In this document: positions 1 to 64,000 of the stretch, piece after piece
Layout: the number at the start of each line of letters is the position of its first letter
Position numbering within the stretch: position 1 is the first letter of the stretch
Assembly (NCBI GenBank): GCA_016839275.1
Contig: JAEOUM010000117.1
Coordinates: forward strand, 63,861-127,860
Source: Candidatus Thorarchaeota archaeon
GTDB taxonomy: Archaea > Asgardarchaeota > Thorarchaeia > Thorarchaeales > Thorarchaeaceae
Length of the DNA stretch: 64,000 nucleotides
Direction of reading: 5' to 3'
Translations under genes and position numbers: made by a program
The notes under the pieces: model-generated
What the model saw: only the letters and a program-made list of their open reading frames with translations
Database searches by the model: none
What the model was told of the DNA's origin: nothing

Positions 1-1536
1 TATCTAAATATAGACCCAGGCACTTTGAATCCAATAGAGCATGGTGAAGTCTTTGTAACTGACCAGACATGGACATTCAGTCCTGTAGAAGGATTCGATT
101 TTCTAATCTCGGAGATTGATTTGGATTTTGGTACCTATGAACGGTTCACTGGTATGGAAGTTCATCCATCACAGAATATAACTTCGGGACAAATCTATAT
201 GTCCGTCATAATGGAAGAGAGGAAAGGAGGATTTCTCGGAAGAACTGTTCAGATAATACCCCACGTCACAGATAGAATCAAGCAGAGGATTTGGGAAGTC
301 GTTCGAAAAGAACCAGTGCCTGATATCCTTTTAGTTGAGATTGGTGGCACCGTGGGTGATATTGAGGCGATGCCATTCCTCGAAGCAGTACGACAACTCA
401 TCAGGGAAGTGGGACGAGAACGAGTTGCAGTTGTTCATGTCACTCTAGTCCCTTACGTAAAATCAGTTGGAGAGTTCAAGACAAAACCGACCCAACACAG
501 TGTTCGTACTCTTCAGAGTCTGGGAATACAGCCCGACATAATGATTTGTAGATCCGAAAAACCACTCACTAAATCTGCAAAGGAAAAAATAGCATTATTC
601 TGCAATGTTCCTGAAGAACAGGTTGTTTCTAATCCTGACATTTCAGTTATCTATGAGCTTCCGCTATCATTCGAAGAGGAAGGTCTTGGAGAAATCCTAG
701 TTAATCATTTTAAACTAGAGTCACGCGCTCCCGATACAGAGGTATGGCGAAAAATTGTAGAGTCGTTCGAAAACCCCTCGGAAAAAGTAACCATAGCCAT
801 GCCTGGAAAATACACCACACTAGGGGATTCCTATAAGAGTATCAATGAAGCTCTCGCTCATGCTGCTGCAGCTTGTGACGCTCATGTGGAGATAAAGTGG
901 ATTGAAACAGAAGAGCGAAGCACAGAGGAATGCCTTCTTGAAGATCTTTCTGATGTCGACGGTGTTCTACTCACACCTGGATTTGGAGAGCGTGGGGTTG
1001 AAGGCATGATTTGTGCTGCTACCGTTGCTTTAGAATCAAAAATACCCCTTTTGGGCATTTGTTATGGTGCACAATTATCTACAGTTGCTTTTGCTCGACG
1101 TGTAATGGGTTGGAAGGGTGCTAATACAACAGAAGTCGATGCGGATAGTCTCTATCCTGTAGTAGACTTGATGGATGATCAGAAACTGACCGAGGACAAG
1201 GGTGGGACGATGAGGCTTGGAGGACATACCGTTCACATTGTAGACGGTTCTCGTCTGCATGATATCTATGGCGCGGATGTAGTTCGAGAACGATTTAGGC
1301 ACCGATTCCATCTTATTGAAAGATACCTCAACAAGATGCGTGATCGAGGTCTTAGTGTGTCAGCATATGATGACAGTGGGCGAATAATCAATGCCATAGA
1401 ACTTGCTGATCACCCCTTTTGGATTGGTGTTCAATTCCATCCTGAGTTCAAGTCTAGACCCGGAGAACCACACCCACTTTACTTGGGGCTAATAAGGGCT
1501 GCTCTTGAATACAAGAGAGAGAGAGTGAAATCATAG
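1..1536 (+). CDS. pyrG: CTP synthase, 5'-partial (open frame continues to the window start)
   Basis: YLNIDPGT at the window start; GTVGDIEAMPFLEAVRQL synthetase motif; C-terminal class-I glutamine amidotransferase motifs (GICYGAQL, HPEF). Confidence 0.9.
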   Translation, partial: YLNIDPGTLNPIEHGEVFVTDQTWTFSPVEGFDFLISEIDLDFGTYERFTGMEVHPSQNITSGQIYMSVIMEERKGGFLGRTVQIIPHVTDRIKQRIWEVVRKEPVPDILLVEIGGTVGDIEAMPFLEAVRQLIREVGRERVAVVHVTLVPYVKSVGEFKTKPTQHSVRTLQSLGIQPDIMICRSEKPLTKSAKEKIALFCNVPEEQVVSNPDISVIYELPLSFEEEGLGEILVNHFKLESRAPDTEVWRKIVESFENPSEKVTIAMPGKYTTLGDSYKSINEALAHAAAACDAHVEIKWIETEERSTEECLLEDLSDVDGVLLTPGFGERGVEGMICAATVALESKIPLLGICYGAQLSTVAFARRVMGWKGANTTEVDADSLYPVVDLMDDQKLTEDKGGTMRLGGHTVHIVDGSRLHDIYGADVVRERFRHRFHLIERYLNKMRDRGLSVSAYDDSGRIINAIELADHPFWIGVQFHPEFKSRPGEPHPLYLGLIRAALEYKRERVKS

Positions 1537-2702
1537 TGGACAAGAATCTCGACAAGCTTTTGTCTCAACTCGTTAAAGAAATAGAGCGAGTCGAGTTAAC
1601 AAAAAACCAGTTTGGTGAAGTCTTACAGAATATAAAAGACAGAATCAACCTTGCTAAGTTTCCGGCCGTAGCATCTGCTACAATCGAGAAGGGATTCACA
1701 AAGAAAACGGAACCCACCAGTCTATCAGGGCTGCGCATAGCAGGGATTGATGGTGGGTTAGTCAGACGCCGGTTTCGGTCCATGGATTTAATTCTAATAC
1801 GAGGTATTGCGGTTATATTTCAGTTTGGCCCTGAAGAAGGTCCTAATGTTGAGTTCTTCCCGGACCCCTTTCCAGAACCACAAATACGCCCCATGATGTT
1901 AACACTATCTGGAACAGAGTTGGACCAACTTGCTTCATTGGAGAGGGTCGCTGCAGAACTCAGAGTGACCCTTGCAGTTCTTGAAAAATACCATACCGAT
2001 TTAATACTGGTAGATGGTTCACTGTTCTATCATCCTCGAGACCGCCCCCAAGCAGGATCGATAGTCTATGAGCAATTCCAAGAGGTACTATCTCTTTACA
2101 GACAAGTATACAACACGACTCGAAAGAAGGGGACTACCCTTGTGGGAATCGTGAAGGACAGTCGATCAAGTAGAGTGACTAGTATTCTGGGAGATATTCT
2201 TCCACATATTATACGTGATCCCGCTATATTTGAGATGATGCAAGGAGTAGACTATCGATGGCTGCTCAAAATCTCTAGAGACTGTGATATCTTGGACACA
2301 TTCTTAATTGAAGGTGAACGGTCTTTCGTTTTCAGGTACTCTTCAGAACTTCAAAATACAAGTAACTCGCCCCCTGACGATCTTACAAGTTGGGCATCAA
2401 CCATTTGGGTAACCTATCTAAAGACTGCTCGTGATGACTTACCACTAAGAATAGAGATTCTTGCTGACATCAACTCAGAGGAAGATGTATGGAAGATTGA
2501 CAAAGCACTCGCTGCTATTCTTCCACTCTCTTGGCAGCATCCTGAGTATGGAATTCCAACCCCAATTCTTGAGGCAGATACAAGAGCAAAGATAACTACG
2601 AATGAAACAAACATGGTAATAGATCGGCTTATGGCTCTGTCAGGGCTTACCTATACAACTCTCGAGAAAAGACGTTCAAGAAATCCATTTGGAGGAAGTT
2701 AA
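1536..2702 (+). CDS. nurA: NurA 5'-3' nuclease
   Basis: GIDGG and LILVDGSLF NurA motifs; start overlaps the pyrG stop (TAGTG); directly precedes herA. Confidence 0.7.
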   Translation: MDKNLDKLLSQLVKEIERVELTKNQFGEVLQNIKDRINLAKFPAVASATIEKGFTKKTEPTSLSGLRIAGIDGGLVRRRFRSMDLILIRGIAVIFQFGPEEGPNVEFFPDPFPEPQIRPMMLTLSGTELDQLASLERVAAELRVTLAVLEKYHTDLILVDGSLFYHPRDRPQAGSIVYEQFQEVLSLYRQVYNTTRKKGTTLVGIVKDSRSSRVTSILGDILPHIIRDPAIFEMMQGVDYRWLLKISRDCDILDTFLIEGERSFVFRYSSELQNTSNSPPDDLTSWASTIWVTYLKTARDDLPLRIEILADINSEEDVWKIDKALAAILPLSWQHPEYGIPTPILEADTRAKITTNETNMVIDRLMALSGLTYTTLEKRRSRNPFGGS

Positions 2703-4221
2703 GATTACAGCAGAATACCCACCCACAGCAAGACTGGGAACCGTTGTTTCTACAGACTCAGGTCCCAATGTTATGGAATTCTCATTCGTAGTAGAGGGTG
2801 GTCCAAAAGAGGTAGTTGCAAGGCGCGGTGAATTCATCTCCGTCGTCACTGATAACGGGACCGTGATTGCGAGAGTTCAAGACCTTGTCAGAACAAATAG
2901 ATATTATCAACACGCAGAAGCAGTAAGAGAGTACCAATCACGAGGGGAGCCCCTACGTTCTATATTTCCTACAGATCGATGGCAATATACTATTGCAAAA
3001 GCAAGGGTATTAGGGCTGTGGTCTGGAGGACAAACAATCCGTCCATACTTTTCAATTTCCCCGGGGGCTGTTGTTAGAAGACCCGATGAGAGCACATTGG
3101 CCTCCTTCCTAAAACTCGATACGAAAAATGGGTTGAATCTTGGAACCCTTGCATACCAGAGCCTTGGATTCGCCCCATCAGTTGATCGGTTATTGTCAAA
3201 GCATCTTGCCATCTTAGCTATGAGTGGAGCGGGAAAATCATACTTTGTTTCAGTTCTGTTGGAAGAATTACTGACCCGTACGAAAGAGCAAGGGCGACTC
3301 TCGGTCATTGTCATAGATGTGCATGGTGAGTATAGTTATCTCAAGGATATTGAACCAGAGAACCTTGGTCTTCCTCAGGGAGAGTTCCGAGTTGATCATG
3401 TTAGAGCATCGCATTTTCAAATACCTGTTCAGTTGCTTACAGCAGAATCTATTGGAGCCCTAGTAGCAGACATGAGTTCCATCCAAGTTCGGGACCTGCG
3501 ACGCGTAATCTCTGAAATGCAGGACACTTTGAAGTCCGGTTATACTCTGGCTGATATTGTCACGTATATTCGTGATGATGAAACTATCAGTAAGAATACA
3601 AAGGAAGCCCTCATTGGCTGGCTCTTTAGTCTTGATGAAACCAGCCTATTTGGAAAGGGTGCCACTCCAGACATTCGAACTATTGTAAAACCCGGTAAGA
3701 TTACACTTATTGATCTAAGTGATTTCATTAGTTTGAAAAAGAAGCAGATAATAGTATCTTATCTTGCTAATGAACTCCTTAGGCTTAGACGTAGGGGCGA
3801 CATTCCTCCCTTTCTTCTAATACTGGAGGAGGCTCATCAATTTTGTCCTGAGGGCCGTCATGAGATAGCTCTTCCAAAAAGTCGCATTGAAACGATTGCA
3901 CGTGAGGGACGAAAATTCCATGCACTCTTATGTTTGATATCCCAGAGACCTGTGAAGCTCTCAACGACAGTACTTAGCCAATGTAGCAATCAGGCTATCT
4001 TCCGATGCACAAATCCGTACGATCTTGATCATATTGGTCGATCAAGTGAGGGTATTGACCGCCCATCTCTTGATGCAATTACAACTCTTGAGATTGGAGA
4101 GGCTCTATTCATCGGTGAAGCTGTTTCAGTACCCACATTTGTGAAGATACGAAAAAGACGTTTTGAACCATCTGGCTTAGCTCAAACTCTATCCGAGGCA
4201 ATCAAAAAGGCTGATAGATAA
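2689..4221 (+). CDS. herA: HerA DNA helicase/translocase (FtsK-like ATPase)
   Basis: Walker A AMSGAGKSYF; Walker B LLILEEAHQF; canonical nurA-herA pairing with a 14-nt overlap. Confidence 0.8.
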   Translation: MEEVKITAEYPPTARLGTVVSTDSGPNVMEFSFVVEGGPKEVVARRGEFISVVTDNGTVIARVQDLVRTNRYYQHAEAVREYQSRGEPLRSIFPTDRWQYTIAKARVLGLWSGGQTIRPYFSISPGAVVRRPDESTLASFLKLDTKNGLNLGTLAYQSLGFAPSVDRLLSKHLAILAMSGAGKSYFVSVLLEELLTRTKEQGRLSVIVIDVHGEYSYLKDIEPENLGLPQGEFRVDHVRASHFQIPVQLLTAESIGALVADMSSIQVRDLRRVISEMQDTLKSGYTLADIVTYIRDDETISKNTKEALIGWLFSLDETSLFGKGATPDIRTIVKPGKITLIDLSDFISLKKKQIIVSYLANELLRLRRRGDIPPFLLILEEAHQFCPEGRHEIALPKSRIETIAREGRKFHALLCLISQRPVKLSTTVLSQCSNQAIFRCTNPYDLDHIGRSSEGIDRPSLDAITTLEIGEALFIGEAVSVPTFVKIRKRRFEPSGLAQTLSEAIKKADR

Positions 4222-4276
4222 TGTGCGGGATAACCTCCCCGCAATCCTGATAAGATAAAACTCAGGATTCAACTTA

Positions 4277-4942
4277 TTGAGATACACTGGGGGTCTCAAG
4301 TCCTTGAATGATGACGAGATGAATGATGTACGACAGTTGATTGATCTAATGCAGTCACAATTAGTAGAACTATTTGATCAACTACGTGAGTTGAGAGAGC
4401 GTCTCAACCTTATCTCAGAGCCATCATCAGATGGCGAATCATCCATTCTTCCCCTCTTTGCTGAAGTCAAAAAGACTTCTAAGAAATCTGCTAGTAGTAC
4501 CGAATTGGACATTGATGAGAGCTCAGAAGAAGCAGTAGCCAATGATGAAGAGCTGGAAAACCCTCCGAACAATCACTCTACTTCTCCCACTGAAGATGTT
4601 GACGTATCTTTAGTGGACTCTATTGACTCAGCTTCTGGTACTTTCGACTCCACGGCAATAAGTGCAAAGGTGAGTCGGGTTCTCGATCCAATAGCACGAG
4701 AGTTACGGACTGGCGAAGCAACTGCGGATATTATTATGGAATATCTTCAATCCGCAAAAGAATATTTAATTGACGAGGATGAACGGAAGAAGAAAGTTGC
4801 GCGGGACATGGATATAGTCTTGAATTTTCTAAAAGCACGGGGAAAGAGGGGAATACGGTCGGAGGAACGTGATAACATATTGAAAAGAATACGCCGCTGG
4901 AAAGCCCACCTAGTATCTTATTCAGACTCTCCAGCAGAATAG
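4277..4942 (+). CDS. Hypothetical acidic, helical protein downstream of herA
   Basis: 221-aa ORF, acidic and helical, no recognisable motif. Confidence 0.35.
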   Translation: MRYTGGLKSLNDDEMNDVRQLIDLMQSQLVELFDQLRELRERLNLISEPSSDGESSILPLFAEVKKTSKKSASSTELDIDESSEEAVANDEELENPPNNHSTSPTEDVDVSLVDSIDSASGTFDSTAISAKVSRVLDPIARELRTGEATADIIMEYLQSAKEYLIDEDERKKKVARDMDIVLNFLKARGKRGIRSEERDNILKRIRRWKAHLVSYSDSPAE

Positions 4943-4959
4943 GCCCCGACTGGATAAAC

Positions 4960-5250
4960 CTACTCCAAGTCAAGTATAACGCGTTTTACCTTTGTCTTTG
5001 AGATTTTCTTCAAGCCATGTTGACCTGGCTCGTATCTACAATCCAGGAGACCTGCCTCATAAAGGATCTTGATTTGGGCACTGGCATTAGCCTCGGTTCC
5101 GCCAAGATGTCGTGCCACTCTTGTTACGTCCTTCTCACCTTGAAGAAGGAGTCTTAGTACTTTCAATCTAGTTGCAGAAGATAGCGCGCGTCCAATACGT
5201 AGTATTGCATCATCGTTGTCAATTTGTAGTGTTTCGGACAGTTCTAGCAC
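4960..5250 (-). CDS. ArsR-family winged-helix transcriptional regulator
   Basis: LRIGRALSSATRLKVLRLLLQGEKDVTRVARHLG... HTH pattern typical of ArsR/SmtB. Confidence 0.55.
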   Translation of the reverse strand: MLELSETLQIDNDDAILRIGRALSSATRLKVLRLLLQGEKDVTRVARHLGGTEANASAQIKILYEAGLLDCRYEPGQHGLKKISKTKVKRVILDLE

Positions 5251-5392
5251 CTCATGCGAGCGTTGGCGTGTTGCTCAAGTAAGTCTTTATTATACTTGTT
5301 GTTTGGGAAGTTCTGAGGATACATTCACATAACCCAATGGTCAAAAGGGTTCATAGCCAGTCTAAATTATTGTGATGTGAGTGCTGAGCTGA

Positions 5393-7420
5393 ATGGGCGA
5401 TGAAAGTGTATTCATTATAGGCTTTGATATACTACCTTCACACAGTCCTGGGGCTAGATCTGCTCCAAAATTCGCATGTGTAATAATGAGAGATGGAGTA
5501 ATTCTGAATGAATACCCAGAAATTTCTCGTGGTGCTCTATTAAAGATAGTCAAAACAATAGCACCAAAGTGGTTCTGTACCGATAATATCTTCGAGATAG
5601 TCCCTGATAGTAAGTCGTTATTTCAACTGGCAAGTCGTATTCCCAACGAAACAAGAATTGTTCAGGTGACAGGGGTTCCACCACATCAAATTCAGCTCAA
5701 GACTTTAGCTCGTCGTCATGGCATAAACATACGAGGAAAGCCAAGCGCTCTAGAGTCAGCAGCAATCGCCGCTCAACTGGCATCGAAAGGCATTGGTCAT
5801 TCATTAGAGTGTTTCAGTGAACAGACCGAGATCAAAGTGACTCGAGCTCGGAAACCTGGTAGTGGAGGACAGAGCGCCAATAGATACAGACGTAGAATTC
5901 ATTCCGAGATTCAACAGATGACACGATTTATTGAATCTCAGCTCAAAGCTGCTGAAATCGAGTATGATATAGATGTCCGTAATTCTGATTTTGGATACGC
6001 AAGTGCACGTCTTATCACAAATGCACCTCTCCCAGTAATTCGAAACAAAATAGATGCCAAGAGGGGCGGTGACTTCAATATTCTGATTTCGCCTGTTCGT
6101 AAGCGTGTCGAGTTCATGCCTCTTGAACCTATGACAAATCTTTCCGAAATTAAGCCAAAATACTACATACTTGGAGTTGATCCTGGAATAACTGCTGCAT
6201 ACTGTCTTTTGTCTTTAGACGGTAAGGTAAAGGTTCTGAAAAGTAGGAAAGGGCTAACTAGAGCGGATATGATACGCGAGGTCTATGAGACCGGTATTCC
6301 AGTTATGCTGGCTTCTGATGTTCCACAAGCACCTCACTTCGTTGAGAAGATAGCAAGTACAGTCAATGCAATAGTGTATACTCCTGCAAAAGCTATTCCC
6401 GTAGCTGAAAAGCAAGAGCTTGCACGGTCATATGCCAATCACATCAGAGTTCGTAATGCTCACGAGCGAGATGCGTTAACCGCAGCTATCTATGCATTTA
6501 GATCAGTCCTGCCAAAATTGCAGCAGATTGATCGTATGATAAAGGAAGAGCAACTCACGGTTGATCGAAACCATCTGAAGGCTCTCGTGATTAAAGGCAC
6601 CCCTATTAATGAGGCTCTGGCGAGTTTGGAACGTTCAGGTGCAGAGATTGTGGAAACCATCCCAGTAGAACAACCGGTTCAACCATCTGAGGAGAAACTG
6701 ACACAAGAGCGGTTCGATGCTTTAAAAAATCGCTTTGAGCAGATAGAGGATGAAAATCAGGTCCTAGCAGAAAGAGTAGAGGATCTCATACGATTTGTAG
6801 AATATCTCAAGTTCAGAGAAAGTGAGCTTGAGCATAGTCTTGAGATAGTTACTCAGAACAACTACTGGAGAATAAAACGTGACAGAGAATTGGAGAAATC
6901 AAAATCTTCGCTTAAGAAAGCTGAAGCAGACATTATCAAACTTCGAAAACAAGAAGCAACAATGAAGAGTAGACTAGAGCTTCTCAAAGGTGTCAAGCGT
7001 CTTGAGATGCGCGGTGATATGTTAGCTGTGAAAGTGATACCTCATTTCACCCGAGAGAGTGTAGAGGAGTACAATCATAAGGTTGGTTTGAAAGCTGGTG
7101 ATATTATCCTATTTGAGGACGCCTCAGGTGGAGGCCTACAGACTGCAGGACTATTAATTGAAAAACAGATTCGTGCTGTTGTTGTTGACACTCCGCTCTC
7201 ACATCTTCCAAGAGAAGAGCTTGTACGAGCTCTCATACCGATTATTGATGCAAAAGAAGTGGATTTACGACGAATTGATGAATTTGCCTTCATTAGTCGG
7301 AAAAAGTTTGAGAGTGTCCTTCAATCATTCATCAAGGATGTGCGCGAACAAGCTAGACAGAAGGGTGAGGAACAACTAGTACAACTGATTGAACGATACA
7401 AACGAGAGATAGAACGTTAG
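5393..7420 (+). CDS. Conserved archaeal protein with two RNase H-fold (RuvC/YqgF-like) segments and a long coiled coil (COG2433/DUF460-like)
   Basis: IIGFDIL at the N-terminus and YILGVDPGITAAYCLL (RuvC/YqgF-like) mid-protein; strongly coiled-coil C-terminal third. Confidence 0.5.
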   Translation: MGDESVFIIGFDILPSHSPGARSAPKFACVIMRDGVILNEYPEISRGALLKIVKTIAPKWFCTDNIFEIVPDSKSLFQLASRIPNETRIVQVTGVPPHQIQLKTLARRHGINIRGKPSALESAAIAAQLASKGIGHSLECFSEQTEIKVTRARKPGSGGQSANRYRRRIHSEIQQMTRFIESQLKAAEIEYDIDVRNSDFGYASARLITNAPLPVIRNKIDAKRGGDFNILISPVRKRVEFMPLEPMTNLSEIKPKYYILGVDPGITAAYCLLSLDGKVKVLKSRKGLTRADMIREVYETGIPVMLASDVPQAPHFVEKIASTVNAIVYTPAKAIPVAEKQELARSYANHIRVRNAHERDALTAAIYAFRSVLPKLQQIDRMIKEEQLTVDRNHLKALVIKGTPINEALASLERSGAEIVETIPVEQPVQPSEEKLTQERFDALKNRFEQIEDENQVLAERVEDLIRFVEYLKFRESELEHSLEIVTQNNYWRIKRDRELEKSKSSLKKAEADIIKLRKQEATMKSRLELLKGVKRLEMRGDMLAVKVIPHFTRESVEEYNHKVGLKAGDIILFEDASGGGLQTAGLLIEKQIRAVVVDTPLSHLPREELVRALIPIIDAKEVDLRRIDEFAFISRKKFESVLQSFIKDVREQARQKGEEQLVQLIERYKREIER

Positions 7421-7448
7421 ACTCCACATTCAAATGGAGCGATTGTGT

Positions 7449-7664
7449 CTACTCTGGAATCTGTATCCAAAGAATGTTATTGCCTCTAATCAAAATCTGA
7501 CCATACTTTGCCAAAATCTGCTCGTTTTCCATTTCCTCAGCTTCTGAAAGTGTGAGGTTCATATACATATCACATCTAGTCAGGTGACCTCTAAAGATCC
7601 TCTGATCCTTGAGCTTTACTGAAATTACATCTTCAAGCTGTTGTTCAAGTGCTTTAATGGGCAT
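7449..7664 (-). CDS. Sm-like archaeal protein (SmAP); the ORF track extends the N-terminus to 7742
   Basis: Sm1/Sm2 pattern ...VKLKDQRIFRGHLTRCDMYMNLTLSEAEE...ILIRGNNI; likely start at the internal Met MPIKAL. Confidence 0.7.
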   Translation of the reverse strand: MPIKALEQQLEDVISVKLKDQRIFRGHLTRCDMYMNLTLSEAEEMENEQILAKYGQILIRGNNILWIQIPE

Positions 7665-7821
7665 TTTCTCGGACAAACTGTACGCCTCTAGAAAGTGGCC
7701 GATTGCGAGGATTATAAAGCCTTTGCTACAAGAACTTTGCAAGATGTGACCTGAGCGGAAGAGTCAACTTGCAGTGACACACATTCAGGTTCAATAATAC
7801 ACTAGACCAAAGGTTACTGTA

Positions 7822-8811
7822 ATGCCACTTATCTGTCTTGGACTTGAAGGAACTGCACACTCATTCGGTGCTGGCATAGTCACAAGTGAGGGTGTTGTAC
7901 TTGCAAATGAATGGGACATGCTAAAACCGTCTCAAGGAGGCATCCATCCCCGTGAAGCAAGTAGACATCACTCTGATTTTGGTCCAAGTATCATTAGTAA
8001 GGCATTCGAAACTGCAGATATCAATTACAGGGATATTGATTTGATAGCCTTCTCGAGAGGTCCTGGCCTGGGTCCCTGTTTGAGGACTACGGCCACAATG
8101 GCGAGAACACTTGCAGTAAAACTTGGAATTCCTCTGGTAGATGTCAATCATTGTGTTGCTCACATAGAGATAGGCAATCTTGAGTCTGGCTTCGATGATC
8201 CGGTGACAGTTTATGTTTCAGGAGGAAACACTCAGGTAATTGCGTATGCTGGAGGGCGTTTCAGAACCTTTGGAGAAACACTAGACATTGCAATCGGAAA
8301 CATGCTAGATGTACTTGGTCGCCACTTTGGCATGCCCTTTCCAGCAGGTCCGATAATAGAGAAGGAGGCAAGGGCGGGTAGAACATTCTATAGTCTTCCT
8401 TACTCTGTTAAGGGTATGGATATCAGCTATTCAGGAATGCTTACTGCGGCAAAAAGACTATTCTCGGAAGGAATTCCAATCCCAGATATTTGTTTCAGTG
8501 TTCAGGAAACCTCGTTCGGTATGCTTGCCGAAATTGCTGAAAGAGCCATAGCACACACTAAAAAGAAGGAGCTTCTTCTGACTGGAGGTGTTGCACGCAA
8601 CAATCGCTTAACAGAGATTCTATCAGGAGTGTCAGAACGGCACGAAGCACGATTTCATAGAGTTTCTCCTTCTCTAGCTGGTGATCAGGGAGCGATGATT
8701 GCATGGAATGGTATCTTACAGTACAAGTCTGGTCATGAAATTAAAATCAGCAGTTCTCATGTTCTACCCAAATGGAGAACTGATGAGCAAGATATACTAT
8801 GGAGAAAATGA
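7822..8811 (+). CDS. kae1: KEOPS subunit Kae1 (tRNA t6A37 threonylcarbamoyltransferase)
   Basis: MPLICLGLEGTAHSFGAGIV N-terminus; ASKHA/Kae1 metal-binding His pair (HCVAH). Confidence 0.85.
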   Translation: MPLICLGLEGTAHSFGAGIVTSEGVVLANEWDMLKPSQGGIHPREASRHHSDFGPSIISKAFETADINYRDIDLIAFSRGPGLGPCLRTTATMARTLAVKLGIPLVDVNHCVAHIEIGNLESGFDDPVTVYVSGGNTQVIAYAGGRFRTFGETLDIAIGNMLDVLGRHFGMPFPAGPIIEKEARAGRTFYSLPYSVKGMDISYSGMLTAAKRLFSEGIPIPDICFSVQETSFGMLAEIAERAIAHTKKKELLLTGGVARNNRLTEILSGVSERHEARFHRVSPSLAGDQGAMIAWNGILQYKSGHEIKISSSHVLPKWRTDEQDILWRK

Positions 8812-8812
8812 T

Positions 8813-9442
8813 ATGAAAGATGTTATTCTTGCTCTTGGTGCTGAGTCTGTGATATTCAAGACTCAAAGATGGAATCAGTCCTTTGCCCTAAAATGGCGTA
8901 AGTCAAAGCCTTACCTCCTAGAAGAGATTGATTCCCTACTACGGAAAACCAGAACAAGTAAAGAATGCAGAACGCTCACAATTGCTCGTGAGCTGGGTGT
9001 ACGTACGCCAGCGGTATATTCTGTAGACCTCAATAGTTATTCAATACTTATGGATTTCATAGAGGGAACACAGTTCAAACTGCTTGTAGAGAGAGTTTCT
9101 CAGAAACAACTAATGGAGCTTTGTCAAAGATTTGGACAGTCAATTGCTCAACTCCACCAAGGAGGAGTTGTACATGGCGATCCAACAACAAGTAATGTAA
9201 TAGTCGACCAACATTTACGCCTCTGGCTTATTGACTTTGGCCTATCTGAGATGAACGCTACGGTTGAAATGAAGGGAGTCGATCTTCATCTGATTCGAAG
9301 AGCTCTTGAAACCACGCATTGGGATAAGCAAGAACTTATGCTGAATGCTACTATTGAAGGATATATTGATACAGCTGGAAAAGAGGCTGAAGACTCAATT
9401 TCAAGAATGAATGAGATTCGAGAACGTGGTAGATATCATTGA
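8813..9442 (+). CDS. bud32: KEOPS subunit Bud32 (small atypical kinase); start uncertain, ORF track opens at 8699
   Basis: VHGDPTTSNVIV catalytic loop; lies immediately after kae1; GGAG precedes the ATG at 8813. Confidence 0.75.
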   Translation: MKDVILALGAESVIFKTQRWNQSFALKWRKSKPYLLEEIDSLLRKTRTSKECRTLTIARELGVRTPAVYSVDLNSYSILMDFIEGTQFKLLVERVSQKQLMELCQRFGQSIAQLHQGGVVHGDPTTSNVIVDQHLRLWLIDFGLSEMNATVEMKGVDLHLIRRALETTHWDKQELMLNATIEGYIDTAGKEAEDSISRMNEIRERGRYH

Positions 9443-9558
9443 TACAATAGTAAACTAGCCTGCTCAGGTCACCACAAGGTAATCTTTATATCCACAGCAC
9501 AAGGGCAAGGGAACAGAACCCGATTTTTTTGGGGATAGATGACCTAGAGGTTGTCCCG

Positions 9559-10020
9559 ATGGCAAGAATGCATACAAGACGCAAAGGTCAGTCCGGGAGC
9601 AAGCGTCCTTCGACAATGCGAGTACCCGAGTGGCTGGATAAGGAGAAGAATGCGCAGTGGGTAGAAGAGAAAGTTATCGAGCTTGCCAAAGCGGGTAACA
9701 GCCCATCTATGATTGGTATGATATTACGCGACCAATATGGTGTACCCTTAGCAAAAGTCATCACTGGTAAAAGCGTGTTAGCCATTCTCCAAGAGAATGA
9801 TCTTGCAAGAAAAGTTCCTGAAGACCTTCGCAATATGATTAGTAAAGCAGCAAACATTCGAAAACATCTTGAAGAGAACAAGAGCGACTACGTTTCTAAA
9901 CGCGGATTACTGCTTGCTGAAAACAAGATACATAGACTCTCAAAGTACTATCGTAAAACGAAAGTCTTACCAGCTGACTGGAAATACAGTCCCGATCAAG
10001 CAGCTGTGCTACTAAGATAG
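9559..10020 (+). CDS. rps15: 30S ribosomal protein S15 (uS15/S13e)
   Basis: MARMHTRRKGQSGSKRP... typical archaeal S15 N-terminus; ORF track opens 30 nt upstream. Confidence 0.8.
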   Translation: MARMHTRRKGQSGSKRPSTMRVPEWLDKEKNAQWVEEKVIELAKAGNSPSMIGMILRDQYGVPLAKVITGKSVLAILQENDLARKVPEDLRNMISKAANIRKHLEENKSDYVSKRGLLLAENKIHRLSKYYRKTKVLPADWKYSPDQAAVLLR

Positions 10021-10027
10021 TTTTATC

Positions 10028-11383
10028 ATGTCTAACCATCTCTCTATCTCTGAGATGAGCCAAAAAACAAGTAGTATTCCCTCCTTAAAGACACTAGAGA
10101 AAGACTGCAGTTCTGTGAATCTTGATAGTGATAGTCAAATCCTTCTAGTGACATCTCCAATTCCAGAGGCAACACTTGCTACTGCTATTTTATCTAGAGC
10201 ACTTGTAAGGCTAAACAGGAGGTTTCAATTGACCTTTGTTCAACCGGTAATGGCTCTAGATGCATTTAATGAACTAAGGACCAGACACGACTCCTCAACA
10301 ATCATCACAATTGGTGTTGATTTCCTCGGGTCAAAAAAAGTCAAGAAAGGCAAGAGATCCTTAATCCTAATCGGAGGGATATCAGAATCAGAGCAATTAA
10401 GCGCACTTACGTTAGGAACTGACGCCACTCTGACTCCAGTTACATATCTCTTGTCCAAATCACTGATAGATGTTGGTTCTTATGATTTACAGCTTGCAGT
10501 TGCAGGCGTGCTAATCCATGATGGCCCGAACGGACCTAAGAAGGGAGCAAGCAGAGACATAATAAATTTGGCTGAAAAGGAGGGATTGGTTGAAGAGCGG
10601 AAAGGATTCAGATTGTTTGGCGTAGGAATGTTGCCACTTGATGAAGCTCTTCTTCACAGTACACATCCTTACCTTCACACAATAAGTGGAAATCAAAAAG
10701 CCTGTGATGAACTTCTAATTGCTGCAGAGATACCTGTTCAGAAACTACGACTACCCCTGAACAACCTGAATACCTCAGAGGCTCAGCGACTAGCATCACA
10801 CCTCATTACACGATTGAATCCAGAAGTAATCTCACTTCTCCTGGGTAAGGATCACCTACTCAAACTCGAACGCGAATCTAGTCCAATGAGATACATTTCC
10901 GGTGTTGAAATCATTGCTAATACTGCATGGGCAAGGAACGAATTGGGCACATCGATGAGTGTATGGTTAGGAGATAGAGGACTAGCACTGAGAGTTCTAA
11001 TCGACACTCATATGAACCATCATAAGGATGTCATCTCTTCAGTTCAGAGGCTTGACGCAGGATTGATTGGGGAGTCTACTTCTTCTGCAACAGCTTTGAA
11101 GATACCTGGATCAAAGACTGAGGTATTACCTGATGTAGGGAGGATTGCTCTGAGTAATAGGCTTGTTGATTCTGATAAGACGCTCGTATTGGATAACACG
11201 GAGTCTTATACCATAATCTGGCCATTTTCCAGTCTTAACACCAAACAGGTTCTTCGTGACCTGCTGAAAAAAGCCATTCTCCCTATCACCTCATCGTCTC
11301 AATCTGTAACCATTCATCATAGTCCTGAGATGAAGGAAGCAGTACTTCAAATGATTTCAAACACAGGCAAGGTCGGCGACTAA
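10028..11383 (+). CDS. Degenerate DHH/RecJ-like protein (possible inactive Cdc45/RecJdbh-type)
   Basis: Downstream of rps15, where archaea usually encode RecJ/GAN. DHH motifs appear present but mutated (LLVTSPIPEATLATAILSRAL in place of the DxD motif I; ITIGVDF in place of DHH). Confidence 0.35.
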   Translation: MSNHLSISEMSQKTSSIPSLKTLEKDCSSVNLDSDSQILLVTSPIPEATLATAILSRALVRLNRRFQLTFVQPVMALDAFNELRTRHDSSTIITIGVDFLGSKKVKKGKRSLILIGGISESEQLSALTLGTDATLTPVTYLLSKSLIDVGSYDLQLAVAGVLIHDGPNGPKKGASRDIINLAEKEGLVEERKGFRLFGVGMLPLDEALLHSTHPYLHTISGNQKACDELLIAAEIPVQKLRLPLNNLNTSEAQRLASHLITRLNPEVISLLLGKDHLLKLERESSPMRYISGVEIIANTAWARNELGTSMSVWLGDRGLALRVLIDTHMNHHKDVISSVQRLDAGLIGESTSSATALKIPGSKTEVLPDVGRIALSNRLVDSDKTLVLDNTESYTIIWPFSSLNTKQVLRDLLKKAILPITSSSQSVTIHHSPEMKEAVLQMISNTGKVGD

Positions 11384-11385
11384 AC

Positions 11386-11634
11386 ATGATTGCAACTATC
11401 AACATTGAGTTTCAATCACCGGAAATCGCAAAGAGAATCTTAGATGCAATATCTCCTGATAATGTCCCTCTTCCAGCCGGATTAACCATCGAGTGCACAG
11501 TAGATGATATACATCTACTTGTAAAAATCCAGTGTGAGAGGAGCATTGAGAGTCTAGGTGCAACATTGGAAGACATCATGAGTGCGATAGATCTGTCGAT
11601 AAGAACCTCTGAAGCTGTTGACACCGAAGAATAA
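11386..11634 (+). CDS. pcc1: Pcc1-like KEOPS subunit
   Basis: 82 aa; IEFQSPEIAKRILDAISPD...ECTVDD...LEDI pattern resembling Pcc1/CTAG family. Confidence 0.45.
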   Translation: MIATINIEFQSPEIAKRILDAISPDNVPLPAGLTIECTVDDIHLLVKIQCERSIESLGATLEDIMSAIDLSIRTSEAVDTEE

Positions 11635-11643
11635 ACGAAAAAC

Positions 11644-13113
11644 TCACTCCAGATTTTCGCCTACGCCTATACCATCGACGAGCTGTTGAAAAGCAGCTTC
11701 GGCTCTTGTCCGTGAATGTTCTGCCATTTCTTCTGTGATGAACCCTCTCTGGACAGCACGTTTCAAAAGATGCTGATCGATTATTCTAGGTTCCTGGTCC
11801 ACTGGAGCTCTAACAACATCAATCTCAAGGTCGACATAACGAATTCTTCCAGGATTACTACCATTACTAGGATATACTTCCACTCCTGTATTGATATTAA
11901 CATAAGTGCCCTTTACTCGACCACTCCTTGAATAATAATTAGTGAAAAGAGTCATCGCACCTGGTTGCACTTGAGTAAGAGCATAATCCCCCTCGTCTCC
12001 AACTACATCAACATCCTCCGCATACTCCTGCACTAACTTTAGCTTGCGGTTAGTATGTCTAAATTGCCGCATAATGACAAAGCCCTTGGGATTATTTTCT
12101 ACCACTCTTCCTCTAGCTAATACAATATTACGTCCGTCTAATTTCACGTGCTCAATATTGATTGTATCATCTACCTTTGGCATATCTTTTGAAACAATTT
12201 TTTCAAGTTTAGAGGTGACGTAACCACGCTCCTCAGGACGCTCTTCAATAATCGTTTCTGCTAGGTCAACAAGGGATGAATACCCTGCGCTTTTGTAGAA
12301 GTGGTGATGGTCAATTGTGGGTTTGATTTTAGCCCTCGTTTTGTCAAGAGCATCCTTGACTTCTGCAGGAAATTCAATATCTGCATTACTGGTTCCCTCA
12401 AAAAGTATACCTGTAGAGTCCATCTCATTGTAGTTCTTATACACCCTTTGAGCAGTATCAAGAAGATCATCAACCTCATCCTGTAATTCTTTGTCAGTAA
12501 GGTTCTCAGCAGCAGTTCTCCAGAGAATTCCCCAGTTGTCAGTATGCTCACGAATCTTTCGACCAAGCATTGTCAGATTATGTCGTGCTTCCTGTTCCTT
12601 AATCTTTGTACTAAGTCGTACAACTGGTTCGGGGAGAAGAACCGCAGCTCGTCCAGGTATGGTTATACTGGAAGACAAAACAGGAGCTTTACGTCCATAA
12701 TCGTGGGCACGAATCTGAATCATTAAGGGTTGACCACGTTGTAGGCCTCTATCAGGCAACAATCCTGAAATTGTTCCTAAATCTACCTTTGTCTGTCCAG
12801 TTTTTTCATCTCGCCCTAATACAATTCCACGGTAAATTGAACTCTTAGCCACTCTAGGCGTCCTAGTTATCACGCCACCCAAGCGTCTACGAAAAACATC
12901 GGTAAGTCGGTTTAATATCGATTCGTATGCGATTGCTACAATGCCTTGTAGGTCGCTTCGATCCCAAATATCGACATCCGGAATTTCGCTACGATATGGG
13001 AGACCAAACCTTCTAGCCACTTCAGGGGTCGGCTGAACCATTTCAAAATGGTTCTGTAACAATATCTGGGTCAACGACTGCGAATAGATTCCTCTTATCT
13101 TTGCCTTTATCAT
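11644..13113 (-). CDS. fau-1: RNA-binding protein FAU-1 (RNase E/G-like)
   Basis: MIKAKIRGIYSQSLTQILLQNHFEMV matches the FAU-1 N-terminus (MxVRIRGIYATALTKL); size 489 aa. Confidence 0.7.
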   Translation of the reverse strand: MIKAKIRGIYSQSLTQILLQNHFEMVQPTPEVARRFGLPYRSEIPDVDIWDRSDLQGIVAIAYESILNRLTDVFRRRLGGVITRTPRVAKSSIYRGIVLGRDEKTGQTKVDLGTISGLLPDRGLQRGQPLMIQIRAHDYGRKAPVLSSSITIPGRAAVLLPEPVVRLSTKIKEQEARHNLTMLGRKIREHTDNWGILWRTAAENLTDKELQDEVDDLLDTAQRVYKNYNEMDSTGILFEGTSNADIEFPAEVKDALDKTRAKIKPTIDHHHFYKSAGYSSLVDLAETIIEERPEERGYVTSKLEKIVSKDMPKVDDTINIEHVKLDGRNIVLARGRVVENNPKGFVIMRQFRHTNRKLKLVQEYAEDVDVVGDEGDYALTQVQPGAMTLFTNYYSRSGRVKGTYVNINTGVEVYPSNGSNPGRIRYVDLEIDVVRAPVDQEPRIIDQHLLKRAVQRGFITEEMAEHSRTRAEAAFQQLVDGIGVGENLE

Positions 13114-13200
13114 GAATAGACACTGGCCCTGGTAGTGAATACCAGTCCTTTACCCGAACAGGTGTTGGCTGGTTTATTTTGTTAGCAAGACCAAATTGGT

Positions 13201-13494
13201 CTAGTCACGTATTGGCTCCAATAGACTGGATACATGCCAAATCTTTGTCCGAGCATGATTTGGGCAGTTCGGATCTTGGCTTGGCTCATCCAATATGGAT
13301 ATTGCATTTTGAGCTCTCACAGCGGGAGAGTCTGATTCATTCTCAAGGACTGCTATCGATTCATTAGCAGCACGCCGGATGTTCCTAGGAACTGAGGAAT
13401 CTTCCGAGATTTGCTTAAGAATGTGTTTGGATTGATCGATGCTCTTCTGTGTTTCGGGGTCCAATGGACTCACCTCTAAATGGTCTTGACACAC
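13201..13494 (-). CDS. UPF0147-family small archaeal protein
   Basis: 97 aa with the ...VPRNIRRAANESIAVL... signature. Confidence 0.45.
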   Translation of the reverse strand: MCQDHLEVSPLDPETQKSIDQSKHILKQISEDSSVPRNIRRAANESIAVLENESDSPAVRAQNAISILDEPSQDPNCPNHARTKIWHVSSLLEPIRD

Positions 13495-13603
13495 AAATGG
13501 TGTGTGAACAACAATGACCTAGCAGGCTCTGACCATATCAACGTTTTCATAATGACTCATCTAACCATCACTTCTTATATCGAAGTTTGGAGAACCCATA
13601 ACT

Positions 13604-13966
13604 GTGCTGAAAATGAATGAGAAAGATGATGTTTCTGTCAAGAAGATGGCTGAGCTATTGCGTCGTGGTGCAACAATGCTTGCAGAATCGTGCCCACAGT
13701 GTGGATCTCCTCTCTTCAAAGTAGGTGATGATATCTACTGCGCTAAATGTGACCGGCGTATAGTATATGCTAAATCAGACCAAGAGATTGAAACACAAGC
13801 AGTAAAGACATTGATACCAGAGCTCAGAGTGACATTGATTGGGAAGCTAAAAGCATTGAATGAGCTAGTAGAGTCTGAGAATGACATAGAAAAACTGACC
13901 AGAGTGGCTAATCTGATGGTACTTCTCTTACAATCTCTCCATCACTTGGAAGATATGAGGGAGTAA
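13604..13966 (+). CDS. Zinc-ribbon protein of the Sjogren/scleroderma autoantigen-1 (p27, UPF0148) family
   Basis: AELLRRGATMLAESCPQCGSPLFKVGDDIYCAKCD pattern. Confidence 0.6.
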   Translation: MLKMNEKDDVSVKKMAELLRRGATMLAESCPQCGSPLFKVGDDIYCAKCDRRIVYAKSDQEIETQAVKTLIPELRVTLIGKLKALNELVESENDIEKLTRVANLMVLLLQSLHHLEDMRE

Positions 13967-14017
13967 AGGGTTCTTACCTCCACAACGACTTATTACTGTA
14001 TTAACTCAGAGATACAC

Positions 14018-14674
14018 TCACTCTGCATCTTTTTCAGCAGCAGTACCTCGTCTGAGGCGAGCTCTCCTTGTTCTTACTTCCTCAGGCCCCTTGAGCACCT
14101 TGCTCTTACGAATCTCACATTCTCGGATTGGGATGATCTTTTTCACATCCTCGTATACTTCGCCTGCAAGGTCTCCCAGAATTACCTTAGTGACTAGTTC
14201 ATCAAAAGTATGTTTCTTTGCATGAGCTCTGATGACCTTTTCAATTGCTTTTCTTGCAGAATGCTCTTGACTTGTCTTTGCACGAGTGGTTGTAAAAACA
14301 ATCACAGAAATCCGCATCAGGTAATCATCCTTTGTCAGAATTGGTCCAATCCAATCAATTCTAGATGTGCCTCTTCTTACAAGCCCTCTTAGATAGTCTG
14401 AGCTCCACTCATGTCCATAGAAGCTAGTCTTAGCCTGTTGACCTGTGACCTCAAGAATCTTGAATCGGAGTCTGACATGAATCTTGTCGAAGTCTCCAGT
14501 AATGTCATAGAGTGTGGGTTGAATAGTTCGTCCAATCAGCTGTTCAGGGGTTTCGCTTGGAGTTGTACCTATCTCCTTATTCTCAAAATAGTCTGGAGCA
14601 ACGATTTGATACCAAACCTTCTCTCTCCACTTATCTCGAGTTCTTGTTGCTGATTGTCTGCTTCTTGAGGACAT
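14018..14674 (-). CDS. rps3ae: 30S ribosomal protein S3Ae (eS1); the ORF track extends the N-terminus to 14794
   Basis: RDKWREKVWYQIVAPDYF...DITGDF typical S3Ae; likely start at the internal Met MSSRSR. Confidence 0.8.
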   Translation of the reverse strand: MSSRSRQSATRTRDKWREKVWYQIVAPDYFENKEIGTTPSETPEQLIGRTIQPTLYDITGDFDKIHVRLRFKILEVTGQQAKTSFYGHEWSSDYLRGLVRRGTSRIDWIGPILTKDDYLMRISVIVFTTTRAKTSQEHSARKAIEKVIRAHAKKHTFDELVTKVILGDLAGEVYEDVKKIIPIRECEIRKSKVLKGPEEVRTRRARLRRGTAAEKDAE

Positions 14675-14820
14675 CTTAATATCACGCTCACACTGGACAC
14701 AAATCAATGAGTCCAGAGAATCACGAAATGGCCCATGGTCAGACCATTGGAACCGCGCCGACATCCAACGAGTCGAATAAAAACGTTGTGACATGACTCG
14801 GTATCAAGACCATAGAACCC

Positions 14821-15018
14821 TTGGTTCTGACCAGAAAACTAGATATGACTATCATTCATCATGCGTCTGAGATGCATGATATGGACGCAATTGTATGTTC
14901 CCGTTGTGGATTCGCAGAGGTCGCTCTTGTACGAAAAGAGATGCTTGGGAGCGGCAAGTACCGAAAGAAGTGGCACTGTCCACGTTGTAGCAACACTTGG
15001 GAAACCGTTGACAAGTAG
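14821..15018 (+). CDS. Small zinc-ribbon protein (2 x CxxC)
   Basis: CSRCG...CPRCS in 65 aa; lies between rps3ae and tRNA-Leu. Confidence 0.3.
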   Translation: MVLTRKLDMTIIHHASEMHDMDAIVCSRCGFAEVALVRKEMLGSGKYRKKWHCPRCSNTWETVDK

Positions 15019-15035
15019 TAGCGCGTATACAAAAT

Positions 15036-15044
15036 GGTTAAAAT
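15036..15044 (+). promoter_or_regulatory. Possible TATA/BRE element about 30 nt upstream of tRNA-Leu
   Basis: AAAATGGTTAAAAT AT-rich box at the expected distance from the tRNA 5' end. Confidence 0.25.
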
Positions 15045-15072
15045 GGGTCAGCTCTCCCCTCTTTTCGTTCAT

Positions 15073-15160
15073 GCGGAGGTTGCCCAGCCTGGTTAAAGGC
15101 GCAGGGTTTAGGTCCCTGTCTCGTAGGAGTTCGCGAGTTCAAATCTCGCCCTCCGCACCA
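15073..15160 (+). tRNA. tRNA-Leu(TAG), class II, with encoded CCA
   Basis: Manual fold gives acceptor GCGGAGG/CCTCCGC, 3-bp D stem, anticodon stem CAGGG/CCCTG with loop TTTAGGT (anticodon TAG), long variable arm, T arm GCGAG-TTCAAAT-CTCGC, discriminator A. Confidence 0.8.
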
Positions 15161-15342
15161 TTTTAATACAATTTTGGCATTTATTAGATATTCATCTTAT
15201 CATCGTAACGTTCTTATAATTGTTTGATTTTGCACATATTTCGCGGCATTTCTGGGAGGTAATGACTAGCTACATCTCTCCAGAGAGGATGTTTTTGAAT
15301 TCATCCTAATGTCGTAGTATATGGGTAGGAGTAACGACAAGA

Positions 15343-15687
15343 TTGAAGCAGAAGGTAGTTTGTCCTCATTGTGTCAAGGAAAAGCATACTATAGAAACAC
15401 ACGTGGTCGACGGCTTGGAAACCGTGAAAAATACTGGCAAGGCAAAATGGCATCCTCTTCTAAAAAAGGAATCAGAGGAGGTTTGGCAAAGGGATATTTC
15501 AATTGGTCTTGGCATCGAATGCAAGTGTGGAAGAACCTTCTTCGTCTTTAACGTCATGAATGAGAACTCATTGAAAGTATCGCCCGAATTGAGTGATAAT
15601 TTATTCAGTCCAGCGTACTGTATTCAGTGTCGCTCAGCTTTTGTTTCTCAAGACCTCGTCTGTCCTACTTGTAATAAAAAATGTTAG
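15343..15687 (+). CDS. Double zinc-ribbon protein with TTG start; the first gene inside the tRNA-Leu-flanked insert
   Basis: CPHC...CKCG...CIQC...CPTC; sits between tRNA-Leu and its 3'-end repeat. Confidence 0.35.
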   Translation: MKQKVVCPHCVKEKHTIETHVVDGLETVKNTGKAKWHPLLKKESEEVWQRDISIGLGIECKCGRTFFVFNVMNENSLKVSPELSDNLFSPAYCIQCRSAFVSQDLVCPTCNKKC

Positions 15688-15700
15688 AGAGTGTGGTTGT

Positions 15701-17248
15701 ATGTCTGAATATCGCGTAGGTCCACCTGGTTGGCAAGCACCGAATCTGACTCCGAGAGAAACGGTTGTTTGCTGGGAGATTGAGGAAGGCGTTAAGGAAC
15801 AGTACAATAGACTAAAAGGATATTGGGAGTTGGGTGAATTGACACGCCCCTCACTGTATGAGATTATCTGGCAGGACAAAAAATCCTCTCTTGTTCCCAA
15901 GCTTTCTTTTATACCAGTAACGAGAGCTTATGGTTTCAATATCAACATTCTTCAAAGATCTTTTCCAGATGATAGAATCGATCCTATCTACTTCCTTCAC
16001 AAGGGATTTACTCCAAAGGATAGAAGGGTCATATTTACCGCAACCGAAACCGGAATGATTCTGGACTTTCCATCTCCTGTCGGTCTCATTTTAAAAAAGC
16101 GTGTATCATTTCAGCACCCCCACTTCGAATATCAGCTCCTCGATATGGCTGATGGAACACTTCCTTCTTCCCAGAACCCTCTCATTGCTCAAATAGAAAA
16201 AGAAATTGATCATAGTAAGAGAATTACTGATGATGAGTCTTCGAAGCTGATTGCGTGTGTTAATGGTCTTCAAGACGAAGAAAAATTTGAACTTTTTAAA
16301 TTCGCCCCTTACAAGTTTAAGTACCCAGCATATGCAGCAATCATCCCTTACATGGAAAAGACCATCATTTTTGCATCTAGCTTGAACACAACTTCGAGTT
16401 ATGGGAACCGTCACAAGGGTGGTATTGCTAAACTTCGTATTGAAGAGGATAATGATGCCACCGACTATGAGATTGCTCTTCCTGGTGGATCCCTCAGCGC
16501 TTACTATCTCGTTAAGCTTCTTTCAGCTGTAACAGAAGCTAATAGAGCTAGTAGTCCTATCAGCGTAATCCATCCTGAAAATCTGGGAACTCTTGGTGTC
16601 TTTCTTACTGTAGAAGCCACAAGACGTATAGTAGATCCAAGCTCATCAGAACTATCCTTGCATGAGATTTACGGTACCGCTCCCACTGAGAGACTTGGTA
16701 TTCTAGGTCGGTCTATTAATTTAGCAGTATTTCCCAAGAAACCTGTTAAAGAACTCCCAGAATTGAATATAGATTGGCATGACTCACCTCTTACTGAAAC
16801 TATTTGGAAGTCTATTAATCCACGTGTTCCTCTGGATTTTGCTGATAGTGTAAAATGGGAGGTTACTACTATAGAAGGCTCAGCTGACGAAGGCGTGGCC
16901 AAGGTCCGAACAGAAGTAAAGAACTCTTACCTGCACAATATCCTGAAGTGGAGTCAATCTTCAGAAGGAACAATGGAACAGTTTGAAACTATTAGGACAA
17001 ACATTGAAACACAAGGAATGGGAACCGGCGAACCACTTAGTGGTATATATAATGGCCACAATGCCCAGTACGTTCAAGGCTTTATAATCCAAAAGAATGT
17101 ACCAACAATCATTACTGCTCGCCTTCTGCATTGTGAGAACAGGAGTATGAATCTAGTCTGGATTTTATCTTGTTCCGCTCGTTCAAAATCAGAGGCTGAA
17201 GCGGGATGTAGCTATGGGACCGGCTTAATTCGCTGTCACGAATCTTAA
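15701..17248 (+). CDS. Hypothetical 515-aa protein (ORF track opens at 15593); the second gene of the insert
   Basis: Long ORF with no recognisable motif; ends a few nt before the tRNA-Leu 3' repeat. Confidence 0.4.
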   Translation: MSEYRVGPPGWQAPNLTPRETVVCWEIEEGVKEQYNRLKGYWELGELTRPSLYEIIWQDKKSSLVPKLSFIPVTRAYGFNINILQRSFPDDRIDPIYFLHKGFTPKDRRVIFTATETGMILDFPSPVGLILKKRVSFQHPHFEYQLLDMADGTLPSSQNPLIAQIEKEIDHSKRITDDESSKLIACVNGLQDEEKFELFKFAPYKFKYPAYAAIIPYMEKTIIFASSLNTTSSYGNRHKGGIAKLRIEEDNDATDYEIALPGGSLSAYYLVKLLSAVTEANRASSPISVIHPENLGTLGVFLTVEATRRIVDPSSSELSLHEIYGTAPTERLGILGRSINLAVFPKKPVKELPELNIDWHDSPLTETIWKSINPRVPLDFADSVKWEVTTIEGSADEGVAKVRTEVKNSYLHNILKWSQSSEGTMEQFETIRTNIETQGMGTGEPLSGIYNGHNAQYVQGFIIQKNVPTIITARLLHCENRSMNLVWILSCSARSKSEAEAGCSYGTGLIRCHES

Positions 17249-17254
17249 AGATTT

Positions 17255-17288
17255 GAGTTCGCGAGTTCGAATCTCGCCCTCCGCACCA
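17255..17288. repeat. 34-bp direct repeat of the tRNA-Leu 3' end (33/34 identical to 15127..15160); att-like
   Basis: GAGTTCGCGAGTTCGAATCTCGCCCTCCGCACCA matches the tRNA-Leu T-arm/acceptor/CCA. No matching 5' acceptor strand upstream, so it is not a complete tRNA. Confidence 0.7.
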
Positions 17289-17592
17289 CTTCTTCAAGAT
17301 GCGTTTTATTCCTCTTGTGACCTTTTCGAGTGATTTGCTCTACTATGATGTATGACAGTTTGAACATGACTGTAATGGAAGTTGACCACCACTAAAGAAA
17401 AAGTGAATCCCTAAAAATGCGACAAATCCAATGACTGCGATCACAATGACAACTACTAGTACTTTCAGTAATTTATTCATGAGGCTCAAATTCTAAAAAT
17501 ATTTCGATGTCATTTTTTATAAATCCATTACTATTCATTTTCTGTCGTAATCCTCATTATGTTCTTTGCTTTTCAGCTACCTGTGAAATATA

Positions 17593-17934
17593 ATGAAGTA
17601 TCTCTTCTTAGCTACTGATGAAAATAAAATGCAACTCTATCATCTGCTACTGAATGCAATCAACTTCCATGATAAGGGGCATGAAGTTGCTACAATTCTT
17701 GAATGTGCCTCTCCAAAGCTTCTGATTGGGATTGCTGATGGCACCATCAAACTTCCGGTCTTTGATAAGGCTATGGAACTTGGAATCATCGATCACGCAT
17801 GCAAGGCCTGTAGCGCTGCTTTCTCAGCAACTGAGGCTGCACAGAAACTTGGAGTCGCTCTAAGGGGCGAATTGAGCGGGCATAGTGATTTGTTGAAATT
17901 TGCTGACGCTGGGTTCTCCATTCTCACATTTTAG
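17593..17934 (+). CDS. DsrE/DsrF-like small sulfur-relay family protein
   Basis: 113 aa, with conserved Cys within ...IIDHACKACS.... Confidence 0.4.
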   Translation: MKYLFLATDENKMQLYHLLLNAINFHDKGHEVATILECASPKLLIGIADGTIKLPVFDKAMELGIIDHACKACSAAFSATEAAQKLGVALRGELSGHSDLLKFADAGFSILTF

Positions 17935-17957
17935 TAAGATTGTAGAGGGACAAGAGG

Positions 17958-18069
17958 TGGCGCCGGGGATGGGACTTGTTCAATTCTACAAAAGCAGAAT
18001 TTTTGAACCCACGCGCCGCAAGGGCAGCGGTTTTCGAGACCGCCTCCATAGCCACTAGGAGACCCCGGC
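17958..18069 (-). tRNA. tRNA-Ser(CGA) with a roughly 27-nt intron in the T-arm/T-loop region and encoded CCA
   Basis: Reverse complement folds with acceptor GCCGGGG/CCCCGGC, discriminator G, 3-bp D stem TCC/GGA, anticodon stem GCGGT/ACCGC with loop CTCGAAA, 14-nt variable arm and T stem GTGGG/CCCAT. A 34-nt segment lies between the T-stem halves, holding TTCAAA..T and a hairpin AATTCT-GCTTTTGT-AGAATT. Confidence 0.6.
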
Positions 18070-18201
18070 TTATCTGAGCTTCCAACCATTAGTGATTTAA
18101 TCTTACCGTCATCACCCTACCGGATTTAATATGCCCTTAGATAACCAAAGCTTCATTATCTGGGGCTATCTACAGAACGTTTAGTTGAGGTCCGATAGAA
18201 G

Positions 18202-18825
18202 ATGGCTGAAAATGAACGCTGGCAGCTCTTTGAAGAGAGTTTAGAACTCCTTCAGCAAGGTAAATTTGCTGAATGTGAAGTCATTCTGAAGAAATTGACC
18301 TCATTTGAAGGAGCTCTCTCATCCACCTGGGTGATTCTTGGAAGGTGTCAGTTAGCACTAGAGAAACTTGATGATGCTGAAAGAACCGCCCGAAAGGCCC
18401 TTGAATTAGATGAAAATGCTGCTCAAAACTGGAATCTCTTGGGTTGCGTAATGAAGGCAAGAACTGCGTTTGCAGAAGCAGAACCCCTCTTTCTGAAAGC
18501 ACTCGAAATCAATCCACAAGATGCAACCTCTTGGAGTGGACTAAGTACAGTCTTGCTAGGGCTTGGAAAATATGATGAAGCAGAAGCAGCAGCAAGGAAG
18601 AGTATCGAACTGAGTCCAAGGTTTTTTGAAGGTTGGGTTGTTCTTGGTACAATTTACATTAAACAGGGCAAGTTTCAAGAATCTGAGGCTGCATTAAGAA
18701 CGCTTGTAGAACTATCCCCTAACACTCCCGAGGCTTTTGATCTCCTAGGAATGGTTCTCAGTGCTCAAGGAAAGCATGATGAAGCTGCTGCTGCTAAGGC
18801 AAGAGCTCAGACCTTACGAACCTAG
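18202..18825 (+). CDS. TPR-repeat protein
   Basis: Repeated 34-aa W-LG-Y-A-F-A-P TPR pattern (at least five repeats). Confidence 0.75.
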   Translation: MAENERWQLFEESLELLQQGKFAECEVILKKLTSFEGALSSTWVILGRCQLALEKLDDAERTARKALELDENAAQNWNLLGCVMKARTAFAEAEPLFLKALEINPQDATSWSGLSTVLLGLGKYDEAEAAARKSIELSPRFFEGWVVLGTIYIKQGKFQESEAALRTLVELSPNTPEAFDLLGMVLSAQGKHDEAAAAKARAQTLRT

Positions 18826-18833
18826 GATGCTCA

Positions 18834-20222
18834 TTATTTCTTCTGGAGTTCTTCTAAGACTTGGTTCATGACTCCCTCAGTGAGTTTTGCTATTCTATCA
18901 ACAGTGGATTGCGCTTTGGCTCCAATGTAGACCCTTGCCTTCGGTTCCGTTCCAGATACTCTCACAAGTACATAGGATCCATCGGTACACTCAATCCGTA
19001 TACCATCCACTTCGAGTATCTTGTCAATTCCACTCATCTGCGGAACTAATAATTCCTTGACCTTGGGCAGGAACGCCTGTTTGATATTGTCCGGACATCG
19101 CACAAAGTCTCTGAGCATTGGATATTTTGGAATGCTCTCCATGAGTTTCATACAACTACTATTCCCCTGCTCATCCATTAGTTGTGCAAATCGGGCAGCT
19201 CCAACAATACCGTCCATCCACCAACCGATTTCAGTAAAGATAGGCTTCCAAGGCTCTGAGGCAAAGACTACATCCTTTCCCTTGTCTGAGGCCAGAAACT
19301 CTTGGAGAGATCCTAATGGCATTCGTGTCACCTGACCCCCGGCAGCTGTGACGACCTCATCAATAACACTTGATGTATCAATGGACACAACAACAATTCC
19401 TTCGCCTTTCCTCTCGACTTCATCCCTTGCAAAGAGGGCAATGACACGGTTCTGATCGATAAACTCACCTTGTTCATCAATAACAGCTAGTCTATCTCCA
19501 TCACCATCATGGCACATTGTCACTGCGAAATCTGAACTCGCTGCTATTTTCATTGCATCACCGAGATTCTCTGGTGATGGTTCTGCAGGCCTTCCCGGGA
19601 AATGTCCATCTTGATGAGAGTTCATAGTGGTCACAGAGAAACCCATCTCTAGCAGCAGTTGTGGTGTGTAGTCTGTAGCTGCACCATTTGCCAAGTCTAA
19701 CATTACCTTGGTCCCATCACTTCTTTTACTTCTCTTCAACAAAAAATCCTTGAGATATCTTAGGTATTGGTTCTTGATATCGAGGTATAGAATCTCTCCA
19801 CAACTATCCCAATTCGCTGCAAGATATCGACGTTCAGAAATACAGCTCTCTAAGAAAATCTCTTCCGTTCTGATGAACTCCCTACCACCTGTGAAGAATT
19901 TGAATCCATTATCTGTAGGTGGATTGTGGCTTGCTGTCACAATGACAGACGCTGAAATCTCGTCGATTTGGCTGTAATATGCAATCGTTGGCATTGGCGC
20001 GATTCCCAAGTCTATCACATTAGTACCAGTTGATAGAACCCCAGCTATGATACCGTTTCTTAACATCTCTCTAGATGTTCTTGCATCAGTTCCGATTCCA
20101 ACTGTCCCTTTACCATCTAGGAATGTACCCAGTGCTCTACCAAGATTCAGTGCCAAGTCTGTTGTTACTTTCTCAGCTATTGAACCGCGTATTCCTGAAG
20201 TCCCGAAAAGTTTCGCTGTCAT
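18834..20222 (-). CDS. glmM: Phosphoglucosamine mutase / phosphomannomutase (alpha-D-phosphohexomutase)
   Basis: LFGTSGIRG N-terminus; active-site TASHNPPTDNGFKF. Confidence 0.85.
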   Translation of the reverse strand: MTAKLFGTSGIRGSIAEKVTTDLALNLGRALGTFLDGKGTVGIGTDARTSREMLRNGIIAGVLSTGTNVIDLGIAPMPTIAYYSQIDEISASVIVTASHNPPTDNGFKFFTGGREFIRTEEIFLESCISERRYLAANWDSCGEILYLDIKNQYLRYLKDFLLKRSKRSDGTKVMLDLANGAATDYTPQLLLEMGFSVTTMNSHQDGHFPGRPAEPSPENLGDAMKIAASSDFAVTMCHDGDGDRLAVIDEQGEFIDQNRVIALFARDEVERKGEGIVVVSIDTSSVIDEVVTAAGGQVTRMPLGSLQEFLASDKGKDVVFASEPWKPIFTEIGWWMDGIVGAARFAQLMDEQGNSSCMKLMESIPKYPMLRDFVRCPDNIKQAFLPKVKELLVPQMSGIDKILEVDGIRIECTDGSYVLVRVSGTEPKARVYIGAKAQSTVDRIAKLTEGVMNQVLEELQKK

Positions 20223-20233
20223 GTTATGTTCCT

Positions 20234-21220
20234 CTAGCTTTGTGGCAGTGCGAGATCAACGATGTCCTTTGCAGTTTCACCCATTCTCAACAGACTATCT
20301 ACAACATAAAGCTGAGTCTGTGGTTGTCCGTTTGGAGATGTTATGATATGCTGTCTCAATTTGGCAGTTTCAGAGATAAGCCATTTTTCTGCATCAATCA
20401 CTGAAACTACTTTCTTTGAACTGAATTTGAATAGATTATTCACTGCATCAGAGAGCATCTCTCTTATTCGTTCAACAATGGGTTCGAGTTTCTGTACAAG
20501 ATTTTGATCAATTGGTTCTTTTGCTCTCCGAGCAATATCAACAGCATAATCCGCAATTCGTTCAAGATATTGAGCTGCTAATCTGAAATCAAGAGCCTCC
20601 ACTGGTGTAATGCTCATCATTTCACTCACTCTTGGGTATTGAATTGCAGACCTGATTTCTCTGACAATTAGAAAGAAGAGCCGGTCCACTTCATCATCAC
20701 GCAGAATCACATCTTCTGCACCTTTCTGTGAACCTTCAAAATAGGCTTTTAGAGAATCATCTATCATTCTTGAGGCTATAAGATTCATGCGTTTCATAGC
20801 AGTACCTATAGGAAGAGTCGCAGGATCAATTAGACATCTTAGAACAATCTGATTATCATCTTCCTCCGTCACTTCTAATGCCACGAATCTCTTAATGACC
20901 TTCTCCAACTGATTCCTCTGGGTGTTTGTAATTGGTTCTTTGCTCACTATCCGAATCTCATCAAAACCCAGCAAATATCTACTAGTTATCTCCCAACGAA
21001 GATTCTGCTCAATCTGCATCGTTGTCGATCGAGTTTCTCCAGCTTTTGGAAGCCTTGGATCTACAATCAAACAGCCATCCTCACGTTGAATAAGAACAAC
21101 AGGGTCCCCTTTACTAAGACTCTGACTGTCCACCCATTCCTTGGGCAAGATTACGAGATATGAGCTGCCAGTCTTTCCTCCAGTCTGCTGCAGCTTTCTG
21201 ATGTATACCATTCGTATCAC
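20234..21220 (-). CDS. PhoU-domain phosphate regulator with N-terminal AbrB/SpoVT-like domain
   Basis: N-terminal swapped-hairpin-like segment (YLVILPKEWVD...GDPVVL) followed by two PhoU repeats. Confidence 0.6.
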   Translation of the reverse strand: MIRMVYIRKLQQTGGKTGSSYLVILPKEWVDSQSLSKGDPVVLIQREDGCLIVDPRLPKAGETRSTTMQIEQNLRWEITSRYLLGFDEIRIVSKEPITNTQRNQLEKVIKRFVALEVTEEDDNQIVLRCLIDPATLPIGTAMKRMNLIASRMIDDSLKAYFEGSQKGAEDVILRDDEVDRLFFLIVREIRSAIQYPRVSEMMSITPVEALDFRLAAQYLERIADYAVDIARRAKEPIDQNLVQKLEPIVERIREMLSDAVNNLFKFSSKKVVSVIDAEKWLISETAKLRQHIITSPNGQPQTQLYVVDSLLRMGETAKDIVDLALPQS

Positions 21221-21338
21221 CTATTCGCGATAGCACGCACAAAATGAGATGTGAAAGGCGCGCTTATTACATTTCCCGCAGGTTCGCGAGGGGCAGACGT
21301 TTAAAACGGGAATTCATCTCTTCTCAGTTGGTGGCTAC

Positions 21339-22949
21339 TTGACATCCGTAAAACGTCGAAATGTATTGGCAATTCTTATCAAATCTGGGTTTCAGATTAC
21401 ACCTGATGCTTTAGACTATATACTGAATCTCGACGCTCCTATGGAAATTGTTGAGTCTGTCATTCTGTCTAATATGTCCATTGACAGTTCTACTGTTCTC
21501 ACAAGAGAGTACATTGAATTATTAATCGAAGGAAAGACTGTTGAATCTGCCTCTGTGGAATTCATCTCAGGAACAGAACAAGAGCCTATTCCTCCTCCTA
21601 CAATCGCTGAATCTCCAACCAGTGAATCCGAGCTGAATTATAGAATCGAAAAAAATCCGGACGAGAATTCAGTAGGATCTGAGGGTATTATTGAGGATTT
21701 TCTTGAACTATTTCGAGACCGATATGCACGAATCAAAAAAATCTACATGAGTCGGATAGACACACAAAACGCCGTCACTCCATATATTGCTAAACAACGG
21801 AAAAGTTCGACGAAACCAGGACCTTTACAGAATAATGAAAGTGGCCGCAGAGGAAGACCACCTAGTCAAGTTGTACTTGGAATAATAAGGAACAAGAGTA
21901 TCTCAAGCCAACGAAATATCATTATTGATTTAGAGGGTCATGAAGACTCGATAATCTGTGTGATCCCTTCAGTGCAGCGAGGTCCCAAAAATCAGGATCT
22001 ATCCGAAAAAGCGAACGCACTACTACTCGATGAGATTGTGTGCATATCAGGCTATGTTGACAGTAGCAGACGTATGATTGCTGATGATGTTCTCTTTCCT
22101 GATATTCCGACAGTGCGTCAACTAGGCCGTGCTAAGAAAGAGATCTATGCTGCATTCATTTCAGACCTACACTGTGGCAGTCATGAATTCCTAGAAGATG
22201 AATTTGATCGATTCATAGATTGGATAGGCGGGCATGATGTTGACACCTCTGACAAGAATATGATAGAGAAGACAAAGTACCTCTTCATTGCAGGAGACTT
22301 AGTAGACGGTATCAGCGTATATCCTAGTCAGCGGGAACACCTAAAGATACCAAGTCTCTACGATCAGTATGCTACGGTTGCAGAAAAATTGAAGAAAATT
22401 CCGAAGAAGATTAAGATCTTCTGTATACCGGGCAATCATGATGCGTGTCGCCAAGCTCTTCCCAAACCGCCAATCCAGAGAGTATTTGCAGAACCGCTAT
22501 ACAGTCTTGAGAATGTCACAGTACTTGGTGATCCATGCCAGATACTTGTGGAGGATGTCAGAATATTGATGACCCATGGGGACAGTATGGATGACCTTGT
22601 AACCACACTTCCTCGAGCGTCTTATACTGAACCTGCAATATCTATGATAGAGCTACTGAAAAAGCGTCATCTTGCTCCAATATACGGTGGCAAAACAGAA
22701 CTAGCTCCTCTACATCGCGATTGGATGGTCATTGATACGCCACCTGATGTAGTCCACTTCGGTCATGCGCACCATAATGCGGTTGACAATTACCGGGGAG
22801 TACAAATAATCAACTCGGGTACTTTTCAATCGCAGACTGATTTCATGCGTAAACAAGGTGTTATACCCACTCCTGGAATTGTGACTCTTCTCAATCTCCA
22901 GACCGGAATTCCCGATGTAAAATTCTTCTATGATATGTCAGCGCAATAG
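21339..22949 (+). CDS. polB: DNA polymerase D small subunit DP1 (Mre11-like phosphoesterase)
   Basis: Calcineurin-like motifs FISDLHCGS, FIAGDLVDG, IPGNHDA, HGDS, GHAH; N-terminal LAILIKSGFQITPDAL typical of DP1. Confidence 0.85.
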   Translation: MTSVKRRNVLAILIKSGFQITPDALDYILNLDAPMEIVESVILSNMSIDSSTVLTREYIELLIEGKTVESASVEFISGTEQEPIPPPTIAESPTSESELNYRIEKNPDENSVGSEGIIEDFLELFRDRYARIKKIYMSRIDTQNAVTPYIAKQRKSSTKPGPLQNNESGRRGRPPSQVVLGIIRNKSISSQRNIIIDLEGHEDSIICVIPSVQRGPKNQDLSEKANALLLDEIVCISGYVDSSRRMIADDVLFPDIPTVRQLGRAKKEIYAAFISDLHCGSHEFLEDEFDRFIDWIGGHDVDTSDKNMIEKTKYLFIAGDLVDGISVYPSQREHLKIPSLYDQYATVAEKLKKIPKKIKIFCIPGNHDACRQALPKPPIQRVFAEPLYSLENVTVLGDPCQILVEDVRILMTHGDSMDDLVTTLPRASYTEPAISMIELLKKRHLAPIYGGKTELAPLHRDWMVIDTPPDVVHFGHAHHNAVDNYRGVQIINSGTFQSQTDFMRKQGVIPTPGIVTLLNLQTGIPDVKFFYDMSAQ

Positions 22950-22956
22950 AATCAGA

Positions 22957-24204
22957 CTATCCTAGGATGTCCTTTGCTGCCTTGCTGAGTCTGATGTCAT
23001 CATCAAGAATGGCACCAATCTGTTTCTTACTCACAGCTAGCTTGATTTTCTTTGTACGTCCATAACGCCCCTTCGAAATCACTGTTGTATTGATAAGACC
23101 AAGCATATCCAACTCTGAGATCAAGTCAGAAACGCGTCTCTGTGTCAATATATCTAATGAAAGAGTCTTCGCAATGTCTGAATAGACATTGAAACACTCT
23201 CCTGTGACAATATCATTTTGTCCCTTATCAGCAAGTGCATACACTGCAAACAATACTGCCTTTGATTGCATTGGCAGTGTTTTTACGGCTTCAGTTATTG
23301 TGTCCCTCTCGATTACCTTTTGAGCATCTCTTACATGCTCTTGGCTAACCTTCGCATCTCCTCTCCGCTCTGCTAGTTCTCCTGCGGTTCTTAATAGATC
23401 AAGTGCACGTCGTGCGTCCCCATGTTCTTGTGCAGCTAGTGCACCAACAAGATTAATGACGCCCTCATCTGCAACTGCATCTTTATTGAATGCAATCTCC
23501 ACACGCTGTTGCAGAATGCCTCTCAGCTCAACAGCATTGTATGGGGCAAAGATGACCTCCTCCTCTCCAAGTGTGGATAGCACCCTGGGGTCGAGCATCT
23601 CTTTGAAGGTCAGATCATTACTTATTCCTATTATTGATATTCGGCTTCTATCAAGTTCGCTATTCATTCTAGTTAATCCGTATAGGATATCATTGCCCTG
23701 ACTAACATCTCGTTTCACAAGATAGTCCACTTCATCTAGCACTACAACCATAATGCTCTGGTCTGAATCAAGTTGCCTCTTGAAGATTGATCTTATCTCA
23801 TCAGTTGGCAATCCTGTAAATGGAACATCTGACCCGTCAGGCATTGTTGCATTAATTGCATCACAGAGTTGTCGGAGCACTCTGTAGTTTGTTCCAACAA
23901 TTCTACAATTTATTAGTGCAGTCAAAGGAGGGGTGAGTCTACTCTCCTTAGCCTTTTTTACTAGTAGATCTAGCACATATCGCGCTACAACAGTTTTACC
24001 AGTGCCAGTCTTACCATAACACAGAATGTTGGATGGGGGAGCACCCCGTAATGCAGGTCCCAAGATAGACCCAATCTTGTTCATCTGATCATCCCTATAT
24101 GGAAGGCTCTCTGGCACATACGTGGCTCTTAGAGCAGTTCTATCCTTGAAAATATCTTGACCTTGCAAAAACTTGTCAAATAGTTTATCGAGAGGCTTTT
24201 CCAT
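22957..24204 (-). CDS. cdc6: Orc1/Cdc6 replication initiator; the ORF track extends the N-terminus to 24270
   Basis: Walker A GKTGTGKTVVARYV; Walker B VVLDEVDYL; C-terminal winged helix; N-terminus MEKPLDKLFDKFL... aligns to archaeal Cdc6 starts. Confidence 0.9.
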   Translation of the reverse strand: MEKPLDKLFDKFLQGQDIFKDRTALRATYVPESLPYRDDQMNKIGSILGPALRGAPPSNILCYGKTGTGKTVVARYVLDLLVKKAKESRLTPPLTALINCRIVGTNYRVLRQLCDAINATMPDGSDVPFTGLPTDEIRSIFKRQLDSDQSIMVVVLDEVDYLVKRDVSQGNDILYGLTRMNSELDRSRISIIGISNDLTFKEMLDPRVLSTLGEEEVIFAPYNAVELRGILQQRVEIAFNKDAVADEGVINLVGALAAQEHGDARRALDLLRTAGELAERRGDAKVSQEHVRDAQKVIERDTITEAVKTLPMQSKAVLFAVYALADKGQNDIVTGECFNVYSDIAKTLSLDILTQRRVSDLISELDMLGLINTTVISKGRYGRTKKIKLAVSKKQIGAILDDDIRLSKAAKDILG

Positions 24205-24421
24205 CCCACAATACTCCTGTCTATAACTCGAGGTATGAAACCTACACTTATGGCTCTTAAACACTTCCATAAGAAGTTGAGGTAAGTTCCATTGGACTTC
24301 AATTGGAACCTATGGAGCATATGGAAAAAAGAGTAGGTATTACCAGTTAAGTACCAATAGTACTATTCATCTAGTTATCACTGTCATCTGTGTCTACAGA
24401 CAACTCTTCCGGTGACATAAT
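24205..24421. promoter_or_regulatory. Putative replication origin (oriC) upstream of orc1/cdc6
   Basis: Inverted repeat GTTCCATTGGAC/TTCAATTGGAAC at 24287..24310 resembles ORB/mini-ORB cores (TCCANTGGAA), followed by an AT-rich stretch; next to cdc6 and near the polD small subunit, as in Pyrococcus. Confidence 0.4.
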
Positions 24422-25060
24422 TTGCGTCTAAGGGACCTTGAGATTGCACTTGAATCCATATCACGTACTGGAGAGTATGATGTTTCATTGGAACAATATC
24501 CCACTCCTGCCAAAATCGCCTCTGCAATCCTTTTTGCTGCTCAGATGGAACACGGAGACATAACGAGTAAGACTGTTTGCGATTTGGGATGTGGCGATGG
24601 AATATTTGCACTTGGAGCGGCTCTTCTTGATGCGCATCATGTGATTGGAATTGATGTACAAAGCAAAGCCTTAAAGGCGTCACAAATGAATTCACGATTG
24701 CTCGGGATAGAAGACACAGTAGACTGGGTATTAGGAGACGTCTCCTCTTTTCAGCTACGAAGTCTTGTCGACACTGTGGTTAGCAACCCACCGTTTGGTG
24801 TCAAGAAAAGAGGTGCTGACCTGAGATTCCTACAAAAAGCAATCTCAATTGCCGATGTGACCTATAGCATACACCTTGCAGGTGACAAGAACAGAGTCTT
24901 CCTGAAAAATGAAGTCGAGAAGCTTGGTGCAAGAGTGACACAAATCGAAACTTTCCAATTTCCAATAGGTAAATTGTTCGATTACCATAAAAAAAGTATC
25001 CATATGATTGATGTAGACCTCTATCGAATATGTTCCAAAGAGTGTGAACCGAATGGCTGA
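24422..25060 (+). CDS. Class I SAM-dependent methyltransferase with NPPFG motif (METTL5/HemK-like, putative RNA m6A MTase)
   Basis: DLGCGDGIFALGAAL motif I; VSNPPFG motif IV. Confidence 0.7.
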   Translation: MRLRDLEIALESISRTGEYDVSLEQYPTPAKIASAILFAAQMEHGDITSKTVCDLGCGDGIFALGAALLDAHHVIGIDVQSKALKASQMNSRLLGIEDTVDWVLGDVSSFQLRSLVDTVVSNPPFGVKKRGADLRFLQKAISIADVTYSIHLAGDKNRVFLKNEVEKLGARVTQIETFQFPIGKLFDYHKKSIHMIDVDLYRICSKECEPNG

Positions 25061-25820
25061 CGTTAAGAGTGGTGATATAGTAGTACCGGGAGATCAGCTG
25101 TGTGTGATTGAAGAGCTGAGTCCTAGCTACGGCACCTATGAAAAAGATGGTATTGTATTTGCTGCTGCACCCGGCGCAGTTTCAATGGACCTTAAAGAGC
25201 GCGTTATCAAGGTCCTTCAAGCTGATGGAAAGATGAAGCTGGCACTCCCTGTCAAGGGTGATATTCTAATGGGGGAAGTTGTTAACGCATATGAACAACG
25301 AGCTGAGATTGCAGTTGTACGCAGGAATGGCGAAGACTTTCATAGTGGTCTCATAGGTGAGATTCATATTAGTAATGTTACACGCCGTTTCGTAAAAAGC
25401 ATGCATGATGTGTTAAAAGTGAGTGACATTGTACGTGCTGTTGCACTGAACACGCATGAGATTCCTACTACTGTAAGTGTTATCGGCCCCGATCTTGGAG
25501 TGGTCTTCTCAAGATGTTCAAGATGCGGTCACCCCTTGACTCTTACTACTTACAACAACATGTTTTGTTTGAGATGTGAAAACAGAGAAACCCGAGAAGT
25601 TGCCAGTGATTATGGTCAGAACTATGGACTTGAAGCAAGACCCGACCTAGCACCAAGACGAAGGTCTTATGATAATCGTGATTATGACCGAGGCGATCGT
25701 AGAGGAGGAAGACGCTTTGAAGGGGGACGTCGTGAGAGGGATGGAGATAAACGTTTTAGTGATCGAAAATCAAGTCGACCTGACAGAAGAGGAAGTGACA
25801 CACGGAGGCGTCGTGATTGA
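25053..25820 (+). CDS. csl4: Exosome RNA-binding subunit Csl4 with Arg/Asp-rich C-terminal tail
   Basis: N-terminal domain, S1 domain, and zinc ribbon CSRCGHPL...CLRCEN; the last 60 aa are an RD/RG low-complexity tail (RRRSYDNRDYDRGDRRGGRRFEGGRRERDGD...). Confidence 0.8.
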   Translation: MADVKSGDIVVPGDQLCVIEELSPSYGTYEKDGIVFAAAPGAVSMDLKERVIKVLQADGKMKLALPVKGDILMGEVVNAYEQRAEIAVVRRNGEDFHSGLIGEIHISNVTRRFVKSMHDVLKVSDIVRAVALNTHEIPTTVSVIGPDLGVVFSRCSRCGHPLTLTTYNNMFCLRCENRETREVASDYGQNYGLEARPDLAPRRRSYDNRDYDRGDRRGGRRFEGGRRERDGDKRFSDRKSSRPDRRGSDTRRRRD

Positions 25821-25852
25821 AACCAAGAACAATAGAAAATACAAAATTTGAG

Positions 25853-26107
25853 ATGATTTTTGAGATTGGCGGGGAAGGGCATTCATTTCCGAATCTACTT
25901 CGTAAGACCCTTCTTGAAGAACCTGCTGTAGAGTTTGCTGGCTACAATATTGAACATCCATTACTAGCCAGTCCAGTGGTCACTCTACGAACAAAGCGTC
26001 GTCAGGCAAATGTAGTCCTTCGCGAAGCTCTTGAAAAGATGCTTGCTCGTACTGAAGAATTTCGAAAGAAGTTCAATCAAGCAACATCCGATCATAGCAT
26101 AGATTAA
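25853..26107 (+). CDS. rpoL: DNA-directed RNA polymerase subunit L (Rpo11)
   Basis: MIFEIGGEGHSFPNLLRKTLLEEP...FAGYNIEHPL matches RpoL/Rpb11; conserved csl4-rpoL adjacency. Confidence 0.8.
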   Translation: MIFEIGGEGHSFPNLLRKTLLEEPAVEFAGYNIEHPLLASPVVTLRTKRRQANVVLREALEKMLARTEEFRKKFNQATSDHSID

Positions 26108-26137
26108 AGATCAGAATGCTGCTCTGGTGAATCCCAA

Positions 26138-26551
26138 ATGTGGGCACCTTTTGTCAAACATTCAAGCATCGAGCAGATTATGAATGATAAGGGACTAGCT
26201 AAGGTAGGCGATAATCTCGTAAACTTATGTTATTCTCTTGCCAAGACCTTAGTACTCGGCTACACGACTGGCGAAAAAGTCCGAGATAGTGTTCTTGCTA
26301 GAGCAATACGAGGTACATCTGTATACCAGCATATGAATCGGAGAAGTGACATTGGAAAAGCCGCAGATGCATACGAAGCCATTGTGGCATACTTATGGAT
26401 GACCGATAAAATAACAATCTCCGCCATGGCTGATTCTCTCGCTGGTCTACTTGAGATAGATAGCAAGACCAGCCGAGAAAAGGAAGGAATGCTTGCTGCT
26501 ATCTCCTTCCAGCGATTCCTAGAACAGAATATTGCACATCTTCCGCAGTGA
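26138..26551 (+). CDS. Mini-ribonuclease-III-like protein (RNase III catalytic domain only)
   Basis: LAKVGDNLVNLCYS resembles the RNase III signature (LAYLGDAVYEL); AADAYEAIVAYLW resembles the second catalytic motif (DxxEAxxGA); 137 aa. Confidence 0.45.
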   Translation: MWAPFVKHSSIEQIMNDKGLAKVGDNLVNLCYSLAKTLVLGYTTGEKVRDSVLARAIRGTSVYQHMNRRSDIGKAADAYEAIVAYLWMTDKITISAMADSLAGLLEIDSKTSREKEGMLAAISFQRFLEQNIAHLPQ

Positions 26552-26628
26552 CAGCACTCGTTCTATGGACAAGTCAAAATGCTTAATTGACATCTGAACA
26601 CAACGGCTCAGAAGCGGAGTGCAGTCCC

Positions 26629-26958
26629 ATGGAATTCTGTGACAAATGTGGTGCTATGATGGTACCTTTCACACAAGAAGACGGTAAACGCGTATTGAGA
26701 TGCCGGAGTTGCGAACATACAAAAGAAATACGGGGCGAACTAAGTGTATCTCAGAATATAGAGAAAGGACCGCGTGACAAGATAATTGTTGTTGAGGATG
26801 ACTCTATTCCAATGCCTGTCACGAAAGCAATCTGTCCAAAGTGTAATAACACTGATGCATACTATTGGACTGTGCAGACCCGACGTGGTGATGAAGGGGC
26901 AACAGAGTTCTATAGGTGTACTGCCTGCAAACATACTTGGCGTAACTATGGTGGCTAG
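26629..26958 (+). CDS. tfs: Transcription factor S (TFIIS-type zinc ribbon)
   Basis: N-terminal Zn ribbon CDKCGAMM...CRSCEH and C-terminal CPKCNNTDAYYWTVQTRRGDEGATEFYRCTACKHTW. Confidence 0.85.
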   Translation: MEFCDKCGAMMVPFTQEDGKRVLRCRSCEHTKEIRGELSVSQNIEKGPRDKIIVVEDDSIPMPVTKAICPKCNNTDAYYWTVQTRRGDEGATEFYRCTACKHTWRNYGG

Positions 26959-27063
26959 TTTACTAGTAATAGAACGACTGACACATTTATAGCCCCACAT
27001 AGGCGCTCCTCAGAGACTGATGATATTTCATAATACTCAGGATAATAGAAAGGGCGTTGTGAT

Positions 27064-27435
27064 TTGACCGAAGAGAAAAAATTCATTCGAAAAAAGCCAT
27101 CTCGGCTTACAACTATTCGTGAGATTTCATCAGAATCTCGTGGGCCTGTCAGAATACTTGGAATTGTAGTGGATTCCAGCCCAGGTTCTGCTCTTGTACA
27201 GGATCTTTACGATGAAGATTTTAAGAAGGCGGGAAGCATTTGGATTACTATAGAGGGAACTCTTGAACCTAAGAAAAAGTACCTCATCATCGGTGATGTG
27301 ACAGAGAAGACCGACGGTGATACTAAGATTCCTTGGCTGAATGCAACCCTTGCACATGATGTTGATTCGCTCGACATTGCACTGTACAAAGAAGTTCTGG
27401 AACTAGAGGAGAAGGTCACTAAAACAATGAGTTGA
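27064..27435 (+). CDS. Hypothetical OB-fold-like protein upstream of PCNA
   Basis: 123 aa, beta-rich (RILGIVVD...ALVQD...IEGTLEP); placed between tfs and pcna. Confidence 0.3.
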   Translation: MTEEKKFIRKKPSRLTTIREISSESRGPVRILGIVVDSSPGSALVQDLYDEDFKKAGSIWITIEGTLEPKKKYLIIGDVTEKTDGDTKIPWLNATLAHDVDSLDIALYKEVLELEEKVTKTMS

Positions 27436-27580
27436 TGAAGGAACCCCGATACACTGCAGTCCTTTACTTTCCCATGCCTGAATCTTCCGAGAAGTACATT
27501 TTAATTGCTGTTGATACTTCTAATATCTGTCCAGACCACACCTTGTTAATGGTCTTTCATCTAACTGGAGGAAAAGTACA

Positions 27581-28339
27581 ATGTTTCACGCAACTCTAGA
27601 CAGCACAAAAACCTGGAAACAGATAGTAGACGCCTTGGCAACTCTTCTTACTGAGGCTCATCTTCAAGTATCTGAATCTGGAATGACATTACGCCAACTT
27701 GACTCGTCCAAGGCAGCAATGGTTGATTTAAATCTCCCATCTGCTGTTTTTCAGGAATATGCATGTAAAGGACAACATGATATCTGCCTGGGGATTGATG
27801 AGCTTGCCAGAGTGAGTAAGCGAATGGGTGGAGATGAGCGTCTGGAGTTCAATCTTGATGAAGAAAATAAACGATTGGAAATCCGGATGATTGGCCAAGC
27901 TGAAAGACAGTTCAAACTTCAACTCCTCACACCTCCAGATAGCCCAACAAGCAAACCAAGTATGGCTTTTGAGGTCAAGGCTGAAATGTACGCAGACGCT
28001 TTCAAGCAAGCGATAAAAGATATTGGTGTGGTATCAAGCCATGTGAAGATTACCGCTGAGAAGAATACACTCACCTTCTCAGGGGAAGGCGATACTGGCG
28101 AAGCACAAGTCACGCTCTCTACCGAAGGTGAAGATCCTGTTTTGTTCCAGTTGAAAGTTGGCAGTGGTTCGTCTGCTGCTATGTACGCGCTTAACTACCT
28201 TGCTGAGATATCAAAAGCTATACCTAGTGATAGTATAATTCTTCAGCTCACTGGAAATAAACCAATGATGTTGGAATTTGCCATCGCAGAGGCAGGTAAT
28301 ATTAGCTTCATCTTGGCACCACGTGTTGAACGAAGGTAG
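27581..28339 (+). CDS. pcn: DNA polymerase sliding clamp PCNA
   Basis: MFHATLDSTKTWKQIVDALATLLTEAHLQVSESGMTLRQLDSSK matches the PCNA N-terminus; 252 aa. Confidence 0.85.
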   Translation: MFHATLDSTKTWKQIVDALATLLTEAHLQVSESGMTLRQLDSSKAAMVDLNLPSAVFQEYACKGQHDICLGIDELARVSKRMGGDERLEFNLDEENKRLEIRMIGQAERQFKLQLLTPPDSPTSKPSMAFEVKAEMYADAFKQAIKDIGVVSSHVKITAEKNTLTFSGEGDTGEAQVTLSTEGEDPVLFQLKVGSGSSAAMYALNYLAEISKAIPSDSIILQLTGNKPMMLEFAIAEAGNISFILAPRVERR

Positions 28340-28458
28340 ATTGGTCTCCCAGATTGATAATATGGAATAGTGCTCTACGAATGCCATACACCCACCCAGC
28401 ACCTCATTGGTTCTTATAGTCGAAACATAAAAGTTCACAAGAGGAGTGGTCTTCTCCA

Positions 28459-29847
28459 ATGTCAAAACGGAATCAGGGAAGGACAACAACCATAATGAAG
28501 CTCCGGCTTTTATTCCACGAATATTACTCGGAGAACCCTGAATCCTTAGATGTACCAGATAGTATCCATGCAAGAGAGTTTGCTTTGCAGACTTGGGAAC
28601 ATAACTGGCACTGCATAGAAAGGAAGGACAAAGACAGTACAGGCAAAGATGTTCGAAGTGGTTGTGGAAAATCAGGTAAGTCCTTTCAACCACTGAAAGA
28701 GTGTCCAAACTGCGGATCTGGGGAAATTAAATCCACAAGCTGGATTCGTCATATTGGTTACCAATCACGTGACGCCCTTTTAAGCGGTCTAGCCAACTCC
28801 GCACCGCAGAGTGTGTATCATTCTGCAGCATTCTATAAGGTTCCTATTGCAACACACATGCATGAAAAAGAGTGGCAGGGTGCTGAGCTGGTCTTTGATA
28901 TTGATGCCGACCATCTAAACTTGAAGTGTTCGAACGATCATGATGCATGGCGATGCAATAACTCCGACTGTCATAAAACAGGAACCGGAATCGCCCCTGA
29001 AACTTGCCCAGTATGTGGCAATATTAGTTTCAGCACAAGGAAATGGATTTGTGAAAAATGCCTTAATGAAGCAAGAAAATACACAATCAAGCTCTATGAT
29101 GATTTCTTGGTTGGTGATTTCGGGTTTGACCCAGATAAAATTCAGTTGAATTACAGTGGACACAGAGGTTACCATGTGAGGGTTCGGGATCCTCAAGTAT
29201 TCATGTTAGACTCTAATGCACGAGTAGAGATTGTCCATTACGTGATGGGCCTTGGTTTCAAAGGCGATAAGTCAATAGTCACTGAGAGTGGCGCCAAATG
29301 GATGCCGAGTCGTGACTTTCCGGGTTGGACAGGACGCATTGCTGATGCATTAGTTGAGTTTATTCGATCTATTGACTCGTACCCAGGAACAGAGAAATGG
29401 GTTTCTTCGCTAAAAGAAAGAAAGGCGGAAGCATTGGACGGTCTATTAAGAACCAGACCCATTCTTAGTAAGAATGTGAAGGGCGTGGGAGTCAAGTCTT
29501 GGCAGGAAATTGCTGAGAAAGCTGTCGAACTCTATGGAAGCGAGATTGATAGACCTGTTACGCACGACATTCATAGAGTAATTCGACTAATTGGTAGCTT
29601 AAATGGTAAGACTGGTTTTGCTGTATCTTTACTCACTCGCGACCAACTTGATGATTTTGATCCATTCAATGAATCGATTGCTTTTAATCAAGGCACTATG
29701 AAAGTCTTACTTCATAAGGGCCAGAGTATTCCTTCCTTTAAAATTGGCAGTGAAACGTACGGTCCATTCACTATGGAAGAAACTGTTGATTTGCCAATGG
29801 GTGCAGCAGTCTTTCTCCTCTGCAAGGGGGTAGCTTCAATTGAGTGA
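28459..29847 (+). CDS. priS: DNA primase small (catalytic) subunit PriS
   Basis: Catalytic ELVFDIDADHL motif; Zn ribbons CPNCGSGE and CPVCGN. Confidence 0.75.
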   Translation: MSKRNQGRTTTIMKLRLLFHEYYSENPESLDVPDSIHAREFALQTWEHNWHCIERKDKDSTGKDVRSGCGKSGKSFQPLKECPNCGSGEIKSTSWIRHIGYQSRDALLSGLANSAPQSVYHSAAFYKVPIATHMHEKEWQGAELVFDIDADHLNLKCSNDHDAWRCNNSDCHKTGTGIAPETCPVCGNISFSTRKWICEKCLNEARKYTIKLYDDFLVGDFGFDPDKIQLNYSGHRGYHVRVRDPQVFMLDSNARVEIVHYVMGLGFKGDKSIVTESGAKWMPSRDFPGWTGRIADALVEFIRSIDSYPGTEKWVSSLKERKAEALDGLLRTRPILSKNVKGVGVKSWQEIAEKAVELYGSEIDRPVTHDIHRVIRLIGSLNGKTGFAVSLLTRDQLDDFDPFNESIAFNQGTMKVLLHKGQSIPSFKIGSETYGPFTMEETVDLPMGAAVFLLCKGVASIE

Positions 29848-30484
29848 TATGAACTATAATCACATTAAGAACGCATGGGAGGATGAAACGGAGAATGAAA
29901 CACTTCAGGATATGGCAGATTTACGGTTGAGTAAGATGATCTCCTATCTCTCTCAGGTTCGTTTGTCCCTGGCATCAACAAACGCGGATGAATCACTCCA
30001 AGCAGATATACTAACACAAGAAGCACTCAACCTAGAGTTCATGCTCGAAGATTTGCTTGCTCTCCGCCGAGATAAAATCATGAAATCTGCTCTTATTGGT
30101 CGTCATCCAACAGGTAATATGACGCTCGCTGAAGAAGAGTTCTACAATCGTATTCAGCGTGCGTTTGATGCTCACTCAGAGTTCATGAAGGAGTCATTGG
30201 CAGGATCCGCCCCATCTCGTACCAAGACTAAAGTCAAGAAAGGCAAAATGACAAAGGACCAGGAAGAAAAACCTGCTGAAGAATCTGATGAAATGGACCA
30301 TATAGTTGTAAAGTTCCTCCGCCCCATTGACGAAGCATTCATGGGACTTGACGAACAGACCTATGGTCCTTTCAAGAAAGAGGATATTGCTACAATACCT
30401 ACTGCAAATGCTAGAAGATGGCTACGTGATGGTACTGTGGTCAGGGTGGTGCTTGAGGATGGTGCCCTAAAAGATGAAAAATGA
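29840..30484 (+). CDS. GINS subunit Gins51-like
   Basis: Helical A-domain plus small B-domain; overlaps the priS stop by 8 nt (priS-gins15 adjacency is known in Sulfolobales). Confidence 0.45.
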   Translation: MSDMNYNHIKNAWEDETENETLQDMADLRLSKMISYLSQVRLSLASTNADESLQADILTQEALNLEFMLEDLLALRRDKIMKSALIGRHPTGNMTLAEEEFYNRIQRAFDAHSEFMKESLAGSAPSRTKTKVKKGKMTKDQEEKPAEESDEMDHIVVKFLRPIDEAFMGLDEQTYGPFKKEDIATIPTANARRWLRDGTVVRVVLEDGALKDEK

Positions 30485-30770
30485 GCAAGTCCTCGATGAT
30501 TTGAAGTATCTCCTAGATTACCTGAATCAACAACTCGATGAAATCAAATCATCCCATGATAAATTTCTCATTACCCTTACAAGTGTTCTCAAACTTACAA
30601 ATGGCAGCAGTCCAATACTAACCAATCTCCGTGCTGACCCAGAGAATCTAAAGGCCTATTTGATTCAGATGACACTGCAGATTTCTGACTTGACTACTCA
30701 ATCTTATGAGCAGGTCTGTGAGAGAATCGAATCAATAATTGAGGCTATATCCACAGATAGAAAGTCCTAA
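30474..30770 (+). CDS. Hypothetical helical protein, overlaps the gins stop by 11 nt
   Basis: 98-aa ORF, translationally coupled to the preceding gene. Confidence 0.3.
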   Translation: MKNEQVLDDLKYLLDYLNQQLDEIKSSHDKFLITLTSVLKLTNGSSPILTNLRADPENLKAYLIQMTLQISDLTTQSYEQVCERIESIIEAISTDRKS

Positions 30771-30987
30771 GAGTCAGTCAGTTCAGACACAAATCATGCC
30801 CAGTCATCGAGTCATATTCCAAGTTATTGGTTCCATTTGTATTATACTTGCCTTAATTGGCGGTCTGATGTATCCAATAAACATGATGAGCGTTTTCGAG
30901 TTCTTTGCCTATGTTGTAACCGTTTCACTTGGAGTCTCTGGTATTTTGTTTCTACTTTACAGAAGAGGCTTTGGTGAAGAGCTATAG
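30739..30987 (+). CDS. Small membrane protein (2 TM)
   Basis: Two hydrophobic helices (ICIILALIGGLMYPI; VVTVSLGVSGILFLLY). Confidence 0.35.
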   Translation: MRLYPQIESPKSQSVQTQIMPSHRVIFQVIGSICIILALIGGLMYPINMMSVFEFFAYVVTVSLGVSGILFLLYRRGFGEEL

Positions 30988-31005
30988 CTTGGTCATGTAG
31001 TCAAT

Positions 31006-31632
31006 ATGTCATTTCTACAAACTTTTAATATAGGCATTAAATGGCTGAGCACTCCCCGAGAAACGCATCAAATGGTTGTGGTGTATCCTATGACTGAAAT
31101 GGACGAACAAAGTGGTCCACCAATTACTTTGATAGACCCAATTGATATGTCGAAGCTAGATACCAAGTTTCGAGAGCAAATCAAAAGCATGCCAAATGGC
31201 GAAGAACTCTCTGCCTGTTTTGCCTGCTCTACGTGTACTGCAGCATGTCCAATTGCGAATATTTGGCAATACAAACCGCATCAACTCATCCGGATGATCA
31301 TTCTCGGAATGAAAGAGGAAGTACTTTCCTCCAATGAGATATGGCTTTGCTTAACCTGTTTTCAATGTCAGGAACGTTGCCCGCAGAAAGTCCGGGTAAC
31401 AGACATTTTCTTTGATTGTAAGAATCTTGCTGCTGAAGAAGGAAAAGTTCCTCCCAATATCATTGGCCTAGGAAAAGAACTACTTGAGAAAGGTCAACTT
31501 TACACTGTGACAGCTGACTGGGAGCGCGAAGACTTGGGTCTTGAACCCGCTGTCCCCGGCTTATCAGTCGATTCTATGAAGAATACATTGAAGAAAACCC
31601 GGACCAACAAGCTGGTGGAGGGTGGTGAGTAA
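31006..31632 (+). CDS. hdrC: Heterodisulfide reductase subunit C-like (2 x [4Fe-4S])
   Basis: CFACSTCTAACPI and CLTCFQCQERCP. Confidence 0.7.
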   Translation: MSFLQTFNIGIKWLSTPRETHQMVVVYPMTEMDEQSGPPITLIDPIDMSKLDTKFREQIKSMPNGEELSACFACSTCTAACPIANIWQYKPHQLIRMIILGMKEEVLSSNEIWLCLTCFQCQERCPQKVRVTDIFFDCKNLAAEEGKVPPNIIGLGKELLEKGQLYTVTADWEREDLGLEPAVPGLSVDSMKNTLKKTRTNKLVEGGE

Positions 31633-32500
31633 GGTGCCAGTATTCAATCTATACATGGGTTGTAGTGTACCTGCAAACTACCCCAATTACGAAGCGGCTA
31701 TGCTGAAAGTCGCAGAAACATATGACATCCAATTAGAATACATGGAAGGTGTCGGATGTTGTGGTAGCCCCAACCTTCGTGCAATTGACTATCTGGGATG
31801 GCTCACCATAAATGCAAGAACTCTAGCCATCGCAGAGAAGAACGGTCATGACATTGTCACGCCTTGCAACGGGTGTTTTGGATCACTCAAGGACGTCTAC
31901 CATTTTCTCAAGCATGATGCTAATTACAGGAAGCAAGTCAATGACATTCTGAAGAAAGACGGTTTGGAGTTCAAGGGTACAATTACTCCCCGTCATTTTG
32001 TTGAAGCTCTGTACACCGATATCGGTATTGAAGAGATAGGGAAAAAGATCACTAAACCATTAGATGGAGTTGGAATTGCCATTCACTATGGTTGTCATCT
32101 TCTGCGTCCTATTGATGTGACTGAATTCAAGCCAGAATTTCTGAACGATCTTATTCAGGCAACTGGTGCTTCAGTTGTAGAGTACCCACTGTGGAAACAA
32201 TGTTGTGGCGCAACAGTTCTACCTGTTGACGAAAACCTAGCAATCCGGCTTGCTCGTGATAAGCTAAAATCAATGAAAGAATCAGGAGCGGAATTCATTG
32301 CTGTGGTCTGTCCAGCCTGTGGAAATCAGCTTGATTTACAACAGCTGGGGCTGAAGGAATCATATGGTGAGGAGTTCAACTTACCAGTACTTCTATACCC
32401 CCAGATTCTTGGCCTAGCTTTAGGGATGACTGAAGAAGAAGTAGGACTCAACATGAACAGGGTCCCTGCTGATTCTATCTTGAATCATTTGACAGGGTGA
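31622..32500 (+). CDS. hdrB: Heterodisulfide reductase subunit B-like (two CCG domains)
   Basis: CCG motifs GCCGSP...C...C and QCCGAT...CPACGNQ. Confidence 0.75.
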   Translation: MVSKVPVFNLYMGCSVPANYPNYEAAMLKVAETYDIQLEYMEGVGCCGSPNLRAIDYLGWLTINARTLAIAEKNGHDIVTPCNGCFGSLKDVYHFLKHDANYRKQVNDILKKDGLEFKGTITPRHFVEALYTDIGIEEIGKKITKPLDGVGIAIHYGCHLLRPIDVTEFKPEFLNDLIQATGASVVEYPLWKQCCGATVLPVDENLAIRLARDKLKSMKESGAEFIAVVCPACGNQLDLQQLGLKESYGEEFNLPVLLYPQILGLALGMTEEEVGLNMNRVPADSILNHLTG

Positions 32501-33762
32501 GGCGGATGAGTGCGTCTAATCCGGTCCTCATAATTGGAGCTGGCGTTGCAGGTATGACTGCTGCTGTAGAGCTTGCAGATTCAGGGATTAAGGCAGTGCT
32601 TGTTGAAAGACAAGAAACCGTAGGCGGCAATGCACTTGACCTCTACAAGGCATTCCCAACCGATGATTGTTTTTACTGCTTTGAAGGAAATCGCTGGCGT
32701 CCTGGAATTCGTAAGTGCTTCTATAGGAGTGCACTCATTGATCAGCCCAATATATCACTGAAAATGAATAGCGAAGTGAATACCATTTCTGGTACTCCTG
32801 GCCAATTCACAGTAACACTAAGTGTAGGTCCACAGTATATTGATCCAAAGAAATGTACGATGTGCGGTCTTTGTCTAGAAAAGTCAAAAGCATTCCATCT
32901 GATATCTCCCCAGTGCCAACCTCAAGCAGTCGTATATAATCCTTCAATAAATGATGATGGTGCTAAACAGGCTGAGGAGGAGTGCCCCACCAAGGCAATC
33001 AGCTTGAATGCACAACCCACCGAGGAAATAATCAAAGTATCGGATATCATTATTGCAACTGGATATCATGAAATGAAACCAGTCAACATGGATGAGTATA
33101 GCTACGGAAAACATCCTAACATTATAACACAATTAGAACTTGCAAAGATAATTGACCCAAATGGTGAGTCCAACGGTGTACCTCTAAAACCATCTGATGG
33201 AAAACCTGTGAAAAGAGTCATGATGGTTCAATGTGTGGGAAGTAGGGATGAAAACTATTATCCCTATTGTTCAAAGATATGTTGTGTCTTCGCTCTCAAA
33301 CATGCCAATATTCTCATGCAAGAACGAGATGGAGTTCAAGTCAGTGTTGTGTACATGGACATCCGTACTTATGATAGGTATGAACGGTACTATCATACAG
33401 CTCGAGAGTCTGGTGTTGAATTTATCCGAGGAAGGGTATCCCTTATACAACCTCGTGAAGACGGCTCCTTGGACATAGTTGTCTATGATTCGCTCTTGAA
33501 CAAATATCTGAAATTTTCAGTGGATCTTTTTGTTCTATCATCAGCTCTAGAACCACCAGAGGGTACAAACAAACTCATCGAAAGCCTCGGGTTAAAATCA
33601 GCAAGTGGATTTGTTGGAATCGCAGATCCAAAAACAGAAAACGAAGTCATAGTGGGCGACCACATCTATGCTTGTGGTACAGCATTGGGCCCTGCAGAAG
33701 TTCCTGAGAGCGTGACCCAAGCCCGAGCAGCAGTATCTAAGATACTCCAGAGTAGGAAGTGA
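32497..33762 (+). CDS. hdrA: HdrA-like FAD-dependent oxidoreductase (short form)
   Basis: FAD fold IIGAGVAGMTAAVELA; HdrA signature VQCVGSRDENYYPYCSKICCVFALKHA; ferredoxin CTMCGLCLEKS. Confidence 0.7.
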   Translation: MRRMSASNPVLIIGAGVAGMTAAVELADSGIKAVLVERQETVGGNALDLYKAFPTDDCFYCFEGNRWRPGIRKCFYRSALIDQPNISLKMNSEVNTISGTPGQFTVTLSVGPQYIDPKKCTMCGLCLEKSKAFHLISPQCQPQAVVYNPSINDDGAKQAEEECPTKAISLNAQPTEEIIKVSDIIIATGYHEMKPVNMDEYSYGKHPNIITQLELAKIIDPNGESNGVPLKPSDGKPVKRVMMVQCVGSRDENYYPYCSKICCVFALKHANILMQERDGVQVSVVYMDIRTYDRYERYYHTARESGVEFIRGRVSLIQPREDGSLDIVVYDSLLNKYLKFSVDLFVLSSALEPPEGTNKLIESLGLKSASGFVGIADPKTENEVIVGDHIYACGTALGPAEVPESVTQARAAVSKILQSRK

Positions 33763-33771
33763 AACTGATAG

Positions 33772-35937
33772 ATGGATGATAATAAATCAGCAGCACTCAT
33801 CTGTACTTGCGGCAAACAACTTCAGTTGAAATATGACTTCCTAGAAACCCAAGTCAGCAAGATGAACCTAGTAGCTTCGGCGACGGTTCATGATTTTGTC
33901 TGTCAGGAAGAAGGTCTCGCGAAAATCGCAGAGACTCTCAAGGCAAATGACGGTCATCTTGTAATTGCAGCCTGCTCAAGTCAAAAAATCCAACCCCGAA
34001 TCGATCAATATCTCAAGTCACACGACATTGATAGCACCCAGATCCAATATGTGAACATCAGAGAACACTCCGCTTGGGTACACAAGGACATTGATGAAGC
34101 AACTAAAAAGTCTGCAGACATGATTCGCGGTACATTAGCAAGGTCTGCGAAAGCGGTAAAACGATCAGTGGAACAGAAAGAGGTCTCTCCTCATGTCACA
34201 GTCATTGGTGGAGGGATTGCTGGTATTGAATCTGCACTTAGCCTCTCGAATCTGGGATACAAAGTCGTTCTTCTAGAAATCAAAGACGAACTTGGTGGGC
34301 ATGTACAAAGCCTTCCTGTTGTTGCTCCGACAGGAAAATCGGGCAAAGAGATACTAAGCGGTCGATTGGAAGCTATCAAGAATGATAAAGACATCACAAT
34401 AATGACCAAGGTTCGCGTCAAATTTGTTTCTGGAGAACAAGGTAACTTCTCCATACACTATTTGTCAGATGATGACGAAGAAAAAACATTGAACACTTCA
34501 GCTATAGTCCTAGCTACTGGATTCAAAGAGTTCAAACCTACATCCATGGAAGAATATCGCTATGGAAAGAATCCTGATGTAATCACACAATTCGAACTCT
34601 CATGTATGTTGTCCGAGGGTAAACTAGCCCGTCCCTCTGATGGTGCACCAATCAAAGAAGTAGTGATGGTTCAGTGTGTTGGTAGTAGGTCTGAGGACTA
34701 TAAGAAGGACTGTAGTAAATTATGCTGTACCTTCGCAATTGACAATTCATTAGAGATACTAGAAAGAATACCAGATGCTACTGTTCGAATAGTCTACATG
34801 GACATTAGAGTTCCCTTTGAGAATGAGATGATATACAAAGAGTCCCGCGAGAAAGGAGTAGATTATATTCGCGGTCGTGTCAGCATGACCTGGGAGCATG
34901 AAGGTAAAACATACGTACGCATCTATGACTCCTTACTCGATAAGTATCTAGATATCCCAGTGGATTTACTGGTACTCTCTTCCGCTATTCTTCCTTCAGA
35001 TGGGACTTTAGAACTCTCTGAAACGCTAGGCTATGCGGTTGAAGATGATGGACATGTAAAGGAACTTTATGGGAAACTTCGACGTAATGAAACCCGTCGG
35101 CGGGGTGTCGTTGCAGTTGGAGGGATTACTCGTCCACAGTTTGTTTTTGAAGCTATTACAGACGCTCAAGCTGGAGCTCTCGTGATTCATAATGAGCTTC
35201 AGGGTGGAACTATTCACACAGTTGCGCGTGGAGCTGTTCTAAACGTCGATGACTGTGTTGGATGCAGTCTCTGCGCTCAGCAGTGTCCACGTGGGGTTCC
35301 TCTCATGATTGAACAGACAGAAGCGGAAGAATCTGATGAAGAACAGAAGATTCTTTTCAAAGCAGCAATTGACACATTGAACTGTCATGCATGTGGAGTA
35401 TGTCAAAGCCTATGCCCCTCTGGTGCTACACAGCTTAATTTTCTCTCTAATGATCAGCTATGGTCCGAGATAGATGCGGTACTTGAGGGTGCAGGTCCAG
35501 AGAATCCGATTACACTCTGTTTCTATTGTGAAGAGTGTTCAGTATCAACAATAGATATTGTTGGAACTAGGAGGATGGAATACCCTGCTAGCACACGTCT
35601 TATTCCAGTTCCCTGTGCAGGCCGTGTAAGTATCATAGACATTCTCAAAGCCTTTGAACATGGTGCAAGCACAGTGATGATTGCGGCCTGTGAGAAGGAC
35701 CGTTGTCATATTGGAGGGACCGGCAATGAAATCGCTCAGGTGCAGGTAGACGTTGCTCGAGATATTTTGAACGCGATTGGGTGGAAAGGAGAACGTGTAG
35801 ATATGTTCAGAATGTTTAGTGCGGAGCCTGAACGCTTTACTAAGGCTGTAAACGAAATGGTGAAGCGTGCCAAGGATTTAGGTCCGACTCCTGTCCATGA
35901 TGGAACTGCTGGTAAATGGAGGGAGATGAGCGAGTGA
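33772..35937 (+). CDS. hdrA: HdrA-like FAD oxidoreductase fused to a C-terminal MvhD-like domain
   Basis: FAD fold VTVIGGGIAGIESAL; VQCVGSRSEDYKKDCSKLCCTFA; 2 x [4Fe-4S] CVGCSLCAQQCP/CHACGVCQSLCP; MvhD pattern PCAGRVSIIDILKAFEHGASTVMIAACEKDRCH. Confidence 0.7.
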   Translation: MDDNKSAALICTCGKQLQLKYDFLETQVSKMNLVASATVHDFVCQEEGLAKIAETLKANDGHLVIAACSSQKIQPRIDQYLKSHDIDSTQIQYVNIREHSAWVHKDIDEATKKSADMIRGTLARSAKAVKRSVEQKEVSPHVTVIGGGIAGIESALSLSNLGYKVVLLEIKDELGGHVQSLPVVAPTGKSGKEILSGRLEAIKNDKDITIMTKVRVKFVSGEQGNFSIHYLSDDDEEKTLNTSAIVLATGFKEFKPTSMEEYRYGKNPDVITQFELSCMLSEGKLARPSDGAPIKEVVMVQCVGSRSEDYKKDCSKLCCTFAIDNSLEILERIPDATVRIVYMDIRVPFENEMIYKESREKGVDYIRGRVSMTWEHEGKTYVRIYDSLLDKYLDIPVDLLVLSSAILPSDGTLELSETLGYAVEDDGHVKELYGKLRRNETRRRGVVAVGGITRPQFVFEAITDAQAGALVIHNELQGGTIHTVARGAVLNVDDCVGCSLCAQQCPRGVPLMIEQTEAEESDEEQKILFKAAIDTLNCHACGVCQSLCPSGATQLNFLSNDQLWSEIDAVLEGAGPENPITLCFYCEECSVSTIDIVGTRRMEYPASTRLIPVPCAGRVSIIDILKAFEHGASTVMIAACEKDRCHIGGTGNEIAQVQVDVARDILNAIGWKGERVDMFRMFSAEPERFTKAVNEMVKRAKDLGPTPVHDGTAGKWREMSE

Positions 35938-38198
35938 GTCATGCAACCCCTGAGAAGGTAATTGCACCAAAAAGACAACGAATGTTGGATATGGTATTAG
36001 CACTAAGCGGGCTTAAAGAAGAGTCAACGATTCCACTGAGTAAAGTAAAGGATGAACTTGAAAATCTAAAGAAAGAACTTGCTCCCCTTACTGATGCAAT
36101 CATTGCATTTCCTGACTCCTATTTCGAGAAATTTCTAGAATCTGTAAAGAAGAGTAATATTGCTGCTGAGATAAACGACAGAGGCGTTCTCAAGGAATCA
36201 ATCTCTAATCTTGAACAGGCTTTGTCAACAGCTGACTCTGTATCATTGAAAGCACTGAATAAAATACTTACAGACGCTCTCAATAGAATGACCGAGGTAG
36301 AGGAACACCACGATGTAAGTGCAGATATTGATTTGGCTTCGACTATCTCGACTCTATCTGATTTTATTTCTGAAATCGAGCTGATTACAGACGAATTTGA
36401 GAAGGCTGCTGAAACTGAAGCAGATTCTGCAAGGTCTGAATTAGTAACGCTAGCTGAATCCCTTAAAGAAACCCAAGAAAAGATCGAAAAAGATCCAGAC
36501 GCTGCGCTAGACGAGCTTCAAAAACTAGGATCTCAGACGCGCTATGGCCCCGGATTGAGGTCAATAGCACAGGTGAAACGAGGTAAGAGAGAAGGTCGAA
36601 TCGATGATGCTCAGTTCAACAGACTTGTCAAAGAGAATCTACTTACTGAAATCAATCGTGGAGTAATCTTGTTTATTCTTTCGAAAATGGGATCCAAGAC
36701 CGTTGTACAAATTGGAGAACTCATGCAGACGCCGCCTCAAACAATCCAGAACGCTCTAGTGACTATGATACAGAGAGGGGAAGTTGAGATGGTTGGTCTT
36801 GATGGAGATGCTCCTGTATTCTCAAGGGTGCTCACAGAAACACCCAACGCAACATTGCTCATGAAGAGGATTGTCCAACAGGTTCGGGGGATGGTAAAAT
36901 CCCTAGAAGGTGAAACTACTGAAACCATGAAAGAGGCTCTCGGAAGGCTGCAAACATTACTTGAACGTCTAAAGATACTTGGAGCCTACAATGAGGCTCT
37001 ACTATCTGACAGTATTAACAAGCTCCGAGAAGCAGTCGATAGTGTCACAGAATCCGTATTAACTGCCCAGACGACCGACGATGCTGATAATCTCAAGCTA
37101 CTCATATCTGCAGGACTTGAAGCCTTTGCCCGGTTTCGTCTTAAAATCACTCTAGAAAAAGGGCCCTCGCTTGTTTCAGGTACCAATGTCTATGGCGAAA
37201 AACTTGACCCTGAAGTATACAAGAACATGATGGATACCTATCTTGATAATGAGCTTGAGAGAGGTACGATTCTGATTCTTATTCGAGAATTAGGGGCACT
37301 AACAGTACATGATCTTGCAGAGAGAACAAACATTCCTTCCGATAGAATACTCCGACATTTGCTCAGAATGAAGCGTGATGAGCTTCTTATAATTGCTGGG
37401 GAGAATCACGGGTATATTCTCTATGATGTGCCAAGGACGCTCTCAGAGGCTGAAATCTCAATACAGACTACGAGTGATTTGGCTCTGCATCTATCCGCGG
37501 CTAGGGAAGAGCTTCAGAGGATATTGAGCGACCTGAAAGCATCGGATATTGGGAAATTAGCTAACTCGCTTGAGGTCTTTTCGAAAGCACGTGATAAGCT
37601 CACATCTGTTCGTGTGCAGGGTACGGTAATTGATGAAACCACCCTGAACGATGTGGAGGATAAGATACGGTCCGCGGTCTTACTCACTTATCGAACGCGC
37701 GCTAAGATTCCGAGCACCAGACCAAAGGTGACAATTGAGGATCTATTGGATATTGATGTTCCATCTGTTCTCGATGAGTATAGAAGTCAAATGGGCTATG
37801 CACCACTTCTAGGATTTGGAACAATAGAATGGGAACAATCAAAATGCCTCGGTTGCAAGTCATGTGAGATTACCTGTCCGGAACATGCAATAGAACTGAA
37901 ACCACGAATAGAGATACCTAAGTTTTTCGAGATCTCTGACGATGCTCTCTCTCAGTTACCCTCCAACCGGTCTCTCTTTTACAGAACTGTTCAAAATCTT
38001 GCTAAGATAAAACCATCAAACGAGCTCATCCTTGAAAAGGAAGCTCCAGGATTTGGTACTGTAGAAGTGGATCTTTGGCTATGTGTGGCTTGTCGTACGT
38101 GTGTACGAAGATGTCCGGGTCCTGAAGGCGGCGCTCTGGAGTTAGAGCTGAAATGGAGTCTTCCAGAAGTTGTGAAGCATATTACCTCGACTTCATGA
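35916..38198 (+). CDS. Novel 760-aa protein with coiled coil, two winged-helix segments and a C-terminal di-cluster ferredoxin domain
   Basis: Overlaps the hdrA stop by 22 nt. Winged-helix-like segments are ...GVILFILSKMGSKTVVQIGELMQTPPQTIQNALVTMIQRGEV... and ...GTILILIRELGALTVHDLAERTNIPSDRILRHLLRMKRDEL.... C-terminus carries CLGCKSCEITCPEHA and CVACRTCVRRCPG. Confidence 0.5.
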   Translation: MEGDERVSHATPEKVIAPKRQRMLDMVLALSGLKEESTIPLSKVKDELENLKKELAPLTDAIIAFPDSYFEKFLESVKKSNIAAEINDRGVLKESISNLEQALSTADSVSLKALNKILTDALNRMTEVEEHHDVSADIDLASTISTLSDFISEIELITDEFEKAAETEADSARSELVTLAESLKETQEKIEKDPDAALDELQKLGSQTRYGPGLRSIAQVKRGKREGRIDDAQFNRLVKENLLTEINRGVILFILSKMGSKTVVQIGELMQTPPQTIQNALVTMIQRGEVEMVGLDGDAPVFSRVLTETPNATLLMKRIVQQVRGMVKSLEGETTETMKEALGRLQTLLERLKILGAYNEALLSDSINKLREAVDSVTESVLTAQTTDDADNLKLLISAGLEAFARFRLKITLEKGPSLVSGTNVYGEKLDPEVYKNMMDTYLDNELERGTILILIRELGALTVHDLAERTNIPSDRILRHLLRMKRDELLIIAGENHGYILYDVPRTLSEAEISIQTTSDLALHLSAAREELQRILSDLKASDIGKLANSLEVFSKARDKLTSVRVQGTVIDETTLNDVEDKIRSAVLLTYRTRAKIPSTRPKVTIEDLLDIDVPSVLDEYRSQMGYAPLLGFGTIEWEQSKCLGCKSCEITCPEHAIELKPRIEIPKFFEISDDALSQLPSNRSLFYRTVQNLAKIKPSNELILEKEAPGFGTVEVDLWLCVACRTCVRRCPGPEGGALELELKWSLPEVVKHITSTS

Positions 38199-38290
38199 TC
38201 TCACAAATCAATATCTAAGATGCCCTTTAGTAACTGACTTATACCACTTGGCGAAAGGTCAAAGGACACATAATCCTTTGAGGGAGAATT

Positions 38291-39490
38291 ATGATTGACT
38301 TCAATCTATCCGAGGAACAGCAGGAGCTTAGGAACAAGGCGCGAGTATTTGCACAGGAGTATATGATTCCCTATGCTCACTACTACGATAAGACTGGAGA
38401 ATTTCCACGTCCAATAATCAAAAAGTGTTGGGAAGAAGGACTCATGAACCTCTCAATTCCGAAGGAGTACGGAGGGCCGGGTCTAGGTTCCATTGAACAA
38501 TGTATCACTGTAGAAGAAATGGCCGCTGGTTGTGCAGGAATGACGACGAGCATCTATGTGAACTCTCTCGGCGCTGAACCAATTCTGGTGGCTGGAACCC
38601 CTGAACAAAAGGAGAAGTATCTTCGACCACTTACAGAAGATTTGAAGTTCATCAGTTTCGCCTGTTCCGAGCCGGGAATGGGATCCGATGTTGCTGGTAT
38701 CCAGACACGGGTCAAGCGGGAGGGTGACTATTATGTCCTTAATGGGTCCAAGTTCTGGATAACCAATGCTCCACACGCAGATACATTCACTGTTTTTGCA
38801 AGTCTTGATCCAAGCAAGCGACACAAAGCGCTCTGTGCATTCATTGTTGATGCTGACACTCCTGGGGTGAGGACAGGTCGGCCAGTAGAGAAGATGGGAC
38901 ATAAAGCCTCCACAACATCAGCAGTGATGTTTAGAGATGCCAAGGTCCCTATCGAGAACATGCTGGGCACTGAAGGAGAAGGTTTCAAGATAGCAATGAA
39001 GACATTTGCAATGACACGTCCATCGATTGCTGCATTTGCTACGGGTCTCGCCAGAGCTGCTATGGAATTTGCTCGTGATTATACCACTAAAAGAGCGGTT
39101 TTTGGCGAAAAACTCAACAATTTCGAAGTCATTCAGTTCAAACTAGCAGACATGTACATGAAAATAGAAGCTGCCAGATTGATGTATCTAAAGGCTGCAT
39201 GGACTGCTGACTTTGTCGGTGACTCCACAATTCCAGCAAGTGCTGCCAAAGCCTTCGCTACTGATGTGGCCATGGAGGTTGCTAGTGAGGCTGTTCAAAT
39301 CCACGGCGGTTATGGGTACATCGATCAATATCCTGTTGAGAAATTGTTCAGAGATGCTAAGCTATACCAGATCTATGAAGGAACAAGCGAGGTTCAGCGG
39401 CTGATACTCGCGCGATATGTATTCTCAGGATATGAACCTGCAATGAGTAAGATACCAAGATGGTACAACAACGAGCCACCTGATTTCTAA
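38291..39490 (+). CDS. Acyl-CoA dehydrogenase (short/medium-chain type)
   Basis: ACAD family signatures, including the C-terminal [18 protein letters not shown] motif. Confidence 0.85.
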
Positions 39491-39559
39491 TCGGGTCCAC
39501 ACAGAATATGGTTTAATGGGGGGCCAACAACATCTGCCGGGCTCTCAAATAGCAGCAAG

Positions 39560-40603
39560 GTGATTCTGATGCGTTTCGTTGATGGACTAAAGATACTTCT
39601 CACAAATTCATGGTATAACTTTGCATTCATTCTTTCATTGATTGCAACAACTATCATCTCAGTATGGATAGCAGTTGATCCAAACTCGCTCATTTCCATT
39701 ACTGATCCAATACTAGGTTTCGCAATCTCAATCACTGTGTCTTTCCAGTATTTTGTGATTGCTTTGGTCATTTTTTCCTTGATTCCAGTTGGACGCAAGC
39801 TTTTCTTTAGTGATGGAAAAAAGAGCTTAGGTTATCAATTAGCTCTCTGCATCATATTCATTCTAATCTTCATGATTTTAGGGCCCATTACAGCTCTGGC
39901 GGGTCCATTTGTCGGAGTTCCTCTCACTTTTGGCGATGCGTTGATTACGTCTTACTTTGCTGTACTGCTTGGTTGGAACATCGGAAAATCTATATCCGCT
40001 AAACTTGGCGAAAAGAAGACGCTCCATTGGGTTTTCTTTGTACTGTTCTGGATAATCGATTTCATGATTTTTGGGGCTATTGTTATTTTTCTCAATCTCT
40101 TCTCATTACCTTTCGAACAACAGATTGTGATGCTTGTATTTCCACTAGGAATTGCGATATTACCAATCCTTACAGTCCTATTCCGTAATAATGAGAAAGG
40201 TCCGAACCAAACTACACTCTTGACATTCATCATCTTCATCTATGGTATATACTATACATACCGTTTGGTGTCCATAACTGAGCCACAATGGGCAATATCT
40301 GATGTAGTCCTACAACTAGCATTGCTTATCTATGGTCTCTCTACAACCATCTCAAAAATTCACGACTCGGTTGGCGAAACACCGACAATTGCTGTGACAG
40401 TGGTCCTCCTTATCATCCTAAGTCGAGTTGGTTCACAGGTAAGTCGTCTTCTTGCAGCGTCCATTGGTTTAGGTCCAATTGTGCAAGTGGGCATCACAAG
40501 CTTCACAATTTTCCTCTTAGCTATACTAGGACTTATCGTACCTGTATATTGGATGTGGCAACGCAAGAAGAATCCAGAACAGGTATTAAGTCTCGACGTA
40601 TAA
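39560..40603 (+). CDS. Polytopic integral membrane protein (9 or more TM)
   Basis: Continuous hydrophobic helices; function unknown. Confidence 0.5.
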   Translation: MILMRFVDGLKILLTNSWYNFAFILSLIATTIISVWIAVDPNSLISITDPILGFAISITVSFQYFVIALVIFSLIPVGRKLFFSDGKKSLGYQLALCIIFILIFMILGPITALAGPFVGVPLTFGDALITSYFAVLLGWNIGKSISAKLGEKKTLHWVFFVLFWIIDFMIFGAIVIFLNLFSLPFEQQIVMLVFPLGIAILPILTVLFRNNEKGPNQTTLLTFIIFIYGIYYTYRLVSITEPQWAISDVVLQLALLIYGLSTTISKIHDSVGETPTIAVTVVLLIILSRVGSQVSRLLAASIGLGPIVQVGITSFTIFLLAILGLIVPVYWMWQRKKNPEQVLSLDV

Positions 40604-40675
40604 TCTATACGTGGCGTAGTTCTGAACCTTCAAATTGTGATGGTCATTGCATCACAAGTCTGTGGTGATTAGAAG

Positions 40676-41491
40676 ATGCCAGAGCTACCAGATATCTATA
40701 TCCTTGCAAAGAGCATGAATGAAGCTCTGAAGGACAAAGTGATTGTAGGCGCCCATGTGAATCAACCAAAGTGTCTGAACATATCTGCTAAGAAATTCAA
40801 GGACTCTATCAAAGGGCGTCGTATTGAAGATGTCAATCAACGTGGCAAATGGGTCATTGTCAGTCTAGATAGTGATTATACTCTTGTTCTTAATCTTGGA
40901 ATGGGCGGTGAAGTTCGCTTACACAATCAAAATGAAAAACCAAATCCCGAACGAGAACGAATAGTACTGAATTTAAATACAGGCGAACAGGTGTGGATAC
41001 ACCACTGGTGGTTTGGCCACGTACATCTCTTCAACTCAAAGGATATTACAAAACACAAGCAAATCTCAAAACTTGGTCCAGAACCCCTCAGTGATAGTTT
41101 TACAGTAGAGAAATTCACTGAACTGCTGAAAGGCAAGAGAGGTCGTATCAAGAGCTACCTTCTAGATCAGAGCTTCATCGCTGGTATTGGTAACGTCTAC
41201 ATTCAAGATACACTCTGGTATGCAAGAATTCATCCAAATCGTAGAGCAAATACACTCACTGACAAGGAAATCAAGAGTCTCTATGATGCAATTCAACGTG
41301 TCCTAAAACAGGGAATTCGGTATGGTGGTGGCCCTGGGGAACAGGACATCTGGGGTAATCAAGGCACATATTCGAAGCATCTCCAAGTCGGTTATCGTAC
41401 AGGAAAACCATGCCCAAGATGTAAAACAACTATCGAAGAATTACGCGTTGGTTCAACAACCAGTTATATCTGTTCGAAATGTCAAGTATAG
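40676..41491 (+). CDS. fpg: Formamidopyrimidine/endonuclease VIII-like DNA glycosylase (Fpg/Nei)
   Basis: N-terminal MPELPDI (catalytic Pro2/Glu3); H2TH LLDQSFIAGIGNVYIQDTLWYARIHP; C-terminal zinc finger CPRCKT...CSKCQ. Confidence 0.8.
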   Translation: MPELPDIYILAKSMNEALKDKVIVGAHVNQPKCLNISAKKFKDSIKGRRIEDVNQRGKWVIVSLDSDYTLVLNLGMGGEVRLHNQNEKPNPERERIVLNLNTGEQVWIHHWWFGHVHLFNSKDITKHKQISKLGPEPLSDSFTVEKFTELLKGKRGRIKSYLLDQSFIAGIGNVYIQDTLWYARIHPNRRANTLTDKEIKSLYDAIQRVLKQGIRYGGGPGEQDIWGNQGTYSKHLQVGYRTGKPCPRCKTTIEELRVGSTTSYICSKCQV

Positions 41492-41502
41492 CCTGAGATA
41501 CA

Positions 41503-41871
41503 ATGCTAATCCGAAGATTATACGAACGTGAGGTCATTACTGCGTTAGATGATACAAAGGTACGTGAGCTCCTGAATCCTGAACATGACCTACAAGGCCT
41601 AGTACTGAACTACAGTCTTGCTCATGCTATGTTAAAACCCGGTGAGAAATCACTTCCACACAGATTCCATGAAGCTTCAGAGGTATACTACATCATGAAA
41701 GGACATGGCATAATGCACATCGATGATGAAACTGCAGAGGTTTATCCTGGAGATATGATTTACATTCCACCACATGCAGTTCAATGGATAGAGAGTCAAG
41801 GTGAAGAGGATTTAGAATTTCTCTGTATTGTTGATCCCGCATGGAAACCGGATGCAGAAGAGCTTGTATAG
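41503..41871 (+). CDS. Cupin-domain protein
   Basis: Cupin motifs H..HEASEVYYIMKGHG and PGDMIYIPPHAVQ. Confidence 0.55.
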   Translation: MLIRRLYEREVITALDDTKVRELLNPEHDLQGLVLNYSLAHAMLKPGEKSLPHRFHEASEVYYIMKGHGIMHIDDETAEVYPGDMIYIPPHAVQWIESQGEEDLEFLCIVDPAWKPDAEELV

Positions 41872-41880
41872 TCAATGAAT

Positions 41881-42330
41881 TTAGACCAAACCGCTTTGAG
41901 AACGGGATTTGAGCATCTTAACGATGCGTTTCGACAGGAAATCCCGTATAACGAAGTCCGAGAAATCGAGCCTATCGAAATATATGCGGAGACTCTTGAT
42001 TTTATAGTTCTCATATACTAAGACTTCAGATTGTTTCGATTTCACTACCTTCCCATTTGGTAAAGTACTTGTGACTATGAACTCCTCGAAGAAGACCCCC
42101 TCATTCACCATTATCACTACAGGTGTGAATTTTATTACTGGTATACTATTGAAGAGCCAATTTGCCCACCTTCGAACTCCCTCTTTCCCAGATAATGTGA
42201 CTCCCATCAGCTCAATCTCACAGTCTTCAGTAAAGGCATCAATTATAGCGTCAACATCTCTGGCTTCGATTGCATTGTCGAACTCCATTGCAACCTCTCT
42301 AATTCTCTCATCATCTTGAAACTGCTTCAT
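41881..42330 (-). CDS. SnoaL/NTF2-like fold protein
   Basis: 149 aa with an alpha+beta cone-like pattern. Confidence 0.3.
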   Translation of the reverse strand: MKQFQDDERIREVAMEFDNAIEARDVDAIIDAFTEDCEIELMGVTLSGKEGVRRWANWLFNSIPVIKFTPVVIMVNEGVFFEEFIVTSTLPNGKVVKSKQSEVLVYENYKIKSLRIYFDRLDFSDFVIRDFLSKRIVKMLKSRSQSGLV

Positions 42331-42405
42331 AGTGTTTTCGCCTTTATTGATATTATAGCGATAGTTTATACGATTTTAGAACTAGCAAACCCATCTGGTC
42401 TATGA

Positions 42406-43098
42406 TTAGCCATTCAAAAGAAACCCTCTCTTCACGGACTCATCAATCAGGGCTTCAGCAAATCTCCATAATTCGGATGATCCATCAGCAATGTGGTGAT
42501 TCCGTTCGATAACCTGACTCCTTTTTACCCCATGCTTCCTCCAAGCATATCCTTCTGAATAGAAATTGAGCAATAGTGGCTGTAATCTATCTACTGCAGC
42601 AGCAAATTTCGCTTCGGGTGTGTTCATGGTTTCAAACTCCTCCCAGAGATCAATATATTCTTGTGCTTGCTGTTCTGGGAGCAAACAGAATATTCGATGA
42701 GCCGCCTCTCTTTCTCTCTCGGTCTTTTCCTGTTTGTCATGCTTGCTATAGCAGAAGGTATCTCCTGCATCAATCTCTATGATGTCATGAATTAACGTCA
42801 TCTTTACAGTTCTAAGGAGGTCTATTGAGGAATCATTGGAATACTCAGAAAGTACAACGACCAACATTGCAAGATGCCAAGAATGCTCCGCATCATTTTC
42901 CTGTCGTTGGTCTTTGACTAACACAGTCTGGCGAAGAATCTGCTTCAAGTTGTCTATCTCTTTTAAGAACGATATCTGTTGCCGTAGTCTTTCACTTGTA
43001 AACAATATCTGACTCATCCCTTGAATCAATCTAAATAACTGAGGATGTGAACTCCCTAAAACAATACCCCTCTTAGAACTGAAAGCGACCAACATCAA
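42406..43098 (-). CDS. HD-domain phosphohydrolase (YfbR-like 5'-deoxynucleotidase)
   Basis: NDAEHSWHLAMLV...HDIIEIDAGD HD-domain metal ligands. Confidence 0.6.
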   Translation of the reverse strand: MMLVAFSSKRGIVLGSSHPQLFRLIQGMSQILFTSERLRQQISFLKEIDNLKQILRQTVLVKDQRQENDAEHSWHLAMLVVVLSEYSNDSSIDLLRTVKMTLIHDIIEIDAGDTFCYSKHDKQEKTEREREAAHRIFCLLPEQQAQEYIDLWEEFETMNTPEAKFAAAVDRLQPLLLNFYSEGYAWRKHGVKRSQVIERNHHIADGSSELWRFAEALIDESVKRGFLLNG

Positions 43099-43157
43099 AG
43101 ATTATATGCCCCTTAACAACTTGCGAGAAAACATCGGAACAGGTTGGTCCAAATTAA

Positions 43158-43568
43158 ATGCCCCCGAAAGATATGAACATCATCGTCTATGGATGTATGC
43201 AATGCATGTACGCCGCATCCGATCTCGCAGGCACAATGAAGTTGCAATATGATGCAACAAGTAGGATTATCAGAATGCCGTGCACTGCGAGGCTGGACAT
43301 CAATTTTCTTCTTAAGGCACTGCAAGAAGGGGCGGACGGAGTGCTGGTTGTGGGATGTCATCCAGGAGACTGCGCCTTCAAGACCGGGAATCTGGGAGCA
43401 GAGAGACGCGTTCGCTTTACGAAGAAACTGATTGAGCAGTTAGGTCTCGATGAGCGCCGCATCAAGATGGTATTCGTGAGTGCGGCTGAAGGTGACAAGT
43501 TCGCAGCTGAGGTCAATAAGTTCGCTGAGGAGATAAGAGCAATCGGACCGAATCCGATTCGATTGTAA
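43158..43568 (+). CDS. Stand-alone MvhD/FlpD-like iron-sulfur protein
   Basis: CMQC...RMPCTARLD...GADGVLVVGCHPGDC pattern of methyl-viologen-reducing hydrogenase delta subunits. Confidence 0.6.
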   Translation: MPPKDMNIIVYGCMQCMYAASDLAGTMKLQYDATSRIIRMPCTARLDINFLLKALQEGADGVLVVGCHPGDCAFKTGNLGAERRVRFTKKLIEQLGLDERRIKMVFVSAAEGDKFAAEVNKFAEEIRAIGPNPIRL

Positions 43569-43589
43569 TTTGCGTCTGCCTATATCGAA

Positions 43590-44084
43590 TCAATCCAGTC
43601 TTTTCCTCATATGATATGCACTGATTTTAAATCCTGCCTTCTCATAGAGATGCCTTGCTTGGTCTGCCTTAACTGGACAGGTTAGTCCAATCATATCTGC
43701 ACCTGATTGTTTGAAAATCTCAATCAAACTCTCTAAGAGCAGTGTGCCGATTCCTTGTTTTCCATACCTCGGATTGATAACTAGTAACTCAATAGTGGCG
43801 ACCTTCGAAACGCCCCATGTTTCTAAAACTGCTGTAGGAATATCTCTGAAGTATCCAAAGGCAAATCCCATAATATTAGCATCCTCTTCAGCAACAATAA
43901 ATCCCTCAGGAAATGCATGAGTTACCTTGAGATCCTCTTCATTTATTGGTCCATCAAAGAGAGCATAATCATTTGCCAATTGAATGATTGAATCTGTATC
44001 TCGCTTCTCGAATCTCCGTATTTGCAGATTTGTCACCTTGTGGATATGATTGAGGGTATCTATTGAATCTGACGTAATAAACAC
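43590..44084 (-). CDS. GNAT-family N-acetyltransferase
   Basis: Acetyl-CoA binding motif YGKQGIGTLLLESLIE. Confidence 0.6.
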   Translation of the reverse strand: MFITSDSIDTLNHIHKVTNLQIRRFEKRDTDSIIQLANDYALFDGPINEEDLKVTHAFPEGFIVAEEDANIMGFAFGYFRDIPTAVLETWGVSKVATIELLVINPRYGKQGIGTLLLESLIEIFKQSGADMIGLTCPVKADQARHLYEKAGFKISAYHMRKRLD

Positions 44085-44152
44085 GAATCTCGAACGCCGA
44101 AGTCACATAGTAAAGTTATTAACAATAGTTAATTTAATTTCAATGAACAACA

Positions 44153-45037
44153 TTGATCATTTCACCTACTATCATATCACTCCGTGAAGGCGTAGAGGTT
44201 GCCCTACTTCTCGTTATTATGTTCGCATACCTAAAGAAGTCAAATCAACCTGATCTCAAAAAATACGTAATAACTGGAAGTATTTTTGCAATAATTCTAA
44301 GCTTTGGAATTGCAGTAGTTGTTGGCCTGCTCTGGGGTGTGTTTGAGGGTGCATTCTTGAGTATCTTTGAGGGCACAGTTGTCCTTATTGCTGCTATTTT
44401 GCTTACAACAATGATTCTATGGATGTGGAACGCAGGTCCATCTCTTGCGAGAGACATTGAAGAATCAATGGAGCAATCGGCAATCAAACAGAGTGGTATT
44501 GGACTAGCTCTTCTGAGTTTTGCACTTGTTTTGAGAGAAGGTGTGGAATTAGCACTATTCAGCATAGCACTTGTGATACAGGAAGGTGATCAAAGCTATC
44601 TTGGTGTGGCTCTTGGTCTTGGACTTGCTGCTGCGATAGGATTTGGTATCTACAAGGGCTCTCTACGAATTAGCATGAGGTCCCTTTTCAAATGGACATC
44701 TGTATTTCTTATTCTCTTTGCAGCGGGAATGGTTGCATACGGAATACACGAGCTGCAGGAAGCAGGACTTCTATTGATTGGTCCCCTTGAGGTTTGGAAT
44801 ATCAATCCTCCAATATTACCTGATGGAAGCTATCCACTATTTCATGAAAATGGAGCAATAGGCGGACTTGCAAAAGTACTATTCGGATATAATGGAAATC
44901 CTTCTGCCCTAGAAGTCGCCGCATACCTTGTCTACATTGCTGTCGCTGGTCTATATTTCTGGAGCAAGCAGAGAGTCGTAATGGCAAGAGAACAGAACGC
45001 TTCTACAAAAGTCGCTCCTCACGTTAGTTCCCAATAA
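44153..45037 (+). CDS. FTR1/EfeU-family iron permease
   Basis: Two REGVE(V/L)AL motifs in TM helices (LREGVEVALLL; LREGVELALFS). Confidence 0.65.
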   Translation: MIISPTIISLREGVEVALLLVIMFAYLKKSNQPDLKKYVITGSIFAIILSFGIAVVVGLLWGVFEGAFLSIFEGTVVLIAAILLTTMILWMWNAGPSLARDIEESMEQSAIKQSGIGLALLSFALVLREGVELALFSIALVIQEGDQSYLGVALGLGLAAAIGFGIYKGSLRISMRSLFKWTSVFLILFAAGMVAYGIHELQEAGLLLIGPLEVWNINPPILPDGSYPLFHENGAIGGLAKVLFGYNGNPSALEVAAYLVYIAVAGLYFWSKQRVVMAREQNASTKVAPHVSSQ

Positions 45038-45056
45038 AATGCTTTTTTCAATATCT
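45038..45056 (+). terminator. T-rich tract after the permease gene
   Basis: AAAATGCTTTTTTCAAT immediately after the stop; archaeal oligo-T termination signal. Confidence 0.3.
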
Positions 45057-45261
45057 GCCTATTACCATTAGTTCATATGAGACCAGACATTTCATGGCAG
45101 AAGAAAAAGTAAGAATCTGACTCAGCTCATTGTCTTAGAAGACTGAGGGAAAATCCAATTGGATACATAACTGGTACAAATATTATCACTACAGTATCTC
45201 ATTTATTACCAAGTCAGCTGATAACCAGAATCTAGGATATACAAATGAATTAAGGGGCATT

Positions 45262-46086
45262 ATGATAATGGCAAAGAGCCCAAAACAAAGGAATACACTA
45301 AAGGACAGAGTCCGCAGGCTTGTCAAGGATAACCAGTACTGCATCCGTGCATTAGACGAGCTTGAAAATGATGTTGAAGTTCAAACCCTTCTGGAAGATA
45401 GCAATAGAATGGCTATAGATCGTATGGGATACTCGGACCACGGACATACACACTCACTAATCGTCACTCTTAATGGAATCAAATTGATACGTGAGCTTAG
45501 CAATGGTCTTCAACCAACAATCGTCCAGGAAGAAACTGGGGATCTCAATGATGCAGAACTGATAGTCTTTCTTGGCTGCTATCTGCATGATGTAGGTATG
45601 GTAGTAGGCAGAACAAATCATGATGAGTTTTCAGTTGTTCTGACTGTTCCAATCCTTGATAGAATTCTGGGGAAAATATACCCAAAGGATCGTCACAAGC
45701 AGGTCCACATTCGCAATCACGTAATTCATGCTATTTACTGTCATGACAAAGTTGCGCCTCCTTTGACTGTAGAGGCGGGGGTAGTCGGCGTAGCAGATGC
45801 ATTAGATATGACAAAAGGAAGAGCGAGAATCCCATTCGAGGCTGGAAGTGTCAACATTCATTCCGCATCTGCAATGGCAATCGAGGATGTAAAAATCCGG
45901 AAAGGCGAGAACAAAACGGTTCGTATCGATGTAAACATGACCAATGTATCTGGAATTTTTCAAATCCAAGAGCTCTTGGAGAAAAAGATACGTAATGCGA
46001 TATCTCTGATAGATCATATAGAGTTGTATGCTATCATGTCACCAAAAGAGGATGCGATTCTAAAGGAAGAGCTCCGAGTATTATAG
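45262..46086 (+). CDS. HD-domain metal-dependent phosphohydrolase
   Basis: HTHSLIV...LGCYLHDVGM HD motifs. Confidence 0.55.
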   Translation: MIMAKSPKQRNTLKDRVRRLVKDNQYCIRALDELENDVEVQTLLEDSNRMAIDRMGYSDHGHTHSLIVTLNGIKLIRELSNGLQPTIVQEETGDLNDAELIVFLGCYLHDVGMVVGRTNHDEFSVVLTVPILDRILGKIYPKDRHKQVHIRNHVIHAIYCHDKVAPPLTVEAGVVGVADALDMTKGRARIPFEAGSVNIHSASAMAIEDVKIRKGENKTVRIDVNMTNVSGIFQIQELLEKKIRNAISLIDHIELYAIMSPKEDAILKEELRVL

Positions 46087-46199
46087 GTGCTCGTGCAATT
46101 GTTTTAAATGCATTTCCGAGTTCGCACAAATCGGCTAGTATATATGTACGGAATCGAACATTCTGTCATCAGATATTATGCAGGTCAGAGGCGTCGTCT

Positions 46200-46655
46200 A
46201 TGAAACTGGATGAAATAGATTCAAAGGTAATCGCAATGCTTCAGGAAGATGGGAGACAATCATTCAGTGATATCGCAAAGGCCGTCAAGAGAACGGAAGT
46301 CACAATAAGACGTCGAGTGAAACGTCTGAAGGACGAGGGCTACATCAAGCGGTTCACTGTTGTTCTTGACCCCATGAAGATAGGAAAACGGATTCGTGCA
46401 ATAATTCGTGTGAAGACAGCAATGAAGGAGTCGACAATCATCTCTAAGAAATTGAGAGCCTTCAAGGAAGTGGATGAGGCCTATTTTCTAGATGGTGCTT
46501 GTGGAGTCATTATGACTGTTACAGTAGACGATCTTACAGAACTCAGAAGTTTTCTTGAAAAACGGCTTGGTGGAATTCAAGGCATTGGCGATGCGGAAAC
46601 CTGTATCATCCTTGAAGAGATAAAATCAGCATTCTCAGGTCCTGGCGCGGAATGA
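46200..46655 (+). CDS. Lrp/AsnC-family transcriptional regulator
   Basis: N-terminal HTH LDEIDSKVIAMLQEDGRQSFSDIAKAV plus C-terminal RAM domain. Confidence 0.8.
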   Translation: MKLDEIDSKVIAMLQEDGRQSFSDIAKAVKRTEVTIRRRVKRLKDEGYIKRFTVVLDPMKIGKRIRAIIRVKTAMKESTIISKKLRAFKEVDEAYFLDGACGVIMTVTVDDLTELRSFLEKRLGGIQGIGDAETCIILEEIKSAFSGPGAE

Positions 46656-47092
46656 TGCATTATCATCTACATATCTCTAGAAGAGAAGTCGACCGGTTGT
46701 ATGAGCATGCTGAAAAGCAACTTCCCGCGGAGGCAGTTGCACTTCTCTTTGGAACTACATCCGATGTTTCTGTGTATGCAAATCGTGTAGAACTCATGAA
46801 AAACATATCTAGAACTAATCTTACATCCTTCTCTGTCGATCCTGAGGCAGAATATAAACTACTAATAGAAGCAGAGCAACGGGGAGAATCTCTAGTTGGA
46901 ATCTTTCACTCTCATCCTGCACCCCCTAGACCATCGAAGACTGATTTAAAAAACATGCATCTTAACCCTGTCATATGGCTAGTTGCATCTAAAATAACTG
47001 GCAACTGGGTCATCATGGGATACATATTGGATGAAGATGATGTTAAAGAAATCCTCATTCATGTCGCGGAACTTGATGATTCAATCCCTTGA
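46652..47092 (+). CDS. JAMM/MPN metalloprotease
   Basis: JAMM motif E...GIFHSHPAPPRPSKTD; overlaps the lrp stop by 4 nt. Confidence 0.7.
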   Translation: MMHYHLHISRREVDRLYEHAEKQLPAEAVALLFGTTSDVSVYANRVELMKNISRTNLTSFSVDPEAEYKLLIEAEQRGESLVGIFHSHPAPPRPSKTDLKNMHLNPVIWLVASKITGNWVIMGYILDEDDVKEILIHVAELDDSIP

Positions 47093-47408
47093 TAGTTCCA
47101 GATGTTCTTTTTGGCTCGAAAGAAACTAAGGTCTGTTCAATTGCGTTTATTACGACTGCTGCTGTTATGACCTGCTGCAGAGCTGACCCACTGCATTGAA
47201 GAACGCCAACTCCTGAACTTTCATCGAAATCAAGAAGATACAGTTTTGAGTCTGCTGCATTAATCTCGCCATAGAGCGAGAGTAGACTTTTCCATAACGC
47301 CAAGCCAAGATGCTTTCCATTGACGGGTTGTCCTTCCCTGTGAAGATGAAAGAGCAAGTATCGGCGTCTACTCCTTTTCATGGACTCTCCCTCTCTGAAC
47401 AATCTCAA
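47055..47408 (-). CDS. rnp2: RNase P protein component 2 (Pop5)
   Basis: RYLLFHL...LDFDESSGVGVLQC pattern of Pop5; sits next to Rpp30. Confidence 0.65.
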   Translation of the reverse strand: MRLFREGESMKRSRRRYLLFHLHREGQPVNGKHLGLALWKSLLSLYGEINAADSKLYLLDFDESSGVGVLQCSGSALQQVITAAVVINAIEQTLVSFEPKRTSGTIKGLNHQVPRHE

Positions 47409-48066
47409 CTCCCGAGCTTACGAACTCCGTACTCAGTTTCTTCAGATTTCTCTCAATGATATATATAGGCAACTCATGAACAGCTCTTTCAACCAGAGGT
47501 CTATCAATTCCTAATAGCATTCCAATATGCATCATTGCTAAGGGCGACCGTAAACCCATTGGATGAGTTGCTCCACTTGAAAGGACAACACCCATTCCTG
47601 CACCAACAGCTGTCATTACAGCCTCACGATATGCCTTCAAAATCTTTGATCTATATAATCCCGAGGAGTTCAGAAGTGGCGCTATTTGAATCTCAAGAGC
47701 TGTCGCTGAATTTGAAGCGATAGATGCAGTGGTTTCACGAAGCTTGTAATCTTTAGAAGGATCAAGTGTTAGAAAATCAACTCTCTTGTCTTCTACTACC
47801 CAATTAGTCATATCAATCGAGCCTAGTTGAACAGCAACGATAATGGTATTTTTTCTGACTCTTTCAATCTGTTTTCTCAGGGAGTTAATCCCTTTCCCTG
47901 TGATATTGACCCTTCTATAAACCGTAATTTCCTCTGCGAGCTGTCTGAAAGGCTGGTCCATTAATCCTGTGATAGCAATTCCTTTGAAGCCGATTTGATG
48001 GGCTATATTACCAAACGAACTAATCTTCTCCATGTCTGGAACATAAACACCAACATCAACTGTCAT
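47368..48066 (-). CDS. rnp3: RNase P protein component 3 (Rpp30, TIM barrel)
   Basis: 232 aa; conserved archaeal order L15e-x-rnp3-rnp2; PHP/TIM-like sequence pattern. Confidence 0.6.
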   Translation of the reverse strand: MTVDVGVYVPDMEKISSFGNIAHQIGFKGIAITGLMDQPFRQLAEEITVYRRVNITGKGINSLRKQIERVRKNTIIVAVQLGSIDMTNWVVEDKRVDFLTLDPSKDYKLRETTASIASNSATALEIQIAPLLNSSGLYRSKILKAYREAVMTAVGAGMGVVLSSGATHPMGLRSPLAMMHIGMLLGIDRPLVERAVHELPIYIIERNLKKLSTEFVSSGVEIVQRGRVHEKE

Positions 48067-48530
48067 CAGATCAAACCTCCAGCAGCGCGAAGGCGACTCT
48101 CAATAGAAAGAATCACTTCTTCCCGCTTACAACGTGGGTATTGTTTGAAGTGAAATCTGGCACTAATCAAATCTGATTCACCAGCTACTTTCATGTTACC
48201 TAGAAGCGCTGCTTGCTTATCAATCCTAAGAAAAAAGACGCACTCATCATCCAGCCTTATATCCAAAGAACGTTCGATTGCTCTACGTCCTTGATTGTCC
48301 ATCTGTTCAAATATATAATCTAGGACCGGTTCACAATTCTCTTGTCCTTCTAGGGTCGCAGATATGACTAGAATGGCATCTCCAGCTTGTCCCTCCGCTT
48401 TTGACTTAGACATGACAAGCTCTTGTCTTACATTCTCCGGAAAAATGGATTGAACTGATAAGGCAACTCGTTCTAAAACTTCAGTAGCTCGGGCATATGC
48501 CCGAGCTTCAATTTTATTCACGAACGGCAT
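48066..48530 (-). CDS. Conserved hypothetical protein between rpl15e and rnp3 (possibly RNA-related)
   Basis: 154-aa ORF, start overlapping the rnp3 stop; no motif recognised. Confidence 0.35.
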   Translation of the reverse strand: MPFVNKIEARAYARATEVLERVALSVQSIFPENVRQELVMSKSKAEGQAGDAILVISATLEGQENCEPVLDYIFEQMDNQGRRAIERSLDIRLDDECVFFLRIDKQAALLGNMKVAGESDLISARFHFKQYPRCKREEVILSIESRLRAAGGLI

Positions 48531-48559
48531 AGCCGCTCCCTCAGAACTGGGGATTCAAA

Positions 48560-49144
48560 TTACTTTGCACGGTTCCCCTTTGCACCGATTGAAGGTCTGA
48601 TTTTTTCAGCGCCTCTTCCCTTTCTATCAAGCCCTCTGCTCCTCTTTCCAGCAGAAGTGAGGCCCCTACTATCTCTTCCCTTATGAGTTGGATCACATAT
48701 CCAGTTAATATTGGGGTCGTTGTATATGACTGGATGACTAGGATCAACTAGAATGACCTCGTACCAGACCCATTTGTGATCATCACCGACCCAATATGAG
48801 TTCAGTACACGAAGATTGGGATATTTTCTGGCTACGCGTTCCTCAGCAATCCATTGTCTTGACTTCTGAGGTGTATACCGAACGATACCAGAGCTATGTG
48901 GCTTTCTACCGCCCGCTGGACCTGGCTTTTCTCGTGGCCCACGGCCAGTCTTAATTCGTACCATCACGTATCCTTGCTTAGCTTTATACCCAAGTGCTCG
49001 CGCACGACCGAGTCTCGTAGGTCTTTCAAGTTTGACCATGCTGCCCATTTTTCTCCAGACTAGCAGTCTATTTCGAACAATCTCAGAGCGTTCTTTTTGC
49101 TCTTCTATCCATGTTTCGTTCATGTGTTTGTATGCTGTTGGCAT
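48560..49144 (-). CDS. rpl15e: 50S ribosomal protein L15e (eL15); the ORF track extends the N-terminus to 49231
   Basis: RLGRARALGYKAKQGYVMVRIKTGRG...; start likely at MPTAYKHMNETW. Confidence 0.85.
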   Translation of the reverse strand: MPTAYKHMNETWIEEQKERSEIVRNRLLVWRKMGSMVKLERPTRLGRARALGYKAKQGYVMVRIKTGRGPREKPGPAGGRKPHSSGIVRYTPQKSRQWIAEERVARKYPNLRVLNSYWVGDDHKWVWYEVILVDPSHPVIYNDPNINWICDPTHKGRDSRGLTSAGKRSRGLDRKGRGAEKIRPSIGAKGNRAK

Positions 49145-49337
49145 TGTATGTACCCATCCTTTGTGGTAATAGATTCGCTTTGTTTGTGGTTCAGCCTCAA
49201 AGGCCACATCCCGCGCGGACGTATCCGCCAATACAAAGGAATGGTCTGGTCAGGCACTAGTGCCATGACCAGATACACCCGAAATGATTTGCTTAAAGAT
49301 GTAACGTTTTGTCTGTTCAAAGCGAAGACTGAACAAG

Positions 49338-50255
49338 CTACTTCAGACCATTGATGACTTTCTGAATAGTAAGTTCTCCAACCCTAACTTGCCCCTCTTC
49401 AGTGGAAGAAGACAGGTGTGGTGTAGCTATAAGTTTAGGATGTTTCACCAGTTGCCAGTTAGTAGGTGGCTCACTCTCGAAGACATCCAATCCTGCACCA
49501 GCAATCTCACCTGCATTCAGTGCATCCAGAAGAGCTCTCTCATCGACAACACCGCCACGGGCAGTGTTTATGAGATATGCTGTCTTCTTCATCTTCTTGA
49601 ATTCATTTGCTCCAATCATTCCCTTAGTCTGGGGCACTAACGGTACATGAAGGGTGATAAAATCTGCCTGCTCGATAATGGTATTCAAATCTGTTCTTTT
49701 AGCTCCAACCTCTTTACACGCTTTATCAACATCAAGGACATCATATGCAAGAACGTTCATGCCGAATGCCTTGGCTCTTTTTCCGACTTCCATCCCAATC
49801 CTACCGAACCCCACTATTCCAATGGTCTTCTGCCACAGTTCAGTTCCACTCAGTTTCTTTTTCTCCCAACGTTCCATTTTCATTGAGCTATCTGCCTGTG
49901 TTATATTCCTAGCAAGAGAGAACATCAATGAGAAGACCATCTCAGCCACTGAAACTGTCGGTGCCTCTGGAGTGTTCTGAACAACAATTCCTTTTGCATC
50001 CGCTGCGTTCTTGTCCACATTGTCAAGACCGACACCAGCCCTGACCACAAGTTTCAATTTGTCTGCGGCATCGATTACTTCTTTGGTAATCTTTGTAGCA
50101 CTTCTCACTACAACACAATCGAAGCCCTTGATTTGTTTCTCAATTGGCCCATCTTTTTCTGCATTTCTTTCCACAACTTCGAGTCCAGCTGCTTTAATCT
50201 TGGCAATAGCTGACTCTTCAATCGGATCTGCAATGAGTACACGTTTCATCAGCAT
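49338..50255 (-). CDS. serA: D-isomer-specific 2-hydroxyacid dehydrogenase (D-3-phosphoglycerate dehydrogenase-like)
   Basis: NAD fold GIVGFGRIGMEVGKRAKAFGM; catalytic His region. Confidence 0.8.
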   Translation of the reverse strand: MLMKRVLIADPIEESAIAKIKAAGLEVVERNAEKDGPIEKQIKGFDCVVVRSATKITKEVIDAADKLKLVVRAGVGLDNVDKNAADAKGIVVQNTPEAPTVSVAEMVFSLMFSLARNITQADSSMKMERWEKKKLSGTELWQKTIGIVGFGRIGMEVGKRAKAFGMNVLAYDVLDVDKACKEVGAKRTDLNTIIEQADFITLHVPLVPQTKGMIGANEFKKMKKTAYLINTARGGVVDERALLDALNAGEIAGAGLDVFESEPPTNWQLVKHPKLIATPHLSSSTEEGQVRVGELTIQKVINGLK

Positions 50256-50325
50256 AACCTCATCTGTGTGATGGGTCTTGCGGTTCTTAGCTTCGTCTTA
50301 AACCTAATGACACTGACATAACTTA

Positions 50326-50913
50326 ATGATGACGTCGTACGACATTTTCTTAACGGGGAATGTCTTCTCTCTTTGTATGAAACGCGAAATAAAACCGACT
50401 ACAGCACTAGTACCCTGCCCAGTTGTCTTGCTAAGTGTTTCTGGAGATGATAAGCCAAATATCATCACTTTGTCTTGGGCTGCGAATGTTTGCAGTAGTC
50501 CCCCCACGATGGTTGTTGGAATACGACCAGAACGCCACAGCTATGACCTTGTAAAGGATGCAGGAGAGTTCGTTCTGAACATTCCCTCCGCGGATTTGAT
50601 TGAGGGCACAGTATTTGCGGGAACTAAATCGGGTCGTGATTATGACAAGTTCTCAGAATGCGGATTCACACCTGAACCTGCATCGAAGATCAAACAACCA
50701 ATGATTAAGGAGTGCCCCATCAATATCGAATGTAAAATCAAAAGTATAGTCCCACTAGGCGCGCATGATCTCTTTATTGTGGACGTGCTAGCTGTACATA
50801 TAGAAGAATCTGTTCTTAGTGAAAACGGCAGGTTTGATGCCTCTAAGACGAATCTCTTCACATATCTACCCCTGAATGGGCAATACTGGACACTTGGAGA
50901 AAAACTCCGCTGA
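50326..50913 (+). CDS. Flavin reductase-like FMN-binding protein (flavoredoxin family)
   Basis: PVVLLSVSGDDKPNIITLSW...VVGIRPERHSYDL pattern. Confidence 0.65.
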   Translation: MMTSYDIFLTGNVFSLCMKREIKPTTALVPCPVVLLSVSGDDKPNIITLSWAANVCSSPPTMVVGIRPERHSYDLVKDAGEFVLNIPSADLIEGTVFAGTKSGRDYDKFSECGFTPEPASKIKQPMIKECPINIECKIKSIVPLGAHDLFIVDVLAVHIEESVLSENGRFDASKTNLFTYLPLNGQYWTLGEKLR

Positions 50914-50922
50914 GTCCTTGAG

Positions 50923-51405
50923 TCAGGGAGATGAAATCTCGATCTCGATGGTTTCTGACTCATCCTCATCAATACTATCGTCTGGAGGTTTCATGTGCTT
51001 GACAAAATAGTTTTGATCCACTTCGCTTACTATCCACGCTCCTGATGGTATGTGTGCTTCGCGGAAGAAGAGATCAAACGTAATTCCTGGAAACTCAACA
51101 ATGATAGGATTGTGCCCGAGGAGAGCGAACAGACTTGTTGCTTCTTGTGCTTGTTGAAGCGAGTCAAGCCTAGCCAAGACCGGCACCCAGTCTCGGCCGT
51201 CCCATTTCAAGAAAGGCCAAGAGTTTTCTGGTGGCCACTCACCTCTCTCCACAATGATGTAGTCCTTAGCACCTCGTTTGTATATTGTTGGATATTGACC
51301 ATACCTGCCCAATTGCATTCCTGCGGTTCTTGCGTCCGCCAATGTAGCGAAAATATCCATTTCTTTCACCTGAATGATAAACCCTTTTTCACTATTACAT
51401 GGCAT
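50923..51405 (-). CDS. Hypothetical protein
   Basis: 160-aa ORF with no motif. Confidence 0.3.
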   Translation of the reverse strand: MPCNSEKGFIIQVKEMDIFATLADARTAGMQLGRYGQYPTIYKRGAKDYIIVERGEWPPENSWPFLKWDGRDWVPVLARLDSLQQAQEATSLFALLGHNPIIVEFPGITFDLFFREAHIPSGAWIVSEVDQNYFVKHMKPPDDSIDEDESETIEIEISSP

Positions 51406-51561
51406 TGATATCGGAGAATGGTAGACAGAGAGAAGCTGCTAAATCAGCTGTCGCAGAGGAAGAAAGGTCAGCATACTGTGCTCTCTCCCTATGCACATTC
51501 TGGATGAGCATAAATTGTTTAATCATGAACAGAATCTTTTTGACTCTTTATCCATTTTGAA

Positions 51562-52779
51562 TCACTTCTGTCCTTTTGCGCTCACAATCTTGATGACATC
51601 ACGATCTTTGAGGACATGTTTGTCAGAGATTCTCATCTTTGTTCGTGCATCAATTCCGTGCACAAATGACTCCATGAGATCAGTATGGATGTGCCCTGCG
51701 AACTCTTTAGCGGTGGTTCCCTCAGGAACGAGATAGACATCTGGCAGGACATTGCCATCACTGTCAGCAAGTGTATTTGAATCATGAACAGGATACACAG
51801 TAATCATATGAAGATAGTCGAATACTGCCTTGTTCAGTAGATTCTGAACTCCAGTGCCTCCATATTTCTGAAGAATATGCTCTTTCAGTTTCTGTAACTG
51901 GTTCTTTTCGCTATCACTCAGATTGTCAGACTGGAGTATCTCAAAATCATTACTTCCCGGGATATACTTGATAACCCCTTTTTTATCAAGATCTTTCAGA
52001 ACCTTCTCAGCAAGTGCACTCACTGGCACAACTAGGTAATCCGGGAACTCCTCCTGTAATCTTTTCATGTTATCCTCAGCGCCAGGCCTGTCAATCTTGT
52101 TCGCTGCTATGATAATTGGTTTTGCTGTGTGCTGCAAAGACCTTACAAATTCTCGCAGTTCATCATCAGTCCACTTATCGACAGTTTCTGATTTCAATTC
52201 AGAATGTCTCATTGCCTTTAGTATATCTCCTCTTGATATTTTGAGACCTGAGAGCTTCTCAAGAAGCAACTCCTCTAATTTCGCACCTTCCGCTCTGACT
52301 CTTCCAGTGATTCTTCTCCAGTCTTTCGTGACTATCCCAAGTATCCACTCTATTAGTTCATCTTCAAGGAACCGTACATCTTCTGCAGGATCATGAGAGC
52401 CTGCGGCTACTTCCTGTCCTTCTGAGTCAAGAGCCCCACTTGCATCTACAATATGAATAAGCACATCAGCCTGTCTGAGATCATCAAGAAACTGGTTTCC
52501 CATTCCTCTCCCTTCATGTGCACCCGGTACCAACCCTGCAACATCAATCAGTTTGATTGGGACAAGGCGTACTCCATCAATGCAAATCGAGTTCTTTGGA
52601 TTATCCTGAACATCAAAATCTCTGCATGCACACGCAGTCCTTACATGGGTCACTCCGACATTTGCCTCGATAGTTGTAAATGGGTAGCTTCCTACTTTGA
52701 AATCTGTCATACACGCAGCATTTGTGAAAGAGGTCTTACCACAGGATGGTTTTCCGACAATTCCAACACTGAAACCCAT
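51562..52779 (-). CDS. Obg-family GTPase with C-terminal TGS domain (YchF/OLA1-like); the ORF track extends the N-terminus to 52836
   Basis: G1 VGIVGKPSCGKTSF; G2 YPFTTIEANVG; G3 DVAG; C-terminal TGS-like region. Confidence 0.7.
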   Translation of the reverse strand: MGFSVGIVGKPSCGKTSFTNAACMTDFKVGSYPFTTIEANVGVTHVRTACACRDFDVQDNPKNSICIDGVRLVPIKLIDVAGLVPGAHEGRGMGNQFLDDLRQADVLIHIVDASGALDSEGQEVAAGSHDPAEDVRFLEDELIEWILGIVTKDWRRITGRVRAEGAKLEELLLEKLSGLKISRGDILKAMRHSELKSETVDKWTDDELREFVRSLQHTAKPIIIAANKIDRPGAEDNMKRLQEEFPDYLVVPVSALAEKVLKDLDKKGVIKYIPGSNDFEILQSDNLSDSEKNQLQKLKEHILQKYGGTGVQNLLNKAVFDYLHMITVYPVHDSNTLADSDGNVLPDVYLVPEGTTAKEFAGHIHTDLMESFVHGIDARTKMRISDKHVLKDRDVIKIVSAKGQK

Positions 52780-52958
52780 GCTCAATCTCTCCATTGACTG
52801 TTTGCCTATTCTCATACTAAAAGATAAACACTTCACTCCGAGAGTTTCACAGACAATATCCGGCGGACCTCGGCCCGAAAACGTTACTACCGATGAGTTT
52901 TTATGAATCCAGATTCAATATATAATATGAATCCAGATTCAATTAAATGTGATCTAAA

Positions 52959-53438
52959 ATGACGAGAATTTGTATTACTTCAACAGGTCCAACACTGGAA
53001 TCTCCAATCGACCCACGGTTTGGTAGATGTGCCTACTTCATAATCGCAGACCCGCAAACCTATGAGTTTGAGGCTGTTTCAAACGAAGCTGCATTGGCTC
53101 CTGGTGGCGCGGGAATTAGAGCAGCTCAGACTGTAGTATCTAAGAACGTAGAAACAGTCCTAACAGGCAGTGTGGGTCCCAATGCTTTTCCCGCGTTAAA
53201 GGATGCAAGTATCAAAATCCTCACTAATATTTCGGGAACAGTCAAGACTGCGATTGATAGATATAGGAACGACAATTTAGATGAGCTGAAGGCTCCAGGG
53301 CCCTCCAATGTAGGAAAGGGGCAAGGAGGGCCTGGTCGTGGTCTAGGCATGGGTTATGGGGGTGGCACAGGTATGGGATTTGGTCGTGGGTCTGGAGGTG
53401 GTCGAGGTCACCGTCGAAGAGGAGGTAGAAGTCTGTGA
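52959..53438 (+). CDS. NifX/NifB-like (dinitrogenase FeMo-cofactor-binding fold, COG1433) protein with Gly/Arg-rich tail
   Basis: FGRCAYFIIAD...GAGIRAAQ...VLTGSVGPNA; C-terminal GKGQGGPGRGLGMGYGGGTGMGFGRGSGGGRGHRRRGGR. Confidence 0.7.
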   Translation: MTRICITSTGPTLESPIDPRFGRCAYFIIADPQTYEFEAVSNEAALAPGGAGIRAAQTVVSKNVETVLTGSVGPNAFPALKDASIKILTNISGTVKTAIDRYRNDNLDELKAPGPSNVGKGQGGPGRGLGMGYGGGTGMGFGRGSGGGRGHRRRGGRSL

Positions 53439-53803
53439 CAACACGGATAATTATCCCAGCACAAGATTCACGAGGCATAGAAGTTGCTGAGCACTTTGGA
53501 AGAGCTCCTTTTTTTGCTGTGATTGACCTAGATGATAACGGACATACCATCGAGATGAAAGTACACCCAAATAGTGGAGAGCATTCAGGTGGAAAAGGGC
53601 ATGCTCACGACAATATCCAACAATATAATCCAAGAGCTGTGATTGTACAAGGAATGGGGCCGAGAGGAATCATGAGCTTTCAATCTCAGAATATTGCTGT
53701 GCTTCGAGCAAATAGCAACCTCGTGCAGGAACTTGTTAACGCTTATGCTCAAAATGCGCTCGAAGAGCTTACAGAGGGTTGTGCCGACGCGCATCACCAT
53801 TGA
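53435..53803 (+). CDS. NifX/NifB-like (COG1433) protein
   Basis: FGRAPFFAVIDLDD...VIVQGMGPRG; overlaps the previous stop by 4 nt. Confidence 0.7.
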   Translation: MTTRIIIPAQDSRGIEVAEHFGRAPFFAVIDLDDNGHTIEMKVHPNSGEHSGGKGHAHDNIQQYNPRAVIVQGMGPRGIMSFQSQNIAVLRANSNLVQELVNAYAQNALEELTEGCADAHHH

Positions 53804-53834
53804 AAGGAGATAGGTCAATCACAGGTGAGCTATA

Positions 53835-54677
53835 ATGATCATTACAGTGGCGTCTGGAAAAGGTGGTACTGGAAAGACGACGGTAGCAGTGAATCTTGCA
53901 TTATCGGTGCAATCTGTAAACTTGCTAGACTGTGATGTTGAGGAGCCAAATGTACACACACTTCTTCATCATACTGATACGATGACCTATCCGGTCACAG
54001 TACCTACACCTGTAGTTGACGTCGAAAAATGTTCATTGTGTGGAAAATGTTCAGAGTTTTGTCAATTCAATGCGATATTTGTGGGAAAGACGAAGACTAT
54101 GGTGTTCAATGAGATTTGTCACGCATGTGGTGGTTGTGCTTTGGTGTGTCCTGAAGGAGCAATCACAGAGGTTGCGCGTTCGATTGGCACAATTCACCAA
54201 TCGATGAGTGGGGACATTCATCTCACCTATGGCGAACTCTCTATTGGAGAACCCATAGCAACGACTGTGATACGTGAGGTAAAAACTAACATCAAGAACG
54301 GAAATACGAATATCCTAGATGCACCACCAGGAACTGCGTGTCCTGTCATTGAAACAGTACGAGGTAGTGATTTTCTCATTCTAGTGACTGAACCAACTCC
54401 CTTCGGATTACACGACTTATCTATGGCAATTGATGTGGTCAAGGAATTAGGAGTCCCCTTTGGAGTCATAGTTAATAGAGCTGGTATCGGAGATGATGGA
54501 GTTATCACATACTGCAAAGAAAATGCGACTCCAATATTAATGGAGATATCCTTCAGCCGCCGCATTGCAGAACTCTACTCCCAAGGCATCCCCTTTGTTC
54601 AAGAGATGCCTGAATGGATTGGAAAGTTCCGAGAGCTGTACAATCATATTGGGAAGGTGGTAGCAGATGCCAAGTGA
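53835..54677 (+). CDS. MinD/ParA-family P-loop ATPase with inserted 2 x [4Fe-4S] ferredoxin domain (COG1149)
   Basis: Deviant Walker A ASGKGGTGKTT; CSLCGKCSEFCQ and CHACGGCALVCP. Confidence 0.8.
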   Translation: MIITVASGKGGTGKTTVAVNLALSVQSVNLLDCDVEEPNVHTLLHHTDTMTYPVTVPTPVVDVEKCSLCGKCSEFCQFNAIFVGKTKTMVFNEICHACGGCALVCPEGAITEVARSIGTIHQSMSGDIHLTYGELSIGEPIATTVIREVKTNIKNGNTNILDAPPGTACPVIETVRGSDFLILVTEPTPFGLHDLSMAIDVVKELGVPFGVIVNRAGIGDDGVITYCKENATPILMEISFSRRIAELYSQGIPFVQEMPEWIGKFRELYNHIGKVVADAK

Positions 54678-55557
54678 GATTGCAGTAATTAGCGGAAAAG
54701 GTGGAACTGGAAAGACTACCATATGTGCTGCCCTTGGTGCCATAGCAGAAAAGACGGTCATGGCGGACTGTGATGTTGACGCTCCAGATCTTCACATTCT
54801 CCTAAATCCTACTATCAAATCATCTCGCGATTTCATTGGTTCCAAAGTCGCTGAGATTGATGAACAGATCTGCACTCAGTGCAGGCTTTGTGAAACTGCT
54901 TGCCGATTTGAAGCAATTGGTGAAAATAGAGTAGATCCGATTGCATGTGAAGGTTGTAATGTATGCGTTCAGATCTGTCCTGAAGGAGCTATCCGTATGA
55001 AAGAGCGAGTTTCAGGTCATGTCTTCAGCTCTGATACCCGTGTGGGTCTGATGGCACATGCAAAACTGATAGCTGGAGAAGGAAACTCGGGCAAGGTTGT
55101 GACTGAGGTTCGAAAACTTGCTACCCAGATGGCTTTAACCAATGAATCAAGCATAGTCTTGATTGATGGCTCTCCGGGAATTGGTTGTCCAGTGATAGCC
55201 ACTGTCACAGGGATACAATTAGGAATTGTAGTTACAGAGCCTACAATATCTGGAATCCATGACATGCGTCGGATTATCGACCTATTAAAACGATTCAGAG
55301 TCCTCAGCACCGTTATCATCAATAAATTCGACATCAATTTGGAAAACTCAAAAATGATAGAGCGTTATTGTTGTGAGAACGATATCGAGATCTTAGGAAA
55401 AATCAAGTTTGACCCCATCATGACACAATCAATGGTAGCTGCAACAACACTAACAGAGTATGCACCCAATCATGAAATATCTGTGCAGCTTCGAAAAATT
55501 TGGCTTCGTATCGTAGAGATTCTCGATAAAAAATCTCCACCTCATGCGATGGATTGA
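54667..55557 (+). CDS. MinD/ParA-family P-loop ATPase with inserted ferredoxin domain (COG1149), second copy
   Basis: ISGKGGTGKTT; CTQCRLCETACR and CEGCNVCVQICP; overlaps the previous gene by 11 nt. Confidence 0.8.
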   Translation: MPSEIAVISGKGGTGKTTICAALGAIAEKTVMADCDVDAPDLHILLNPTIKSSRDFIGSKVAEIDEQICTQCRLCETACRFEAIGENRVDPIACEGCNVCVQICPEGAIRMKERVSGHVFSSDTRVGLMAHAKLIAGEGNSGKVVTEVRKLATQMALTNESSIVLIDGSPGIGCPVIATVTGIQLGIVVTEPTISGIHDMRRIIDLLKRFRVLSTVIINKFDINLENSKMIERYCCENDIEILGKIKFDPIMTQSMVAATTLTEYAPNHEISVQLRKIWLRIVEILDKKSPPHAMD

Positions 55558-55646
55558 GTAAGTGATGTGAAATCGTGCAAGTTTGGCCCTTGTCTGCTAG
55601 TGGATAAATGTAAAAGAAACCTCATGCATTGTTTAAATGATTAGAA

Positions 55647-55958
55647 ATGCTTCGAAGAAGAAGAGGTGGTCGCGGCAGGTTTCCAATCCAGCCCAAAATA
55701 AAGATTGAACCCTTTGCCAAGAAGATGATTCCAGAGCCAAAGAGTGGAGATAATCCCATAGTCATTGATTTGGCAGAGGTTGAAGTTCTACGGCTGGTCG
55801 ACCTCGAAGGCTTGTATCAGGAACAGGCTGGATCTTCAATGGGTATTTCACGGGGTACAATATGGCGTCTTCTAGCTAGCGCTAGAGAAAAAGTTGCACG
55901 TTCTATCTATGAAGGACGGCCGCTCATGATTGGTCTTCAATCTGAGGATGAATCTTAG
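55647..55958 (+). CDS. DUF134/UPF0251 putative DNA-binding protein (sigma-70 region-4-like HTH)
   Basis: EVLRLVDLEGLYQEQAGSSMGISRGTIWRLLASAREKVA. Confidence 0.7.
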   Translation: MLRRRRGGRGRFPIQPKIKIEPFAKKMIPEPKSGDNPIVIDLAEVEVLRLVDLEGLYQEQAGSSMGISRGTIWRLLASAREKVARSIYEGRPLMIGLQSEDES

Positions 55959-56167
55959 CATATGGTCATGGCCATTTGTTAAGCATCCCTTGGAGGGGTT
56001 CTAACTTCCCCTCGTTTCCACTGGAGTCGCAGACACTCTCTCTGTATTACTAACAGTTTAGAGTCCCGCTAGGTGCCATACAATAAGCCCTAGAGGACTC
56101 TGTAATACTCGAACCTCCCTTATATACAGGGAATGGGAAGGGTTACTCGGAGAGGATTACGATTCAA

Positions 56168-56581
56168 TTGGACTATTCCACCCGGATTGACGCTATCATC
56201 GACTATGTAATCAGAAGACCTGCTATCCCTCGCCATTGGGATCCCGTGTCACGACCCCACGTAGCTGTATTGATGCCTGACCCTCTATCGGGAGCAGAAG
56301 TCCGCTATTACCTGTCTCGTTGTGGTGAGAGGAATTCTAATGGTCGCTCCATTCTCGAAGTGGCAGATATTGATACACTTCCTGAGGGAACCTTGTTAGA
56401 GGTGCGATTCAACGCGACACGATCCAATCTATATCAGCTTGAGCTGGTTGGAACCATTCCTTGTTGGCGATGGCTTGGTCGAAGTCAGGGTCTTCCCGAT
56501 TTCAACAGTGATGAATCAATCTACTGGGATCATGTACTCGATACTGGTACCTACACCCCACGAGATATGATTCTCGCCTGA
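56168..56581 (+). CDS. Hypothetical protein
   Basis: 137-aa ORF with no motif. Confidence 0.3.
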   Translation: MDYSTRIDAIIDYVIRRPAIPRHWDPVSRPHVAVLMPDPLSGAEVRYYLSRCGERNSNGRSILEVADIDTLPEGTLLEVRFNATRSNLYQLELVGTIPCWRWLGRSQGLPDFNSDESIYWDHVLDTGTYTPRDMILA

Positions 56582-56604
56582 GATTTACTTTGAAGCCTCC
56601 TCTC

Positions 56605-57453
56605 CTATCCACTCTCGCTCGAGCGATGAACCGCTAGATCAATTTTCTCCTTTATTCCCATTCTTCTTGCCACTCCTCGGACAAATTGAATTTGTCGTTG
56701 GTGTGTGCTCTTCATAAGAATCACAGCTGGTATTGCAAGGATCATAACAATGATTGGTAGAGGTAGCAATAGAGCTGGTACCGACCAGTGTACAGTGGCA
56801 CTTGAACTCATAATCTCAATAACAAAACTATAGAATGCAAACACCACACCAATTCCTGCATAGCCCTTTAGAAACCCCATAAACCAACCACCCATAGGAC
56901 GCATCTCTATAGGTTCACCTGAATCATTCCTGCTCACGTAGATTATACCCGAGTCCAGAATGAACCATGCTGCTGAAAAGAATGCTACTGCTACACCTAC
57001 AGTGAGAACAAGTAGTACGAACAGTGCTGGAATTGGCCACGATTCTACCATCGGTGAGCTCAGGAAGCTCGCACTCACAACCAATTCTCGTACTCCTGGT
57101 GTAAACACAAAAAGAAGTGCGAAGTTAATCGCCATGAGGGCTGGGAAGAAGAATGCTCTGAAGCCACGATTTTTACTTTCAATGTTAACATCAGAAATTC
57201 CAAAGGTTTTTAATTTTCCTAGGGCCAGTTTACCAAGGCTGAGGTAGACCGGTACGAATATCATCCCCAGACCGATGCCTACTATTGCACTCATACTTGT
57301 CAGAACGAACACTATGTCTGCATGGGCGCCCATGTTGCCAAATGGTATGAATGCTGCAAATCCAATTTCTCCTGCCATCGAGAACATCACGAACATGATG
57401 CCCAAGAAGGCCACAAATGTAATCAACTGAATCCATAATCCGCGGTTTGTCAT
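56605..57453 (-). CDS. Integral membrane protein (about 8 TM)
   Basis: Hydrophobic helices throughout. Confidence 0.45.
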   Translation of the reverse strand: MTNRGLWIQLITFVAFLGIMFVMFSMAGEIGFAAFIPFGNMGAHADIVFVLTSMSAIVGIGLGMIFVPVYLSLGKLALGKLKTFGISDVNIESKNRGFRAFFFPALMAINFALLFVFTPGVRELVVSASFLSSPMVESWPIPALFVLLVLTVGVAVAFFSAAWFILDSGIIYVSRNDSGEPIEMRPMGGWFMGFLKGYAGIGVVFAFYSFVIEIMSSSATVHWSVPALLLPLPIIVMILAIPAVILMKSTHQRQIQFVRGVARRMGIKEKIDLAVHRSSESG

Positions 57454-57589
57454 TATCTTTACTCCATCCTCATCTGCTATAGTTCACAGATCATTCAGGA
57501 TGGGCAGAAAACATCGAAAAACCCACTCAAAAGCATTGTTTCCAATCTATATAACAGCTAAAGGGTCCCAACTGCTACCGGTGGAGGGT

Positions 57590-57838
57590 TCAGGAACCGC
57601 TATTCCACCATTTCCACATGACATAGATACCACCTGATGTAGGTACTATGCCGATTAATACAAAGACAGTTAGGATTAGTGGGTCGAAAGAGGACATGAA
57701 ACCCCACCAGCCTACCATTAACCATGCCGGCTGCAAAAACGCAAATCCGAAAATAAATAGGATAATTGCCACACAGAGCAGGTTGTTGTTACGTCGCTGA
57801 ACCGGTGGACTTCCATAACTATCTGGTTCTGGTATCAT
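57590..57838 (-). CDS. Small membrane protein (2-3 TM)
   Basis: 82 aa, hydrophobic. Confidence 0.3.
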   Translation of the reverse strand: MIPEPDSYGSPPVQRRNNNLLCVAIILFIFGFAFLQPAWLMVGWWGFMSSFDPLILTVFVLIGIVPTSGGIYVMWKWWNSGS

Positions 57839-57996
57839 CTATTTCCCACACCTCACGTGCTTCCTGCAACTCCAAGACTTATTTCTATTACCATTGATAA
57901 GAGCATTTTTCACTTCCCTCCACTTGTATAACTAACAAATTAAACAAATAATCGGAAGAGAGATATCTATTGTGACTGATATAGTATCTGATCGTC

Positions 57997-58557
57997 TTGC
58001 GAACACTCTCCATCATCACAATCATGATGTTGTTTATCCTGGCATTCACAAATGTCCCCTGTGTTGATTCCATAAATAGTGAGTGTGGGTCATCATTTCT
58101 GGACCCATATGATGAAGACAGATTTTTCTTAGAGGCAGAAGCTGGCGAGCAGATCCAGCTGACCTATGAAGCAAGTCTGTATCCCGTAGAATGTGCATTG
58201 TATATACTTCAAAGCTACGATTGGAGTGTTAATCCATCTCTTATTGATCTGAACATTCTCACGCGCACCTATCATCGCATCGGGATAAGTGATAAAATCG
58301 GATTTACAGCCACAGAGAGCCCAGGTTTTCTTCTCGTGGTTCTAAACACCGCTAATTTTTCTCAGTCTTTCGATTATGAATGGGTTCGTACTGTCCAGAG
58401 TCAAGAGATGATTGCCTTGACTACTACAACTATTCTTCTCATATGGGTATTAATCTGTGGCTTCTGTCTTTTATTGTTCAGAAGACGGCATAGACAACTT
58501 ATACGAATTAAACACGCTCATCCAGACCCAAGTCTGGATACAATAGAACACGTCTAA
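57997..58557 (+). CDS. Membrane-anchored or secreted protein (N-terminal signal/TM and C-terminal TM)
   Basis: N-terminal hydrophobic segment, Cys-containing ectodomain, C-terminal TM followed by RRRHR stop-transfer. Confidence 0.4.
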   Translation: MRTLSIITIMMLFILAFTNVPCVDSINSECGSSFLDPYDEDRFFLEAEAGEQIQLTYEASLYPVECALYILQSYDWSVNPSLIDLNILTRTYHRIGISDKIGFTATESPGFLLVVLNTANFSQSFDYEWVRTVQSQEMIALTTTTILLIWVLICGFCLLLFRRRHRQLIRIKHAHPDPSLDTIEHV

Positions 58558-58704
58558 AGAAAATTGGTTTGCACGAATTAATGACAGTGTATTTGGGAGA
58601 AACCTTCGGTTTAGAGGATTAACAATGATTATACATAGGACTTCCATTTTAGACTATTAACTATAGTTTATATATAAATTGGGTGTTGCTCTCTGTGATA
58701 ACTC

Positions 58705-59004
58705 ATGTCAAGTGGTGACATTTTCGAAAATCTACAGTTTTTACAAGAAGGTCCAAGCAAAATTGCTATTGTGGAAAGGGATGGTTATTCCGTTATGCGT
58801 CTATCTCTTGGGAAGGGAGCACGAGCACCGCCTCATGTGGCGGCGCACTCTGCATTCTTCTTTGTACTGAAAGGACGAGCGATTATCACATCTGGCGATG
58901 AAGAGGTTGAGCTTGGGGAGAATCAATACATTTCTGTAGAAGCTAATCAGATGCGCGGCATTCATGCCTTAGAGGATCTCGTCATTCTAGCTGTGAAAGA
59001 CTAA
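58705..59004 (+). CDS. Cupin-domain protein
   Basis: PPHVAAHSAFFFVLKGRA...GENQYISVEANQMRGIHA. Confidence 0.5.
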   Translation: MSSGDIFENLQFLQEGPSKIAIVERDGYSVMRLSLGKGARAPPHVAAHSAFFFVLKGRAIITSGDEEVELGENQYISVEANQMRGIHALEDLVILAVKD

Positions 59005-59060
59005 TCCATTTACCTGATTGAAGGAAAAAGTATGAATCTTTGTGCACTCAAGCTAATCCA

Positions 59061-60065
59061 TTACTTCTTTCTTAGGACCACAATCATGTGCGTTCCACAA
59101 TCAATAGCTCCTGACTCCTTGCAAACATCAAGCTCCCACTGCAAGAATGCGCTCCACTTCTTTTGATCTTTCATAATCTCTTCCAAAAATTCCTGAGATG
59201 AATGACTGTTAGACAAGACTGCAGAAGCCGATGCAACAACAATCTCACAAGGATACTCTGTTAGTATTTCTCTCAACTCACTCCATCTAAACATATGACA
59301 ATAGTGTTTGTTGGGAGCAGCTACATTCCCGATCACATTTCCATCCATTAACGCCTGCTCAGTCCTCTTGATTCCTACATCATCAACTAGTTTGAACACT
59401 TCCTCTAAGAGGTACTGAAAGGTTCCAACTGTAGACATAACGCCCAGGAAGATATAGCCATTCGGTCTAGTGACACGAATTACTTCACGCAGTGCATCAT
59501 GAACGTATTCGAAGACATAACTCAGAGGGCCACCATATGCCACTGTTGCATCAAAGGACTCATCTTCGAGCTCTGATAGGTTTCGAATGTCCATCTTCTT
59601 TCTCCAGACAACTGCATCCTCATATCCAGTCTCGGTGACCTTCTGTTTGTTCAATCGAAGCTGTACAGACGAAATATCAATGATACTGATCTTGGCTCCC
59701 AATTTTGCGAGTTCAATTGTATACCTCCCAGGGCCTGGACCAATTTCAAGTACATTATTCCCTTGTTTGATATACTGCTGGAGATAGTGATTATGAATAT
59801 GAAATCCGACTTGGTTTGTCGGTGTTCTCACCATCCGCTCCCATTCATCTAATCCCATCTCATCAAAGCATTCCTCTATCGCTTTCGGATCATATAACGG
59901 TGGCATGTTCCCTTTCCTCCAGGAGAATACTAAATCTTGATTGAGCTTGTTCAAAACTGTTTGGCTAATCGATTGGGTAAGAAAAAAAGATGGTAGTGGG
60001 TAGTGTTGCTGCAGAGGAAAAACTAAACTCGGTTCACAAGTATGAACAAATGACTGTAATGACAC
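59061..60065 (-). CDS. Class I SAM-dependent methyltransferase
   Basis: Motif I VLEIGPGPGRYTIELAKLGAKISIIDIS. Confidence 0.7.
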   Translation of the reverse strand: MSLQSFVHTCEPSLVFPLQQHYPLPSFFLTQSISQTVLNKLNQDLVFSWRKGNMPPLYDPKAIEECFDEMGLDEWERMVRTPTNQVGFHIHNHYLQQYIKQGNNVLEIGPGPGRYTIELAKLGAKISIIDISSVQLRLNKQKVTETGYEDAVVWRKKMDIRNLSELEDESFDATVAYGGPLSYVFEYVHDALREVIRVTRPNGYIFLGVMSTVGTFQYLLEEVFKLVDDVGIKRTEQALMDGNVIGNVAAPNKHYCHMFRWSELREILTEYPCEIVVASASAVLSNSHSSQEFLEEIMKDQKKWSAFLQWELDVCKESGAIDCGTHMIVVLRKK

Positions 60066-60472
60066 TGATTATGATTCTAGACAAGATTTTTCCCCTTGGG
60101 GCAATACTAGTGGGTATACTCCTTGCTCTGCTCTGTCTTGGACTGCCACTCAATAGATACAAGGGCCACTGGTCCCAATGGTCAATGTCATCAAGAACCT
60201 GTTTCTTGCTATTGTTTGCCTCAGTGATTGGACTCACTATCATCGTTCTGCAGTATATCGTTTGGAGTAGCACGGGCCCTGACGTATTCTAGATATCTAT
60301 CTAGCAGTTATTCATGTCTAACTTAGAGTATCTGAAAGATGCTTTTGAAATTGCTACTGAAGAGGACCAGATACTTCCTATCACATTGGAGAATGGTGAG
60401 GAAGGGTATTGCATCAATCCTGACTTTGATGAAGAAGATTAGTAAATAACGAGAAATATTAGCTATAGTAAA

Positions 60473-60601
60473 TGGTAGCGGGCGGAAGATTTGAACTTCC
60501 GATCTCAGGGTGCCTCCGAGTGCAAGACTCATATGAGCCCTGCGGGATAGGCTTTGCCCGTCTGCAGAAAATCCGCAGACGACTGGCTTCCCCAGCCCGC
60601 T
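60473..60601 (-). tRNA. tRNA-Met(CAT), initiator-like, with two introns (canonical 37/38 and D-loop) and encoded CCA
   Basis: Reverse complement gives acceptor AGCGGGC/GCCCGCT (A1:U72), discriminator A, anticodon stem CAGGG/CCCTG with three G:C pairs, loop CTCATA|A interrupted by a 20-nt insert after position 37, T arm GGAAG-TTCAAAT-CTTCC. About 33 extra nt with hairpin GTCTGC-GGATTTTCT-GCAGAC lie in the D-loop region. Confidence 0.65.
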
Positions 60602-60757
60602 TTACTTAAATGTTTGCTTAACCAAAGACGAATGAGAACCAATTGCCCAAATCCGCCAAGGTTAGAGGGAAGAGGGCAGTTGCGAGTTTTAAAGTTATTC
60701 GTAGGACAGGTCTGTGGGATGCCTGTCGATATTGGTTTGCTTTTTCAATGAACGTGA

Positions 60758-62017
60758 CTATGCATCTCCGCAGAGGCGTGCGGTTTCTCTCCTACCCCTT
60801 CGGTCAAGAACACATACAAGAGCCACCGTGGAGATAATTAGAATAGGCGGGAGATACGCACTGACGAAATTGGAGAGTGGATCTTCAACGACCTGCACCT
60901 CGACCCAATCTGTGACAATAAACCCTCCTCGGTCTTGAAGACATAATTCGAAGAAATGGGTCCCCACTCTAAGCCCATCAATGGACACATCAAAACGAGA
61001 GCTATTCCAGAAACCTTCCTCTGAAAGGGACATGCCACTATACGAATAATGTAGACTGTCAAACAACCAGTATCTGTATGGGTGGTCATCATAGCACTCC
61101 CATGATATAGTATTTCCAGTTTCACCCTGAATATACTCCCTGTCGGGCTGAGGGGTTAGCAACGGAGGGGACGTATCGGTAATACCACCAATCTCGTACT
61201 CAAGATAGATATCATGAAAACGGAATGGTGGAATCGGAAAATATTCGTAGCCATAAAGTCCTACAACAGTCAATACCAGGTACCTAATTGGCCTATAATA
61301 TTCCACATCATTTTCCACAACAATTGTACTGTTCAGAGTCGGATAGGCTGGGATTTTCCCCCATAATCCTTGGCCGTGTGAATATGTTGCGCTCAAAGTT
61401 GAGTTTACAATATTCATATTCCAGTCAATGTAGAGTATCGAATAGTTATTGTCGTCTCTGCCTAGGTCCAGATAGAAAAATGAAGAATTCCTTGGGTGAT
61501 ACATCCAAGTCAAGTCCCCCTGGGCCTTAGGACCTATATCTCGACAGCTTGCAACCAGAACGGGACTAAGAGTTTCATCAAAAAGGCCTATTGCAGCTGC
61601 TCCTCTGGCTTCAGGATTCGAATTGATTAGTTCGATTTGGACACTGAAGTTCCGGAGTCCAGCGACTGGAAATGTATCCAGTAGATCGCATATGAAGGTT
61701 GGACCATAATAAACCCAACTGTAATCACCCTGAAGAGTTGAGATATTTGCTGTGTAAAGACATTGTCCATCAGATTCGAGAACTCCCTCTGTATTCACAG
61801 CAGTATAACTACTCATTCCTATGGGAAAACGTCTCGGTAACTCTCCATACTGAAACCCAGATGTATTTGTACAGTCATGGTGCCAGGTCTTGACTACTGG
61901 TTCCTGGGATGGAAGCGATGGTGAGAGTATCTTGAGTATCGCCTTGTCTGAGGTAGCTGGCTGACTGAGAGGCATGCAGAGTGAGCACCCTATCAATAAC
62001 AAAACAACAAGTTTCAC
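60758..62017 (-). CDS. Secreted/surface protein with N-terminal signal peptide and C-terminal TM anchor
   Basis: MKLVVLLLIGCSLC signal; C-terminal ILIISTVALVCVL followed by RRGRRE; several N-x-S/T sites. Confidence 0.5.
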   Translation of the reverse strand: MKLVVLLLIGCSLCMPLSQPATSDKAILKILSPSLPSQEPVVKTWHHDCTNTSGFQYGELPRRFPIGMSSYTAVNTEGVLESDGQCLYTANISTLQGDYSWVYYGPTFICDLLDTFPVAGLRNFSVQIELINSNPEARGAAAIGLFDETLSPVLVASCRDIGPKAQGDLTWMYHPRNSSFFYLDLGRDDNNYSILYIDWNMNIVNSTLSATYSHGQGLWGKIPAYPTLNSTIVVENDVEYYRPIRYLVLTVVGLYGYEYFPIPPFRFHDIYLEYEIGGITDTSPPLLTPQPDREYIQGETGNTISWECYDDHPYRYWLFDSLHYSYSGMSLSEEGFWNSSRFDVSIDGLRVGTHFFELCLQDRGGFIVTDWVEVQVVEDPLSNFVSAYLPPILIISTVALVCVLDRRGRRETARLCGDA

Positions 62018-62178
62018 TATTCGATTGCCTCTGATTGAAACAAACCCCCGAACACGCAGTTCTATCGCAGTACCACTTAACGTCAGAGGATGTTAATGTT
62101 TTGGATGTTTGGAATTATTCATAAAACAACTTCTAAGATAACATATACGAATCATTCACGAAGCATTATAACCATAAA

Positions 62179-62586
62179 TTGAGAAGGGCTCCCGAGAAGA
62201 CTATGAGAGGTAGAAGAAGAGACCCCGGTCGAAGATCTGGTGGTGTCAGGAGACCGTTTCTTCACGCTCGACGCCCCCTTAGAAGACGCGTTGCTCGACG
62301 ATTGCTGCGCCTCAGTGTAGGTTCTGCTCTCCTATACATGATAGCAGGCACGGACAAGGCAGTGAAGCTCAGGCATGACGACGCAGAGAGCATCGAGAGC
62401 GAGGTTGGCAAGCCGATTACAGACATGGATGAGAAGGAGCTCGTCGAGACCATGCAGCGCTTAGGAATAAAGAGCATCTCACTCACTGACGAAGAGAAGG
62501 AAACCGTACTCCTCTCCTGTCCGTATTGTGGTCACAGGAATGAGGAAGATGCCAGAAAATGCGAGAATTGTGGGGCTAGTATCTAA
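62179..62586 (+). CDS. Small protein with C-terminal zinc ribbon and Arg-rich N-terminal extension; start uncertain
   Basis: CPYCGHRNEEDARKCENCG at the C-terminus; the N-terminal 45 aa are Arg-rich, in a locally GC-rich patch. Confidence 0.3.
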   Translation: MRRAPEKTMRGRRRDPGRRSGGVRRPFLHARRPLRRRVARRLLRLSVGSALLYMIAGTDKAVKLRHDDAESIESEVGKPITDMDEKELVETMQRLGIKSISLTDEEKETVLLSCPYCGHRNEEDARKCENCGASI

Positions 62587-62689
62587 CCCAAGTGCTTCGC
62601 CGCCAAACTCCCGCATCATATGAGATGAAAAGGGACTGAACCACTGAAAGTTTGACAGCTCCTCCATGTGATACATACATTGTTCTATC

Positions 62690-62983
62690 ATGGGAGTAGA
62701 AACGCTAACCTCGGAGAACAACGCGATGCTACTTGAAGCCTCTCTCCTCGTCGCAATCTATGCCATATGGATAGTACTCCTCGTGAATGTGATGGTATCC
62801 AGTGAAGAGGTTTCTCTGACGATTGCCACGCTCCCATTCATAGTGACCTTCCCTGTAGCGCTCATTCTCTCAGCAATCCTGGAGATTACAGTACCCGGAG
62901 CTTTCTTAGCAGATATTCTTCTGACCATGATCGTTGGTGTTCTTCTCTTCATAAGATGGGTGATGGCCATAGTGGGAGAATAA
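62690..62983 (+). CDS. Small membrane protein (3 TM)
   Basis: 97 aa, hydrophobic. Confidence 0.3.
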   Translation: MGVETLTSENNAMLLEASLLVAIYAIWIVLLVNVMVSSEEVSLTIATLPFIVTFPVALILSAILEITVPGAFLADILLTMIVGVLLFIRWVMAIVGE

Positions 62984-63026
62984 CCTAGTTTCTACTAGGA
63001 GAAGTAGTATTGGATGAAATCCGAAG

Positions 63027-63188
63027 GAATGTATGTCTATTCCTTACGCTTGAACTCAGAATATCCGCAGCGTCCGCAGGCGTATCGGTTGAAATGTTCT
63101 GCCATGAAGGTGCCCTTCTCACAACGGGGGCAAGCCCTCTTGTTTGGAGTAACCTTACCGGACTTATCGACCTTGTACATAGTATGTG
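63027..63188 (-). CDS. rps27ae: 30S ribosomal protein S27ae (eS31) zinc ribbon; below the 60-aa cutoff and absent from the ORF track
   Basis: Manual translation of the minus strand gives [53 protein letters not shown]; GGAGG precedes the ATG; lies immediately after rps24e. Confidence 0.75.
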
Positions 63189-63197
63189 CCTTGGGCA

Positions 63198-63503
63198 TTA
63201 CTCTGCATCCTCCTTCTTCTTCGACTCATGACGCTTTTTGATATGAGCCAGCTCGATTTTGTTCATCTGTTCAGGTGTCGAATAGATTCTTGCTGTACCC
63301 TCGGTCATACCGATTCCATACTTTGTGTCGAGCTTTTTGATCACAACTGCTGCAGCATCTGCGTTAAATTGTGCCATGATTTTTGCACGAATATCAGCCC
63401 TACTAGGCGTAGTCGTACCTGTATGGTCCACCCTGAACTCGATTTCTTTTCGTGCAAGGGGTTTGTTTTCTTTTTCCTTAAGAATCTCAATTTTCATTGG
63501 CAT
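63198..63503 (-). CDS. rps24e: 30S ribosomal protein S24e (eS24); the ORF track extends the N-terminus to 63593
   Basis: [32 protein letters not shown]...[11 protein letters not shown] pattern. Confidence 0.8.
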
Positions 63504-63598
63504 CACTTGCTGAGAATCAGACCACATCAGTTGTGGGGTCAGGCAGTCGACTTGGAGTTGTCTAATAAAGCTTTCACCAGTGACACTAGTCACAAGGT

Positions 63599-63802
63599 CT
63601 AGCGGACTTTCAATGCGTACTTGCCTGGTTTGTCAATATTGAGCCGTGAGGCTACATAGGAGTCCTTTCTTGGGTCGTCATGCAGGCTCTTTCCTGGGAG
63701 GATGACTACAATTCCTGTGTATGAAGTAGACAGACTGGTGCTCTTACAATTTGGGCACATACTCTCATTCGTGAGGTAGTGACAAGCTCTACATGCTTTC
63801 AT
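63599..63802 (-). CDS. spt4: Transcription elongation factor Spt4 (RpoE''); the ORF track extends the N-terminus via a GTG
   Basis: MKACRACHYLTNESMCPNCKSTSLSTSYTGIVVILPGKS zinc ribbon. Confidence 0.75.
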   Translation of the reverse strand: MKACRACHYLTNESMCPNCKSTSLSTSYTGIVVILPGKSLHDDPRKDSYVASRLNIDKPGKYALKVR

Positions 63803-63827
63803 TTTCGCTATTTCATTTCCCTCCAGG

Positions 63828-64000
63828 TTACTTCTTTTTCTCTTTCTTTGTTTCACCACGGGCTGCCTTTACATCATCCTCGACCCATGATTGGTCCGGA
63901 CAAATCTTTCCAAGGAATGGCTGTCTCATTGTGAGACCTAGCTTACCGGACTTATTGCCAGACTCGAAACTGATTGATGTGACTCTGGCACGAACCATAT
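63828..64000 (-). CDS. rpoE: RNA polymerase subunit E' (Rpo7), C-terminal end only; gene continues beyond the window
   Basis: Minus-strand frame gives ...RARVTSISFESGNKSGKLGLTMRQPFLGKI...RGETKKEKKK stop (S1-domain-like); conserved rpoE'-spt4 order. Confidence 0.45.
   Translation of the reverse strand, partial: MVRARVTSISFESGNKSGKLGLTMRQPFLGKICPDQSWVEDDVKAARGETKKEKKK

Follow-up and report, generated by a model that had tools for sequence, protein, structure and literature searches.

A Thorarchaeota gene block related to the orange protein cluster: putative iron–sulfur-handling operon with a conserved double-palindrome promoter

The COG1149–COG1433 gene set, whose bacterial representatives include the orange protein (ORP) cluster, is among the most widespread anaerobe-specific clusters that still lack a physiological function, and the supply and storage of iron–sulfur (Fe–S) species in anaerobes are themselves poorly understood. 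What does such a set do in an Asgard archaeon? The question is raised by a block of five genes, all running in the same direction, in a 64-kb window (the whole 64,000-nucleotide stretch of Candidatus Thorarchaeota DNA that was analysed). The genes and the putative promoter elements ahead of them are as follows.

52888..52904, + strand: core promoter, conserved TACCGATGAG followed by a TATA-like TTTTTAT
52903..52918, no strand assigned: operator-like palindrome box-1a, A-TGAATC-CA-GATTCA-A, adjoining the TATA-like box
52927..52942, no strand assigned: operator-like palindrome box-1b, identical to box-1a and 24 bp downstream of it, centre to centre
52959..53438, + strand: NifX-fold carrier 1, 159 aa, with a Nitro_FeMo-Co domain (aa 14-103) and a 54-aa Gly/Arg-rich cationic tail
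53435..53803, + strand: NifX-fold carrier 2, 122 aa, overlapping carrier 1 by 4 nt; acidic, no tail
53835..54677, + strand: ATPase A (Orp3/Orp4-type), 280 aa, a SIMIBI P-loop protein with a deviant Walker A and a 2x[4Fe-4S] ferredoxin insert (aa ~59-113)
54667..55557, + strand: ATPase B, 296 aa, overlapping ATPase A by 11 nt; architecture as in A
55647..55958, + strand: DUF134/UPF0251 protein, 103 aa, with a helix-turn-helix (HTH, aa 42-89) after an Arg-rich N-terminus (aa 1-37)

The ORF listing reproduced the gene positions and both overlaps claimed in a first-pass annotation of this DNA, and Pfam returned the domains that it had assigned (PF02579 in both carriers, CbiA/ParA plus Fer4 in both ATPases, PF02001 in the DUF134 protein). 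On sequence evidence, the four carrier and ATPase genes, here called the cassette, are co-transcribed from a single promoter. The neighbouring genes have housekeeping roles (L15e, a YchF-like GTPase, Cdc6, PolD and CTP synthase). An ATPase HMM scan covered every window ORF of at least 60 aa and Pfam covered selected larger ones; no nitrogenase genes were found, in keeping with the earlier statement that the block stands outside any nitrogenase context. The HMM scan likewise detected no Mrp/MrpORP or DUF5320 gene in the window, and beyond the block there is no further P-loop or NifX-like ORF, only weak ferredoxin-domain matches.

The two ATPases are the most distinctive components. Each matches the CbiA/ParA P-loop families, with Fer4 matches only at residues ~59–113 (Pfam), and carries a deviant Walker A motif, SGKGGTGKTT, together with two CxxCxxCxxxC motifs. 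All eight insert cysteines are invariant in the orthologue alignments of both proteins. The Fer4 matches and this motif check confirm that the ferredoxin inserts are real. The cysteines of ATPase A lie at positions 33, 66–105, 169 and 227, of which Cys33 (DCDVEEPN) and Cys169 (DAPPGTACPV) are also invariant. An AF2 model of ATPase A (pLDDT 85.6) resembles dimeric SIMIBI ATPases, its nearest folds being ApbC (the top match), MinD, FlhG, HypB, Cfd1 and NifH. ATPase B is a paralogue of A (34% identity) with weak NifH/BchL/CfbC-like similarity at its C-terminus; its B-type orthologues from Bathyarchaeia, Bacillota and Chloroflexota reach roughly double the score of A-type ones, with the order A then B fixed across the compared lineages. 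By these comparisons A and B form separate, ancient orthologue groups spanning Archaea and Bacteria. As the two lineages are older than the split between these domains, an obligate heterodimer is predicted, with which the cross-domain orthology and the likeness to dimeric folds are compatible. The proposal of a hetero-oligomeric machine has therefore held up, since A and B are distinct across domains and fixed in order, and Desulfovibrio Orp3 co-purifies with Orp4 and Orp8 (PMC6345978).

Placement of the ATPases in established families was tried and rejected. The Mrp/NBP35/ApbC proteins share with them a deviant Walker A, a DxPPG switch II and the best structural match (ApbC 8zkc), but possess a C-terminal CxxC bridging motif, where the window proteins have instead a di-cluster ferredoxin insert and a single switch-II cysteine; the NCBIfam ApbC model yields 31.9 bits, its cut-off being 348, and no CxxC occurs outside the insert. 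MinD models give 50.8 and 49.1 bits (TIGR01969, cut-off 201.75) and 26 and 47.8 bits (TIGR01968, cut-off 212.9). Scores for nifH, BchL and CfbC are 26.2, 32.7 and 27.5 bits, with cut-offs of 394, 345 and 402, respectively.

The closest known system is the ORP cluster of Desulfovibrio vulgaris Hildenborough (Orp3, Orp4, Orp5, Orp7, Orp8 and Orp9/MrpORP), as portrayed by Pardoux 2019 (PMC6345978) and by Fievet 2011 as cited in PMC6345978 and PMC3897727; by these accounts the published complex has the same gene set. Both systems feature a pair of paralogous P-loop ATPases that each carry two [4Fe-4S] ferredoxin motifs (described for Orp3 and Orp4 in PMC6345978), single-domain NifX-like ('Di-Nase', PF02579) proteins encoded alongside, restriction to anaerobes and an expected hetero-oligomer. 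The homology is bridged through a Peptoclostridium cluster containing a PGAP-named MrpORP, the D. vulgaris sequences themselves lying outside the comparison: ATPase A is 38% identical to the A-type ATPase of that cluster (211 bits, blastp), and a tblastn match to the Peptoclostridium acidaminophilum locus shows 34.9% identity (E 1e-46). The two carriers weakly match the Di-Nase part of NF041136 MrpORP. The PGAP order in Peptoclostridium is DUF134, NifB-NifX, two ATP-binding proteins and 'iron-sulfur cluster carrier protein MrpORP', an arrangement that ties DUF134 to the ORP system. On sequence comparison, the block is the Asgard-archaeal counterpart of this widespread and partly understood cluster. 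To call it uncharacterised and of unknown function was thus an overstatement, as the D. vulgaris complex is published and its MrpORP transfers Fe–S clusters to Orp3, Orp4 and Orp8 in vitro (PMC6345978).

Differences are also evident. The ORP complex includes an Mrp/NBP35–Di-Nase fusion (MrpORP/Orp9), present too in the Peptoclostridium relative, whereas the window has none. Desulfovibrio relies on sigma-54/OrpR/IHF control, which, the host being an archaeon, is absent from the window; its place is taken by the DUF134 gene and by a promoter that combines a TATA-like box with the double palindrome. Carrier 1, moreover, departs from the ORP complex in bearing an IssA-like cationic tail. Loci scanned with NifX, ATPase and DUF134 HMMs revealed the module in Thorarchaeota, Hermodarchaeota and Bathyarchaeia. 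The expectation that the triad recurs in anaerobic archaea and bacteria stands for the archaea and for Bacillota, which have it in full, but not for Chloroflexota, whose cluster retains NifX and the ATPase pair while a PadR regulator replaces DUF134. Bathyarchaeial versions add a third NifX-like gene, DUF5320 and a stand-alone Mrp/NBP35 ATPase gene (PF10609, E 7.5e-98) that heads the clusters, and the last genes of the Chloroflexota version encode a DUF59/FeS_assembly_P protein and a peroxiredoxin.

The carriers score 76.1 bits (carrier 1) and 60.9 bits (carrier 2) against Nitro_FeMo-Co PF02579, for which the Pfam cut-off is 26. Carrier 1 joins a core of pI 6.2 to a tail of pI 11.9 that holds 22 glycines and 9 Arg/Lys among its 54 residues; Cys5, Cys24 and a DPRFGRC motif are invariant among 27 orthologues, in which the tail composition is also kept. 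Carrier 2 has conserved His20, His50, His56, His58, Cys116 and a C-terminal His pair in its orthologue alignment, and its PDB relatives are TM1816 (1o13/1t3v), PH0822 and MTH1175. With IssA of Pyrococcus furiosus (PF2025) carrier 1 shares a layout in which an IPR003731/NifX-like domain at the N-terminus leads into a disordered, Gly-rich, high-pI tail. IssA/IssX proteins combine a NifX-like domain with a cationic Gly-rich tail that binds thioferrate (Vaccaro 2017, PMC5524996). The carrier 1 tail differs in length (54 versus 70 aa), in having just 2 aromatic residues versus 14 and in lacking a Pro-rich linker; unlike carrier 1 with its operon, IssA is not described as partnering ATPases. Growth of Methanococcus voltae on pyrite raises the levels of Mvol_0689 and Mvol_0693 (IssA-like) and of Mvol_0691 and Mvol_0692 (CbiA-family, with Fe–S motifs) by 2.3–5-fold (supplement of PMC8516115), and pyrite-grown cells accumulate thioferrate-like iron (PMC8516115). 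Judged by locus tags, numbering and annotation, this gene run may be equivalent to the block. The composition of the carrier 1 tail and the pyrite response suggest a link between the ORP system and Fe–S storage.

The NifX fold binds complex metalloclusters, as NifX and NafY illustrate, and the cargo need not be iron. The NifX-fold proteins might bind a Mo/W–Cu–S or similar cluster that the ATPases assemble or insert, in a heterometallic chaperone for Mo/W homeostasis or detoxification. Orp8 homologues bind [S2MoS2CuS2MoS2] non-covalently (PMC6345978), the cluster of the orange protein itself is Mo–Cu–S rather than Fe–S, and the invariant His-rich site of carrier 2 would suit such a role. However, genes for Mo/W or Cu transport or cofactors are absent from the Pfam-scanned window ORFs and from the called genes of related loci, the partners elsewhere are the Fe–S assembly proteins Mrp/NBP35 and DUF59, and the IssA-like tail and the pyrite response favour Fe–S; a heterometallic function is considered quite improbable.

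A comparison of syntenic loci shows that the cassette is missing from the same site in 22 of ~49 Thorarchaeota and Hermodarchaeota species (about half of the Thorarchaeota species), and the closest relative displays a clean, apparently fresh 2.56-kb deletion of it. The cassette is thus dispensable, and its natural presence and absence among Thorarchaeota offer a comparative test of its purpose. This pattern also bears on a role in spatial positioning or cell division, in which the MinD-family ATPases would place a structure such as the septum with the NifX-like proteins as adaptors. The Desulfovibrio authors proposed a putative septum-positioning role for the ORP complex (PMC3897727, PMC4672049), polar localisation is reported for MrpORP (PMC3897727, PMC4672049, PMC6345978), archaeal MinD structures are among the top fold matches and TIGR01969 minD_arch is the best NCBIfam match. 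Yet that match, at 50.8 bits, lies far under its cut-off, no division genes are adjacent (ORFs and Pfam of window and related locus genes), and a cassette missing from so many species speaks against such a task. The eight-cysteine insert and the steady company of NifX-fold, Mrp/NBP35, DUF59 and DUF5320 proteins point to metallocluster chemistry, and the putative M. voltae equivalent responds to the Fe/S source. Positioning is accordingly judged highly improbable.

Electron transfer offers another possibility. The spacing between the Walker B Asp and the switch-II Cys of the window ATPases equals that between Asp125 and Cys132 of NifH, and the A/B dimer might act as a NifH-like low-potential donor that, on ATP hydrolysis, drives electrons out of its ferredoxin domains and into a catalytic partner encoded elsewhere, with the NifX-like proteins as accessories. 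ATPase B resembles Fer4_NifH, BchL, CfbC and NifH weakly but specifically, NifH and the DPOR L-protein are among the fold matches, and there is an invariant CD motif as well as the switch-II Cys seven residues past the Walker B Asp; all of this agrees with the idea. Against it, the nifH, BchL and CfbC scores are far under their cut-offs, and each subunit has one switch-II Cys as candidate cluster bridge where NifH, BchL and CfbC have two. The HMM-scanned loci and the Pfam-annotated genes at related loci contained no NifDK/BchNB/CfbD-like partner, and the conserved partners are carriers rather than enzymes. A donor function is regarded as distinctly unlikely.

The reading preferred here, which we hold to have about an even chance of being correct, is that the block is an ORP-type metallocluster-handling operon for the ATP- and redox-driven loading or mobilisation of inorganic Fe–S species on NifX-fold carriers. 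Its identity as an Fe–S module is supported by the domain architecture, the invariant Fe–S cysteine ligands, the Peptoclostridium homology, the partner genes in Bathyarchaeia and Chloroflexota and the Orp3/Orp4 literature; loading and mobilisation as its function are what we infer. ATPases A and B would pair into a MinD/Mrp/NifH-type heterodimer that depends on ATP. Through its four [4Fe-4S] clusters, the nucleotide-driven closing of this dimer would be coupled to the reduction of an inorganic Fe–S species sitting on the carriers and to the transfer of that species. Carrier 1, with Cys5, Cys24 and its cationic Gly/Arg tail, may be an IssA/IssX-like store for an anionic Fe–S polymer, and the His-rich carrier 2, with Cys116, a transfer or sensing partner. 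The net role would be to load or mobilise stored Fe–S for cluster supply under anoxic and sulfidic conditions. Several observations count against this proposal: the cluster of the orange protein is Mo–Cu–S and cell division was the role proposed by the Desulfovibrio authors, aromatics are scarce in the carrier 1 tail relative to IssA (14/70), the window is devoid of Mrp/MrpORP and DUF5320, the cassette is dispensable, and the M. voltae equivalence comes from annotation and locus numbering.

How might the operon be controlled? Its core promoter is conserved in 19 orthologous promoters of Thorarchaeota and Hermodarchaeota (consensus TACCGATGAnTTTTTATG), and general archaeal promoter architecture points to a BRE/TATA assignment. 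The two palindromes, of the type ATGAATC-N2-GATTCAT, lie within the 52.85–52.96 kb region. Box-1 occupies the same position in ~25 orthologous loci/species, the spacing of 23–24 bp between box-1a and box-1b is conserved, and box-1b lies 31 nt ahead of the carrier 1 ATG; in 9/9 low-GC metagenome contigs that have both, the double motif is directly upstream of the NifX-like gene. Changes in one arm, such as GATTCA to TATTCA, are uncompensated on the opposite arm, as would be expected if box-1 is a site bound by protein and not an RNA stem. A dimeric factor sitting on the two palindromes, next to the TATA box and the start site, is the probable repressor of transcription.

The DUF134 protein is the sole HTH protein encoded with the cassette in Thorarchaeota. 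It matches PF02001 over its full length (76.8 bits; Pfam cut-off 27), as well as sigma-70 region-4-like HTH models, and scores 91.9 bits against NF003257, below the equivalog cut-off of 115. A disordered Arg-rich segment (aa 1–37) precedes the three-helix, sigma-70-region-4-like HTH that it shares with the DUF134/UPF0251 family (aa 42–89), whose AF2 model matches sigma region 4 at 0.5–0.9 A over ~45 residues (Foldseek). The protein has no cysteine, and it shows neither the Cys motif at the N-terminus nor the Zn-ribbon or Gly/Arg extension at the C-terminus of many bacterial members; the searched literature contains no characterised member of the family. In archaea as well as in Bacillota, DUF134 genes show linkage to those for NifX and the ATPases, and in some bacteria DUF134 is fused to Nitro_FeMo-Co (NifX) domains (P0314, P0327, P0341), which suggests what this family senses. 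DUF134 probably reports cluster status via a NifX-fold partner, and is at most a candidate binder of the palindromes.

That box-1 is bound by an unlinked factor, DUF134 not being the repressor of the operon but recognising a TGTGCATA-type site so as to regulate its own gene, DUF5320 or a conserved 137-aa gene further downstream, has a probability only a little short of even. The recognition helix SRGT[IV]WRLL is invariant across Thor- and Bathyarchaeia, including where box-1, confined to the module promoters of Thorarchaeota and Hermodarchaeota, is missing, and DUF134 and the 137-aa ORF persist in 22/22 cassette-less species; both facts count against the regulatory part of the proposal. In relatives, the DUF134 gene is accompanied by a separate element, TGTGCATA: TGTGCATATGCACA/TGTGCATA adjoins the DUF134 TATA box in many Thorarchaeota loci and, of the ~25 Bathyarchaeia loci with upstream sequence, in almost every one, and ahead of DUF134 in Peptoclostridium stands a related inverted repeat, CATATGC. 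The double palindrome of box-1 occurs in identical form in soil bacteria, beside genes for TetR-family regulators that neighbour AidB-like genes; there it is probably a TetR operator, and the motif type is thus not specific to DUF134. On the other hand, the Thorarchaeota cassette has no linked HTH gene other than DUF134, the NifX fusions and the bacterial operons in which DUF134 comes first speak for a direct connection in function, and near DUF134 the window has no good TGTGCATA site, only ATGCATT.

A bolder extension of the Fe–S proposal, and a rather unlikely one, is that DUF134 and its NifX-fold partner, fused in some bacteria and separate here, constitute a novel Fe–S/thioferrate-sensing transcription switch governing an ATP/redox-driven machine that deposits and remobilises Fe–S on IssA-like carriers, in an anaerobe-specific storage and supply pathway common to Asgard archaea, Bathyarchaeia, methanogens and anaerobic bacteria. 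If true, switch and machine together would give the ORP complex a function. The locus adds an Asgard-archaeal member to the ORP family along with concrete experimental handles. Newly described here are the absence of the cassette from about half of the Thorarchaeota species, with its clean deletion in a close relative, the conserved double-palindrome promoter, whose boxes are candidate operators for a putative binding protein, and the TGTGCATA-type element that follows the DUF134 gene in relatives; the two cis-elements are precisely defined and suited to binding assays.

Five co-directional genes make up the block, the first four of which are referred to here as the cassette:

52959–53438, + strand: carrier 1, a NifX-fold protein of 159 aa (Nitro_FeMo-Co, PF02579; Pfam)
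53435–53803, + strand: carrier 2, a NifX-fold protein of 122 aa (PF02579; Pfam), with a 4-nt ATGA-type overlap with carrier 1
53835–54677, + strand: ATPase A, 280 aa (CbiA/ParA P-loop families, Fer4 matches; Pfam)
54667–55557, + strand: ATPase B, 296 aa (CbiA/ParA P-loop, Fer4; Pfam), with an 11-nt overlap with ATPase A
55647–55958, + strand: DUF134 protein, 103 aa (DUF134, PF02001, and sigma-70 region-4 helix-turn-helix (HTH) matches; Pfam)

The coordinates, the shared direction and both overlaps agree with the first-pass annotation, which had also described the ATPases as bearing ferredoxin inserts: Fer4 matches are restricted to residues ∼59–113 in both proteins (Pfam). The two carriers share 26% identity and the two ATPases 34%. 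The lack of a nitrogenase context was likewise correctly noted, as neither Pfam scans of selected larger ORFs nor a whole-window ATPase HMM scan revealed nif genes, and a role in nitrogenase maturation was rejected on these grounds. A structured RNA within or beside these genes was also discarded, Rfam returning a single sub-threshold miRNA match. The closest database relatives of the window are Candidatus Thorarchaeota, and its archaeal housekeeping genes encode L15e, a YchF-like GTPase, Orc1/Cdc6, the PolD small subunit, NurA/HerA and CTP synthase.

The same gene set encodes the orange protein (ORP) complex of Desulfovibrio vulgaris. Orp3 and Orp4 are paralogues with two [4Fe-4S] ferredoxin motifs apiece, Orp5, Orp7 and Orp8 are NifX-like ‘Di-Nase’ proteins and Orp9 (MrpORP) is an Mrp/NBP35–Di-Nase fusion; Orp4 and Orp8 co-purify with Orp3, and Fe–S clusters pass to all three from MrpORP in vitro (PMC6345978). 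The ORP cluster has been labelled anaerobe-specific, and septum positioning is suggested, but not demonstrated, as its role (PMC3897727, PMC4672049). The observation of the first-pass annotation is borne out and its interpretation partly supported. It had called the function of the block unknown, which is only partly right, as the components are known and partly characterized. The locus is a new Asgard-archaeal representative of this known, only partly understood gene set, to which are added here the A/B orthology, an IssA-like tail, DUF134–NifX fusions, two defined cis-elements and a cassette polymorphism; these additions are testable but incremental.

A pyrite response has been recorded in Methanococcus voltae: IssA-like Mvol_0689 and Mvol_0693 are 2.3–5-fold more abundant on pyrite (PMC8516115, text and supplement), as are the intervening Mvol_0691 and Mvol_0692, annotated as CbiA-family proteins with predicted Fe–S motifs, and thioferrate-like iron builds up in pyrite-grown cells (PMC8516115). 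From locus numbering and annotation we infer that Mvol_0689–0693 is the same module. This response, the constancy of Fe–S-assembly partners and the sub-threshold MinD scores all argue against a MinD-like positioning or cell-division role, as first suggested for ORP, which is very unlikely.

Both ATPases contain the deviant Walker A motif SGKGGTGKTT, a signature of dimer-forming SIMIBI ATPases, and two CxxCxxCxxxC motifs. Two extra cysteines are invariant in each paralogue across 27 Thor- and Hermodarchaeota orthologues of each: the first sits in DCDV[ED]xP[ND] and the second in the switch II sequence DxxPGxxCPV, seven residues past the Walker B aspartate, a spacing equal, by residue numbering, to that of Asp125–Cys132 in NifH. 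AF2 predicts the structure of ATPase A confidently (pLDDT 85.6) save for one loop within the insert; the model lies closest in fold to ApbC, archaeal MinD, FlhG, ATPase-type HypB and Cfd1, and then to NifH and the DPOR L-protein. NCBIfam gave sub-threshold matches only, to archaeal MinD, MrpORP, ApbC, NifH, BchL and CfbC. The two ATPases are not covered by any family model, and the inserted ferredoxin domain is absent from solved structures. A NifH-type ATPase that donates electrons to an unlinked enzyme would fit some NifH-like motifs, but the loci scanned contain no partner gene and the reading is rather doubtful.

All-against-all BLAST separates the ATPases into two orthologous groups, A-type and B-type, across Thorarchaeota, Bathyarchaeia, Bacillota and Chloroflexota, scores within a type being roughly double those between types, and A always preceding B in gene order. 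As both groups are common to these four lineages, the duplication must be ancient, which is compatible with a putative obligate heterodimer. A 361-aa ‘ATPase’ close to DUF134 in a complete Thorarchaeota chromosome (locus L010) proved to be a ferredoxin-only false positive.

The two carriers differ in character. In carrier 1, Cys5 and Cys24 (DPRFGRC) are invariant and the NifX fold is extended by a tail of 54 residues with 22 Gly, 9 Arg/Lys and a pI of 11.9, whose composition is kept in orthologues while its sequence varies. High-pI, glycine-rich tails also mark the mesophilic ‘IssX’ clade of iron–sulfur storage proteins (PMC5524996). Carrier 2 is acidic and tailless; His20, His50, His56, His58, Cys116 and a C-terminal His pair are kept, and the solved structures among its relatives come from structural genomics (TM1816, PH0822 and MTH1175). 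An ORP-type Fe–S handling system is the best-supported reading of the block, with about an even chance of being correct. A redox-active, ATP-driven A/B heterodimer would act on an inorganic Fe–S species held on the two NifX-fold carriers, the IssA/IssX-like one being suited to binding an anionic polymer, and a double operator would control expression. Architecture, conservation, gene linkage, fusions, A/B orthology and cis-elements are directly observed; heterodimer formation, the nature of the bound species, the direction of its transfer and the repressor are presumed.

The DUF134 protein of the window lacks cysteine. Its model comprises an Arg-rich disordered N-terminus and a three-helix HTH that superposes on sigma region 4 at 0.5–0.9 Å rmsd across ∼45 residues. 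In other organisms NifX-like domains are fused to DUF134 (proteins P0314, P0327 and P0341), which strongly suggests that it acts with a NifX-fold ligand-binding partner. A literature search found no function for DUF134/UPF0251/COG1342, COG1149 or COG1433. Many bacterial DUF134 proteins (P0339, P0351, P0378, P0349, P0361) combine MPRPxCCRR at the N-terminus with C-terminal Cys-rich, Zn-ribbon-like segments and, after these, carrier-1-like Gly/Arg-rich tails, features that hint at metal or cluster binding inside the regulator family itself.

A genome-collection scan anchored on DUF134 yielded 80 archaeal loci, which were annotated with purpose-built HMMs; this set is biased towards archaea because a narrower DUF134 alignment was used, the first being too diverse for a genome scan. 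In Thor- and Hermodarchaeota a minus-strand YchF GTPase gene is followed by NifX–NifX–ATPase A–ATPase B–DUF134, with a minus-strand DUF5320 gene ahead of DUF134 in some species. The Bathyarchaeia cluster is larger, comprising an Mrp/NBP35 ATPase (PF10609, E 7.5e-98), two NifX proteins, ATPases A and B, a third NifX, DUF5320 and DUF134, with a divergent HTH gene at its far end. Further afield, a Peptoclostridium acidaminophilum replicon carries DUF134–NifB/NifX–ATP-binding–ATP-binding–‘iron-sulfur cluster carrier protein MrpORP’ (PGAP names), and on a Chloroflexota plasmid DUF5320 and PadR diverge from NifX–ATPase–ATPase–DUF59/FeS_assembly_P–peroxiredoxin. A chaperone for Mo/W–Cu–S clusters receives no support from genomic context and is improbable.

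DUF5320 is an extended-module member in relatives (L004 7726–8055 (−); L063 7420–7800 (−); L086 4742–5005 (−)) and is absent from the window. An MPRGDxTGP motif at its N-terminus, a Gly/Arg/Trp/Tyr-rich region and a C-terminal coiled coil characterize the protein, which is similar in composition to the IssA tail. The divergent Bathyarchaeia HTH protein of ∼190 aa (L061 2060–2629 (−); before the Mrp-type gene in L063, L069, L073, L082 and L084) is a candidate second, lineage-specific regulator. Between its gene and the module lies a conserved intergenic region with GTTTATTTTATAAAC-type palindromes. The Lrp/AsnC gene of the window (46200–46655) was rejected as its orthologue, similarity being at HTH level only.

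Among ∼49 Thor- and Hermodarchaeota species representatives, the four-gene cassette is present at the syntenic site between YchF and DUF134 in 26 and absent from 22 (L007, L010, L013, L015–L019, L022–L027, L031, L032, L035–L037, L042, L045 and L046), while one more retains just one NifX gene. L005, the closest relative, is 86–91% identical to the window in nucleotide sequence and 96% in DUF134, and lacks window 53044–55605 (compared stretch L005 7770–8010), a clean 2.56-kb deletion. The promoter survives in L005, as do the two palindromes, each altered by a T→C change in its outer base, and a stub of ∼85 nt from the start of carrier 1 that lies directly 5′ of DUF134. DUF134 and a conserved downstream ORF of ∼140 aa are kept in all genomes scored at this site. 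Apparently, then, some lineages can do without the cassette, and DUF134 has a cassette-independent role.

In the window the downstream ORF encodes 137 aa (56168–56581 (+)) without a Pfam, NCBIfam or PADLOC match; it lies 120–330 nt 3′ of DUF134 in ∼50 Thor- and Hermodarchaeota loci, with or without the cassette. The constant unit in Thorarchaeota is DUF134 plus this ORF, adjoining the YchF-like GTPase gene. Anti-phage defence was rejected, PADLOC being negative for all six proteins.

The window sequence immediately 5′ of carrier 1 is TACCGATGAG-TTTTTAT-GAATCCAGATTCA-ATATATAATA-TGAATCCAGATTCA-...-ATG. The double palindrome at 52903–52942, box-1, consists of two perfect 6-2-6 palindromes 24 bp apart (7-2-7 in relatives). 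Both sites recur in ∼25 Thor- and Hermodarchaeota species, although DUF134 there is just 60–77% identical, at a constant ∼55 and 32 nt ahead of the ATG with a spacing of 23–24 bp; the first adjoins a TTT(T/A)(T/A)AT box, and the central dinucleotide and flanks vary freely. From this layout we infer a putative archaeal repressor operator pair over the core promoter and start site, and GAGGT(G) ∼8 nt ahead of the ATG suggests a leadered mRNA. An RNA hairpin was rejected: the stems would have 2-nt loops, and one-sided changes are uncompensated.

The DUF134 protein, the sole HTH protein encoded in linkage with the module, is a candidate binder of box-1; against this, Thorarchaeota and Bathyarchaeia share an invariant DUF134 recognition helix, SRGT[IV]WRLL, whereas box-1 is confined to Thor- and Hermodarchaeota module promoters. 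In a metagenome scan the exact double motif lay directly 5′ of a NifX-like gene in all nine low-GC archaeal contigs encoding one. Further regulon members were rejected, as the archaeal matches with recognizable genes were the same operon every time; the rest were ∼45 high-GC bacterial contigs and miscellaneous others. The sole box-1-like match in L010 falls within the start of an Lrp/AsnC gene, a coding coincidence.

A different element, box-2, consisting of TGTGCATATGCACA and a TGTGCATA copy beside the TATA box, occupies the promoter of DUF134 (and of divergent DUF5320) in many Thorarchaeota loci and nearly all Bathyarchaeia loci with upstream sequence; it lies between the two genes at L004 ∼8075–8100, L050 ∼7865–7925 and L061 ∼7900–7960. 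In a few Thorarchaeota species (L004, L047), variants of it stand in for box-1 at the module promoter. The window has no good copy: the element is absent or degenerate, with ATGCATT ahead of DUF134 at ∼55625. In Peptoclostridium a CATATGC-centred inverted repeat lies 5′ of DUF134, where the sequence is TTGACATATGCCA...TGGCATATGTCAA (L085 5079–5131).

In the ∼45 high-GC soil-bacterial contigs (within L087–L147; e.g. L115 5568–7909, L126 7567–10278), the exact double palindrome takes the form GTGAATCnnGATTCAC-N8-GTGAATCnnGATTCAC and, in those examined, is flanked by genes for a TetR-family regulator and an AidB-like acyl-CoA dehydrogenase, of which it is presumably the operator. This operator arrangement seems to have arisen by convergence, with no relation to the archaeal operon, so that a motif of this type cannot identify any single regulator family.

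Two other regions of the window deserve mention. At 31006–39490 (+), ORFs for HdrC-like (Fer4) and HdrB-like (CCG) proteins, an FAD oxidoreductase, an HdrA–MvhD fusion (FlpD), polyferredoxin/MarR-like proteins and then an acyl-CoA dehydrogenase resemble an Asgard-type heterodisulfide-reductase-like electron-bifurcation cluster. At 21339–25043 the PolD small subunit gene (+) stands back to back with Orc1/Cdc6 (−), and GC skew turns from negative to positive at ∼24 kb; a replication origin may lie in the intergenic stretch past Cdc6, at ∼24271–25043.

Follow-up and report, generated by a model that had tools for sequence, protein, structure and literature searches.

Two small introns, one of them in the D-loop, interrupt a predicted initiator tRNA-Met gene of a Thorarchaeota-like archaeon

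Introduction

Initiator tRNA is essential and is usually encoded by a single-copy gene. The locus considered here, 129 nt on the minus strand (60473–60601, read from 60601 to 60473) of a 64,000-nucleotide stretch of DNA that we call the window, raises the question of whether such a gene can be interrupted twice and, if so, where its transcript would be cut. A sequence-only reading, which gave no strand, had seen in it an initiator-like tRNA-Met with one insert of 20 nt after position 37 and another of about 33 nt in the D-loop, and had taken this arrangement as informative for lineage. The archaeal splicing endonuclease recognizes a 4-bp helix with a 3-nt bulge on either side (the BHB motif); the first two anticodon bases join this central helix, and relaxed forms of the motif, hBH and HBh′, exist (PMC4090602). 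Here, we delimit both inserts by comparison with orthologues, ask whether their flanks have the geometry of endonuclease sites, and weigh the readings under which the inserts would not be spliced, or not at these positions.

Results

The initiator tRNA gene and its exons

With the introns in outer brackets, the minus strand of the gene reads AGCGGGC UG GGGA AGCCAG [UCGUCUGCGGAUUUUCUGCAGACGGGCAAA] GCCUA UCCC G CAGGG CUCAUA [UGAGUCUUGCACUCGGAGGC] A CCCUG AGAUC GGAAG UUCAAAU CUUCC GCCCGCU A CCA. Exon 1 (60583–60601; tRNA positions 1–18, AGCGGGC through AGCCAG) supplies the 5′ strands of the acceptor and D-stems and the D-loop through G18. Exon 2 (60532–60552; positions 19–37, GCCUA through CUCAUA) contains the CAU anticodon. 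Exon 3 (60476–60511; positions 38–73), recognized in part by the match of its T-arm to the Rfam tRNA family, supplies the 3′ strand of the anticodon stem, the variable loop AGAUC, the T-arm GGAAG UUCAAAU CUUCC, the 3′ acceptor strand GCCCGCU, and the discriminator A73. The 3′ CCA is read directly from the genomic sequence (60473–60475) and is included in the 129 nt, a length given correctly in the earlier reading.

With both inserts removed in silico, 79 nt remain, and ARAGORN identifies this product at default settings as tRNA-Met(CAT); when the D-loop insert alone is removed, the same program reports a tRNA-Met with a 20-nt intron in the anticodon loop. A1:U72 and the three pairs G29–G31:C39–C41 are marks of archaeal and eukaryotic initiators. 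Both can be read from the sequence (AGCGGGC...GCCCGCU and CAGGG/CCCUG), so that the claims of a canonical tRNA with an initiator-type acceptor and anticodon stem after insert removal, of a CAU anticodon, and of an initiator-like tRNA-Met carrying two introns all hold. The 129-nt RNA folds with a z-score of −5.15, and 0 of 200 shuffles fold as well.

The unspliced gene was missed by ARAGORN both at default settings and with anticodon-loop introns allowed, and by Rfam at the gathering score (29 bits for RF00005); under a lenient Rfam threshold, the T-arm alone matches, at 13.2 bits. The RF00005 failure is expected given 50 nt of introns. An orthologue without introns (L121) scores 62.1 bits on the same model, and two orthologues that carry the 37/38 intron alone (L129 and L132) likewise fall below its threshold. 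ARAGORN run with introns allowed and a lowered threshold placed a 31-nt "intron" at 33/34 in a fold that made no sense and was discarded. NCBI assembly GCA_016840785.1 and a JGI metagenome also contain the sequence of the window, and the gene-call tables for these two copies have no gene called over the tRNA. ARAGORN and Rfam searches found no second initiator gene within the 64-kb window. Group I and group II introns have a catalytic core of hundreds of nucleotides; at 30 and 20 nt, and with no Rfam intron matches, the inserts were rejected as self-splicing introns of either group. At the level of sequence, the locus is thus confirmed as a genuine archaeal initiator tRNA-Met gene interrupted by two small introns of a presumably protein-spliced kind; initiator function, that is, charging with Met and use by aIF2, is predicted.

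Boundaries and geometry of the D-loop intron

A metagenome scan anchored on the D-arm GGGGAAGCC...CTATCCCGC, with 3–37 nt allowed between the anchors, recovered 44 loci. The D-loop insert is present in half of them and absent from the other half, where the gene reads GGGGAAGCCAGGCCTATCCC. The insert-free orthologues used to place the junctions were L129/L157, L132/L143, and L133. An additional locus, L149, shares every exon and the 37/38 intron base for base with L129/L157, its sole difference being a 31-nt insert at the same point as the D-loop insert of the window. Because of the insert-free genes, and because L149 amounts to L129 plus an insert, the boundaries are unambiguous: the D-loop intron, UCGUCUGCGGAUUUUCUGCAGACGGGCAAA, spans 60553–60582 (minus strand) between G18 and G19 and is 30 nt long rather than about 33 nt. 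The junction cannot slide, because the terminal intron bases (U and A) differ from the adjacent exon bases (G and G). Excision gives the D-loop AGCCAGGCCUA, numbered A14 G15 C16 C17 A17a G18 G19 C20 C20a U20b A21.

The flanks of this intron form a relaxed HBh′ motif, a class assigned because there is no outer helix. Its bulges are AG^U and AA^G (^ marks the cut), and its central helix consists of C17-G, C16-G, and G15-C plus an A14·A mismatch. The inner helix comprises 10 bp; the "perfect 6-bp hairpin" noted previously does exist, but it is only the core of this longer helix. Across 12 distinct introns at the 18/19 site, six pairs of the inner helix have changed on both sides, a level of covariation reached by 0 of 500 shuffles, and pairing stands at 84% as against 27–46% with the partners slid. 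The intron therefore combines relaxed-HBh′ geometry with junctions that restore a normal tRNA. No other copies of the D-loop intron, which would be a sign of mobility, were found in the window, the intron itself being the sole match.

The central helix is conserved in the clade and is unable to covary there, because its exon side is fixed. Among 64 distinct thaumarchaeal introns at the 18/19 site, exon C16 always stands opposite G, and U16 stands opposite G or A; C opposite A was never seen (Fisher p = 0.006, uncorrected for phylogeny). This correlation between exon position 16 and the intron supports a central helix formed between exon and intron.

The 37/38 intron

The canonical intron, UGAGUCUUGCACUCGGAGGC, occupies exactly the 20 nt after position 37 that the earlier reading had proposed (60512–60531, minus strand). 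It lies in a full hBHBh′ motif with bulges UA^U and GC^A. Three of the four positions of the central helix are paired (C32-G, U33-A, and C34-G, with an A35·G mismatch), the outer helix is the 5-bp anticodon stem, and the inner helix, GAGU/ACUC, has 4 bp. In 11 homologous introns of 20–22 nt, 93.7% of cells in this BHB are paired, compared with 24–48% when the strands are slid. The motif is thus a canonical BHB whose cuts restore a 7-nt anticodon loop. A derivation of this intron as a tandem duplicate of the 3′ exon was considered and dropped as too weak (9/16 identities by eye).

The cut rule that we took from PMC4090602, cleavage after nucleotide 2 of each 3-nt bulge around the 4-bp helix, falls exactly on both junctions in the window. 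It also fits every D-loop, anticodon-loop, and T-loop intron junction derived by comparison in the relatives. When the sequence was scanned blindly with the BHB rule, 14 candidate site pairs came up, and shuffled versions gave about 11. The rule by itself is therefore unspecific; our junction calls rest on orthologue comparison, and the rule serves as a consistency check. The predicted exon-exon junctions are GAAGCCAG^GCCUAUCCC and GGGCUCAUA^ACCCUGAG or, in a second rendering, GGGGAAGCCAG^GCCTATCCC and GGGCTCATA^ACCCTGAGA.

A mosaic of introns among orthologues

Initiator genes of this clade carry from zero to three introns, and those with three reach 176 nt. D-loop introns occur at three adjacent sites: 17/17a in L046, L113, and L140, with a central helix GAAG:CUUC; 18/19 in the window and 16 loci; and 19/20 in L073 and L148, with a central helix GCCA:UGGC. 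Their central helices differ, and excision at any of the three restores the same D-loop. An apical hairpin, CGGAUUCGUYCCG, is common to the 17/17a intron of L113 and the 18/19 introns, which suggests that they may be one intron whose cut sites have shifted by two bases. Some orthologues carry T-loop introns of 30–33 nt at 56/57, 57/58, or 59/60 (L124, L126, L127, L131, L133–L138, L142, L145, L154, and L164). The closest relative of the window, L133, shows 83–95% amino acid identity in the neighboring genes; its initiator gene has the 37/38 intron and a T-loop intron and no D-loop intron.

Upstream element and leader

A 21-nt element, CTACGAATAACTTTAAAACTC, lies at 60684–60704 (minus strand), −103 to −83 from tRNA position 1, and contains the TATA-like TTTAAAA (60687–60693). 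A search of the window at up to three mismatches gives a single occurrence, with 0 expected, and an identical 21-mer is found upstream of the initiator gene in about 25 related loci. We regard it as a putative promoter. One relative, L135, has a second exact copy of the 21-mer at 5929–5949 (minus strand), about 2 kb from its initiator gene.

The distance from the 21-mer to tRNA position 1 is about 30 nt in many relatives. The window and about 10 relatives have a partial copy of the tRNA's 5′ end about 30 nt from the 21-mer; this copy is followed by a conserved stretch of about 45 nt and then by the full tRNA. Comparison of upstream regions places the copy of the window, which is decayed, at 60645–60657 (minus strand; GGCGGATTTGGGC); it is intact as AGCGGGTTGGG in L123, L144, and L159. 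The 25 nt that adjoin the tRNA (60602–60626, minus strand) are conserved and end in ...TTTAAGTAA, and a conserved motif ...GTTTGNTCAAACAANNGTTTAAGTAA follows the partial copy and abuts position 1 within the region 60602–60704. Upstream regions with both a leader and a partial duplicate include those of the window, L123, L131, L144, L146, and L159. From the position of the TATA-like sequence, the transcript is predicted to start with a 5′ leader of about 60 nt (60602–60665, minus strand). The duplicated 5′ end was considered as the mark of a further BHB intron, and no register with at least three central pairs was found. Because no BHB forms between the two copies of the 5′ end, RNase P, whose p30 subunit is encoded in the window, presumably takes off the leader of about 60 nt. 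A pairing between leader and trailer (TTTAAG/CTTAA), present in some relatives only, forms no BHB and was set aside.

An alternative fold of the precursor

Calculated with nearest-neighbor energies, the minimum-energy fold of the precursor lies at −63.1 kcal/mol, and the splicing-competent fold, at −52.9 kcal/mol, is 10 kcal/mol worse. The minimum-energy fold is not the cloverleaf. It sequesters the anticodon stem: exon G26–C34 pairs with bases 2–10 of the 37/38 intron, and the 3′ strand of the stem is taken up by intron CUCGG. These pairings reflect the makeup of the intron: its 5′ half, GAGUCUUGC, can base-pair with C32–C34 and the 5′ strand of the anticodon stem, and complementarity to the 3′ strand resides in its 3′ half, CUCGG. 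The resulting two-hairpin fold (60512–60552, minus strand), in which each intron half pairs with one strand of the stem, is splicing-incompetent.

In the same 11 homologous introns, the two-hairpin fold is paired in 98.7% of cells versus 93.7% for the BHB. It shows a compensatory double change from A28:U to G28:C, and the loop bases of the BHB fold show only changes that preserve two-hairpin pairs. The two-hairpin fold is also 5–12 kcal/mol more stable than the BHB in most 37/38 introns of the clade; there is almost no energy difference in L125, L140, and L147 and in about 40 of the 68 anticodon arms tested, which are mostly thaumarchaeal. On this modeling, the alternative fold could be either a selected switch or a relic of how the intron originated. 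That the 37/38 intron controls maturation of the initiator tRNA, either by switching conformation or by antisense pairing with the anticodon arm, is an idea that we put forward as speculative and rather improbable.

Gene neighborhood and lineage

The gene order at the locus is Spt4, S24e, a zinc-ribbon protein, a 419-amino acid protein, and then the tRNA, and in at least 13 of the metagenome loci S24e, Spt4, or both lie no more than about 3 kb from the tRNA. The window also encodes the housekeeping proteins CTP synthase, PCNA, primase, GINS, eL15, S3Ae, and S15, in addition to RNase P p30. In a genome scan that used one genome per species and looked for inserts between positions 13 and 28 of the initiator gene, the matches listed include about 100 Nitrosopumilales/Thaumarchaeota, eight Thermoplasmata, one member of the Methanomassiliicoccales, three Thorarchaeota (L046, L073, and L113), two Hermodarchaeota, one member of the Promethearchaeia, one of the Bathyarchaeia, and three DPANN-like genomes. 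A further hit, L096, was a bacterial false positive. Among the matches listed, the D-arm of the window is common only to the three Thorarchaeota, and an encoded CCA is found in all of the thor-, hermod-, and prometheoarchaeial relatives.

An insert in the D-region of the initiator gene is therefore widespread and, taken alone, is not diagnostic of lineage, contrary to what had been supposed at the outset. Exon sequence and gene neighborhood point to a Thorarchaeota-like Asgard archaeon, an assignment based on the similarity of the tRNA to that of three genomes labeled Thorarchaeota.

Discussion

It is very likely, in our view, that the locus is a functional initiator tRNA(CAU) gene of a Thorarchaeota-like Asgard archaeon whose transcript loses a leader and two EndA-excised introns to become a 79-nt tRNA. 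This explanation is built on the sequence, the exact junctions, the conservation of structure, and the presence or absence of introns among orthologues, and from these we infer transcription, EndA cleavage, and ligation of the precursor. Transcription from the conserved upstream promoter would yield a precursor with the leader of about 60 nt and both introns. EndA would then cut at four sites, inside the 3-nt bulges that flank each 4-bp helix; recognition at the D-loop would involve pairing of exon G15–C17 with intron GGC in the relaxed HBh′ motif. A ligase of the RtcB type would join the three exons, and trimming of the ends by RNase P and a 3′ nuclease would give the 79-nt tRNA, CCA included, with the D-loop described above.

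The relaxed motif in the D-loop means that an EndA of broad specificity would be needed. An endonuclease of relaxed specificity for this site is supported by analogy with the literature: Asgard EndA, that of a Thorarchaeote included, is of the (αβ)2 type with an L1 loop according to Kaneta et al. (2018; PMC5829648). A Pfam scan found neither EndA nor RtcB among 30 open reading frames of the window. Against our explanation stand the lack of an outer helix and the A14·A mismatch in the D-loop motif, and the energy advantage of a precursor fold that hides the anticodon stem.

Three other readings would take the inserts, or the gene, out of this pathway. The locus might be a decaying pseudogene or a redundant copy, its inserts never removed and initiation served from another gene. 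Standard tRNA finders do miss it, the decayed partial duplicate of the 5′ end indicates that the locus has been rearranged, and the predicted minimum-energy fold differs from the cloverleaf. Yet all exon positions needed for the cloverleaf and for initiator identity are intact, the locus, promoter element, and introns are conserved in many divergent relatives, whose intron helices show compensatory changes, and the window holds no other initiator gene, all of which makes decay or redundancy very improbable. It is still harder to credit that the D-loop insert is never excised and forms an extra arm in the mature RNA, a tRNA with an expanded D-loop. A stable 10-bp hairpin is all that speaks for retention. 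G18 and G19 dock on the T-loop, and the insert separates these two invariant bases; it is also absent from close relatives, the nearest (L133) among them, and it has the same bulge-helix geometry as accepted archaeal introns.

The remaining reading accepts excision of the D-loop insert but places the cuts elsewhere, as in the insert of about 33 nt first proposed, or has the site recognized through a local hairpin, GGGC-AAA-GCCU, across its 3′ junction. RNAalifold favors this hairpin in its consensus, where it shows one double change from G-C to A-U, in L156/L160, and in the thermodynamic ensemble the pairs G15-C51 and C16-G50 have a higher pairing probability than those of the central helix. 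Other boundaries are opposed by the finding that only excision of 30 nt gives the D-loop of the orthologues, at a junction that cannot slide. The hairpin, for its part, would put the 3′ cut at a loop-stem junction, a geometry at which we know of no action by EndA, and the thaumarchaeal correlation between exon position 16 and the intron favors the central helix. We consider this reading highly unlikely and retain the excision of 30 nt through the HBh′ motif.

One of the closest known parallels lies in the Nitrosopumilales, whose initiator genes have a D-loop intron at the same 18/19 site with the same flanks, AAG(C/U)CAG^G(C/U)C, the same central-helix logic (exon A14–C17 with intron GG/AC(U/A)), and the same 3′ junction, GGGC(A/U)A(A/G)^G; a 37/38 intron is often present as well. 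Their introns are 11–19 nt long with an inner helix of about 2 bp, whereas that of the window has 30 nt and 10 bp, and their initiator genes lack the encoded CCA that the window gene has. The shared site could reflect either common descent or convergence forced by the same exon bases. Introns of 11–19 nt between G18 and G19 occur in about 100 of the listed Nitrosopumilales species, the complete genome of Nitrosotenuis chungbukensis among them. In Thermoplasmata, the initiator gene has a well-formed BHB insert nearer A21 that, read by eye, has a central helix CAGG:CCUG and AAA bulges; Thermoplasmata are usually credited with an EndA of strict specificity.

Several small introns in one tRNA gene are known from other archaea. 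TACK archaea have multi-intron tRNA genes with non-canonical introns in the D-, V-, and T-arms (PMC3082918 and PMC4090602); tRNA-Pro(UGG) of Pyrobaculum islandicum, for instance, has introns at 25/26, 37/38, and 56/57 (the same two sources). As in the window, individual tRNA genes of Thermoproteales and Caldiarchaeum carry several small BHB, HBh′, and hBH introns, and their EndA is of the (αβ)2 type; the window gene differs in phylum (Asgard-like), in tRNA (the initiator), and in site (18/19). Disrupted initiator genes have also been described: that of Nanoarchaeum equitans is split and that of Thermofilum pendens is permuted, both at 37/38 and the latter also at 59/60 (PMC3218864). They too are rebuilt by BHB-dependent processing, whereas the window gene is colinear, in one piece, and merely interrupted twice. 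Closer to the proposed lineage, 92–95% of the tRNA genes of Atabeyarchaeia and Freyarchaeia have introns, many of them non-canonical, and more than half have several (PMC11291895). Multi-intron tRNA genes of Asgard archaea are therefore already known, and the window gene is a further, precisely delimited example; the passages of PMC11291895 and PMC5829648 considered here give no account of this gene, its junctions, or the variation of sites among orthologues.

Because ARAGORN and Rfam miss the two-intron initiator gene, genomes of the clade will appear to lack an initiator tRNA. The exact junctions, together with intron-bearing and intron-less orthologues, provide a test set for tRNA finders, and the same orthologues could be used to probe which substrates Asgard EndA accepts. 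The neighboring sites that form a mosaic in the initiator gene are relevant to the gain, loss, and shifting of tRNA introns in archaea, a matter of interest for where the tRNA-splicing system of eukaryotes came from, and a family with three D-loop and three T-loop sites would suit the study of intron sliding, gain, and loss in archaea related to eukaryotes. Were the two-hairpin fold under selection, it would let the 37/38 intron control maturation of the initiator tRNA.

Other features of the window were observed in passing. A 37-nt direct repeat (15127–15163 and 17255–17291, plus strand; 35/37 identical) corresponds to the 3′ end of tRNA-Leu(UAG), CCA included, and its copies flank 2.1 kb, in which a 551-amino acid open reading frame (15593–17248) had no Pfam or PHROG match. 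The repeat is probably the att scar of an integrated element. A weak tmRNA/tRNA-like Rfam match at 17211–17288 was considered as a second disrupted tRNA and rejected as a gene; it arises because the second copy of the tRNA-Leu 3′-end repeat lies there. The box C/D sRNA family sR14 is weakly matched as well (11092–11155, plus strand; 22.4 bits, below the gathering score of 38). The Rfam leader "eL15-Euryarchaeota" matches at 49183–49228 (minus strand) with 48.1 bits, just upstream of the eL15 gene; given the Asgard affinity suggested by the tRNA, the leader family may extend outside the Euryarchaeota.
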